Source: Eledone cirrhosa (Eukaryota). From it: a stretch of DNA of 64,000 bases. The stretch lies in the NCBI GenBank assembly GCA_964016885.1, contig OZ024741.1, forward strand, positions 330,274,001 to 330,338,000, read 5' to 3'. Shown here piece by piece: positions 1 to 64,000 of this stretch. The notes below the pieces were generated by a model, which worked only from the letters and a program-made list of their open reading frames with translations, did not search any database and was not told the DNA's origin. A program made the translations under genes and the position numbers. Position 1 is the stretch's first letter. Each line of letters opens with the position of its first letter.

Positions 1-2580
1 TTTTTCCATGGTTGTATGGGTCCTGAGTACAGCATTGCTCCACTTTTCGCATTGCTGTGTCATCTCTGTCTCAGCAATTTGAGGTCAGCTCTCACCTTTG
101 GCCAGGTTTTTCTTGGTCTACCTCTTCTGCGACTTCCTTCCACCTCGATTTCTTGGTACTTCTGCACCAAATGAATATGAAATAAATCACCCATTTTAAA
201 AGGTTTCTGTTTAAAATCTTCCAACGTAATTCTATATAAGAACCCCTTGTAAACAACTATTTTAGAAATAAAATAGATAATAATTTCAATAAATCCCTCC
301 AAATTCTTCCTTAAGTAATTGAAACAGACGCATGTCATTAGAAATGTGGTCATTTTTCCAAAATCAGTAAATGTATATATATAAAATAGATTTTACCCTG
401 TATGGACCACAGCAAATGCTTTTTTAGCTTGTTCATAGAATTTAAATCTTTCAACTGGGATCAATATAATCTGCAAATATATACATATATGTTATTATTA
501 TCATTGTCATCCTTAGTTTTATATCTGTTTTTTTATACAGCATGGGTTTAATGAAACTTTTTGAACAGTTGTTTTTAAACAAGATACAAAGATCTTAACA
601 CATCTCAACACTGAGAAGTGGAATCTGATTATGTACAACGTACACAAATATCACTGCCTGCGAAGAGAAGAGACAAACACACACATATACATGTATCATC
701 ATCATTTTACATAAGTTTTCCATGCAGGAATGGGTTGTTATAGTCTTGGACAAGATATTGTTAAAGAACCACATCTTCCTCATATGTTCCATGTTTTGGC
801 ATTGTTTTTATGGCTGAGCACCATTCCTAATGCCAACAATTTACAAACCTTGCCTCAATGCTTGCAACACAGCAGATTCTGCTAAATGCATCCAAATGCC
901 ACGAGGTGGTGTTAAATCCTCATCATAGTCATTGTCATAGTTTTAATGTCTGTTTTCCCTGCTAGGCAGGGTTGGACAGGTCTACATATACCAACTCAGT
1001 ACTGAAGCGGAGTTACTGATCTCTCAAACAGGCCAGGGTTCTGTGTCTCACTTATGTACGGGCTCATGTTCTACCAAGTGCACAAGAGAGATTGCCATGT
1101 CTTTGACACAACTGAGGATCCTCCCAACCCTTTGTTTGGCAAGATTTCTTCCTAACACCAACACCCACTTTACAGTGTGTACTGGGTATGTTTATTGAGT
1201 AGATCATCAAACACTAGCGAGGCTGTCATGTCTTTGACATGACTGAAGGGTCCTTCCAACCCTTTGTTTGGCTAGCCCTCCGCAGCTGGATGCCCTTCCC
1301 ATTACCAACCACTTCAGGGTTGTTAATGTGCTGTTGGAAGTGGGGGGAATTTACCATCCAATTGGACCACAGCAAGTCAGAACAAATACTGCAGGGTATT
1401 TCATCCGGTGCTTTTGCTTTTAATTATGAGGACAACACTTGCTGCATACATTATTTCATATATTACTCACAACTCTGTTCTCTGCAGCTTCTAAAATGTT
1501 CTGGTATTCATCCCAGTGAGGCAAAGGCAAATGTTCATCTTCACCAGTTTTCTCCATCACAAAAGCCTACAAGTAAACAAACATATCAAATAAACACCAA
1601 TTGTAGCCAATCTCTTGGATTTTAACAAGGCACTGTAAAGATAAAGTTGATATAAAGAATGATGTGCTTATGTGTGGAGAGGTGCTTGTGTGCAGAGATG
1701 CTAAAAAAAGACGGAAAAAGAAGTTGGTGGCAACTTCTTTTTCTGTCTTTTCATCTTCACATGAACATGAACACATTATTTTAAATCATCGTCGTCATCA
1801 TTGTTTAACGTCCATCTTCAACACAAGCAGGGGTTAGACGGTTTTGTTCCATTTGATGCGGGAATGGTTGGGAGACCGTGTCTCGCTTATACGGAAATGT
1901 TTCTGGAAGGGTTTTTTTACAACTGGATGCCCTTCCTAACACCAACCACATTTATAGTGTGGACTGGGAGTATTTTTACCGTGTCTCCTACACAACCACC
2001 TTAAATGTTTGCAAATATATATATATATAATGGTTTCTGATTTAGGCATAAGGCTAACAATTTTTGGGGAAGGAAAGTTGATTAAATTGTCCCCAGTGCA
2101 TTACTGGTGCTTTATTGTCATCCCTTATTATGAAATGAGAACTTGAAATTTACAGCTCACACTTTTGCAAGTTTAGCTGGCTTTCTATGAAGTTGTAATG
2201 ATAGGGGACCTCAGTTCTCCCATGTTGCTAGAGCCCAGGTTTAGCTGGCCTCCAACAAGAGTTTCCTCGAGTGTTTTAATAATGGGCCTCAATTCTATCA
2301 TGAGAAGCAACATGAAATGAAGTATCAATGTGCCACCTGGTCCAGGAATCAAACTGTTGACCTTGTGATTGCAAGCCAAAAGCTATATCCACTAAGCCTT
2401 ACATCTTCACTATATCGACTGCAGGTAAAAATGTTTCTTACTGAATCATCATAGGTAACATCCAATGGTAGCAGCTGCAGTATAGCCTTTAATAAATCAG
2501 GTATTTTGTGACCTGGAAAAAAAATGTATTTATATATATATATGTGTATGTGTGTGTGTATATATATATACATACACGCA

Positions 2581-2908
2581 CCCCGTCCCTCCACCACCAC
2601 CCCCACCCGATCCACACCACCCCGTTCTATGTAAAGTTATGTTGGTGCCGCGCCATCGAGGCCGAAACAAATGAGATCGTGTAGGTGTCACGACAAAAAA
2701 ACACACAGTCCACGCTGTAATGTGGCCGTGTAGGCAACACGGTAAAAACCTCCCAGACCCACACTGTAAATGTGGTTGGTGTTAGGAAGGGCATCCAACT
2801 GTAGAAAACCTGCCAGACAGTCCTATGCGAGCAAGACAATCACTCTTGCCTCAAGTGGGACTACCCCCGTCCAAACCCATGCAAGCGTGGAACACGGACG
2901 TTAAACGT

Positions 2909-2940
<32 letters not shown>
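2581..2940 (+). mobile_element. 5'-truncated RTE LINE 3' UTR (or SINE-like unit) insertion with (GAT)n tail
   Basis: Absent in copy B (empty site TACACGCATATACTC near 19441). Flanked by ACGCA duplication (2576-2580, 2941-2945). Reverse complement of ~28519-28871 with few differences. Confidence 0.92.
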
Positions 2941-2941
<1 letters not shown>

Positions 2942-3625
2942 CGCATATACTCATACATACACACACATGTATTATATCCTAAGCTGTTTATGAACATGCT
3001 TAACCCTTTTGATACCAAACTGGCCCTGGTCCTATGATACAAGACAATTTGCATTAAAGTGTATTTATATTTATCAATAAAACCTTCAATCATAATTTTA
3101 TGTAAGAACCTTTGTTAAATGATGTTCCAAATACCAAATAAATAACGAAAAAGTTAGTTATGTCACTAAATCTCTCCAAATTCTTGATTATTTTCAATAT
3201 CATTTGAAAATAATAGGTTGTTCCTGACATGAGTTATATGGCAATAAAAAGGTCAAATTTGATACATACACACTTAGGTTGCAGAAACCAAAAGGTATTC
3301 ATTAATTCCAGTTTCATCATGAACAAATTATATGTGTGTATGTGTATCCAGTATTGGAGCACAGTTAGCTGGGTGTCCAAGATTGCGGCTATGGTTAGTT
3401 GGGTATTATAAATGATTAAGTTATAACGTACCATCAGCTCTAATTTCAATGGGGCCCTCATGGCAAATAGATGTCGTAGGAAAGTGTGCATCTGCCAAAA
3501 CTGAAATCAAACAAAGGAAATAATTACAAGATTGACTTCTCTAGGTATCAAGGTTTTTTAAATCTCTTTTTCCAATGTTTTGTTTCTGAAAATGTAGTGA
3601 AGCCTACACACACACTCTTGTGACG

Positions 3626-3877
3626 CTAAACTCCGCCAGTTGCAGACTGCGCATTAACACGTGATATCTCTCTCCCCAAAGTTCGATGACCAGCAGCAGA
3701 GTTCAAAGAGCAAAGATCAAGTCCAGTCCATAAATTGACATTGTCAAGCCATCGTTTTGGCTGCCGGTCTCTGCTTCTCTTACCAGCCAGCCTTCCTTCC
3801 AGGCATAACCTACTCATACCACGAGTTGATCTTTTTATATGGCCGTATAGTTTGAGTACTCTTGACATTAATAACAA
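3626..3877 (-). mobile_element. LINE ORF2 C-terminal remnant (duplicated at 20129-20380)
   Basis: Translation LKLYGHIKR...EGRLAGKRSRDRQPKRWLDNV resembles the post-RT C-terminus of RTE-type LINEs. Confidence 0.7.
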
Positions 3878-4559
3878 AACAAAAACAACTATAGTTCGAT
3901 GTTCCCCACCAAACTTTGTTTACCAATAACTTTCTTAATAATGCATATTTTGCAAAGATACTCTTTCAAACATGTAGATTACAATTATTATGATGAAAGT
4001 ATTTTTTAAACAAATTGTCATTTTCACTCATGGAAATACGAAAGTTATCTGTGATCTTAAAACGAAGGAATACCTTTTTTCTAACAAGCGCGAACTAGAA
4101 TGTTTTAGTATTTTGCTAGCAAAACTAAATAGTTGTCTGACAAATTCTAAGGCGTTCTTTCCTAAATGTAAATTCAAAATGATATATTAGTAAAAGAAAA
4201 TGTTTAAAATTAAGTTATGTTTGGTAATCATTAAAGAAAACATGAAGGGAAATAAATTATTGTAACTGATTTAAATGAATGTAAAATGAAATTATTGTTT
4301 GGAGATTGTTGTTTGCTTAAAAGAAAAGAACACCGATTCTAAATACCTATATCATCTCCATGTCCCATAGAAGCTAGAACTTGAAGTAAGCCAGGACTTA
4401 TTATGCAAGGAATTCCTTTCAACGGCATTGTTTCTGTTGAATGAGAAATATTAAATATACAAAGTGCGAATTGGGGGAATAATAATCGAATAACGTGATA
4501 ACTTGCAGTTATTTCCCTTGAAGGAGGCGTCTTACTGCGTCAACATAACCAGCCTTTGA

Positions 4560-5482
4560 AAGGAGTACACGCTGACAGAAATCGCATGTCTAACTACTGA
4601 TGACTTCATCAAGACTGTGAGCACAGCCCTTCCGGAGCTGACGGTTCAGTTTTATGTTCTAGACGAAATTCCTCAAAGGTTTTGCAACTGCCTTTTATGC
4701 TCTTTCTCCACTCAGCCCTATTTAGAACTATCTCCTCCCAGTTGTCTATAGCAAATGCCAGCTCTTTGAGATTGTTCTTGATGCTGTCCCTGAATCTCAT
4801 TTCGGTTTGTGTTGAGGTCTTTTTCCAAGATGGAGCTCACTGTAAAAGAGTTGCTTCGGGATCCTGCTTTCTTTCATGTGGACGATATGTCCTGTCCAGC
4901 ACATTTGAGATGTTACTTGCGACTCAACACTTGGACATTCTGCTTTGTTAAGAACATGTATGTCTTGCCATTTGATGTTGAATATGTGCCTTAAACATTT
5001 CTGCTGAAAAGGACCATGCAATTTGGTGTGTTTGCAGAATAGCGTCTAGGTTTCGGCGGAGTATAAAAGAGCAGACAGAACACATGATCTATACGCACAC
5101 GCCTTGGTACTGTTGGTAACGTTGCGATTTGCCCAAACTCTCTTTTCCAATTTTCTGGATGCGCAGATGTATTTCAGCATCTAAGGAGCCATCATTTGAG
5201 AGTGTGCTACACAAGTAGAAAATATATTTACTACTCCCAGCCTGGTTCCATCAACCATGATATTGGGTTCAGTATATGGTTCTCCAGGAGCAGGAGTAAA
5301 CATTACATTGGTCTTTTTAAGGCTGATTGTAAGCCCAAATGCTGTACACGAGGATGAGAAATGGTCCATAATGTGTTGCATGTCAGCTTCTGTGTGTGCT
5401 AGAAAACCAGCGTCGTCGGTATAAAGAAGGTCTCTGATCAGAACTTGAAAAGTTTTTGTCTTGGCATTAAACCTTCTTAAGT
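4560..5482 (-). mobile_element. RTE (BovB-like) LINE 3' part, cut by the duplication junction
   Basis: Fragments FGLTISLKKTNVM, QKCLRHIFNIKWQD and WTGHIVHMKESRIPKQLFYSEL, with frameshifts. Confidence 0.85.
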
Positions 5483-5822
5483 GGCACCAATATACAGCAT
5501 TTTAATTGTTTTTTCTCTCAATCTATAATTCTAGAAATTATATTGTTGCAGTAGATGTCTCTGACTATTCTCCATGGCCTTTGCTATTTTCTCCATGAGG
5601 CACAGCTGAAACACTGCTCAGACTGGGGTGTAGAGTCTGTCTCTCCCCCCTCCCCCTTTCTTTCGTTGATCTTTTTTTTCTTTTTTCCTTTAAAAAACAA
5701 AAATGAAATACACTATATTTCAATTAATTAATGAAGAATTCTGAGAGAATTATAAATTATTTCATTACTATGATAGTAAATTTATATATGGTTTTTGTAT
5801 AAATTTTGTTGGAAGACTTTAA

Positions 5823-6872
5823 TTTATTGAGTAATGTTACTCCAAAGAGCCTTTTCCGTCTGCTCGTATTTGTGATCAATTTCTTCTGGTCATTACTCAA
5901 GATTCATGACCATAGGTAAGGTTTGGCATGAATACCGAATTGAAGATAGCGAGTTTGTCTTTTACGTCTACCTCTCTTTTGATTACTCAATGCTGAAGCT
6001 CGCGCATTACTGCACCAGCTCCTACGGTTCTTGAATTTCTCTAACTGCTTCAGTGGAACTCCATTCACATGAAGAGTACACTGTGCGGATTTCTTTGAGA
6101 GGATGAGTGTCTCAGTTTTCACAGCACTGATTTTCATTGCAGCACTTGGCATCAAACCTATCAAGTGCAAGTCAGAGATCACCTTCTGTTTGGTTAAGTA
6201 ACATCATGTTGTCTGCAAATTCCAGCCAACTGATTTTACACCCGCCAGTCATGACACCACTTCCAACCCGGTTGCGCATGTCAATCCTGTTCATGGAAAT
6301 AATCAATAGAGGAGGTGACAGTATGCAACCTTGGTGGAATCTGATTCCCACATTGAATGGTTTCGATTTAGCACCATTTATCTGAACACAAATAGTCAGG
6401 CATTCGTATAGAGACTTCAGGGCAGCAAGAAGCTGACCATCAAAACATACTCCTGAACAACCTACCAAAGCAGGTCCCAAGGAAGTGGTCATATGCCTTT
6501 TCAATGTCAACAAAACAAGAATATATTTTTCAAGGACCTGTTGCAGTGTGAATATTTGGTTGGCTGTGCTGCGTCCGGGGTGAAAACTGCACTGTTCATC
6601 AGTGTGTAGCTTGGAAATCAAAGAGTCACTCCAGGTAGAGCCGCTACTTCTCTGAATTGAGTGATCACAACTCCGATACTATGGGCAAATTCAACCGGCA
6701 GGAGACCCAGGGGTGGACCCTGAGTAAGGTGGATGGATAACATCCATGAGTTTGGCAGGTCTCGCTTGGGGATCCAGCCGGATCAGTTGCAGACAGTTGT
6801 TCTGACAGTACCTGATGGAAGGAGGACTCTGACCTCACCACTCTCCCAGGAATAAGTGGACACAGAAGAAGA
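5823..6872. mobile_element. RTE-type LINE with inverted 5' segment (about 5823-6601 on -, 6602-6872 on +)
   Basis: Minus part encodes EQCSFHPGRST, QGCILSPPLL and FADN, and ends at GVTLLNK near 5823. Plus part resumes V.SLEIKESLQVEPLLL at ~6602. The collinear copy at ~51550-51900 has the two parts adjacent. Confidence 0.75.
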
Positions 6873-7167
6873 TTGTAATTTAAATAGAAACCCTTTATGT
6901 AGTTTTCTTTCATAGAACCAAAGTTGGTTTTGGCTGATTCATATCAAAGGGTTAAATGTAAATGTGAGGGATAAGAGTTTGCATGAAATTTAGAGGTCCT
7001 TTTTAAGCTAGGAGTGAACAGGACTGGCTGGTGAATGGAGTCAACATAGGATAAAGAAGACCCACCACCTCAGTCATGCCATGCACTTCACAACCTCTTT
7101 AGTGCAGGTGCCATAATAAAATACATCTGCAATACACTGTAAAGTGTTTGGCATTATTAAGAAAGTG

Positions 7168-7815
7168 CGGTGGATTGGCAGTATAGGTAGAGTGTCGGAC
7201 ACCATGCTTTGCAGTATAGAGTTACGACCCTTTGTATTCTGAATTCAAATCTTGCCAACGTTAGTAACACATTGGGGTCGATTTAATCAACTTTACCCTC
7301 CCCTTCAAATTGCTGGCCTTGTGCCTAAAGTAAAAATAATTATTAAGAAAGGGCTTCCAGCCATAGAAACCATGTCTGATTATGGCACATGAGCAAGATG
7401 TGCTTATTCAACCGTCTCTTGTCTTGGATTGTGATGGCACATCCACACAATAGAGATATAAGATTATATTCGTCTTCACATTGAACTGATGACAATGTAC
7501 TGAAAAAAGAAAAGGATCTGATTTTTTAACGCAAAGAAACAATGTTGCCATAGCTGAAAATACTATTCACAACATTCTACTTAAATTCTATGTATTATTT
7601 TTCATGTTCCATGGGTGGTGGATTGGCAAAATTGGTAGAGTAGGGCAATGTATTGGCAGTATCTAGGTTCAAATCCTGCTAGTGTTATCGTTGCCTCTCG
7701 TGCTTACAAGGTCGATAAAATAATATAGTACCAGTAATTCACTGGGGGGGTTGATTTAATTGACTTTCCCCTCCCCAAAATTGTTAGTCTTCTGTTTTAA
7801 TCAGAAACCATTATT
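7168..7815 (+). mobile_element. Two older copies of SINE family B (Nin-domain-like)
   Basis: Diverged matches at ~7168-7342 and ~7616-7815 to the consensus head GGCGGTGGATTGGCAG and core GGGGTCGAT. Confidence 0.7.
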
Positions 7816-7820
7816 TTCAT

Positions 7821-8010
7821 CGGTGGATTGGCAGTATCGGTAGAGGGTCGGACGCCATGCTTTGACGCATAGAGTTACGTCCCTTGCCATTCTGAGTTCA
7901 AAGCCCGCCAAGGTTAACTTTGCCTTTCATCCTCATGGGGTCGACGAAATAAAGTACCAGTAATGCACTGGGTAATTGCTGGCCTTGTGCCAAAAGTAGA
8001 AACAATTATT
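7821..8010 (+). mobile_element. SINE family B (tRNA-like head, Nin-domain-like core)
   Basis: Core GAGTTCAAA.CCCGCC.AGGTTAACTTTGCCTTTCATCC...GGGGTCGA...AAGTACCAGT, flanked by a duplicated ATTATTTTCAT. Confidence 0.85.
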
Positions 8011-8057
8011 TTCATATCGTTCCATAATAAATGTATTTTCTTTCTTTTATTTTGTAG

Positions 8058-8080
8058 ATACATGGAAAGAAAGCTCTCCT
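8058..8080 (+). CDS. SNRPG: snRNP Sm-G exon 2 (23-nt microexon, YMERKLS)
   Basis: tttgtag|ATACATGGAAAGAAAGCTCTCCT|gtgagt. Matches Sm-G FMDKKLS and is in frame with exon 3. Confidence 0.9.
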
Positions 8081-8187
8081 GTGAGTATTTTCTGAAGAAA
8101 TTTCTATTATTTTATATGTATTTTTTCCTTGATGGTATGGGTTGGACAGATCTTTTAAATCATTACAGCCTGCATTATCTGGTACAC

Positions 8188-8378
8188 AGGGCGGTGGATT
8201 GGCAGTATCGGTAGAGGGTCGGACGCCATGCTTTCCAGCATAGTTACGTCCCTTTACGATCTGAGTTCAAATCCCGCCGAGGTTGACTTTGCCTTTCATC
8301 GTTACAGGGTCGATAAAATAAAGTACCAGTAATGCACTGGATAATTGCTGGCCTTGTGCCTAAAGTAGAAACAATTAT
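8188..8378 (+). mobile_element. SINE family B, full length
   Basis: Consensus match with a 16-bp TSD ATTATCTGGTACACAG on both sides. Confidence 0.9.
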
Positions 8379-8519
8379 CTGGTACACAGCAACAGTGAAG
8401 CCTGACCAACTTTGTTTTGTATGTCTCATATAGCTTGTGATGTGGCTTTGTATAAACAGTCCACTTTGTTAGGTGGTAGTGGTGGTGCCATGCACCCGGT
8501 ACATTCTGCGAAGGGATTG

Positions 8520-8866
8520 GGAGGCACATGGCTTAGTGGTTAGAGCATTGGCCTTGCAATCGAAAGCTCGTGAGTTCAATTCTCAGACCGGGTGATGTGT
8601 TGTTTCCTTGAGCAAGACACTTTATTTCACATTACTCCAGTTTACTCAGCTGTAGAAATGAGATGATAGGGACTGGGGTCCATATCATTCCACTGCAAAG
8701 TGGTCGTGGAGGTGCCACGGCAAAAAAGCACCCAGCACTCACTGTAAATGAGGTTGGTGTTAGAAAGGCATCGAGCTGTAGAAATTAAGCCAGAATCAGT
8801 TCCCGTCCCACCCTTGCAAGCAGGGCAAAAGTGGACGTAAAATGAAATGATGATGATGATGATGAT
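8520..8866 (+). mobile_element. SINE family A (tRNA-derived, RTE-type tail)
   Basis: A-box TGGCTTAGTGG, B-box GAGTTCAATTC, core CCTTGAGCAAGACACTT and (GAT)n tail. Near-identical copies at 38974-39288 and 53439-53778. Confidence 0.9.
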
Positions 8867-10339
8867 CCAGCTGTAGAAACCCTACCAAAATGGAACATAT
8901 GAGCATCATGGTCATCTGCTGTGGTTAGCCTCAAAACGTGACAACTCATGCATGCATGGAAAATAGACCTAAAACAGTAATGATGATGAATCACTTCACA
9001 GTGTAATGGTTAATCTTTATCAAGTGACTGACAATAAAAAGCACTAAGGAGTGCCTTCTAATGAGTTACAGGTTGCCTGTGATGGGGCTTGCGGAGTTCA
9101 CACCTCAGTAATATATTCCATTTTGCCAAGTGTTTGCTGGAAATGTCCCTCACCATCTTTACTCTTTGCTGTCCATAACAACTACTATACACAGCAGAGC
9201 TGTAAAACTGGCCAACTATAATAATTATCACCATTGTTTTTTTGTCCGTTTCTGCACGCTTGTATGTTGTTGTTGTTGTATGTCTTACAGTTAAGGCAGT
9301 GAATTGGCAGGATCATTAGATCGACAGATAGATTGCTTTGCATTATTCATTTTGGCTCGCTGCACTTAAATTCTATCAAGGTTAACTTTGTCTTGCATTC
9401 CTTTCAGTAAAGTCAGTAAAGTGCCAGTTGATTCATCCTCTCTGTCTCTCTCTCTGGAAGAAATCGGCAATGGTGGTACCTAGTGAGGGAACAGTGCTGC
9501 CCGATTTAAAGTGACCCTAAAACTCTCAGTAGTTATGGGAACATTAACAGTGATATATGTCTCATAGCTTAAACTGAGTGTGTTTTATCTTGTCGCCAAT
9601 ACTAGTGAAGTTGTTTGCAGTAGAGCTAGAGTATCTTCAACTTAGTATCCTAGACAAATGCCTTCTGTGTGTTATCCATCTCTCTTATTTATTAGAGATA
9701 TAATATACACACACTCATACAAAGGGCTATGTCCCTTATATTCTAGTCATGTTATCTTTTGTAGTACAACTCCAACAACAACAAACGATCACCTGTGAAG
9801 TTGATGTACCTAATAAAAGCATACAACAGCTCTACATGAGCGATGGATTACTGTTATAGTGAGTAATCTGACCCCCTTCAAAAATTCACTCAGGTGTTCA
9901 CCAAGGATCTATTCTGTCTCCCAACACTTTTTAATTATGCCATCAATTGGATTGAAGAACATGACCTGAACAGTTTCCCAGGTGCTGCTGTGGAATGACA
10001 CTTTAGTATAACTAATCCCTTGACTATGCTGACCACCTTGCAATAACTGTGTTAATGTCCAATCTGTTATTGAATGACATCTACAGCTCATATCTATGCA
10101 GTTTAGCTGACCTTATAATAGGTTGCATCTGCTACGGGCCTCTGTCTTATCATGAAAAGTAATATGAAATGAAGCATCTTGGTCAAGAACACAATACCTC
10201 CCTCTGCCCCAAAATTGAACCCCTGACCTTATGATCATGAGTCCAACAACCTTACGATTAGACCATGTGTCTTCACATACCCTCAATATGTTTTCCAGTC
10301 AATTGCCCTTGCACGCTGGCATGAACATCAATGCTGCAA

Positions 10340-11000
10340 AGGCAAAGATAACATTTGTTGTCATCTCATCTGAGAGGATCTTCATCATACTCAATGATTC
10401 TGGAAGAAGCTGATCAATTCAAGTATCTCAGCACCATCTTCACTGCTATAGGCCAAGGTAGTGATGAGATGATGACTGCATCAACTGTGTGCACACACTA
10501 TATTCTGTCTTCAAAATCAGCTTCATTTCAGGTTGGAGAGCCATCTAACCACAAAAATCCACACTTATTCACATTACCCTTCTGTATGGTCAGTGGCCAG
10601 CTTTGGTTCAAGCTGGAGAGCTATCTAGCCACTAAAATCTACATCTTTCAAATGCTCATTTGCGTCATCCTTCTGTATGGTTGTAGCATGTAATTAGTGA
10701 GATCAGTGAGTGAACACATGCTAGATGGAAGTATTTGACTACTTTTGTCTTTGCTGAATCCTCTGTGTTTGCATATTGGATTTTGTGTTAAACTTTTAGA
10801 AATTCATTGTTGTTGCTGGATTGATTCCATCAAACAACTTTTAATCAAAAGGTACCACTGCTGGTTTGGTCCTACACTCCGTCCTTAACGAAGAAGTTGC
10901 ACCATAGCCTTTCTCAGGATGGCGTAAGCAATAAAATGTGCATCTGGAGATGTGAGTTAATATAAACTAGTCTGATTTTGGATTGATATCTGGTCCTTGA
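10340..11000 (+). mobile_element. Highly decayed LINE RT/C-terminal remnant
   Basis: LEEADQFKYLS and TKIYIFQMLICVILLYGC resemble RT motif 7 and the downstream LLYG motif. Confidence 0.55.
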
Positions 11001-11101
11001 CTGAATGGTGTCCACAGTGTCTGTATCAAATGTTACAATTGCTCATGCTTGTTTTGGCTTCTGTTCACTATGCTGTGATTTCACTGGTTGAAGCAGTCTA
11101 C

Positions 11102-11260
11102 TTACAAGGGTCGGCTAAAAAGTTCATAGGTTGACTATGAAGGAGTGATGTTAGGAATCTTGCATTATTTTCAATTCTTCTTATTAATAACTGAATTGTT
11201 TCTTTCTAGAGACTATGTTGAAAAATAAACCTCATTTGATCATACCATTGAGAGTATCTT
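11102..11260 (+). mobile_element. Mariner terminal fragment
   Basis: TACAAGGGTCGGCTAAAAAGTTCATAGGTTGACTATGAAGGAGTGATG matches the end of the mariner at 26646. Confidence 0.75.
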
Positions 11261-12239
11261 ATTTTACAAATAAATGTGAGATTTCTGATTGTTTTAAGAT
11301 ATGGCTTCTAGCCATATTGACCATTCAAGGTTCCTAAAAAAAGTACCAGTCTAGTACTGGCGTCGATTCTTCTTCTGTATCTCTTCCTCACTTCCATTCT
11401 TTCACTCCCTCTATCCTTCTCTGGAAGAAATCTGTTGTATTCAAACCTGGAGAGGAGACGGGTTTCGTCAGGTTTTAATACTCCAAGAAACACTGTATGT
11501 CGATATGTGCCCCTAGGGGTAACAGGTTCATACCCTACCACTAACAAATAGAATGCCAGAAAAAATACTGAAACTAATATATTGATAAGTTGATGTAGTA
11601 GGTGAGAGGATTACTAAATAGATGTTTATGATTATCTGTACATCAATGGTGTTAAGGAGTGAATGTATTATCATAATCACTTTATGTCCGCTTTTCCATG
11701 CTTGTATGGGTGGAACTGGTCTTTTCCAGCCCAGAATCCTTCCACTTGTTTTATTTCTTTATCATCTCCTCTGAGTTTCAGCAATTTGAAATCAGCTCTC
11801 ACCACCTCTGCCCATGCCTTTGGTCTTCCTTTACTGCATTTTCCTTCCACTGTTATTTCTTCACTCAGCGATCATCATTGCTACACATCATACGTCTATA
11901 TCTGTGAGGGCTTCTCTCTTGTACACATCTGATTCCTCTTATACCCAGTTTTATTTTTCTCAGCTCATCCATGCTTCATCATTTATGCACATTTATGAAA
12001 ACATGGCCGTTTCCCTCCAGTCTTGTTTTATTTTATAATTATCCTTGTATATCTGAGAGCAAGACTAATAATTTTGTGATCTTGATTGTAGTTTTGTGTT
12101 CTTATATGTATGTGAGAGAGCAAGATTTGGATGGTTTTATTGTTCTTTTATGTGTGTGAGAGAGAGAGCAAAACTATGATAATTGTGTGTTTTGGGGTTA
12201 AAAAATATTTTTATCATTTGTTTGTTTATTTTGTTTCAG

Positions 12240-12364
12240 TGAAGCTGAATGGTGGTCGCACAGTAAGTGGCATCTTGCGTGGCTTTGATCCATTCATGAA
12301 TTTGGTGATAGATGAATGTGTAGAAGAAACTAAGAATGGAGAAAAGAACCCCATTGGAATGGTG
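12240..12364 (+). CDS. SNRPG: snRNP Sm-G exon 3
   Basis: ttcag acceptor, gtaaga donor. Encodes [42 protein letters not shown] (Sm1 motif). Confidence 0.96.
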
Positions 12365-13162
12365 GTAAGAATTTCTATTAATTCTATAGAAATAATCTGG
12401 ATGGTGAAAATCCACATCCTACAAGAGGTGCCTCTCATATGGCTAACATCTAGAGGAGTTAGCCTTGATAAAAGTCCTGCTTGTCTCCTCGTAATTAGTA
12501 GCTTATACTAGCAGTTTAATTAGATGATCTCCATTGTAAACACCAGTGGCTTCGCAAATGATTGACTATTAATTCAAGAATGGGTTGGCACAGCTGATCT
12601 AATTATTGGAGAAATTTATGAATATGTAGGTGTGGCGAGCCACATATTCCACCCATTAGAAAAAGCAAAATGAATGCTTCACCTTCGATGGAAGGATGAC
12701 CCAAGAAAAGAACATTTGTAAAGAATTTAGATTTTCTTTGAGCCACAATACTGACACTATGAAAGTCATAGAAAAAAAAATGATGATATAGTTTTAGTAA
12801 ATCCCCCATTAAGTAATTGAAATATAATGTATATCATTACAAATATGGTGACAAAAGGGTTAAATCTACTTCAGCACATGCTTGCTAGTTATTCTGTCTT
12901 CATTACTAGAAGTTGACCATGTGTTACAGAGAAATACAAATAACGTTGATATAGTTTCCCTTATTTTATGATTCTTATTGAGCTAGAATTTTCTACTCCA
13001 TAGAATAATAGGTGTGTATTTTAATTTTCTGACCTTGTCTAAGGATTGGACTCTGTTGCTCCAACTATTAGTAAATATATTTACTATGATAAGACTCTTG
13101 GGTGTTGTCTGTCAGAGGTATGTTGCTAAATCATTTCACTTTTCTATTTTTTTCTTTCACAG

Positions 13163-13216
13163 GCAGTCCGAGGAAACAGCATAGTCCTACTTGAGGCATT
13201 AGACCGACTTTCCTGA
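13163..13216 (+). CDS. SNRPG: snRNP Sm-G exon 4 (last coding exon)
   Basis: tttcacag acceptor. Encodes AVRGNSIVLLEALDRLS* (Sm2 RG motif). AATAAA at 13272-13277. Confidence 0.95.
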   Translation, partial: AVRGNSIVLLEALDRLS

Positions 13217-13271
13217 AGTTACCTTCATCATTCTTTGTGTGATTAAACATTTTTTTTTACAATTTGGCTAA

Positions 13272-13277
13272 AATAAA
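13272..13277 (+). terminator. Putative polyadenylation signal of SNRPG
   Basis: AATAAA ~55 nt after the stop, followed by a GT-rich tract (TTGGTGTTTTGGTGG). Confidence 0.6.
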
Positions 13278-13619
13278 TAATCTTTTATCACAAAATCTTG
13301 GTGTTTTGGTGGATTTCTTTACTAGCCAAACAATGTTAACTTTTAATATCCTGTGATTTATCTGAAAATATCTAAAAATTAAGAGCTAGATGGCAGCCAA
13401 ATACAGGATGCCAAGACAATCTAACCCGAACCTCTGCCCCATGTGGCTTGGTTTGGACAGAGATAGGGAGCGATGGAGGTCAATCAGAAAGGGGTTCCCC
13501 CAAAAAGAGAAGAGCCTGGATTTGGATTTGGTTCTAAAAGTTGCTTTGTTAATCTTTTTGTGACTATATTTCTAACGAAATACATTTTATTTCATATAAA
13601 ATTATGCTGGAAGATTTTA

Positions 13620-13970
13620 ATTTAGCTGCTAATGAGAGATTGTATCTCCGATATTACAGATATGTGGTTAGTATGTCTCTGGAAAGAAATCCCTGGACAG
13701 ATTTTACAGTTAAAACCAACCAACGGGGGATCTAGGGGTAGATCTTGAGCAAGATTGTTGGATAACATCTATGGGCTCGGCTGGTCTTGCTTGGGAATTC
13801 AGCCAGATCAATTGGAGATGGTTGCTTCTGACAGGACCCAACAATCTATCTAATTTAAGACAGTGATAGTTGTCTATAGTTGATGACTCCCAGGAATAAG
13901 TGGATAAAGATGATTTCTGCTGGAAAGAGTACTTGACTTTTTCCCCACGACCTTCCCAGGATTAAATGAA
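13620..13970 (+). mobile_element. RTE-type LINE 3' remnant (same family as 6602-6872)
   Basis: Shared CTCCGATA...GGATAACATC...CTTCTGACAGGA...CCCAGGAATAAGTGGA. Confidence 0.7.
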
Positions 13971-14399
13971 CAAAGATCTTAATTTAAATAGGAACTTTTT
14001 AAAATGGATGATTTGGGTTTTGGGTGGGTACTAGAGTAATTGAAACGTTTATGGCATCTTTACATCTGGATAGATCAGTGTGAAAATTTGCAGAAAATTG
14101 AATGTGATGCAATCAGTGTTGTTTTTATTACTTTTCAAGAATGTCTTGCTTATGCTGTTTCTTGTGGTACAGGATGTTATGAATTAACATTAGTTGGTTG
14201 GATTTGTTATTAAAAAAAAATGTTTTTTAAGGGGTTTCTGTTTCATAGTGTTTATGGGACCTGATTGAGCACACCTGTTCAGTATAACTGGTTTATTATC
14301 TAAGTTTTAACCTTTTTATTACTACATTTCCCCTACTTTGCTTCTTTTTTACTCTCTTCCCTCTAAAGAATTCTATATATCTGGTTCCTCCAGCCTCAC

Positions 14400-14760
14400 G
14401 GCAACAGGCTACTATGCTCTCCCATGTGTCTGGCAAGAGTTGGTGCATGAAGCCAGTTTGTGCCACACCTGTGCAGCTCTTCATTGGCTTACTCTTTACT
14501 CTACTTTTAGCAGCTGGCAACCATGACATTGCAGTTCTTGCTGGTATATTGTCCCCTGTTTGTAGGACATGCCCTATCAGCTGCATTTTTCTGCTCTTGT
14601 TGACAAGACTGAGACATGTGGCATTAGTTCTTCGAAGCATATCTTCATTTGTGATCTTGCTTTGCCATCTAATGCCCAGGATCTTTCGGAGACATCTTTG
14701 TTGGAAAGTATCAAGCTGTTTTTCAGTTATGGCGGTACACATTTGTGTGTCAGCAGCATA
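14400..14760 (-). mobile_element. LINE ORF2 C-terminal remnant
   Basis: LDTFQQRCLRKILGIRWQSKITNEDMLRRT...LIGHVL. Confidence 0.75.
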
Positions 14761-14828
14761 GGTTATTATATATACCTCTCTCTAATACATCCAATTATCT
14801 AATGATCCTGTAAACATATGAGACTCAA

Positions 14829-14967
14829 TAATTGTTTCTACATTAGGCACAAGGCCAGCAATTACCCAGTGTATTACTGGTACTTTATTTTATCGACCCT
14901 GTAAGGATGAAAGGCAAAGTTAACCTCGGCGGGATTTGAACTCAGACCATCCCGCCGAGGTTAACTT
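14829..14967 (-). mobile_element. SINE family B, 5'-truncated, with a 19-bp inverted duplication at its 5' end
   Basis: TSD TATGAGACTCAATAAT at 14817-14832 and 14968-14983. 14949-14967 is the reverse complement of 14917-14935. Confidence 0.85.
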
Positions 14968-15956
14968 ATGAGACTCAATAATAACACTAGCTCAGCCATA
15001 AGATCATAAATGTGTTTATAAAATCATTTAACCTCCATAAATGTATTCATATAATTATTTAACATCCAAATGTATTTGTAAATTATTTATCTTCCAAAGG
15101 AAGATCAAAATTAACTGGTTCGTATGAGAACTTAGTGAAAGGCACTCAAGTGGTGGTGGTATCACTGAAGTTTACAAGACCCTTCTTAAGAATTATATTG
15201 CCATATTTTGCTGTGTCACTGCAAGGAAAAAGAAAAAAAAATATTTCATTTAAGAGGAAGAAAGAATAATAATTGCTATAGCAATTTTTCAACCTAAATG
15301 CTCCGAGGTATTGCATATATATTTTTTTAGCAGAGTATTTCTGATTGGATGCCCTTCCTATCACATCCATCTTACAGTGCGGACTGGGTGCATTATTCGT
15401 GCCACCAGCACTAGAGAGATCTTACTGGACTCAAGAGTCCTCTCCACCCTGTGTTAGTTTATATTTGGAGTGCCTGCTCTCCTAAACGGATTGCCTTCAT
15501 TACAGCAGTAGTCTTTAAACAGAGTTATTTGCCCTCTTAGATGGATTGCCTTCACTACAACTTACAAAGCCCACGTCTACCCCATGCAGTCGTTTTTAAT
15601 TAGAGTCACTGCTCTCCTAGGCTCAGCATCTGCCCTGTGGATCATAATATATATGTTTGTGGTGTGTTTCATTTTGAAAACTATTGTCAATCATGTCATC
15701 ATTTCGATTATACCCATGTTAAGAGTTGATGAAATAACAAAATATTCTGAATTATAGGTCAATATTTAGGATTGCACACTTTCACATCTTTTTATTTATG
15801 ATGAATTTTTGAACCTGGTCTGTGGTATATTGTCCTTTCTGTTCACTTCACTGAATCTAATAAGGAAATCACATGACAGAATAAAATAAAATGAAAATAA
15901 ACCAAAGGAATACATTCTAAATACACAAAATATTGGGGTGAAATAGAGAAAACATT

Positions 15957-16110
15957 TTATGAATGAAATTTATAACTGGAAACGACTTTTTCTAGATCTC
16001 TCAACTCACATGGTGTAAGCTTAAGTTGTTCTTTGAACAGAACTATCTTGATCACATATATGGCCTTGGCCATCCAATGAGCCTGATGGTAAGCCCCGAG
16101 AAGGAGAACG
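15957..16110 (-). mobile_element. DNA transposase fragment (possibly hATm-like)
   Basis: GAYHQAHWMAKAIYVIKIVLFKEQLKLT resembles the GAxHHARWMAKAIYxLK motif of invertebrate transposase-derived proteins. Family assignment is from memory. Confidence 0.5.
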
Positions 16111-16868
16111 AGGAAGATGGCCAACCTCCAAGTGAGACGGTTGTCACGTGTTGAGGCTTGACCATTTAGGCAATTAGGTCCCACTTGTACGTTTTGTTTT
16201 GGCATGGCTTCTACTGCTGGATGCACTTCCTAATGCAAAGCACTTTACAGAATGTACTGGGAGCATTTGATTGTGACACTGAAACTACCATTTTCACAGG
16301 TTCGACTGGGTGATTTTCATTGTGGCACCAGCACTACCACTTTACAGGGTGGACTGGTTGCTTTTGTTGTACTCTCATCACTATCTTAGGAGGTACAAAC
16401 ATTGCACTGCTGGGGGTGATGGTTTTGAAGTGAAAAGTTTCTGACATATAGTCACTTGTAAATGAAATGGATCTTTACCATATATATATATATATATATG
16501 TACAGTAACAGCCATAATGTTTTGGACGCATAAATGTCCATCATACAACTTTCAGTAGCTTCAAAACTAAGAATTGTTAAGTTATGCACATACATCAGTA
16601 ACAAAGGAAGTTCAAACAATGTCCTAATCATTTTGACCATCTCAATGTTTAAATAAAAATACTCTTTTGCTTATAACTTGTGTTTCAGTGATCCTAAACA
16701 AGTATCATTTCATCCATATTTAGTTGATATCTATAATTTAACATCTATCAATTTTGAGCTTTTAGCTTTTTTTTAGTTTTTGAGCTACTGAAAGTTCTGT
16801 GATGGACATCTAGGTGTCTGAACCATTATAGTCATGTATTATCATTATCATCATCGTTTTTACATCGG

Positions 16869-19800
16869 TTTTTCCATGGTTGTATGGGTCCTGAGTACAG
16901 CATTGCTCCACTTTTCGCATTGCTGTGTCATCTCTGTCTCAGCAATTTGAGGTCAGCTCTCACCTTTGGCCAGGTTTTTCTTGGTCTACCTCTTCTGCGA
17001 CTTCCTTCCACCTCGATTTCTTGGTACTTCTGCACCAAATGAATATGAAATAAATCACCCATTTTAAAAGGTTTCTGTTTAAAATCTTCCAACGTAATTC
17101 TATATAAGAACCCCTTGTAAACAACTATTTTAGAAATAAAATAGATAATAATTTCAATAAATCCCTCCAAATTCTTCCTTAAGTAATTGAAACAGACGCA
17201 TGTCATTAGAAATGTGGTCATTTTTCCAAAATCAGTAAATGTATATATATAAAATAGATTTTACCCTGTATGGACCACAGCAAATGCTTTTTTAGCTTGT
17301 TCATAGAATTTAAATCTTTCAACTGGGATCAATATAATCTGCAAATATATACATATATGTTATTATTATCATTGTCATCCTTAGTTTTATATCTGTTTTT
17401 TTATACAGCATGGGTTTAATGAAACTTTTTGAACAGTTGTTTTTAAACAAGATACAAAGATCTTAACACATCTCAACACTGAGAAGTGGAATCTGATTAT
17501 GTACAACGTACACAAATATCACTGCCTGCGAAGAGAAGAGACAAACACACACATATACATGTATCATCATCATTTTACATAAGTTTTCCATGCAGGAATG
17601 GGTTGTTATAGTCTTGGACAAGATATTGTTAAAGAACCACATCTTCCTCATATGTTCCATGTTTTGGCATTGTTTTTATGGCTGAGCACCATTCCTAATG
17701 CCAACAATTTACAAACCTTGCCTCAATGCTTGCAACACAGCAGATTCTGCTAAATGCATCCAAATGCCACGAGGTGGTGTTAAATCCTCATCATAGTCAT
17801 TGTCATAGTTTTAATGTCTGTTTTCCCTGCTAGGCAGGGTTGGACAGGTCTACATATACCAACTCAGTACTGAAGCGGAGTTACTGATCTCTCAAACAGG
17901 CCAGGGTTCTGTGTCTCACTTATGTACGGGCTCATGTTCTACCAAGTGCACAAGAGAGATTGCCATGTCTTTGACACAACTGAGGATCCTCCCAACCCTT
18001 TGTTTGGCAAGATTTCTTCCTAACACCAACACCCACTTTACAGTGTGTACTGGGTATGTTTATTGAGTAGATCATCAAACACTAGCGAGGCTGTCATGTC
18101 TTTGACATGACTGAAGGGTCCTTCCAACCCTTTGTTTGGCTAGCCCTCCGCAGCTGGATGCCCTTCCCATTACCAACCACTTCAGGGTTGTTAATGTGCT
18201 GTTGGAAGTGGGGGGAATTTACCATCCAATTGGACCACAGCAAGTCAGAACAAATACTGCAGGGTATTTCATCCGGTGCTTTTGCTTTTAATTATGAGGA
18301 CAACACTTGCTGCATACATTATTTCATATATTACTCACAACTCTGTTCTCTGCAGCTTCTAAAATGTTCTGGTATTCATCCCAGTGAGGCAAAGGCAAAT
18401 GTTCATCTTCACCAGTTTTCTCCATCACAAAAGCCTACAAGTAAACAAACATATCAAATAAACACCAATTGTAGCCAATCTCTTGGATTTTAACAAGGCA
18501 CTGTAAAGATAAAGTTGATATAAAGAATGATGTGCTTATGTGTGGAGAGGTGCTTGTGTGCAGAGATGCTAAAAAAAGACGGAAAAAGAAGTTGGTGGCA
18601 ACTTCTTTTTCTGTCTTTTCATCTTCACATGAACATGAACACATTATTTTAAATCATCGTCGTCATCATTGTTTAACGTCCATCTTCAACACAAGCAGGG
18701 GTTAGACGGTTTTGTTCCATTTGATGCGGGAATGGTTGGGAGACCGTGTCTCGCTTATACGGAAATGTTTCTGGAAGGGTTTTTTTACAACTGGATGCCC
18801 TTCCTAACACCAACCACATTTATAGTGTGGACTGGGAGTATTTTTACCGTGTCTCCTACACAACCACCTTAAATGTTTGCAAATATATATATATATAATG
18901 GTTTCTGATTTAGGCATAAGGCTAACAATTTTTGGGGAAGGAAAGTTGATTAAATTGTCCCCAGTGCATTACTGGTGCTTTATTGTCATCCCTTATTATG
19001 AAATGAGAACTTGAAATTTACAGCTCACACTTTTGCAAGTTTAGCTGGCTTTCTATGAAGTTGTAATGATAGGGGACCTCAGTTCTCCCATGTTGCTAGA
19101 GCCCAGGTTTAGCTGGCCTCCAACAAGAGTTTCCTCGAGTGTTTTAATAATGGGCCTCAATTCTATCATGAGAAGCAACATGAAATGAAGTATCAATGTG
19201 CCACCTGGTCCAGGAATCAAACTGTTGACCTTGTGATTGCAAGCCAAAAGCTATATCCACTAAGCCTTACATCTTCACTATATCGACTGCAGGTAAAAAT
19301 GTTTCTTACTGAATCATCATAGGTAACATCCAATGGTAGCAGCTGCAGTATAGCCTTTAATAAATCAGGTATTTTGTGACCTGGAAAAAAAATGTATTTA
19401 TATATATATATGTGTATGTGTGTGTGTATATATATATACATACACGCATATACTCATACATACACACACATGTATTATATCCTAAGCTGTTTATGAACAT
19501 GCTTAACCCTTTTGATACCAAACTGGCCCTGGTCCTATGATACAAGACAATTTGCATTAAAGTGTATTTATATTTATCAATAAAACCTTCAATCATAATT
19601 TTATGTAAGAACCTTTGTTAAATGATGTTCCAAATACCAAATAAATAACGAAAAAGTTAGTTATGTCACTAAATCTCTCCAAATTCTTGATTATTTTCAA
19701 TATCATTTGAAAATAATAGGTTGTTCCTGACATGAGTTATATGGCAATAAAAAGGTCAAATTTGATACATACACACTTAGGTTGCAGAAACCAAAAGGTA

Positions 19801-21976
19801 TTCATTAATTCCAGTTTCATCATGAACAAATTATATGTGTGTATGTGTATCCAGTATTGGAGCACAGTTAGCTGGGTGTCCAAGATTGCGGCTATGGTTA
19901 GTTGGGTATTATAAATGATTAAGTTATAACGTACCATCAGCTCTAATTTCAATGGGGCCCTCATGGCAAATAGATGTCGTAGGAAAGTGTGCATCTGCCA
20001 AAACTGAAATCAAACAAAGGAAATAATTACAAGATTGACTTCTCTAGGTATCAAGGTTTTTTAAATCTCTTTTTCCAATGTTTTGTTTCTGAAAATGTAG
20101 TGAAGCCTACACACACACTCTTGTGACGCTAAACTCCGCCAGTTGCAGACTGCGCATTAACACGTGATATCTCTCTCCCCAAAGTTCGATGACCAGCAGC
20201 AGAGTTCAAAGAGCAAAGATCAAGTCCAGTCCATAAATTGACATTGTCAAGCCATCGTTTTGGCTGCCGGTCTCTGCTTCTCTTACCAGCCAGCCTTCCT
20301 TCCAGGCATAACCTACTCATACCACGAGTTGATCTTTTTATATGGCCGTATAGTTTGAGTACTCTTGACATTAATAACAAAACAAAAACAACTATAGTTC
20401 GATGTTCCCCACCAAACTTTGTTTACCAATAACTTTCTTAATAATGCATATTTTGCAAAGATACTCTTTCAAACATGTAGATTACAATTATTATGATGAA
20501 AGTATTTTTTAAACAAATTGTCATTTTCACTCATGGAAATACGAAAGTTATCTGTGATCTTAAAACGAAGGAATACCTTTTTTCTAACAAGCGCGAACTA
20601 GAATGTTTTAGTATTTTGCTAGCAAAACTAAATAGTTGTCTGACAAATTCTAAGGCGTTCTTTCCTAAATGTAAATTCAAAATGATATATTAGTAAAAGA
20701 AAATGTTTAAAATTAAGTTATGTTTGGTAATCATTAAAGAAAACATGAAGGGAAATAAATTATTGTAATTGATTTAAATGAATGTAAAATGAAATTATTG
20801 TTTGGAGATTGTTGTTTGCTTAAAAGAAAAGAACACCGATTCTAAATACCTATATCATCTCCATGTCCCATAGAAGCTAGAACTTGAAGTAAGCCAGGAC
20901 TTATTATGCAAGGAATTCCTTTCAACGGCATTGTTTCTGTTGAATGAGAAATATTAAATATACAAAGTGCGAATTGGGGGAATAATAATCGAATAACGTG
21001 ATAACTTGCAGTTATTTCCCTTGAAGGAGGCGTCTTACTGCGTCAACATAACCAGCCTTTGAAAGGAGTACACGCTGACAGAAATCGCATGTCTAACTAC
21101 TGATGACTTCATCAAGACTGTGAGCACAGCCCTTCCGGAGCTGACGGTTCAGTTTTATGTTCTAGACGAAATTCCTCAAAGGTTTTGCAACTGCCTTTTA
21201 TGCTCTTTCTCCACTCAGCCCTATTTAGAACTATCTCCTCCCAGTTGTCTATAGCAAATGCCAGCTCTTTGAGATTGTTCTTGATGCTGTCCCTGAATCT
21301 CATTTTCGGTTTGTGTTTAGGTCTTTTTCCAAGATGGAGTTCACCGTAAACCAGTTGCTTCAGGATCCTGCTTTCTTTCATGTGGACGATATGTCCTGTC
21401 CAGCACATTTGAGATGTTACTTGCGACTCAACACTTGGACATTCTGCTTTGTTAAGAACATGTATGTCTTGCCACTTGATGTTGAATATGTGCCTTAAAC
21501 ATTTCTGCTGAAAAGGACCATGCAATTTGGTGTGTTTGCAGAATAGCGTCTAGGTTTCGACGGAGTATAAAAGAGCAGACAGAACACATGATCTATACGC
21601 ACACGCCTTGGTACTGTTGGTAACGTTGCGATTTGCCCAAACTCTCTTTTCCAATTTTCTGGACGCGCAGATGTATTTCAGCATCTAAGGAGCCATCATT
21701 TGAGAGTGTGCTACACAAGTAGAAAATATATTTACTACTCCCAGCCTGGTTCCATCAACCATGATATTGGGTTCAGTATATGGTTCTCCAGGAGCAGGAG
21801 TAAACATTACATTGGTCTTTTTAAGGCTGATTGTAAGCCCAAATGCTGTACACGAGGATGAGAAATGGTCCATAATGTGTTGCATGTCAGCTTCTGTGTG
21901 TGCTAGAAAATCAGCGTCGTCGGTGTAAAGATCAGAACTTGAAAAGTTTTTGTCTTGGCATTAAACCTTCTTAAGT
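16869..21976. repeat. Segmental duplication, copy B
   Basis: Matches 1-5482, lacks the 2581-2945 insertion, and the RTE LINE continues past 21976 whereas it is cut at 5482 in copy A. Confidence 0.97.
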
Positions 21977-22810
21977 TGAAAACCTTTCCAGTGGTTCTGA
22001 ACCGTGAAAGAATGCCTCTGTCACAATCATGGAAAGAATTTGTGAGCTAGGCAGCAAAAAAAGATTGGAGAAAAGCGTAGGAGAAGGAATATAACCTTGC
22101 TTTACCCCATTGTCAATTGGGATTTCCCCAGATAGTTGGCCATTGAAGGTAACCAAGCTTTCATACTTTTGTGCAGCTGCTTTAGCATACTAACAAACTT
22201 GGGTGGATATCCCACTTTTCCAAGAATAATCCAGAGTGCATCTTTTAACTGTATCAATGCATTTTTCTTGTCTTATAGGAAAATCATGTCAACTGTTACC
22301 CTTCCTCTTCTAAAACCACTCTGTGATTCTGGGATAACTGTAGGACAGATAGCCTCCTCCAGTCTATTGAGCAAAAGTCTTTCGAGAAGCTTGCCAACAG
22401 TTTCCAACAAAGTGATGCTATGGTAGTTTCCACATATCGATTTTTCACCTGTGCCTTTGTATAATGACAACAGAATACCATTGATCCAGTCTTGCGGAAC
22501 CGGGGTCCCATTCCAGCAATCAATGATGAAGTTGTTTATTGATTCTGTTACATTATCACCACCAACTTTTAGCAGTTCGACTGGGATACCATCTGGACCT
22601 GGTGCCTTGCCAGATTTAACCTGCTTAACTGCCAGTTTTATTTCATCAGTAGAGGGAAGTCGATCCATATGGTGGACTGTTTCACATTGAGGAAAGCCTT
22701 CTATCACTCCAAAATCAACCACTGATGGGTTGTCAAACAGGTCAGTAAAATGTTCCTCCCAAAGCTGAAGGATTTTTGACGGCTCTTTGATGTTGATATT
22801 GGCATTGTCC
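21063..22810 (-). mobile_element. RTE (BovB-like) LINE, degenerate and 5'-truncated
   Basis: RT motifs KAPGPDGIP, PESQSGFRRGR.TVDMIF, NGVKQG..SPTLF and FGLTISLKKT, with several frameshifts. Confidence 0.9.
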
Positions 22811-25599
22811 TTAGATCTCAGAGGAGTTACTGAGGATGTTGGTGGGCCGAAGACTTGGCATATAAAAGAGTAAAATGACTTCGAAAATAATCTGACGGAA
22901 GTTGTGAAAGTTGCATAAATATGTTTTATATATGTTTATATACATACATACATATGTAAAACATTCCAAAAATTCTGCATCTAATAACAGCATGTACACA
23001 TGTACAGATATGAAGCATATGCGCATGTACAAATATAACTCAAAACACACACATTCACACATACAACACCATCCATACCTGCATACACAGGCAGACATGC
23101 AGACATATCTACCTAGTTGATGTTGTTTAAATTCCAATGAGAGAGTCTTGAATCTATGTTAGAAACTGACTCTCTCTCTATTGGAAAACATTTATGAAAT
23201 TGTAAAACCAGAAGAACATATATATATATACATACATGATGGCTGCCCCTTTGTTATCGAGTATGGCCATTGCACGAAAAAAAAAAAGACAAAAAGAACA
23301 CAGATATATTAATAATTAACGGTGCTTTAATCGAATGTGGCTTTTTAGCCCAGCCAATGATCTAAAATGTCTTGCACAGAGTTGGCAACCAAAACATTCA
23401 CTGGCAATAGCCGGCTAGAGAGGTTTCCCAGTGCTCCTCACGATGTTATTATCTTTTGCTCTGGTGTTGTTTGTCCACCCCTTTCACTTGCCTTTTGTTG
23501 TATGTGGTCCTAGATGTATATATTACTTGCTTGTATGTTCTTTTCTTGTTTTCATTTGTAATGTTATTTATATAACTGTGAATAAGCGGTTCAACTAAAT
23601 GAGATCGATAAAGCAAGTTTCTCTAGAGCACTCTCCATATCTGTTTTTTTCCTCATTTTCCCTGTTGCTTCCTCTCTTTACTCTTTACTTTCTATTTAAC
23701 TTCTATTTCTAACTCTATCTTTTGATGAAGGACTGGTTTCTAAAACATTAAGACTATCATCCTGGTATTTCATGTATTAAACTAATGTGTTTCTTCCATG
23801 TACTGTGCCATTTGTTTTGTTATTTTTGTTATTTCTATTTACCTTTTACATATATATCATCATCATTGTTTAACGTCCATCTTCCATGATAGCATGTTTA
23901 GAAGGGTTTGTCCCAATTGAGGCAAGATTGGTCGAGTGACCGTGTCTAGTTTGTATAGAACCGTTTCTGGTTGGTTTTCTACGGCTGGATGCTCTTCCTA
24001 ATGCCAACCATATTTACAGTGTGGACTGGGAGATTTTTTACTGTGGCTCCTACACGACCACTTTATAGTGTGGACTGACATAACTTTATATATATATATG
24101 TGTGTGTGCGTATGTGTGCGTGTATGTGTGTAACTGGAATAACCAATGGGTAGAATTGGTTATTCCAGTTAGCAAATCATGATGTAATGGTAAGAATAGC
24201 ACTCTATGTTATGCAACTCATCCAGCCTTCTGTTGTTTTGAATATATCACCATTGTTTTTACGTTTATTTTACAAACTTGGGTTTATTAGACAGGTTGTC
24301 ACAGGCCAGACAAACAGGTTAGACTGCTGTGTCTGGCTCATACATTCCATTTTGGTATGGTTTCTATGGCTGGATGCCTTTACTAATAACAACCGCTTTG
24401 CAGCATGTATAGGATTTGTTTTCTTGTGGCACCACCACTACCATCTCACAGGGTGGACTAGGTGCTTTTTTTGTGGCAGCAGCGCAACCGCTTTACAGTG
24501 AGGACTTAGTGCATTTTATCGTGACACAACCACTTCTATCTTCCAGTGTGGTCTGGTGTCACATTTTTTTGTGATATCCATACAACCACATTTCAAGACT
24601 AATAGTCTTGCGTCCTTGGCCAGTTTGGAAGGACAATGACAGATGTGGTGATGGAGGTTGGTGTAGACGAGAGGGTGATGTGGGTTGCCTGTAATTAGAG
24701 GGAGGGGTGAGTGACTTTTGGGTAAGTGAATGACGTCTGTCAATAATGTGGGGCTGGTGGAGGTGAGTATGCATTACCATATTGGCACGGTTGCGTGCAG
24801 AAGGGAATATAAGTATGTAAAAGATAAACAGAAATAACAACAGAAACGGTTCAGTATATGGAAGGAATATATTAGTTTGATGCTTGCAATAGCAGGGAGA
24901 ACGTTTCAGACACTAGTCATTCATCAGAAGAAAGAATGAGAAATTAGAAAGATTGTGGGGACGGGCAGGACGAAATCAGAAAAAATACTTTTAGAGAAAA
25001 ATAAGAAGCCCATTCATGTTGCCATCCAATATTTACATATATATATATAGCAATGATTTCAACTAATGTTCTGATGTTAGCAGAGTAGGTCAGTGTGATC
25101 ACACATGCTGACCTCTGCATAACATGGTACTCATTTTCTTTTGTTTCAAGATCTGACGTCACTGAGTCTGGAGAAACTGGCCAACTAGAGGTTATTTAAA
25201 ATAACATGTTCCCCAAGTCATTCTTCTCTAGTCTCTCAAAGGACGCACACCAAAAACAGTTTGTTCCAGCAAGCAGGGAGATGTAGCACTTAGCCGAATA
25301 CTCTGGCCCTCTCAACAAGGGCCATCTAGCTCTATTCCCATTGGCACCTTGATAAAAGTAAGTCCACACACAATTGTAAATATCATCTTTCAAACTATTG
25401 CACACACATATACACATTAACACAGTCTTGTTTTCTATTTTATCAACTTGCCTTGTAGCAGGTTATCAAATTAATAAATATATTTAAGTAGCAATTTGGT
25501 TTTTATTTCATTACCTATGTGATCAGGGTAAATCACTTACCCAAGGAATCATCATCATGAAGACTGTTGTTCACTTGCGCACCTGCAATCTCTGGTCAC

Positions 25600-26646
25600 A
25601 CATGCATAGTCCTATCAATCTCCCTCATCAACAGCCTATATGACATCATCATCACTGCGATACTGGTTCCCAACCAAATGTTTTTTCATGTTAGGGCACA
25701 GATGATTGTCAGATTGGGCCAAATCAGGTGAATAGAGAGGATGATCAACCAGTTCAAAGCCACAGTCACACACAGCAGCCATTGAAACCAAGGTCTTGTG
25801 TGCTAGAACATTGTTTTGATGAAACAAGATCCCTTTTTTCAGTTTTCCTGGGCGTTCGGTCATGATAACCTTTCACAACTGCTTCAGTAAGTAGCATATT
25901 AGTCTCCATTGATAGCATGGTGTCAATAAACACAATGCCTTTTGCATCACAAAAAAACTGAGGTCATTAACTTCCCTGCTGATGAAACAACTTTGACCCT
26001 CTTTGGAGCAGGTGAGGACAGGTGTTTTCACTGCATGGATTGTCTCTTTGTCTCGAGCTCAAAGTGATCAACCCAACATTCATCCTGAGTTAGGAAATGT
26101 TTAAAGAAACCAGTTGGATCTGCCTTGTCATGCCAAGTTCATTGTGCAGAATATTCTAAACTACCTCACGAGATATGTTAATAGCATTGGGTAGTTGATT
26201 TATAGTCAATCACCTACCATTCATCACCATGTGGTGAACACGATCAATGTTTTCCTCGGTAGTGGCAGTTGCAGGACATCCAGACCTTGGGTCATCTTCA
26301 AGAATCTCTCTTCCGGTTCTAAATTCAGCTGTCCACTTTTAAACTGTTGATAAAGTTGCATCGTCATCCCCTAATGTAGCAACCATGACACCACGAATGT
26401 CCTTGGGAGCTAAACCTTTTTTCTGCAGGTACTTGATAATACTACTATGCTAAATTTTGTCTATTTTCAAGAGAAGTCGCTACTAGTTACTTTTGAAGTC
26501 TTCTTTGAAGAGTTAGATGTCAGTTTACTTGGACAGAAACAAGGCAGTTATTAATGAGAAGATATGAAAACAATGTATGCGAGATTTCACAACTCTAGCA
26601 TCACTCCTTCATAGTCAGCCTATGAACTTTTCAGCTGACCCTCGTA
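25600..26646 (-). mobile_element. Decayed mariner transposon (transposase pseudogene)
   Basis: Terminus TACGAGGGTCAGCTGAAAAGTTC at 26646. N-terminal IKYLQKKGLAPKDI. Catalytic-region motifs ILFHQNN and HPLYSPDLAQSD. Contains stops and frameshifts. Confidence 0.9.
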
Positions 26647-26654
26647 AATTCTGA

Positions 26655-26858
26655 TTATTCCGGTTGAAAAGAATATGAAAATAGTAGTAGTAATTGATCA
26701 TTCTGGTTGACAAGAATACGAGAATAAATAATAGTAATTGTATATTCTCGTTATTCCGATTGAAAAGAATATGAGAATAGTTGTAGTAATTGTATGATTA
26801 TTCTGGTTGATAAGAATAAATAATAGATTATTGCGGTTGAAGAGAATACGAGAATAAA
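26655..26858. repeat. Five-copy imperfect tandem repeat directly upstream of the ATP6V0E promoter
   Basis: Core TTATTC(C/T)GGTTGA.AAGAATA at ~26655, 26698, 26751, 26798 and 26828. Confidence 0.85.
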
Positions 26859-26876
26859 GAGCTGCATATAGTTACA

Positions 26877-26886
26877 GTCATGTGAC
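26877..26886 (+). promoter_or_regulatory. CLEAR/M-box element (MiT/TFE site)
   Basis: GTCATGTGAC, one mismatch from CLEAR GTCACGTGAC and containing the M-box TCATGTGA, 52 bp upstream of a V-ATPase subunit ATG. Confidence 0.7.
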
Positions 26887-26937
26887 ATGTTCTCCTAAAC
26901 TACAGCACAGTGAGTGAGACATCATTGTAGTAGCATT

Positions 26938-27044
26938 ATGTCGTCCGTAACTGTTATGACCGTTGTCACTATATTTTGGGCATGTGTTGGCATTCTCATT
27001 CCAGTTCTTATCCAATACACCATGTCTACTTCTCCGAACAGAGG
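26938..27044 (+). CDS. ATP6V0E: V-type proton ATPase subunit e, exon 1
   Basis: MSSVTVMTVVTIFWACVGILIPVLIQYTMSTSPNRG, hydrophobic segment plus the PNRG motif. Phase-2 donor gtatgt. Confidence 0.92.
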
Positions 27045-28518
27045 GTATGTATAATGAATTATTAGTATTTCGTTAATTAATGATACAGTTTACAATAAAA
27101 ATGTCTGTTTCTTTGGAACCTTAAATATCCGCCTACTACGATTAAAACCTGAACGATCTCTTTGTATTTTAGATCATTTTCCATATATTTATTGGTACTG
27201 TTGTCTCCGCACGAAGAATGCTTTTCGTTTTTATTCACAAAGAAACTATTATTATTGTACCACTGGCAAATCTAATGATATATTGTAAGAAAATTTACTC
27301 GTTACCAAAATCTCAACTCTCAAATTTCTCTCCAGCCATAGAAAACATAAATTATTTAAGACAGTAGAAAATAGAACATTAAAACTAACGGATACACTTT
27401 GACCTCCAGTTCATTTATTTCTTTGTGAGTTTTACGAAATAATTATTATTCCTGACTATATTTCTAATGAAAAATAATTTTGAAAATATAAAAACAATTC
27501 GAAGAGATGTAATGATACAAGTAAACTTTCTCATTATTAAGTACCAGTAACGCACTGGCCTCGTCTAAATCAGAAACCATTATTGCTGGCCTTGTGCCAA
27601 AAGTAGAAACTATTATTAAGGTGGTGTTTGGAAAATAACCCATCAAAGGTTCTTACATAAAATGATTATAGAAAGTTTTTATTTTATTTTTTTATTTTTT
27701 TATTTTTTTATTTTTTTATTTTTTTATTTTTTTACATAAATATAAACATTTTAAAATGAACAGTTTTATTTATATTGTAGAACCAGGGGTGGTTTCAGGA
27801 GGGTTGGTATGAAGGATTAAGTCGATGTCGAAAATGAAATTCAATGTCAACGATATTTGAAATATCCGATTGATAATACTACTACTAATAATTGTTTCTA
27901 ACAGAGACACAACACTGGGGATTTAGGGAAGGGCTAAGTTGATTAAATTGAACCAAGAAAAACAGTGTATTTCTCGTGACTACAGTTATTTTTAGGTCAA
28001 CAATTTTATTGCCACTAATGCACTTTCTTTGTGAGAATGTTTCTCTCTATTCTAAAATCTTCCTTACAATATATGGTATGGTATGGACCCGTAACACACC
28101 CTCTCTCTCATATATTATATATACTTACTGCTCGATGCGCCGAACGGCGCGGAAGAATCTAAGACTAAGAATCATCATTTTAACGTCCGCTTTCCCTGCT
28201 AGGAGGGTTGGACGCGTCTACATAAACTAAGTGAGTGTTGAAGTGGTGACTACTGATTTCCCAGACAGGCCAGGGATCTGTTGTCTCGCTTATGCAGTCT
28301 CACGTTCTACCGAATGCATAAGGGATGTTGTCATATCGTCTTTGACACAACTGAAGGGTCCTCCCAACCCTTTGTTTGGCAAGGTTTCTACGATTGGATG
28401 CCCTTCCAATCACCAACCTCTTTGCAGCATGTACTGGGTGCATTTATCATGCAGATCACCAAACCCTAGGGAGGCTGTCACGCCTTGACGCAAGTGAAGG
28501 GTCTTCTCATATATATAT

Positions 28519-29952
28519 ATCATCATCATCATCATCATCATCAACGTTTAACGTCCGTGTTCCACGCTTGCATGGGTTTGGACGGGGGTAGTCCCACTTG
28601 AGGCAAGAGTGATTGTCTTGCTCGCATAGGACTGTCTGGCAGGTTTTCTACAGTTGGATGCCCTTCCTAACACCAACCACATTTACAGTGTGGGTCTGGG
28701 AGGTTTTTACCGTGTTGCCTACACGGCCACATTACAGCGTGGACTGTGTGTTTTTTTGTCGTGACACCTACACGATCTCATTTGTTTCGGCCCGGATGGC
28801 GCGGCACCAACATAACTTTACATAGGACGGGGTGGTGTGGATGGGGTGGGGGTGGTGGTGGTGGGACGGGGTGTATTTTGTTAGAGATGCCTACTGGCAA
28901 GGCGGGTCTTCTCTGTTACTGAGTACCGCCAAAGGTCTCGGTCCAGTGACATTGTCTTGGAGAGGTGTAAGTGTGTGAGGTCGGAGTTTATCAGCTCGTC
29001 CCAGGTTTTTCTAGGTCTGCCTATTCCGTGGCTACCGTCTATCTTTATTGCCCTGCACTTTGTTATACAGCTATCGACTTTCATGCGCATCACGTGTCCA
29101 TACCAACGTAGCCTTCTCTCGAGTAAACAACATCTGATCCCTCTTATCTCTAATTTTTTTTTTCCTTAGTTCGTTTATGCTTTGCCGTTCACGTATATTA
29201 CTGTTACACATCCAGCGGAGCATGCAAGCTTCGTTCCTCTCTAGTCTGCGTATATCCTCTGCACACAATGCCCAGGTCTCACTGCCATGCAACATTGCTG
29301 TTCGTATGCAGGCATCGTACAACCTGCCTTTCATTTTTAGGGAGAACCCTTTAGCAGCTAATAGTGGTATAAGCTCTCTGAACTTTTTCCAACCAGTTCT
29401 GACTCTAGCTACAGTACTTTCAGAGCACCCTCCCCCACTGCTGATTTTATCGCCCAGGTAACGGAAGCTGTCCACTATTTCTATAGAACCCTCTGCGCAA
29501 TTGAAAGAGCTAGTATTGTGTGGGCACTTGCTGCTACTTATTGCACCAGAACACCGGCCACATGTAAAATCTATGTTCTTAGTTAGCTTACCTGTGATCC
29601 CACTACATCTTTTATGCACCCATACTTTGCATTTAGGACACAAAATGGAGTTTCTACCTACGCCTTTCCTACACACCGAGCACGACCATTTCCCAGAAGG
29701 GACCGCCGCCTTGTTTTCTTTCCTACAAACTAGAACTTTGGTCTTAGCCAGGTTAATTTTAAGTCCTTTTGACTCTAGGCCGTGCTTCCATGTTTGGAAT
29801 TTCTTCTCTAGCTCGGCCATTGATTCCGCTATGAGTGTCAGGTCGTCTGCGTATAGGAGTTCCCATGGGCAGCCTGTCTTGAACTCCTCTGTTATAGCCT
29901 GAAGGGCAATAATAAATAGTAGGGGGCTGAGAACAGAGCCCTGATGGACGCC

Positions 29953-29955
<3 letters not shown>
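28519..29955 (-). mobile_element. Young 5'-truncated RTE LINE with a PHD finger inside the RT, inserted in (TA)n
   Basis: GVHQGSVLSPLLF, LLYADDL, C4HC3 insert, FRYLG, MLHGSETW. One apparent frameshift at the poly-T near 29155. ~360-nt 3' UTR and (GAT)n tail. Lies in ATP6V0E intron 1. Confidence 0.95.
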
Positions 29956-29995
<40 letters not shown>

Positions 29996-30345
29996 AAAAA
30001 TAAACGGAAAAAAATATAACAGGCGATGAAGTACAATGAAGATATATATTAGTTTCACGCTTAACGTAGTAGGAAAAGTCTTAAGGTTTTAGACACTACT
30101 TCATCACAAAATAGAAAATAGAACAAAAAATTAAAGAATTAGAAAAATAGAAGAGTGAGCAGGGGCAGAAACGAAAAAAGTTTCTTCGAGAAAAAGCAGG
30201 TCTGTTTATTTCACCATCTATATTCATATATTATGCCTTAATAGTGAGTCTTGTTACTTTGGAGTTTCAACTGTGCACTCACATATGTGATTAGCTTGTT
30301 AGTTTTGTGAAGCTGGGTCTGCACTTGAAAGATTTTTTTGTGGTT

Positions 30346-30730
30346 TTAGAGACTCACATGGGCGTGATAAGCTCTGACTGCAAATGCATAGCATTTGAAA
30401 TTTTTTTTCTTCAGCACTTTGGCCTTCCTCAGATGGTCAAACTGAAATGTTGACGGGTTCTTAAGAAATGCTGTTGTGTCATCTGCAAACAGCAAGCCTT
30501 CAGGTAGGATAGAGTGAACAGTTTCCTGCTCAGTCTGGTGTAACAATATTCACCATTTGTTGATGTACTAAGGGCATGCTGTAGCATTATAAGGAAGATT
30601 CCAAACAGTGTGGGAGTAAGTATATTGCCTTGCTTTACACTGCTGTAGTTCTTAAAAACTTCTGAACTTCTGAAGTAGAACTGTCAATCTGAATGATACT
30701 TTTCATGTCAATAGAAGAATCAATCTTGTT
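30346..30730 (-). mobile_element. Decayed RTE RT fragment
   Basis: Remnants of VKQG.IL.PTLF and LLFADD. Confidence 0.65.
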
Positions 30731-32537
30731 AAATAAATGGTGAAATCCATTGAATCAAAGCCACTATCTGCATGTTATTATATGGGAAAGATAATAATCT
30801 ATGTTAATATTCTAAGCCAGGAATGTAATGTTCCTAATGTTCAATGCATGCTTCTTGTGTGTATAATAACAATTGTTTTGAAAGATTGTATACTTTGTTA
30901 TTGAATCAATAGAGAAACATTCTTTGTACATAATGTGGTTTCCAGCTGTGTCTTGTTATAATAATACATCTCTATTAAACTATGTTCTCTGTTCCAGTTA
31001 TACATTTGATTTTCCTTATACAAATATGTGTCTGAGATTATGTATGTCATCATCATCGTTGTCATAGTTTTATATTTGCTTTCCATGCTGGCCTGGGTTG
31101 GACAGGTTGTCAGGGTCAGTGACTAGACATGTGGGAAAGACCACATCTTACTCATGCTTTCCATATTTAGCATGGGTTTTATTGTTGGATGCTCTTTCTA
31201 ACAACCCAGTACACGCTATAAAACCGTTGGCAGACTGTATAAAGTAGAGGAGACTCTTCAGTCTTGCCAAGTATTTCACAGCATCTCTAATGTAAAAGAC
31301 ACCCAGTATACTCTGTAAAATGGTAGTGCTGGTGCCATGATAAATTATCCAGTACACTCTAAGTGGTAGTACTGGTGACACAATAAAATACATCTGGTAC
31401 ACTCTGCAAGCCACAAAATATACCCAGTACACTCTATCAAGTTGTGGTGCTAGTGCTATGATAAAATGCACTTAGTATACTCTGTCAAGTGGTGATGCTA
31501 GTGCCATGATAAAATGCACCCAGTCGTAGAAACTTTGCTTGAACCACATTTTAAATGAAAGGTGTTACTTATGATTTTCAAATAATTTTGAAAACAATCA
31601 AGAATTTCGAGGGATTTCGTGATATAAATTTTTCATTACGAAGCTGGTGTTTGTATCATAACTTTAAGCTGGTGTTTTGAATGTAACTTTTCAAAGGCTC
31701 CTACATAAAATTATGATGGAAAGTTTTTAGATAAATATAAACACTTTAAAACAGTTTTCTATCATGGAACCAGGAATGGTTTTTTTCTCAATAGGGTTAA
31801 ATTCAATTCAATTTGATTTTACAGTTAATGTCTATCTTTGGAAAATTGTTTAGAATGAAAAAAATCTTGTAACACTCTGTAAGAATTTAGCAGAAAATAT
31901 TTTAAAATGGGTTTATTTCATGTTTATAGGATCTTTGTTCGTGAATAAAAAATAGTCTAAAATTTGTTTCAAGCCTGGAGGCTCATCAGGCCGTTGCTTA
32001 TCCTGGTCTCTGTGGCGTGAAGCAACAGAGTATAAGACTTTCCCCTTGGACAGGATGCCAGTCCATTGCAGAGTTAAACTCCCAGCTATTGCTGGTACTC
32101 ATTTTCAGCTGAATATACTGGAGCAACATGAAATGAAGTGTTTTGCTTAAGAACACAACACACAACCCAGTCCAGGAATTGAACTACGGCATTATGATTA
32201 TAAATCCAACACCCTTACCACACACCTTACCTATTGGTGGACAGATTGTTGTGAAAATTTGCGGTACTAGAGTAAAGACTTCTATTGTTAATGTGATGCA
32301 GTCATAGTGCAGTTTTGTATTTTTAAAGAATGTCTTTCTAAATTTACAGCAATAGAATAAAGACTTGTTGTTTTGTACTTTTCAATAATGCCTTGCTAAT
32401 GTGGTTTTGTGGTACAGGATGTTAAGGGTTAAACCAATTATTTTGATTATATTTAAAATGTGAACATTTTATACTAAATTTGGTAAAATATTCAAATGAT
32501 CTTGCATATAGTTTCTAAATTTTCCCTTTTTTTTCAG

Positions 32538-32585
32538 ACTCATACAAACGATGTGTGTTCTTACAGCCTTCTGTTGTTATTTGTT
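32538..32585 (+). CDS. ATP6V0E: V-type proton ATPase subunit e, exon 2 (48 nt)
   Basis: ttttcag acceptor, gtaagt donor. Encodes LIQTMCVLTAFCCYLF, including the CCYLFW motif. Confidence 0.95.
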
Positions 32586-33728
32586 GTAAGTACTATTTCT
32601 TCTCTTTTCTTTTTCAAAATACCTTTGGAGCACTATTAGTCTGTAATTTATGCTTTGGTAGTGCTGCTGACTGCTGAAAAGTAAATGTGAATTGAGTCCC
32701 CGACCAAGTTTCAACTTGCAGATTGATCTGCGTAAAAAACTGGTGCCTGGGTATTTAGTGCTCAAGGTTAACCCTACAATCAGTGCCCACTTCTCTCATT
32801 ACCTCTATCATTAAAACACTTAAGAAGCCTAGTATGAAATATAATTTCGTAGGAGGCCAGTTAAACCTGTAAAGGTGTGAGCTGTACATTTAATTTTATC
32901 ATTTCAGGTAACAGAAGTTTGCTTATATAAAATTTCAAATGCTGTACATATCTAAATTTGAACATATAAAAACGTATTGCTTTTCTTTATACAGGTGTCA
33001 AATTGGCAGTCGTTAGAATGTCAGATAGTGTGCTTTGTAGTATTCATCCCGACTCTGCCCTCTCAGTTCAAATCCTGTCACGGTCAACTTTGCCTTTTAT
33101 CCATTCGAGGTTGATAAAAAAGTACCAGTCTAGTACTAGGGTTGATTCCTCCTCTATATCTTTTTCTTACTTCTTTCTTTCATTCCCTCTCCTTCTCTGG
33201 AAGAAATATGCCGTACTCAGGCCTGGAGAGGGAATGGGCTTAGCTAGGTTTGAAAATAAATGTTTCAAAAAATGCCATGTGTCAATATGGGGTCCCTACA
33301 ACTCCCTCAGGAGTTATGGGTCCATACCATGCCATATCTTCCAGCTCGTTGCACTCCAAATTCAAATCCCATTGAGTGTTGATAAAGTACTAGTCCAGGG
33401 GCAGTGGATAACAGAATTGTTAAAGAGTTTGATAGGATGCTTTGCAGTATCTGTCTCCAGCTCTGTGTCAGTTCAAATGCTACCTCTTTCTGCCAGAAGT
33501 TGTGACTAACAGATAGTATGAACAATGGAAAGACCAATGGCAATATTGTTTCCTTGGTCCAATCTGACAATCAGCTCTTTTCCTTACCTTTTTTCATTTT
33601 ATATTTCATGTGTGAGACATGAGTGATAAATGCAGAATAGCAGAAAAGGCTGGAAAGAATGAAAATGAGAATCAGTGGAGTGGTGGAAGGCAAGCAATGA
33701 ATAGCAAAGGATAATGGGAATAGAGCCA

Positions 33729-33922
33729 ATAATTGTTTCTACTTTTGGCACAAGGCCAGCAATTACCCAGTGTATTACTGGTACTTTATTTTATCGACCC
33801 CCGTAAGGATGAAAGGCAAAGTTAACCTCGGCGGGATTTGAACTCAGAATGGCAAGGGCCATAACTCTATGCGTCAAAGCATGGCGTCCGACCCTCTACC
33901 GATACTGCCAATCCACCGCCCT
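33729..33922 (-). mobile_element. SINE family B, full length
   Basis: Reverse complement of the 8188-8378 consensus, with TSD GAATAGAGCCAATAAT. Confidence 0.9.
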
Positions 33923-34353
33923 GAATAGAGCCAATAATGAATGTTGTGAAGGGAAATGGAATGAGTTGGTTGGGTCTTGTTTTGAGAAAACATAAAAGTG
34001 ACTGGGTGAGAGGAGTGATGGGAATAGTCAATAATGAATGTTGTGAAAGGAACTAGAATGAGGTGGTTGTGTCATGTGTTGAGAAAAGATGAAAGTGATT
34101 GGGTGAGAGGAGTGATGGGAATGAATGTGGAAGGAAATAGATGAAGGGGAAGACAAAGAAAGACACGGTTATAGGTGAATGGGTAGGAAATGAAAACCAG
34201 CGTCTTGGTAAAGTGGATGATAGGGCAAAATGGAAAAGCTTGTCGTGGAACCTGCTTTAGCAAAGAAACAGGCCTTAGAATATTTGTTGCTGTTCTTTAT
34301 ATTTCAAGTGATGTATTTTTCCTTTGTTTCTAAATCAGTTTATTTTTTTGCAG

Positions 34354-34448
34354 TTGGCTCTGTGCATATTTGAGTCAGTTAAACCCTCTGTTTGGGCCAC
34401 AACTGGACAGTGAGGTCATCAGATATCTTCAGATTGTATGGAATAATT
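34354..34448 (+). CDS. ATP6V0E: V-type proton ATPase subunit e, exon 3
   Basis: ttttgcag acceptor. Encodes [31 protein letters not shown] ([10 protein letters not shown] hallmark). gtaagc donor at 34449. Confidence 0.95.
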
Positions 34449-36315
34449 GTAAGCATGTTTCTAAAATATATAAATTTTTTTGTTTTACTGGTTTTTGTCA
34501 TTAGACTGCGACCATGCTAGGGCACTGCTTTTAAGGGATATTTTAGTTGATCATATTGTGATCTTAGTTTTTTTAAAAACGCTATTATTCTATTAATTTG
34601 CTTGTGTTATAGGACAAACACGGACACACATACACACACGTGTATACACATACACATATGTATATGATGGGCTTCTGCAGTTTCCGCCTACCTAATTCAA
34701 CTCAGTCTCGCCAAGACAATCGCCCAAATCCAAATGATGATAGTGGAATTATATTGTAGTAATAGATTGAAGTTTCCATACTTGAAGTCTGGAACCAATT
34801 AACTCTGACCATTTCTTTTGTTACTTTTAAGTCGTTCATTAAATCATTCAAAAATTAGTTTAACCCTTAATAACCTATACTGAGTGAAACTACATTAGCA
34901 AGACATTCATGAAAAATATAGCAGCACTTTGTTTGCATCACATTAATAAATCAAAGCATTTACTCTAATTCTACAATTTTTTACAACAGTAGAGATACTA
35001 TAAACATTTGAATCAACAAACCTGTTTTTAGATAGTTTCTGCTAAATCATTACAGGATGTTAAGGGTTAATAGAAGTGTTGTTGTTATATGTAACATATG
35101 GGTTGTTGGATTAGTATCAAAACCAATCATAATCTCTTGAAAAGAATCTTCATATAATGCTGTTGCTGGGAAGAATGCTATGGCATCTATTTTCACAGTG
35201 AATATATCATAGAACCAACATGGGGCGGACGGAGGCTCTGTAAGCCGTAATGTAGGCAACCCGTCTAGGAGAGTTACCACTCCGAATAAATTGGTGCGGG
35301 GTAGAGAAGTCCCGTAAGACAACTTCCCTAGTGCTGGTGGCACGAATAAAAGCACCCAGTCCATGCTGTAAAAATGGAGGAGTGGTTAGGGCCCCTGAGT
35401 CCAGTAAGACATCCTCTCTAGTGCTGGTGGCACGAATAAAAGCGCCCAGTCCATGCTGTAAAGTGGTGCTGGTGTTAGGAAGGGCATCCAACCAGTATAT
35501 ATACTACTGCCAACTCTACCTTCGCTAAGGGTTTGTGCTATAGTGGCAAATTCAAAATAATGTATATTTTAAATTTATCACTGATTTAGATCTCGACCAT
35601 GTCAAAAAAGAAAAAAAAAACAGAATCGTAAAGAAATACAGAGGTAATAGAATGATGAAAATACCATTTACTCACATTTCAAGTATATATATAAAATGTC
35701 AATATAGCTTATTGGTGTGTAACATTTAGTTAGTATTGGTTCACCAGTTTAAGCACCCAATGTCAATATGGGTCCGGTTGCCGATGTTGTACTCTACATT
35801 TGGTATCCTTAAGAAGCAGTGTTAATAATAATAATGAGCAGGAGGGAAGTATCAATATAGCATCATTATGTTTATTCACATTTAACGCATGTTTCATGAT
35901 CGATCAGTATCAATTGGGCCTGGCTCTGGGATTGTTAATTCATCAGTCTTGTGGTTTCCTATATATATAAGTCAACTGTATCTCCCATTAATGCTAAAAT
36001 GTTGAGATGTACAGAGAATAGGGTCATATAAAATCTAGAAATGGTAGATAATTAACAAATTGCCAGATATTACTGGTATCAGATTGTATTGGTATTTATT
36101 CTAGTTGACTACAGTCAGAATATAATATATATGATAGCTCAAATTGTCAGATATTATTGGTATCAGATTAAATATCTTAGTTTTTTTTCCAGCTCGCAGA
36201 ACTCTGTATTCAAATTTGAAATATTGTGTATAAAAATAAGTTTGGCCATGTATGAGTTATAAAAAAAGAATTGTTACCAACCATATTGTTAATTTTGTTA
36301 AATTTTCTTTTTCAG

Positions 36316-37302
36316 AAATAAGCAATCTGCTGGTGTGTTGGTTGATATAGAAAAGTACAGAAAACGAGTAAAGGTTACAGTTCCAACAGTGTAATAATGT
36401 ACAGCAACTGATGAAGTAGGTAGATGTCTGAGAAATGGAGGTGAAAATTGAAAAATAAATTGTTGAAAATTATAGTGTGGTTATAGTACTATGACTATAG
36501 TACTTGGTTATAGTACTATGGTCATAGAACTGCATTATACTATGATCATAGTATCTGGACCCAAGAACTTTGTATTGAATAATTTGAATAGTCTTTTTCA
36601 TTAACCTGTGTATTATTTTTTAATTAAGTTTAAAACTTGCTTGAAGAATACATAACACTTTAAATGAAGTATGGATACAAAGAGAAATATTGAAGGTACA
36701 TGGCCTAGTAGTTAGTGTTTGACTGACGATCAAAAGATGATGGGTTTGATTATTCAGAAGGGAAGGCACATTATTAAGCAAGACACTTTATTTCATGTTG
36801 GTGGTAGCCCTACCATTAAAACACCCTATGGGGCCAGTTAAACTGACGTAGGTGTGAGCTGTAATAATGACAACAATAATAATGGAGCCAAACATCGCAC
36901 TCACATGATAGGACTGAGAACTCTACACTGTAGAGTAAGTGTAATCTTTCATATTCAAATAATCTGCAAGAATTTAGAAAGACTTGGAGAAGTTAGTTAT
37001 TCTACAGTGTTACATTCTCAGTAATTTTCCAAGCAATTATTTTCCTCGACATTATTCTGATCTGAACATTCCTTATTCTAGTTTCTGGAACTCAAACTTA
37101 TTCACTAATGGTAAATTTTCTTTTGAAATATAGTTACTTAGTTATTGTTTTTTTTTGTTTTTTTTATCCATTCTTCCTTTATATGGATGGGATAAGATTG
37201 GCTCTTCTGGGTTGATGGTATAACTTTGTTTTTTTAATTTCAAATATGTGTTGTTATTCAATGAAATATTTATTTTTATTTGTGTACAAATTGGTTAATA
37301 AA
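36316..37302 (+). other. ATP6V0E: ATP6V0E terminal exon: last 2 nt of the stop codon plus 3' UTR
   Basis: ttttctttttcag|AA completes T|AA, giving an 83-aa protein. Candidate AATAAA at 37297-37302 followed by a T-rich tract. Confidence 0.65.
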
Positions 37303-37723
37303 TCATTAAACAATCAATGTAAATTTGTTTTTCGTGTATACACTGCTTTGTTAAAAATGTAGCTAGTCCTCCATTTTGCAGTTAAAAGTTAAACTTTTAG
37401 AAGTATAAATCTTTGGATAAATGCATCCAGTGAACTCAGTAAAGTTAATGGCGTTAGGACCAGTTGTAGACACCATGCCAAAGATATGATGTATGAGCAA
37501 GACATAATATATCGTCCTCATCATTAAACATGGTTGGTGTTAGGGAGGGCATCCAGCTGTAAAAAACGCAGCCAAAATACAGTCCTGCTTGAGCAAGACA
37601 TGGCACGGCCAACTGGCCAGACTTGTCTCATAATGTGGATGACCCATCTAACCCATGCAAGCATGAAAAAAATACATGTTGACTAGTGATGATGATGATT
37701 ATATATATATATATACATATGTA

Positions 37724-37818
37724 CAGGGTGTCTCCCAAAAATGCATACACACTTTCATTACCTGTAATATTTATTAGAATGCTGTTGAAGTATGTATACA
37801 ATCTTTTGGGATACCCTA
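37724..37818. mobile_element. Tc1/mariner-type MITE
   Basis: TA|CAGGGTGTCTCCCAAAA...TTTTGGGATACCCTA|TA imperfect terminal inverted repeats. Confidence 0.75.
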
Positions 37819-37930
37819 TATATGTATGTATATATATATATATATATATATGGATACCCTGTATATATATATATATATATATATGGATACCCTGTATGTA
37901 TATATATATATATATATATATATGGATACC

Positions 37931-37983
<53 letters not shown>

Positions 37984-37984
<1 letters not shown>

Positions 37985-38781
37985 GGATTCTATAAAATGC
38001 ACACAATGCAGATCCTGGGTACACAAGAGATGTAGCGGGATAGCAGGCAAACTAACAGGTAGGGAGAAATATGTATGCAGTAGATGTACAGGGAAATTAG
38101 ACAGGAGAAGTCGCACTGATAGACACATTTTTCAAATGCAAGAGGGCGCTATAGAAGTGGGGGATAGCTTCCGGTACCTAGGAGATCAGATTAGCATGGG
38201 AGGAGGGTGTTCCGAGGCCATAGTATCTAGAATAAGGACGGGTTGGAAGAAGTTTAGGGAGTTGCTTCCTCTGTTGACGAAGAAGGGGTTTCTCCCTGCG
38301 TATGAAAGGCCGGTTGTATGATGCCTGTGTGAGGAGCGCGATGCTGCATGGTAGTGAGACATGGGCAGCAACTGCAGAGGATATGTGACAGCTGGAGAGA
38401 AATGAGGCAAGCATGCTCCGTTGGATGTGCAGTATAAATGTGCGTGAACGACCCAGCATAAATGTGTTGAGAGAGAAACTGTGTCCGAGAGGGATAGAAT
38501 GTAGTGTACGGGAGAGGAGACTGAGGTGGTATGGACATGTGATGCGCATGGAGGATGACCGATGGGTGAAGAAGTGCCAGGAATTGCCAGTTGAAGGAAG
38601 ACGTGGTAGAGGTAGACCACGAAAAACATGGGTGGAGGTGGTGAGAACAGACCTCAGATCATTGAAGCTCACGGTGGAGATGACGAGGGACCGTGACAAG
38701 TGGAGAGATGCTGCGCTGAATAAGACCCATCCCACCCTTGCAAGCAGGGAAAAGCGGACGTATGATGATGATGATGATGAT
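37984..38781 (+). mobile_element. 5'-truncated RTE LINE (PHD-bearing family) with short 3' UTR and (GAT)n tail
   Basis: [17 protein letters not shown]...CSRC, FRYLGD, RLRWYGHVMRM and GRGRPRKTW. Confidence 0.95.
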
Positions 38782-38891
38782 GGATACCTTGTATATATAT
38801 GGATACCCTATATATATATATATATATATATGGATACCCTGTATATATATATATGGATACCCTGTGTGTATATATATATATGGATACCCTG

Positions 38892-38924
<33 letters not shown>

Positions 38925-38931
38925 GGATACC

Positions 38932-38973
<42 letters not shown>

Positions 38974-38975
<2 letters not shown>

Positions 38976-39288
38976 AGGCACATGGCTTAGTGGTTAGAGC
39001 ATTGGGCTTGCAATCGAAAGGTTGTGAGTTCAATTCTCAGACCGGGTGATGTGTTGTTTCCTTGAGCAAGACACTTTATTTCACATTGCTCCAGTTTACT
39101 CAGCTGTAGAAATGAGATGATAGGGACTGGAGTACCTATCATTCCACTGCAAAGTGGTCGTGGAGGTGCCACGGCAAAAAGCACCCAGTACTCACTGTAA
39201 ATGAGGTTGGTGTTAGGAAGAGCAAGCCAGAATCAGTTCCCGTCCCACCCTTGCAAGCAAGGAAAAGCGGACGTAAAATGATGATGAT
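38974..39288 (+). mobile_element. SINE family A
   Basis: Near-identical to 8520-8866 and 53439-53778. Inserted in (TA)n. Confidence 0.9.
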
Positions 39289-39957
39289 ATATAAGTTTTA
39301 GTACAGCATAGACGAAGCTCTAGCATCCGGCCAAGCTAGCGTGTATGCATATTCGGTCTGTAGCTTTAGCACTCAGATGAGGTAAGACCCCAGAGTATAA
39401 CATTATGTTCAGACAGCTTAGCAGATCAGATATAGCAGTCGGCAGTCCGACCACACTACCAGAGCAACGAAAATACAGGACCCAGGGAAAGATTTTTTAC
39501 TGACCTCGACATAACGCTGAGGCTGAGTGTAAAATATATAACCCACATGATGTATCCACAATATAGATCGCAATATCACACTCAACGTCAGCGCTAAGTT
39601 TCTGCAAATCCAAGATCGACAAATTCCCATTGCAGGAGTCTGCAATATAATGGTTTTTGACGACAGAACATAGGATTTACTTCTTCATCAAGTCTTTCGT
39701 TCTTAGCCAAAGCGGATATGTTGTAACTTTAAAGGTCGGCACAGACACGTGGTTTTCTCCAAGGGAGGTAACCCTCGGTTAGGTGGTGTATTCTAATTTG
39801 AGATAAAGGAATGAATCCCCTTATTCAAACCGAATAAAGCACTCAACTAGAAGTTATCAAACAAACTTAAACAATTAATTAATCAATAGGATCATCTAAT
39901 AAAATTAATCAGTTAAACGTTAATTCTAGGAGTAAATATAAATTTTAGTACAGCATA
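39289..39957. other. Unclassified structured non-coding element with 22-bp terminal direct repeats
   Basis: ATATAA(G/A)TTTTAGTACAGCATA at 39289-39310 and 39936-39957. More CpG than the flanks, many internal inverted repeats, no convincing ORF. Confidence 0.65.
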
Positions 39958-42900
39958 TATATATATGGATACCCTGTATATATGTATGTAAACCCTTGCA
40001 AGTATGGAAAAGTAGGCATAAAACGGTTATATATAATACATTATATATGTATCATCATGATCATTTAAGATCAATTCTCCCCACTAGCAAAGATTGTACC
40101 CTGCTCTCTAGTCATCCACCCCATTCATATCCCTGATTCCTCCTTCACCACCCAACACATGCCAGCAGTGACATGGGCACACCTATGCTCACTCCTTTTC
40201 TTCAAGACCATCTTGTGACCCAACAGTCATTCTTTCTTACTCACATTACTGAAACCCCATTCCAAACATAGTACGTTAAAAAGTCATCTATACCCCTCAA
40301 TGTACTACCAGTCATCATTTACACTTGTTAAGGTCACTTCTCTTAGGGAGGGGAAAGTTGATTAAATCAACCCCAGTGCATTACTGGTACTTTATTTTAC
40401 TGACCCCGTAAGGATGAAATGCAGAGTTAACCTCAGAATGGGCTGTAACTATATGTTGCAAAGCATGTTGTCTGACGCTCTACCGATTACTGCCTTAACG
40501 TCCTTATATAATAAACAAAATTGAAGAAAGGATAAGAATTCAACAAACGAGTTAATGGTTTTTAATATAATTTATTATAACAAAGCTACACAATGATATA
40601 TGTAAAACTTATTATGTAATGATAGCGTATTGGTATCATATAATGAGGTAGTGTGCACATAAAGCTCACTTTTTTTTTAATGATTAGAAAAGTTACTTGA
40701 TATAAAGAATCCATTTACAGTGATTGTTTTTGTTTATAAATTTTATTTACACTGGATTAATTGGCTACATAAACATTTAACATGCATCCATGGGCTGTAA
40801 ACTCCTGATAGATTATAAGGGTTTGGGGGGAGCACACACACACCCACCATCATGACATATGGTGTGTCTTTGGCATTTTATTACCTGGTCTGATGGAGTT
40901 CATTTTTCTCCAGGTCTGAACACAGCCAATTTCTTCAAGAGAATAGAAAGGGGGTAAAAGAGATGTAGAGGAAGAATCAGTCCCAATCTTGAACTAGTAC
41001 TTTATTGCTCTCCAAGGAATCAAAGTTGTCCTTAGTGTGATTTGAATTCAGTACACAAAGAGCCAGAATGAATACAGTAAAGCATTCTATCCGATGTTCT
41101 AACGACAATTCTGCTAATTTAATACCATTTAACATACATACATACAAAGTATTCTAAATAGATTTGGTTTTCAAAATCTGAACAATATAAAGTAGGAATA
41201 AAGAGAAAGGAAGCAGCAACAGCAAATATATATGTTTATCTGTGTCACAGATATAGTATATATATATATCAGTGAAAGATACACCAAATATATCTATCTC
41301 TCAGTCACAGATACAACATATATATATACCAATGCTAGCATAGGGAAATGGACGTTAAACGATGATGATACATATATGTATCAGTAAATATGTGTTTTAG
41401 TCGTTCAATCAACTTTATGGCCTGCCCATAAAATGTGAAAGTGGCTGAGCATTCCACAGACATGTATCATTAATGTAATTCTCAGGCAGATTCAGTGTCA
41501 TGCTGAATCTCTCTGAAATTTAACTTTGTTAAACGTACGTGTCTGTGGAATGTTCAGCCACATGCGCTACAATAGAAAATGGTCTGTATCTGCAATTCAA
41601 AGGATCAACCTTGTCATGCTGAATCTCCCTAAGAACTACATTAAAGATACACGTTTGTGGCATGCTCAGCCACTTACATGTTAATTTCACACACACACAC
41701 ATATATATTAGATGCATCTCAGTTTCGAAAATTGCCATCCCTTGACCTTTTTCTCATACATGGGTGGCACGAACATGACCTTTTAACCTTTCCAAGGACT
41801 TATATTCCTTTCCGCATATGCTGCAGCAAAACAAAAAAGAAAAGCCATACTCATGCAACACATGCGAAAGTCGTTTAGATCAAGGGATGCCTATGCTTGA
41901 AGATTTTTTAAGTAAAGAGAGGACCAATCCCATTCTCAACAATAATGACAGATATTCAAAAAGAACAGATCAACATCATTGGTTGCCATCAAGTTGCAGG
42001 TTTTACATCAGTTTTCCTTCTAGAACGATGTCCTCACAAGAACTAGAGGTCTCTCACTCCCGATGGGCTAACCGTGCGCTCGGACACCAAATCGAGTATT
42101 GCATATATATACTGTTAGATGGTTGTTTTGGTACCACAATAAAAAGCATTCAGTTCATACTGTAATGTGGTTGCCATTAGGAAATGCATCCAGTCGTAGA
42201 AACCAAGCCAAAATACAGATCTGTATGAGCAAAACATGGTCTCCAGACCTGACTTGTCGCATAATGTGACAATCCGGCTAACTCGTGCAAGCGTGGAAAA
42301 ATACACATTAAACAATGATGATGATACATACATACATAGATATATCTGAAATGTAAATGACTACATATAACAGTTAAGAAAAACAGATAAATCAGCTGTT
42401 TTTTCCAATTCCAGAGGCACTTTACCTAATTTTCTCAATTATTTATAGTGATCAACTATTATTATATTAATTTAAGTTGGAACGACTAAATTTAAATATT
42501 CCCAATCTTTCTTCTAGCAACAGTCTTATAATTTAAAATCTTCTAAAAGACAGCAATTGGTGACCAGGGACCCCTTAGTGTTATGGTTAACACATTCTCC
42601 CAGCATCCAAGGTTAGACACCTCATAGACATCTATGTCCACTCTTCTGTTCTCATGAGTACATTACTAATAAAGTACACGAACCATCACTGAAGACATTC
42701 TTCTCATTTTTCAAATATATTAAGCAAAGAATTTCTGAAATTCAGATGACACCGCTTAGAGTGAAAGCAGAAATTCTTTGCTTAAACTTTTAATCTGTAC
42801 TAATAATAAATATTTGCTCTACAGATTTATATATACTTATATATATATATACAACCCTTATTGAGTCCTCTATGGATTTTGGTCTTTGTATTTATTATTA

Positions 42901-43217
42901 TTATTATTATTACTATACATATATATAAACTAAAAAATGTTGAGTGGAGACAACGGAAAAATGGACAAACACAGGACAGTCCCTTCTCATCAGTTGACAT
43001 CTGGATGTCCTTGTAATTTGAGTGCATTATATATGTATAATAAAATAATTAGTGGTGGGGTGGGGGATTAATAAAAATAAGATAATAAATAAAGAGTTGT
43101 TAAAACTTCAGATGTCATAGGTACTGGGCTAATTTACCAAGTGAATGTTTCAGGCTTCTGGTGGTATCATTATATACAAAACAGAGCAATGAAATAATGA
43201 TTCAGACAAGGATGACG

Positions 43218-43368
43218 CTACCATTAAGACCAACTAGGCAGCCAGCTAGGGTACAGACGTCAGAGATGCACATTACTGAACCTTACAGGGCTAGGGCTAC
43301 TATTAAAGCCAACTAGGCAGCCACATAGGGTACAGACCTCAGAGAAGCACACTACAGAACTTTAAAGG
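43218..43368. repeat. Two-copy ~78-bp direct repeat
   Basis: GCTAC.ATTAA..CCAACTAGGCAGCCA..TAGGGTACAGAC.TCAGAGA.GCACA.TAC.GAAC occurs twice. Confidence 0.85.
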
Positions 43369-44869
43369 ATCACAGTTTTATACAATTTTGTGTAATTAAA
43401 TATATAATAATTTCTGGTAATCAATAAATATATTGCTAAACATATTTGCTGTGTAGCAGTGTTGTGGAAATATCCAAAAGAAATTGAGAAGGTTGTATGT
43501 TGTATGATGTTATGACCTGTCATATGATTTGGCATGGGTGAATGTGACCTGTGTAGTTGAAAAGGCAGGCTTAGAAATTTTTTTAGTGTGTTTAGAGTAA
43601 GTAATGTCAAAAATTAGGTTTGCCAGCTTACCAAATTGTAAGTTGAAATTATTTTATTTGGGAGAACGGGGTACATAACTGAGAGGAGGTGTGCATTGTA
43701 GAGCCAGCCTCCTAGGGTGCGGAATACTGATATGTATTGTAGTATAACTAGCATCCTAGGGTGCTAAATACCCTGGTACCAGCCCTGAAGATAGATATTA
43801 ATCATAAAATGAATAAGATTATGCAGGAATTGAGGAATACTGATTTTAAAATAGGTTTTATATAAAAAGCTATATCAACTCTTAACACCCTGTAAAGTTT
43901 TATTAGAAAGTATCTAAAAACAGGTTTGTTAATTCAAATGTTTGTAGTAACTTTACAAATGGACAGATCTTCGTAAAAATTTGCAGTATTAGAATAAAGA
44001 TTTTAATAGTGCTGTTTTATTTACTAAATATATATAGTAATTTTACTTGTAAATAAAACATTGTAAAAATTTTTCAGTAAACTAAAGTAGACTTTAATAT
44101 TTAATGTGATGCATTGTGCTGTTTTGTTACTTATCAAAAATGTCTTGCTAATTTGTTAATTCAAATGTTTATAATATCTTTACTAGTGGACAGATTGTTG
44201 TGAAAATTTGCAATATTTGAGTAAAGACTTTACTTTTTAATATGATGCAGTTGTAATACTGTTTTGTACTTTTTAAGAATGTCCTGTTAAAAGGGTTTCA
44301 TGCAGTACAGAGCATTAAGAGTTAATGAATGTGTAAGAGAATAAATCATAATGATAGACACTATAGCTTTAGATAAGGCTAAAAATATGAAAAAGATAAA
44401 TATAAAAGTTATCCCATTATGGGAGAAACCGTGAGAAATGTTTCTCTGTGCAGCATACATATTAACTAAGTACAAAATTAAACATTTGAATGTATGAATA
44501 ATTAAATAATAAGTTGTTTTTTTTAAACATTTCAAGTAATTAGAAGCATTCATATTTCCACTGTTCACTACATTAAGTATAGCAGTTTTAGCTAATAAAG
44601 GAATACAAACTAAAGACCAAGAGGTATTACAATCCGAAGAATAAATATTAAAATGATAGGTCATAATTTTCATTCTATTTGATGAAATTTCAGTAGAAAG
44701 AAAAATGTACCTCCAGTGAAATAGTAACAATAAAATACCTTGTGTTGTGTAAAACAGGGGTGGACTGGTCATATGGGCATTTAGGCAATGATAGGGGAGT
44801 CACTGGGCCAGGCAAAAAAAAAAAAATACAGGAAAACTGCTGAACAAAGATTGAAATGGAAATGGAATC

Positions 44870-45353
44870 CACCTTAGCTGGACAGCAGTGAAAACATGTC
44901 CCCAGACCCTCAGCTGTTTGTTAACCAGTCATCTTAGTTGAACAGCAGTGAAAACACGTCCCTCAGCTGTCTGTTAGTCAGTACCACCTTAGCTGAACAG
45001 CAGGGAAAACATGTCCCCAGGCCCTCAGCTGTCTGTTAGTCAGTGTCACTTTTGTTGAGAAGCAGTGAAAACATGTCCCCAGGCCTTCAGCTGTCTGTTG
45101 GTTAGTGTCACCTTTGCTGAGCTGCAGTGAACAAGTCTCCAGCCTTCAGCTGTCTGTTAGTCAGTGTCACCTTAGCTGAGCAGTTAAAACATGTCCCTGC
45201 TCCTCAACAGTCAGCTGTCTGTTAGTCAGTGTCACCATAGCTGAGTAGCAGTGAACATGTCACCAGCCCTGAGTTGTCTGTTAGTCAGTGTCACCTTAGC
45301 TGAGCAGTGAAAACATGTCTCCAGCCCTCAGCTGTCTGTCAGTCAGTGTCACC
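44870..45353 (-). repeat. Eight-copy ~60-bp minisatellite just downstream of the ZNF-A stop codon
   Basis: Plus-strand unit CACCTTAGCTGAGCAGTGAAAACATGTC(C/T)CCAGCCCTCAGCTGTCTGTTAGTCAGTGT. Confidence 0.92.
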
Positions 45354-45468
45354 CGGATGTCTCAGCCAGTTTTAAACCCCAGTCCACTTCTGCTGTAAAA
45401 TAACACTAAATGTCACACTTCTTTCAATGCTTGTTAAATTTAACAACAACAGAGATTGAGTAAAATAT

Positions 45469-46857
45469 TTAATCTGATTGTTTGTTGTGTCCAGCTGTAC
45501 ATGAAGGTATACTGTGCCCTGCTGTACATGATGATATGTTATGTCCCCCCGTACATGGGGCTATGTTATGTCCCCCCGTACATGGAGCTATGTGATGTCC
45601 AGCTGTACATGAGGCTATGTTGTGCCCACTAATACATGGAGATATATCATGCCCTCCAGTACATGGCGAAATATTGTGTCCAGCAGTACATGTAGATATA
45701 TTGTGTACCCCTGTACACGAGGGTACATTGCCTGCAGTTACCCAGCTGGTTGTTGTCCATGATGTAGGAGAGACAGGAAACCCTCTCACCCATGCATGAT
45801 TATGATCTGGTCTGGGAGCGACCATTTGATGATGTGTACACATTGACCCCATAACAGGAGCAGTAGTAACAGCTACTGCCTGTTGCAACTCACTACTGAC
45901 ACTACCTACAGGAATGGTTTCCAATTGGATTTGGTTTGGTGTTTGATGTTGTCTCTGAGACATAGCAGCATCATTTGATGCTCCCGTGTGGGAATGGGCA
46001 TGTTTTTTAAGATGTGATCGCTGAGAAAATGCCTTCTTGCATACTTCACATTTATAAGGTTTTTCTCCAGTGTGTGTGTGTTGATGTTTATTTAAATGTG
46101 TTCTTTGGCTGAATGCTTTTTGACAAACACTGCACTTAAATGGTTTCTCTCCAGTATGAACACGTTTATGATTATTCAGATGAGTTCTCTGACTGAAAGC
46201 TTTCTTACACACATCACATTTAAATGGCTTTTCTCCAGTGTGAATCCTCTCATGGTTGTTTAGGTGATCCTTCTGTGCAAATGCTTTGTTACAAATCAAA
46301 CAAATAAAAGGTTTAATACCGGAATGAATCCGTTCGTGGCTGTTAAGGTGTGTCCTCTGACTAAATGCTTTGCAACAAATAGAACACAGAAAAGGTTTTT
46401 CCCCTGTGTGAGTCCGTTCGTGGTTATTAAGATGTGATTTCTGTGAGAATGATTTCCGACAAATCAAACATGCAAATGGTTTTTCTCCTGTATGAATACG
46501 TTTATGGCTGTTCAAGTGTGTTCTTTGGCTGAATGCTTTACAGCAGACTTCACAAGTATATGGCCTTTCACCGGTGTGTGTATGTTCATGATTCTTTAGT
46601 TTATCTCTTTGACTAAATACTTTCCCACAGAAGGCACAGTTAAAGTGTTTTCCTGTTGCTGAAGCTAATTCATGCTTATTTAGATAAGCCTTTAGAGTAA
46701 ACCCTTTACGGCATACATCACATTTATACGGTTTCTTTGTGTTATGAGCAACATTCTTATATGCATGAGTCTGATCAGTTGATGGGTATGGGATTCCACA
46801 ACTGTGATAGTTGTATTGGTTCCCAAAACTTGGATAAACTGGTTGGCCAGAATACAT
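45469..46857 (-). CDS. C2H2 zinc-finger protein A (1 degenerate + 8 canonical fingers, C-terminal Cys/His nonapeptide repeats)
   Basis: Intact 462-aa ORF with TGEKP linkers. Polypyrimidine/CAG acceptor upstream at 46993-46995 (- strand). Confidence 0.95.
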   Translation of the reverse strand: MYSGQPVYPSFGNQYNYHSCGIPYPSTDQTHAYKNVAHNTKKPYKCDVCRKGFTLKAYLNKHELASATGKHFNCAFCGKVFSQRDKLKNHEHTHTGERPYTCEVCCKAFSQRTHLNSHKRIHTGEKPFACLICRKSFSQKSHLNNHERTHTGEKPFLCSICCKAFSQRTHLNSHERIHSGIKPFICLICNKAFAQKDHLNNHERIHTGEKPFKCDVCKKAFSQRTHLNNHKRVHTGEKPFKCSVCQKAFSQRTHLNKHQHTHTGEKPYKCEVCKKAFSQRSHLKKHAHSHTGASNDAAMSQRQHQTPNQIQLETIPVGSVSSELQQAVAVTTAPVMGSMCTHHQMVAPRPDHNHAWVRGFPVSPTSWTTTSWVTAGNVPSCTGVHNISTCTAGHNISPCTGGHDISPCISGHNIASCTAGHHIAPCTGGHNIAPCTGGHNISSCTAGHSIPSCTAGHNKQSD

Positions 46858-48091
46858 CTTCCTAGCGTCATAAACTCAACATACATTCATTAAACTCCTA
46901 TAAGAATCTTCTGCAATTATTTACTTTTGGCAAAAAGTAGGACAAAACTTCTCAGCTTCCAATATCGACAGCAATGATTTTCAGACTTTACGCTGAATAA
47001 TATAAAAAAAAAAAAATCATTATTTATATTAATCAATATACAATGCTGAAAAAATAAAATAAAATTTCATAAACAATGTGCAATTATGGCTGTGGGCAGT
47101 GAGGTTAAGGAGTTTGCTTCACAATCAGATAGTTCTGGGTTCAGTCTCTTTGTGTGGAATATTGAGCAAGTATCTTGTACTTTAGCCTTGGGATGAGTAA
47201 TGTTTTGTGATTGAAATTTGGTAGATGGAAACAGCAGAAAACTGTCAAATATATCATCATTGATTTAACGTCCACTTTACCTGTTAGCACAGCTTGGATG
47301 GTTCTACATAAACCATGCCAGTACTTATGCAGGGCTACTGATCTCCCAGACAGACCGAGGGATCTGCATATCGCTTATGTATGGTTTCCCATTCTACTGA
47401 GTGCACAGGAGAGGTTGTCATGTTTTTGACACAACTGAAGAGTCGTGTGTTGATATCTGTGTTTGTCCCATAATTTAGCGGTTCAACAAAACGAGATTGA
47501 TAAAATAAATGCCAAACTTGAAATCATAAGTGCTTGGGGGGGGGGGGGGGGGGGGTCAATATGATTGATGAAATCAATGTGATGCTCCAAAACAGCTAGT
47601 CTGATCACTGGACCCACAAAATAATAAAAGAATGCAAGTAAAATTATACAAAATTAAACATTAATTAGCCTTATCTTTAATTAGATGTATCAAAAACAAA
47701 TATATATATATATATAAACACACACACACATATAATTTTTCAATAGTAGTTATATTTATGACAGAAATATTACTTGTTTATTTAGCAAGGCATGAGACCA
47801 CATCACAGTCGATATTCACAGCCTAACCATAACCTTTTTCATACCAAACTATTTGAAACTGGTTCTGTTACAAAACTGTTTATTTTGAAGTGTTTATATC
47901 TATCTAAAAACCTTCCATCATAATTGTATGTAAGAAATTTATTTTAAAGTGTTTATATATTTCTACCATAATTGTATTTAATGAAGAACCTTCAGTAAGT
48001 TATGATCCAACTTAATGTCAAAATTGGATTAAATCACGATTTAGTGAGTAAATATATATTTTTGCAAGTCAAATAAATATTCATAGATATT

Positions 48092-48208
48092 AGAGTTCAA
48101 ATCCCGCCGAGGTTAACTTAGCCTTTCATCCTTACGGGGTCGATAAAATAAAGTACCAGTAATACACTGAAATAATTGCTGGCCTTGTGCCAAAAGTAGA
48201 AACAATTA
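48092..48208 (+). mobile_element. SINE family B, 5'-truncated
   Basis: GAGTTCAAATCCCGCCGAGG...CCAAAAGTAGAAACAATTAT. Confidence 0.85.
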
Positions 48209-48949
48209 TATTTATAAGGTTCCTAGCAAGAATTAATTATATGTATGTACTCCTATTTAATCTTATATATTTGTTATATAACAAAATGAAATAATTAAGA
48301 AAAATAACCATATAATATTCAAGTTATGTAAATATTTGAGTGTAAGGTGTTTACAGATAACCACATTATTGAGTACATAGTCACAATCCCGCTGCCAGAC
48401 TTTGGTGCTCGAGGCGGGTGGGTGAAAGGAATCGGAACATTCTGGGTGGGAACTCTAAATGAAGGGACGTATTTCATTCAGGACGTTATAAGAAAACCTT
48501 TTCTTACGAAGGCAGACAGGGGAGTTGTACTAAAAACAGTGCTCCAATTAACCCTTTCGTTAGATTTCTAATGAAATGTATTGCTTATGATTTTTAAATA
48601 ATTTTTGAAAATAATCAAGAACTAATTTGTTCTCATTAAGCTAGTATTTGGAACATAACATAACAAAGGTTCTTATATAAAAAATACTATGATGAAAGGT
48701 TTTTAGATAAATATAAACACTTTAAAATATAGTGGTGTATCGTCAAATCGAGAGTTGTTTCAAGCGGTTTGGTATCAACAGATCGTCCCATTATAAGAAG
48801 TCAAAATATCTCCTATTTCTATAGGATGTCTATATTCAATATGAATGAAAGTAATGTCGAGGAAGAGAGTGAAAATGGAGGGAATAATAATAATAATGAA
48901 AAATAAAAACAAACAAATAATTTTATTGATCATTATTGAAAACTATAAT

Positions 48950-49260
48950 AAGCGGACTAGAACTGAAAATATTCCAAGTAAACAGCGAGAGCCTATGTGC
49001 GTGAAGTGACGTGACCGATGGAGTTTGACAACATAATCCAATACAATTATAAACTCCATAGAAAAATACACTGACAAATATGACATTTAGCAACAGCAAC
49101 AGTAGAAATTTAATAAATATGATAGATTTAGATAGAAGGAAGCTTTAGTTTTTCTGAGCCATTTTATTACAAGCGGAATATTACAAGAAGCGTCCAGCGA
49201 GTGTATGGCGGTAGAAGTTGAATTGAAACATATCGTTAGATGGATATTCTGTAGGGGTTA
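48950..49260. promoter_or_regulatory. Possible promoter region upstream of ZNF-A
   Basis: Non-repetitive CpG-enriched patch with GTGACGTGAC, YY1-like GCCATTTT and ATGGCGG, and ETS-like GCGGAA. Motif-level evidence only. Confidence 0.35.
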
Positions 49261-51549
49261 ACACATATTCCAATTTGTGGAGGCTACAAATACATTTAAC
49301 TCTTTATTTTTCTTTTCTCTCCTTTTTTTTTTATTTACTTTTTATCTATAAGGGATAGTAGATACCTTTCTCAGTCTGTCATGGTTTATCTATTAGCTTC
49401 ACACGGGCATTTAAATTGATTAAATATATAAATATAACAGTGCGAGATTCGTTTTTGAAAAAATAACAAAAATATCCTCCCATCCTGCGAGTGAAAAAAA
49501 AAACGCAAACAGACAAAATAGAAGAGAGTTCATTGACTGATGGACGAAAGTTTGATTTTTTAAAAACAGTACTTGGTTTCTAAGCATTCTTATAATATCT
49601 ACCTAAAAAAACGAGAGGTTGTTTAATAAATACATTGTAGATGATAGATTAAATGGTTGCTATTATTATTATTGAAGTATACAGTTTTGAAGCAACATAT
49701 TTATCTATTTATAAAACAAGCACTCTGTCTTTCTTGCCAGTAATGTTCCAACCAACATCTGTTACACAGGAGTCTAGCGGCTGTCATGTCACCAACTAGA
49801 CTTACGTCTACACTAAATCGCACACAAAAATTATATATATATGTATATAATAGCAATGGCAGGCATCTAAACTGTTCCTTGCTTTGCAACTGATACATCT
49901 ATTCTTGTATATATATCGTGTTAATGTTCCTAACCAAGGTACATACTTACCTTTTTCTGATTTAACCTGGGGGGAAAATCATAACAGTTAGCAGCAGCAG
50001 GGGGGAAACTACTAACAGCCATAGATAGTTCAGGGGAGACAACCTGTTACTAGCTCCAGTCATTAGAATGTGGCCATGCTGGGGCCTATCATATCGACCC
50101 CCCCCCCCAGTACTTTATTTGTTAAAGTATAGTTCTTAGTTTATCGATCTCTATTTGTTGACTTGCCAAGTTATAGAACATATACAAAACACAGACACTC
50201 ACAAGACAGATCAATCCGATGTTATAGCAGAAAATACCCCCCCCCCCCCAATATCCCACGCAGTGGGGCTGATCCTATAAACACGTGGTTTCGAAACGAA
50301 CTACTTAACGACATAGCCATTGCCTGCACTTATATATTCTAATTATTTTGATTATCTTTCTATTTTACAGCGTCAATAATTTAGATTCAACATTATTTTT
50401 AACCCATTCGTTGCCATATTTCTAAAAAAAAAAAAAAGAAACAAAAAAAACATTGGGTTTTCAAATCATTTTGGAAATAATTATGAATCTGGGAGAATTT
50501 AGTAATATAACTAACCTTATTAAGCTGGTGTTTAGAACATAACAAAAGTTCTTACATGAACTTATGATGGAAAGTTGTTTAGATAAATATGAACTCTTTG
50601 AAATATATAGTTTTGTATAATCGAATCTGGGCTGGTTTCAGGTGGTATGGTGTTAAAAGGGTCAAGAAAGTTTCGCGATTTTTCAACTACTTTTCTTAAA
50701 AAAAAAAATTAGCAAAACAAAGTTTCCATCCGGATGTTTTTTCCACGGTATAATATCACTGTCAACACCGACATTGTTATCGCCCACATTTCCTCAATTA
50801 TTTCAGACAAAGAAACTTCGACCAGAAAACATCAATTAATGATTTCACGTCTTAAAGGTACTGTTACTTGTTGGAGTCTTTTTCTTCACTCATCTTTATA
50901 TTTTTCACCGATTACAATAATGTATTATATCTATTACTTATTTCCTGCCAGACGCGTCCAATCCTGGCTATGATAAAGTGTGTCATTTTTTTCTCCTCTT
51001 TCAAAAAAGTTTGATTCTTTTTTTAAATAACTCTAAAAAAGTTTTCATTGTTGACATTTTTGTATTGCGTTTTCATAATTTGCATTTTCTCTTGTAATAT
51101 TGTCCGTAAACATGATTTTTCTTAGCCCTATCGTATCTTTTCACTATTTGTATTCTAGAAAAAATGTTTAACGTAAGCACAAGGCTACATGCAAACATTG
51201 TTGAAGGTAGAAACAAGTTAATTAAATCAACCCACGACTTGGCTGGTGCTTTATTTTATTTATCGAACACAGCGATGAAAGGCAAAATCAACTTCGATGT
51301 AATTTGAACTAAGACCTGACTTAATACTGATTCTGGTACAACATCGGTCTTTCTCCATTCTATAAATCAGTGGTTTTTGAAACGAGGGGGAAGGGGTACA
51401 ACAATTATTGAGGTTTGTTAAGCTTGCTTGTGTTAATTTGGTGCTTAGGTGAAACATTACTAGACAATTCAAAATGAAGAGGGAATTAAAGAAATCTGAA
51501 ATTGTACGGTGAAAGAGAGAGAGAGAGTGTGTGTGTGTGAAAGAATTAG

Positions 51550-51905
51550 ATTGCGAATACAAGCGGCCGAAATAGTGTTCCTCCAAAGGGTCTTTGGAGT
51601 AACGTGTAACTCGGACATCAGTGTCACTCCAGGTAGTGCTACTACTACTCCGAATTGAGAAACCACAGCTCCGATACTATGAGTATGTGGTAAGAATCAC
51701 TGAACAGATTTTACGGGCGAAAACCAACAGGCAGGAGAACCAGAGGGAGATCCTGAGGAAGATGGTTGGATAACATCCATGAACAGGCTGGTCTAGCTTG
51801 AGGATCCAATCAGATCAGTTGAAGACGGTTGCTTCTGATAGGACTTGTTGGAAAGAGTGTTTGAGGGCTGTGCCCCTAAGACTCTAAGGAATAAGAGCCG
51901 CGGTT
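51550..51905 (+). mobile_element. RTE-type LINE 3' remnant
   Basis: Same family as 5823-6872, collinear across that copy's inversion point. Confidence 0.75.
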
Positions 51906-53438
51906 GTAATTTTACCTCTATATCCACTCTACATCTTCCCATGATTAGTGGTCTCCTCGGTCTCTGTATATATTTCTAAACTTTTGATAAAACTCTTAAA
52001 GTTATTTATTTATTTATTGTATATAAATATTACTGTTACGTGAAAGTAAAATCAACTAAAATCTATCACCGTCGCATCGACAAAACCTATCCTTTATTTC
52101 CTGTAGTAATACTTGGTTGTTTTCATCTAGATGCATAAAATATCCTCATGATTTGCTATGATGTGCTTGTTTGGCTCACGTTAGCTCTGGTATAACGTGT
52201 TCTAGCCTTTACTATTATGGCTTTGAATTGTTTTCTTTTATATTATATCTAGAATTGTGTTATTAAATCAGTCGTCTTCTAAAAATCCTATCCACACTAA
52301 ACCACGTGAAACTAAATCTGGTTGGTTCTATGATACAAAGCTGTTTATTTAAGTATTTACATGTAAATTTAGAATGTTTTAAGCAAAGAAAATGTTTAAA
52401 AAATTAAGTTATGTTTGATAATCCAAAGGAAATACAGAACATTATTATGTAATTTATTTAAATGAGTGTGTATAGAGATTACCAAAATTCGATGATAAGA
52501 ATCAGTAGATTTTTTGTATTTGAACAAAATAAACAAAAAAAACATTTTAATATTGAACTTGATATTTAGATCTGTCAATCTACTTATGACCACCTCTTTT
52601 AGTAGTGAGGATGTTTCTTGAATGAATTAAGTCAATATTCCTTCTGTCATTGGCAGTTAACTGGTTTATAACATCACTATAGAAATGATAGATACGTGTA
52701 ATGATTTGATTGAATTTCATCTACACCCTTTTTGTTTGTAATACACACATACATACATATATACTTTGTTTTTGTATTTCTTTTCCAAGGTTTATATGAA
52801 AACGTGTGTTGAAACATATTATACTTTGGGAGGGTGATGCTGCCAATAAAAACACACGCACCTGTTGGTTTAATAACCAGATGGTTGTCTATTGTCAAAG
52901 CTATTTCGTCACACATTCTGTGACCTCCAAAGGAGAGACACAAAATAACAAAAAGGACTGCTCAGATGTTCATGACTCCTCTGAAGCATATTGCTGTTTA
53001 GGTTAACAGTGCAGCAGTGTTAGGATAAGTCACGAGTCACCTACGTGTAGATAAGTGACTATCTGCTTCTAACCGTTCGTGTCTGCACTTCTTGCCAGTC
53101 CTCCACTCTTGTGGTTTTGTGAAGAAACAGCTGCACATAAAGATGGCAATGCTATGTGCTTGTGCTACACAGATAGCACCCACTCCATCTCCGCAGCTGT
53201 GTGTCCAGTGACAAGCCAAGGCATGGTAACAAGACAGTTACAAGGATGCATGTGTTATTGTCATAGAGTTTAAGCTCCAGGTGTAGCCATACTTACTACT
53301 CTACATGCTTGACTAATTGCAGGTTGGTGAGGCTATTTAACTCTTAGTTGGGTTGGATGGCCATTAACTCTGTGAAGTTCATCCACCCTTTGACAGCTCT
53401 TGTTTTTGTGTTGCTGGGTTTCCATATATATATATATA

Positions 53439-53778
53439 TGGAGGCACATGGCTTAGTGGTTAGAGCATTGTCCTTGCAATCGAAAGGTTGTGAGTTCAAT
53501 TCTCAGACCGGGTGATGTGTTGTTTCCTTGAGCAAGACACTTTATTTCACATTGCTCCAGTTTACTCAGCTGTAGAAATGAGATGATAGGGACTGGGGTC
53601 CATATCATTCCACTGCAAAGTGGTCGTGGAGGTGCCACGGCAAAAAAAAAAAAGCACCCAGCACTCACTGTAAATGAGGTTGGTGTTAGGAAGGGCATCC
53701 AGCTGTAGAAATCAAGCCAGAATCAGTTCCCGTCCCACCTTTGCAAGCAGGGAAAAAGCGGACGTAAAATGAAATGAT
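53439..53778 (+). mobile_element. SINE family A, inserted in (TA)n
   Basis: Near-identical to 8520-8866. Confidence 0.9.
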
Positions 53779-54043
53779 ATATATATGTGGAAAAATTTGC
53801 TTGAGCAAATCTGGTCTCAGGAGCCACAGTCGCAGCCATGTTCAAAGAGAACCAGTGAACTATGATCTCCATGGTGTTGTGAGAGTTCACGGGCAACCTG
53901 ATGCAGGACCTTAAGCCAGGGAGATCCATAGTTGTCGTCAGTTTGTGAAGGAGTGCAAATCTCTAGCAGGCTCGAAAAACCATATCCAAGCGTCACACAT
54001 CTGAATCTGACAAGCGATTGCAATACTCTTGGCAGAGTTTGCA

Positions 54044-54076
<33 letters not shown>

Positions 54077-54469
54077 GAAGTGTATGTGGAAGCATATACA
54101 ATATGTTTATGTATAATAAAGATGCATATGTAGCAGTATGAGTATTTTTAAGATGTGATCATGTAGAGATGTATATGGCAACATATACATATGTTTATCC
54201 TAGAAATTCTTAGTCTTGCTGTAATCATGTCATAGCTAACTCAGTAACCATGTAAGAATGCCAGATACTAATATTTCAGGACAGTTAATCCATCATCAGT
54301 GATGTTTACTCACTCGGTACTGAGATATAGTAGCTAATACCTGTTATATAGGTTGTGAAAATAATACATTTTTGGTGATCTTTATTTGCATATAATGCTG
54401 ACTTGACAGGTTAGTATTAATTAGCAGCTTCACTGGCACAGTGTGATTCATAATAGAGCCACATATGGA

Positions 54470-54900
54470 AACATACACAATGTGTTTATGTCTAATAAGC
54501 ATAAATAGTCTGACCAGAATTGAATCGAACATGCTCCAATGGATGTCTAATGTTAAAGGGCATGAACAATGAAGCACAGATGAGGTGAGAGAAAAACTGG
54601 GTATGAGAGGGAACAGATGTAGTGTGCAAGAGAGAAGGCTGTGCTAGTATAGACATGTGAAGTGTATGGATGATGATTATTGGAGGAAGAAGTGCCAGGA
54701 ATTCCAAGTGGAAAGAAGCCATTAAAGAGGAAGACTGAGAAAGACTGGTATTGAGGTGGTGAAAGCTCATCTCAAGAACTTGAACCTCACCAAGGAAAGA
54801 ACCAATTGAAGAGATACTATACTGAAGAGAAGTTATCTTACCTGTGCAAGCATGGAAAATTGGTATCTAATGCATGGAAAAATGGACCTAAAAATGATGT
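54470..54900 (+). mobile_element. Decayed RTE 3' end
   Basis: Similar to 38390-38780 (MLQWM.NV, AAGAAGTGCCAGGAATT). Confidence 0.7.
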
Positions 54901-56199
54901 CATTTACATCTATATCTATGTATGTATATCTGTGTGTATATACGTAGTAAATAAAACCATTATTGTTCCAATCAGTCCACAAACTCTCAACCCTAAATGG
55001 AATGCCAACTTGCACATATGACTCCTGCCAAGTCAAACACGGACCACCCGTCTTCCCAAACTTGGCGTACGTATGTATAAACATGATGATGACATGTACA
55101 TCTATATCTATCTGTATATGTCTGTGTATTTTATTCAAAAACTCCAAAACAAACAGCTATAAAACCATATATACTTATTATTCATCATTTCACAGGTAAG
55201 GTTTATATAACATTCCTTTCAAAATATAAAATCTAAATATTTTGTCTTACATTTATCTCTTTTCCTTCACTCTCTGTAGAAAGAGAGAGAAAATGTATAA
55301 AAGAACATAACAGATAATCTGAGAGAAGGTGGAATAGAGAGAGAGAGAGGGAATGAGATATATATATGAGAGAAGCAGAGAGAAAAAAATTGAAATGAAA
55401 TTCATAGCTCATAGATATGTCACCTTAACTGCCCTCTTATGGGGTTGTATCTCATAGGATGTTTTAATGATAGGGGACCCAGTCCTATCATGAAAAGTAA
55501 CATGAAAGGAAGAGTCTTGCTCAAAAATACAACACACCAATTGACCCAAGAATCTTACTCCAAACCTTATGATAGTAAGTTCAACACCCTTACCACTAGG
55601 GCATGTACTTTCATTTCTTCTTCGCCCACTTATTCCTGGGAGAATCATGGGGGGAAAAAGTCCTGAAACACTCCAGCGAGTTCTGTCAGAAGCAACTGTC
55701 TCCAGTTGATCCAGCTGGGTTTCCTGCTGGTTGGCTTTGCCCCGTAAAATCTGTTAAGCACTCCTTTCCTGAGACATTCTAACCTCAAACTTTTTTTAAA
55801 CATTGCCTCATTTTGGAGGACATGTTTCGACAGGACTCCTCATTTTATATTTTAGTAATCCCTTTTATTAAAACAGTTATTGTATAACCGCAAAATATAC
55901 TTTTCTTTATTCTTTTACTAGTTTTATTATTCTTAACTATGGCTATGCTTGGACACCATCATTGACAACATAAAAATTCATACATTGAGATATCAATTCA
56001 AAGTCTGTTATTTGGTTGACAGTGGAGACCATTCTTCTGTTGGTTTCAGTCAGTAGACAGCAGCCATGCTGGGGGCACTGATTTGGTTTAGTTGATCATA
56101 TTGACCCCAGTATTTATTCTTTCAAGACAGATATTTTATTAATTTCTTTTTTTTTTTTTGTTAGGTTGCTAAGTTACAGGGCATAGATAAACAGATACA

Positions 56200-57290
56200 C
56201 ATCATCATCATCATGTTATAATATTTATTTTCCTTGTTAGCAAGGGTTGGAGGGGTCATCTCAGACCACCAAGTCAGTATGTAAATGGAGTGTCATCCTG
56301 TACATATGGGGAGGTGGGTCTTCTGCAATATGGCATATCACTAAAGAACTTGATTCCATTTAATTGTGTGAGATCTGCTTTTATCACATCATCCCAAGCT
56401 TTCTTAGATCTTCCTCTTCCATAGTTTCCATCAACTTTCAGTGCCCTGCACCTTTTTATTCGTTTGTTCTCATCCATACACATCACATGTCCATATCACT
56501 GCAATCTCCTCTCATGCACACTGCATCTGACCCCTCTTATGCCTAGTTTCTCTCTCAGTTTATTAATACTTGGACATACATGTGCACTATTATATTTATC
56601 GAATTTCCTGCTACACCTCTTGTGTACCCATAGTTTGCATTTGAAACATAGAATGGAATTTCCACCTAATCATTTCATGTATGTTAAGAAAGGCCATTTT
56701 CCTGAAGGGTGCAGGGCCCTGTTTTCTTTTCTACTTACTAGGACTTTAGTTTTTGTCAAATTTTACCTCCATGTCAGGAATTTCTGCTCTAAATTTGGCT
56801 ATAATGACTAGATCATTAGCAAATAGGAGTTCCCATGGGTAACCAATTTTAAACTCTTCTATTATAGCCTGGAGCACAATAATAAACAGGAGAGGGTTAA
56901 ACTCAGCCCTGGAGGACCCCTAATTGCATGCTATACTCCTCACTATAGTCATCATTAACTCTAAACTTGCTGACTGCTCTTCTGTACATGGCTTTTAGTA
57001 CCTGCACAACCCACTCATCTACCTCTAGCTTCCTTAGAGCCCAACAGATTATGGAATGGGGGCACTCTATCAAATTCTTTTTCCAAGTAGAGAGGCTTAA
57101 CTTTTAGCTAGGTACTTCTGCAGTTGCCTCTTAAGGAAAATAGCATCACTGGTACTTTTACTTGGTACAGTGTTTAACTGCATCTTATCTAGGTTAACTT
57201 GATTCCTAATCAGCTGCATGATAACTCTTTCTGAAACTTTCATGATCTAGTTCATCAATTTGATGCCTCTGTAGTTACATTATAAATTCT
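56200..57290 (-). mobile_element. Decayed RTE LINE (PHD-bearing family)
   Basis: Remnants of PWELL, TKTKVL, NSILCFKCKLWVHKRCS and GRGRSKKAWD, with a CAT-repeat tail. Confidence 0.8.
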
Positions 57291-58106
57291 ATCTTAATGA
57301 AATAAATAATTTTAGTAAATCCCTCCAAATTCTTCATTAATTATTTAGAATACAGTGTATTTCATTAGAAATATAGTCATACTAATTTCAAGTAACACAT
57401 ATTCCTGAGAGGAATGTTGGGAACAGACTCCTCAAGTACTCCTTCCAGTGTGTCCTGTCAGAAGCAACTATCTCTAATTGATCTGGTTGGATCTCCAGGT
57501 GAGACCAGCCAAGTTCATGGATGTTATCCAACCATCTTGCTTCGGATCTACCCCTTGGTCTCCTGCTGGTTTGTTTTCCCTGTAAAATCTGTCCAGCAAT
57601 TCTCTACTGAAACATTCTAACCACATGCCCGTAATATTGGATCTGTAATCTCTCAATTCAGAGAAATAGCTGCTCTACCTGGAGCGACTCTCATGAAGTT
57701 GATGATGAAAATGTTGGAAGCCAAAAGATGAAATGGTGAAGACATAGTCAAGAATATTGAGCCAGCTTCAATGGTATGGAGATGTAGAATCAATGATGGT
57801 TGTGATGATAATGGTATCTTTCTGTTGGTGTCTTCTTTCACAAAATCATCTTTGCTAACTACTGGCATTTTCTATCATTCTTTTGTTGGTAGCCAGTTGA
57901 CTTTGGCCATGCTGGAGCGCTGCCTTATTTTAGTTGAGTATGTTAACTAACCCCAAACATGGTTGGTGATAGGAAGGGCATCCAGTTGGAAAAATCTAAG
58001 CCAAATTTACAGTTCTATTTGAGCAAGGTACGGCGCACCCAGTGGGCCTGATTTGTCTCATGGCGTGGGTAACCCGACTAACCCATGCAAGCATGGAAAA
58101 TGGACG

Positions 58107-58309
58107 TTAACCCTTTAGCATTTAAACTGGCCCTATCCGACTTAGGCTCAAACCGGCTCAAACCGGTCATAACCGGTTGCTCATACCGACGTTAAGGTAT
58201 TGTTCTCAAAATAAATAACAAAATCTCATATATTCGATATTATGTGAGATAGTCATTTCTGTAAAAATACAATAGTAAATATATAGTAATGTGAATGCTA
58301 AAGGGTTAA
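58107..58309. mobile_element. piggyBac-type MITE
   Basis: TTAA-CCCTTTAGCATT...AATGCTAAAGGG-TTAA inserted into the TTAA of a SINE tail (GGACG|TTAA|ACAGTGAT). Related CCCTT/AAGGG-TTAA ends at ~3000, 6955, 12862, 31800, 32432, 34860 and 48548. Confidence 0.85.
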
Positions 58310-60915
58310 ACAGTGATATTGACAATGACGATGATTACTTATTTTATCACTGTCTTTTTGTTGCATTGTTAGGTTCCAGGATATAGACTCAGATACATAC
58401 ACACACAAATATATATATACATATATCATCATAATATATATATATTTACGTGATGGGTTTCTGCTGTTTCCACCTACAAAAATTCCACTTACAATTCATT
58501 GGTCAAGCTGTAGCTGAAGAAAGATGCTTGCCCAAGGTGTCATGTGAATGATGTAGTTGCAAAGTGAGCTCCTTTACCACACCTAGCTTTCTATTACTCT
58601 ATAACCAAGTCACTAAAATTAAATATTTTTTCTCCATATTTTTTTCATTGTTCTGGTATGGAATAATAATGGTTTTATTTTTGATAAGATTTTTTATGAT
58701 ATGAGACTTAAAGCATGAGAATTGTCTGATTTTAGAAGAAAGTTTATTAGTAATAGTAGTAACAACAGCAAGAAACTCTTGGATGAGCTGGACAGCAAAT
58801 CTTCAGAGAAGAATCCTCCATCATGGAAGTGTTTTTACCCTTAACTCTTTACATTCTAAGAGGACTGAGACACATCCAGATTATGACTCTTGCATGCTCT
58901 TCTGCCAGTACCTTTAACTACTTGGGTATTGGAGACTTGTGTGTAGGGCATTTAAACTGTATGGAGATCGCTTCTGTTCCCCTTTGACCAGATTCATTTG
59001 GAACTCCTTTCCAGTGTTTCTGTTATTTATTACCTTTAGGGCTTTGGTCCTTTTTGACTAGAGATTGAAAGTTGTGTATTGAGATTTGCTTGTGTCTGTA
59101 GATTTGTTTACAAACCCTTCAGGCTGCTGACTAGACTGGTATATTTGTCAAGCTTGTTGATCTTCCATTCTATTTTCAAACGGCACAATGAAATCAATCA
59201 AATTCAGCTTTTTTTTTACGAGCCAGAGTGAAGTACTATGTCTGACATAGGAAAAAATGTTAAAGGGTAATGTAAAACTATAAATATTAGAAATATTAAA
59301 AATACAGTCCTAATTTAACTTCAAATAGATGTTAGAAAGAACTTTTTTTGTAACGATTATCTCCCCTTGCAATTATCTGAATTAATTTTATGCAGTTCCA
59401 AAAAAATATTCTACGGTTATGCAAGGGAGATAATCATCAATCGGTTAACTTGACATGTAATTTTTTAAAAACTTTTAAAAAAAAACAAGTGATGGGAACA
59501 AAGAAGACGGTGTTTATGGTAATGTGAAGACTTTTTATAAAGTTCCTAATCAGCATTCTCTACGCTTCCTGATTTTTTTTTATTGATTACAAATACAAAT
59601 ATCAATACCTCATTTAAAGATTTCCTTTTTTTACCTGTATCATTTCAATATTATTTATTCATTTTAATTAATTAAAAATTCTATTGCAATTAATCTAAAT
59701 ATATATATATTTATATATATAACATTATCTCCCTTTAGCAAACTTTCCTGATGTTTTATATATATGTTTTTTATTTAATTTAACTTATTTTACCAAACCC
59801 TTCGTTAACGAATGCACTTACATATACATAACATACATATATATCTACATATATATTATAAACACGTGTGTGTATGGCATGACAAAGAAAGTTGGTTTAT
59901 TGTGGAAATTCGGTTGATTATTATTCTACCAGCAAGACGCCAAAGAACTTAAAAAATATATTTCTCTCTGGGATCGGAAACAACAAGGCTTTGCTTTATA
60001 TATTGCCATTATTTTATAACGTAACCGTCTTTTTTTTTAAAGTGGATAGCTACTGCTCTTTTAAAACCAATTATGCTCTTATTAGCTCATTCATGACCAC
60101 GCCTCAAATCTACTGTTTAAAATGTTTTCATTTTAATATTGTAAATTGTCTTTTTTAACGATTTGGTTTCCTATTTAAAGTGAGAGGAAAAATTAGAAAA
60201 TCGTACAACGTTTTTTGTATTTTTATTTTTACATTAAAAATATATTTGAATATATTTTTAAAATAAGGTTGCTGCTAATTTCCGATTAATATAATTTTAA
60301 TACTTATACTGTACTGTACTGTCCGTTATTGTAAGTAACATTAATACACTCTACAGGCATTAAAGCAACAGAAAACTTTCTATATATATTTTGTGTAATT
60401 TGTATGTGATGAAAGTTATTGTGGAAGGTGTCTTGTTTCGATTAACTTACCGTTCCATACACTCTGTAGTGGGAAAGGATATATTTTTTGAAGAATAAGG
60501 AAGATGGCAGTGACTTCGAAGTTTCTGTGATTGCTTCTTTTGATATATATATATATACACACACACACACTCACTTATTTTGGGGGTTATTTTTTTTTTT
60601 TTTGTATCATTGTCTTTCTATCTCAACGATTTGATATTATTTTATTTTAAAGTTCCAACATAAGATATAATTTGTTTATGTGAGTGTCCTATGTTGTGGT
60701 TTTTTATTAGTTTGACAGTCTGTTCTCCTTTCGTTTCATAGTAGTTTAGGGAACGATTGATGTAGAATTAATAGAACTTTGTTTTTTATTATTTTGAATT
60801 TCTGCGAGGTTTTAAGAATGAAAATGTGGATATGTAATTTGTTTAAATAATTTTGTTTGCATTTGTATCAAGTCTATTAACTTTCCGATAGCGACATTAT
60901 CAGAAACTTAAAATC

Positions 60916-62163
60916 ATGAATTATAAACTCGATCAAAATTCTGGTAACTTGTCATATTTTATGAAATCCAAGACTTTGCACACAATTCCAACCATCTGTT
61001 CAATAGACAATAGCCAAAGCACATCTTCTGATTTTGGTAGTAAACCGGACAGTCTATACCCAAATAATGAAATTCTTAAATGCCCTATGAGACGAACTTT
61101 GGCCCTTGCCAAACCATTCAAGTGTGGGGTTTGCCGTAAAGGGTTTTCTCGTAAAATCAACCTTAATAATCATGAACGTACCGGAGCAAAGCACTTTTAT
61201 TGCACATTTTGCAAGAAGGCTTTCTCCCAGGAAATCATTTTGCGGAATCACGAGCGGACTCATACTGGTGAAAAACCATATCACTGTTCTTTTTGTGATC
61301 GTGCATTTTCTCAACTGACCGAATGGCGCAACCATGAACGTGTTCACACCGGAGAAAAACCATACGCCTGTTCTATATGTAACAAGGCATTTAGTCAACA
61401 GGGCAATCTCAAAATACATTTGCGAACTCACACAGGAGAGAAGCCATATACATGCGTTGACTGTGGTAAAACATTTAGTCAACGAACCAATCTAGACAAT
61501 CATAGACGTACCCACACCGGAGAACTTTTTAAGTGTGTCTTTTGTCCGAAATCATTTTCTTTGCTCATTAATCTCAAAAGCCACGAACGTATTCATACCG
61601 GCGAGAAACCATTTAAATGTTCCTTTTGTGCCAAAGTATTCAGTCAGCAATCAAGTTTACGTAGTCACGAACGAACTCACACTGGGGTGAAACCGTACCA
61701 GTGTTCTTTTTGCTCGAAAGCTTTTACACAACAGACAAACCTCCGTAACCATGAACGTATTCATACTGGAGAGAAACCATTTGATTGTTTCGTTTGTGGA
61801 AAAGCATTTTCCCAAGTAACCAACCTAAAGAATCATGAACGTACACACACAATTGAAGAACTGCGGAAATTGTCTGAAACTAAATCATCGACATCAGAAG
61901 CACTTTCTTCTCAGAATTCCCAGCATCCTCAACTACCAAATTCTAATCCTACCATCAGACCTCAACCTCTTAACATCCCCTCGACTTGGTTATCTTCTAC
62001 ATATCCCCACCATCAATTAACTCCAAACAACTGGGACAACAATTACAATTGGTCCCGTGGCTTCCCAATGCCGCAAAGATTAAATCCCGGTGGAAACACT
62101 ACTGCACCACAATTTATGCCACAACCACCAAATGCACATCATTCTACATGCAGTAGAGTCTAG
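60916..62163 (+). CDS. C2H2 zinc-finger protein B (1 degenerate + 8 canonical fingers, Pro/Asn-rich tail)
   Basis: Intact 415-aa ORF with TGEKP linkers. Candidate acceptor ctttccgatag ending at 60891. Confidence 0.95.
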
Positions 62164-62186
62164 CCTGAAATGTCTATATACATACA

Positions 62187-62841
62187 CCGTATATACTCGA
62201 ATCTAAGCCAAGGAATATGTGACCCCAAAAAAATCGACGGTGGAATTGGGGAGGGGGGACTTGTATTTGGGGTCTGTTTTCACGATTTACAGCAACTTCT
62301 AATTCTACGTAAACAAGGTTGGAATTTTTGCCCATTTCTCAGACATAAATAGTGGGCTCTGCTTATATTTGAGTATATATGGTGTATAAGTATATATATG
62401 TATATACTCGAATATAAACCAAGAAATGTGTGACCAAAAAATCGATGGTAGAATGGGTGGGGGGGGGGGGGGGTGCCAGCTTATATTTGGCGGCCAATAT
62501 TTTGACGATTTTTACCAACTTCAAATTCTACATGAACAAGGTTTGAAATTTTGCCCATTTCTCAGACATAAATTAATGGGCCAGCTTATATTCGAGTATA
62601 TACGGTATATATATATATATATATTTTGTATATACTCGAATTTAAGCTGAGGAATATGTGACTAGAAAAAAAAATCGATGGTGGAAGTGGGGGGCGGGGG
62701 TGCCAGCTTATATTTTGATGATTTATACCAACCTCAAATTCTACATAAATAATAAATAAGGTTTGGATTTTGCCCATTTCTCAGACATAAAATAATGGGG
62801 TTGGTTTATATTTGTATTCGCTTATATTCAAGTATATACAG
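62187..62841. mobile_element. Three head-to-tail ~200-bp MITE-like units right after the ZNF-B stop
   Basis: Units ~62187-62382, 62398-62605 and 62626-62841, each bounded by CCGTATATACTCGAAT.TAAGC ... GCTTATATTCGAGTATATACGG and separated by TA-rich spacers. Confidence 0.85.
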
Positions 62842-64000
62842 TATATCAAGTCACAAAAACAAAATAATGTCAATTCTAAGGAATATTTGTACACATAGTT
62901 GCTATTCATATATGAATAACTTATTTCAAACATTTCACCTGTACATAAAATAATGTGTAGTTTGAGAAATTTGAAAACAGCATTCATTACAATACCAGCC
63001 ATAGTTTATTTTATTGTTGTAAATTCTTTCCAATACATTTTCTTAAGCTCCATTACATGATTCAACTCTCTTCATCTTAAGAATTGCAAACATTATGAAA
63101 AAAATAGTTCACATCCATCAAGTTATGTAATCTCAATGTTATGTAAAATTATTACAGTAGTAAAGGAAAGTGGCTTAGAGGTTAGAGAATTGGATTCACA
63201 ATTGTGAGGTTGCTAGTTTGATTCCTGGACTGAGCGATGCGTTTAGTCCTTGAGTAAGACACTTTGTTTCATTTATCGTTGCTCTCTCTGTCAGGAGTTG
63301 CAGTTGGTCGATAGTATCAGCAATGGAAAGATCAATGGAAACATTGTTTCCTTGGTCTGATTAGATGAGTTCCACCCCCACTTGGTAAGCGAATGAGATC
63401 TGGGATCGTGGCCTGGGACAGGTAAAATAATAAAATATTGTCAAAATTAATATTCTGTGAGTTTCCAATCCATAATTAGATATGATTATCTAACAGATAA
63501 TCAGCAATAGAAAATAAGAGTTTACCCATTTGATATCACCCTGGCTGAGACCAATATGTAGCCCTTTTGGTCCTAAATTATCTGAAACTACTCTTGGTCC
63601 TATCATATAAAACTGTTTATTTAAAACTTTATATCTTTCAGAAAAATTTCCATCATAACTTTAAGTAAGGACCTTTATGTTCCAAACACTAGTTTAATAA
63701 TGGATAGTTATATTACTATATCCCTGTAAAATCTTGAATGTTTTCAAAATTGCTTGAAAAATCACTGGCATATTGTCTTTCATTAGAAATATTGGGACAA
63801 AAAAGTTAAAAAGAAAATCCCTCAAATGCTGTGCTAATCTTCTTCGTTGTCGTTTTATGTCCACATTCCCTGCTAACAAGGGTTGTTCTGATCTTCAAAC
63901 AGTCTGTACTGATGTGGGGTTACTGACCTCCCATACAGGCCTGGAGGTCTTCATCTCACTTACAGTCCCACATTCTACATTTTATCATGGTATCAGTTCA

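Follow-up and report, generated by a model that had tools for sequence, protein, structure and literature searches.

The locus examined here raises the question of what would be read by a zinc-finger array in which nearly every finger presents the same two contacts to DNA. The gene, ZNF-A, lies in a 64,000-nucleotide stretch of the 3.0-Gb genome of Eledone cirrhosa (contig OZ024741.1, positions 330,274,001 to 330,338,000; hereafter the window), and seven of its fingers carry Gln at helix position -1 and His at +3. In the initial annotation, this array was proposed to bind (TGA)n, the tail of the LINEs and SINEs found nearby, as part of a KRAB-independent system for recognizing retroelements. 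The reading favored here, which is drawn from sequence comparison and held with about even confidence, is that ZNF-A likely binds (NGA)n double-stranded microsatellites, within a set of paralogs each predicted for a different simple repeat.

ZNF-A is a tandem C2H2 protein with eight canonical CxxC-12-HxxxH fingers joined by TGEKP-type linkers (Pfam zf-H2C2_2, 205 bits), and it also contains short homopolymer runs (Table 1). An in-frame stop is present just 5' of the assigned start, and NCBI homologs begin at the same MY motif. As an in-frame stop separates the likely splice acceptor from the ATG, no N-terminal effector would be contributed from that acceptor. A Pfam scan of the 468-aa frame returned no accessory domain, with neither KRAB nor SCAN found, and no known repressor domain. 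The W-rich C-terminal region is, by its sequence, a candidate cofactor dock; it has no Pfam match, and all scores were below 0.8 in an Atlas search with the family motif or a homolog. The coding minisatellite that follows expanded out of the conserved "PSC" residues that close the C-terminal motif and displaces the usual tail of the family, and a 62-bp satellite of about 8 copies (44870-45353) is located just downstream of the stop codon. Protein searches with the C-terminal and N-terminal regions yielded no named ortholog, nor did a search with the finger region, the results of which are swamped by vertebrate KRAB-ZNFs; a PDB search returned generic zinc-finger arrays only. Neither transcription nor splicing of ZNF-A is evident in sequencing runs X4 and X6: the depth of X4 is equal on non-coding stretches and on the gene and thus provides no evidence of transcription, and run X6, which is only guessed to be RNA, contributes a contig spanning 46401-46894.

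Table 1. Coordinates, strands and descriptions of the features of ZNF-A, its head-to-head neighbor and the (TGA)n tails (positions in the window).
Feature	Position	Strand	Description
Open frame holding ZNF-A	45469-46875	-	468 aa
ZNF-A coding sequence	45469..46857	-	462 aa from MYSGQ start; apparently a single coding exon
Likely splice acceptor (T tract, CAG)	46992..47017	-	135 nt 5' of the ZNF-A ATG; from sequence only
Degenerate finger 0 (two Cys, one His)	46672..46722	-	Common to the subfamily; from an alignment of 7 members
Finger 1	46576..46638	-	Helix QRDKLKN
Fingers 2-8	45988..46554	-	All Q-1/H+3; +6 = S,N,S,N,N,K,K; predicted site (NGA)7
C-terminal W-x-R-x-F region	45706..45858	-	Family form W.NNY.W.RGFP..W; somewhat worn in ZNF-A
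27-bp coding minisatellite	45524..45717	-	About 7 copies of a 9-aa unit; forms the protein end of ZNF-A
ZNF-B, head-to-head paralog of ZNF-A	60892..62163	+	Q-1/N+3 fingers, period-4 phase walk; best-fitting unit AAAT
(TGA)11 tail of 355-bp element (SINE-A of the initial annotation)	2909..2941	+	
(TGA)6 tail, element with tRNA-like head (8529-8586)	8848..8865	+	3' end 88% alike to the LINE end at 38763
(TGA)8 tail, second copy of 355-bp element	28520..28543	-	At the end of a LINE fragment
(TGA)6 tail entered by LINE frame (38389 onward)	38763..38780	+	

All eight helices match those originally reported (45988-46638, minus strand), and the run of seven consecutive Q-1/H+3 fingers, F2-F8, is confirmed and far above background. 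Such runs reach at most 2 fingers among 20 non-family genes of the same genome (37/315 fingers are Q-1/H+3) and at most 3 among 120 proteins from the finger-region search (141/1431 fingers), and both control sets, chosen by likeness to ZNF-A or a paralog, lean towards Q-1/H+3-like fingers. Like fingers would also result from neutral run-on, the recent copying of one 84-bp unit, and TRF does detect an 84-bp periodicity with 69-73% matches. Among F2-F8, however, 58 of the 97 four-fold sites and 198 of the 380 same-residue codons differ, and identity at non-contact positions is 0.47. Because the silent sites have diverged to saturation, the uniformity of the contacts is no recent run-on; this origin is rejected for ZNF-A and is regarded as very improbable. 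On these sequence comparisons, the uniformity of the ZNF-A array is kept by selection, not by recent copying.

The same pattern extends across the family to which ZNF-A belongs. In comparisons of finger pairs within genes, the 43 family genes differ from 20 background genes, which are young, similarity-chosen and not age-matched to the family, in having more four-fold difference (0.66 vs 0.22), less non-contact identity (0.37 vs 0.80) and more frequent sharing of the same -1 and +3 residues (0.37 vs 0.05). This last value is also 0.37 in the 25 members that were found by the C-terminal motif alone, compared to 0.045 in the 120 control proteins. Contigs of relatives were available from three runs from other organisms, are about 90% alike, and cover F0-F2 and the N-terminus, not F3-F8. 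Among the differences listed for these contigs, 17/17 changed codons are silent in F0-F2 and 8/14 in the N-terminus; this count used 32 of the 40 listed differences, with 7 dropped as derived mainly from another X5 contig and 1 as upstream of the ATG, and 26 further differences fall outside the list. Among the paralogs, all 12 helices of L034 recur unchanged in Octopus proteins that are 97% identical overall, and 6 of the 7 helices of L050 are the same in Argonauta, where overall identity is 79%.

By sequence, ZNF-A is a member of an old subfamily of about 43 genes that is common to octopods and cuttlefish. The family was collected with the C-terminal motif of a paralog, with finger 0 plus finger 1, and from earlier genome matches. 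Of 46 stretches found, 43 were kept; L065 has no array, L066 and L067 were moved to the background, and the duplicate loci L019, L021, L027 and L028 were dropped. This census is a lower bound. Clusters are situated on C2 at 233.7-237.6, 317.5-318.0, 329.6-330.35, 338.5 and 340.4 Mb, with further loci on C7 at 8.8-9.1 Mb and on two small contigs. A neighboring paralog in this set, L056 (G000:C2:330347500-330353000), is about 30 kb from ZNF-A, is weakly its sister (87/68), and has exchanged H+3 for Y+3 in three fingers. The W-x-R-x-F pattern is matched by 19/43 members and MYxxQ by 24/43, so membership is less secure for part of the set, including the RKDK group. When profiled against 1.84 billion proteins, the C-terminal motif gave nine matches. 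The named ones are from Sepia, Octopus and Argonauta, a range that spans octopods and decapods with no named match outside the coleoids; the others are three Logan records and a 1911-aa repeat protein without fingers, which is probably spurious. Two Sepia records are auto-named "KRAB" (record names only). Judged by the sequences of its arrays, the family is the opposite of young, diversifying zinc-finger clusters, as its contacts are frozen.

Since the contacts are uniform despite diverged silent DNA, the family likely reads simple repeats. With one finger per triplet, a uniform array would read a trinucleotide repeat, and four fingers, which span 12 bp or three tetranucleotide units, would in a four-finger cycle read a tetranucleotide. 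At least half of the fingers are Q/H (NGA) in 7 family genes and Q/N (NAA) in 13. When the module code is applied to -1 and +3 only, the median fit to a repeat of 1-4 bp is 0.80 in 42 family genes compared to 0.24 in 20 others. In a code-free test, lag 4 is the sole lag above 1 with p<0.05, which is reached by 10 of the 35 genes tested, and the silent difference at this lag in these genes is 0.41-0.60. Because 9 of the 10 fall in one clade, their p-values count as one event, not ten. For an (AAAN)n target, the non-A residue is expected to move from -1 in one finger to +3 in the next and +6 in the one after. In ZNF-B, L040, L060 and L070, the non-A residues found at -1 and +3 occupy one mod-4 class (p 0.02-0.05 each); six of the ten lag-4 genes (L036, L045, L006, L059, L007 and L062) did not pass this phase test or left it empty. 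At +6, a position not used in choosing the phase, Asn or Ser is present in 46/56 A slots of six genes vs 5/21 non-A slots, and Ile, Leu, Val or Met occupies 13/21 non-A slots; these six genes are close kin (five in one clade, 98/99) and represent about one evolutionary event, such that the pooled p of 3e-6 overstates the result.

Other members would extend the series. In L063, 7 of the 12 fingers match the engineered AGT helix HRTTLTN (PMC7317221, Table 1) at all four contacts, and (TAG)n arrays occur commonly in the genome sample. L069 and L052 have uniform H-1/T+2/N+3 arrays with Asp or Asn at +6 and would read (CAT)n or (AAT)n; on the CAT strand, L069, with its (HQTNLKD)n array, is an equally good candidate tail reader. 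NxFF fingers (N-1, Phe at +2 and +3; NQFFL), which are found in L031-L038, L043, L046 and L048 and are conserved in Octopus proteins, fit no decoded repeat and match no module examined. Alternating R-1/Q-1 fingers with D+2, K+3 and a hydrophobic +6 residue are observed in L033, L037 and L041, which could correspond to a 6-bp unit; these three were not taken as readers of the telomere repeat (TTAGGG), as lag 2 is not significant (p 0.11-0.14). No family member clearly fits (AT)n, despite this being the commonest microsatellite class, with 680 arrays in the 800-kb genome sample described below. Taken more broadly and more tentatively, coleoids may have kept, since before the split of octopods and cuttlefish, a lookup table for simple repeats of about 40 genes, in which the finger period is matched to the unit, each paralog has its own class (NGA, NAA, AGT, CAT or AAAN), and the W-rich motif leads to one cofactor. 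The code used for these predictions has low reliability: only 11/236 predicted motifs matched measured ones in PMC10547256.

For ZNF-A, taking Q-1/H+3 to specify an NGA-periodic site is correct under the code, and the predicted site, (NGA)7, stands as first given. The module examples offered for it were correct in part: QAGHLAS is the TGA module in Table 2 of PMC3607563, but QRAHLER was not found in that paper, in which GGA is read by QSGHLQR. The choice of T as the first base does not follow from these contacts, because the AGA (QLAHLRA) and GGA modules of the same table carry the same Q-1/H+3. When scored under published modules, the +6 residues of ZNF-A give AGA 15, TGA 13, and GGA and CGA 9 each; the margin of AGA over TGA does not settle the choice. 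The +6 residues in the 39 Q/H fingers of the family are N 15, K 10, T 9, S 3, V 1 and Q 1, and are thus mostly other than the Ser or Thr of TNN modules. N+6 is present in the AAG and AGG modules of PMC3607563 Table 2, and the preference of Asn+6 depends on context (PMC4330361). A calibration internal to the family, taken from the sequences of the period-4 paralogs with their Asn or Ser at +6 in A slots and Ile, Leu, Val or Met in the non-A slot, would associate Asn or Ser with A or with no preference and a hydrophobic residue with another base. As ZNF-A has no hydrophobic +6 residue, AGA or any NGA is likelier than TGA alone. ZNF-A is likely, from its sequence, to bind GA-containing triplet repeats, with (AGA)n bound at least as well as (TGA)n. 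The exact helices of ZNF-A were not found among the measurements in the available text of PMC4330361 or in literature on natural-finger modules.

The four (TGA)n tails named in the initial annotation all exist, although their coordinates required correction (e.g., 2909-2941 instead of 2919-2940). A short 3' end is common to all four tailed elements in the window, and two of the tails, with 6 units, miss the length of (NGA)7 by a single unit. The two copies of the 355-bp element are 98.6% alike, and the tRNA-like head of the element at 8848 scores 24.7 bits against Rfam tRNA, below the gathering score. The LINEs are presumably RTEs, a label taken from the initial annotation and a C-terminal motif. 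The label also leans on PMC9115989. In LINE frames 29071-30048 (minus strand) and 37683-38321 (plus strand), a PHD finger is detected (Pfam, 28.4 and 24.5 bits), which in the former directly follows the RT match. Single C2H2 fingers at 23322-23387 and 41760-41828 (minus strand), each followed at once by a stop, are probably LINE C-terminal fingers. Elsewhere in the window, positions 1-5482 and 16869-21976 are the two copies of a very recent duplication, spaced 16.9 kb apart, with identities of 100% over 2580 bp and 99.1% over 2543 bp. Only one copy contains the (TGA)-tailed 355-bp element (about 2581-2940), which was either inserted after the duplication or lost from the other. Genome-wide, 80 evenly placed 10-kb stretches (800 kb) were sampled, in which perfect arrays of at least 21 bp number more than 1,000 per Mb. 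This sample contains 33 (NGA)7 sites compatible with the code prediction for ZNF-A, compared to 0 in five base shuffles: 14 are tails, 7 are other TGA arrays, 11 are AGA and 1 is CGA, such that 12/33 are non-TGA arrays. Flanks are shared by 0/7 (AGA)>=5 arrays and 0/8 (TAG)n arrays in the sample, and these are therefore not tails. (TAA)n arrays (L071-L150) form two or more groups linked to elements, with one on each strand.

The tails are central to one alternative, in which ZNF-A is dedicated to retroposon surveillance: it would bind the (TGA)n tail of LINEs and SINEs and recruit a repressor, with its contacts frozen as the elements cannot drop the tail. That (TGA)n ends retroposons is borne out by the sample, in which a single shared 3' motif precedes 26/32 (TGA)>=5 arrays, and a (TGA)n binder would therefore sit mostly on retroposon ends; 11/22 copies of this motif carry at least seven NGA units. 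The (TGA)n tail would be an old target, which makes purifying selection compatible with its surveillance, and lepidopteran RTEs also end in (TGA)n (PMC2887409). Readers of NAA could act likewise, as 25/43 (TAA)n arrays in the sample share upstream flanks, and the 355-bp element, apparently inserted after a duplication that is 99-100% identical, would have been recently mobile. In contrast, there is no positive sign for T at the 5' base, the +6 residues of the Q/H fingers are mostly not TNN-like, 19/33 (NGA)7 sites are without the tail motif, the paralogs point to non-tail repeats, and ZNF-A lacks a known repressor domain. This alternative is considered distinctly unlikely. Two parts of the originally proposed tail system are retained, namely that most (TGA)n arrays are retroposon tails and that KRAB is absent, but its specificity for TGA is not, and the picture of a KRAB-like arms race is not supported, as the contacts are frozen rather than diversifying.

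Rather unlikely as well is an ordinary conserved transcription factor, which would use three or four fingers on short GA-rich promoter sites, or bind RNA or protein, and owe its uniformity to ancestry and general constraint. General constraint fails to explain why the contacts are more alike than the non-contact positions, or why a period of four is accompanied by a phase walk over -1, +3 and +6. Such a factor would nonetheless fit with the frequent failure of codes for long arrays (PMC10547256), with Q/H genes that do not resolve in the tree and a Q/H state that may be ancestral, with poly-Q/H/N tracts, typical of activators, in many family members, and with the high expression of coleoid-wide C2H2 expansions in nervous tissue (PMC12513265). 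Under the favored reading of ZNF-A as a microsatellite binder, the array would read (NGA)n over about 21 bp, and each paralog would read its own simple-repeat class. The bound protein would dock a chromatin cofactor via the W-rich motif, which is the weakest step of the proposal, and the docked cofactor would set or protect the chromatin of repeat tracts. Retroposon tails would make up a large share of the bound sites without ZNF-A being dedicated to them.

The subfamily yields a sharp prediction of one repeat class per gene, and it separates an old, frozen class of zinc-finger genes from a young, diversifying one. If the reading is true, this would be a reader-series of paralogs built for microsatellites, in a genome dense with perfect arrays. 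Under the more tentative lookup-table reading, microsatellites, many of them retroposon tails, would form a regulated chromatin code in coleoid genomes. The subfamily also bears on the proposal in PMC10547256 that such proteins stabilize repeats and do not chase new transposons. KRAB-free targeting of transposons by octopus zinc fingers is already in print (PMC10547256, in which octopus ZNF motifs are predicted to be enriched in transposons), and single microsatellite-binding zinc-finger proteins are already known. In the literature searched, which left most subscription journals outside, no prior description was found of a paralog series with a finger period equal to the repeat unit.

Among known systems, the coleoid C2H2 expansions of PMC12513265 are similar in comprising clustered tandem C2H2 genes with members in octopods and decapods, and four cephalopod-wide clusters of 39-163 sequences are described. 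In contrast to the present analysis, the available text of that paper holds no binding-site or motif analysis (the word "motif" occurs 0 times) and calls the targets an open question. The KRAB-ZNFs and FiNZ-ZNFs (PMC10547256) share with ZNF-A tandem fingers, an arrangement in gene clusters and a possible action on repeats. Unlike them, ZNF-A is without KRAB, its contacts are uniform and conserved, and the site predicted for it is a simple repeat instead of a sequence unique to an element. The closest working model is mouse Zscan4, a genome-protecting C2H2 protein that acts on the microsatellite (CA)n (PMC7083622). Zscan4 differs in having a SCAN domain, which ZNF-A lacks, and in being mammal-specific, with one repeat class and no paralog series. 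GAGA factor is a zinc-finger protein that acts at GA repeats, and both it and CLAMP carry low-complexity regions. Drosophila CLAMP is likewise a zinc-finger protein acting at GA repeats (PMC4945028). In contrast to ZNF-A and its paralogs, CLAMP and GAGA factor have a dinucleotide target, belong to an unrelated lineage, and form no family in which the finger period is matched to the unit length.
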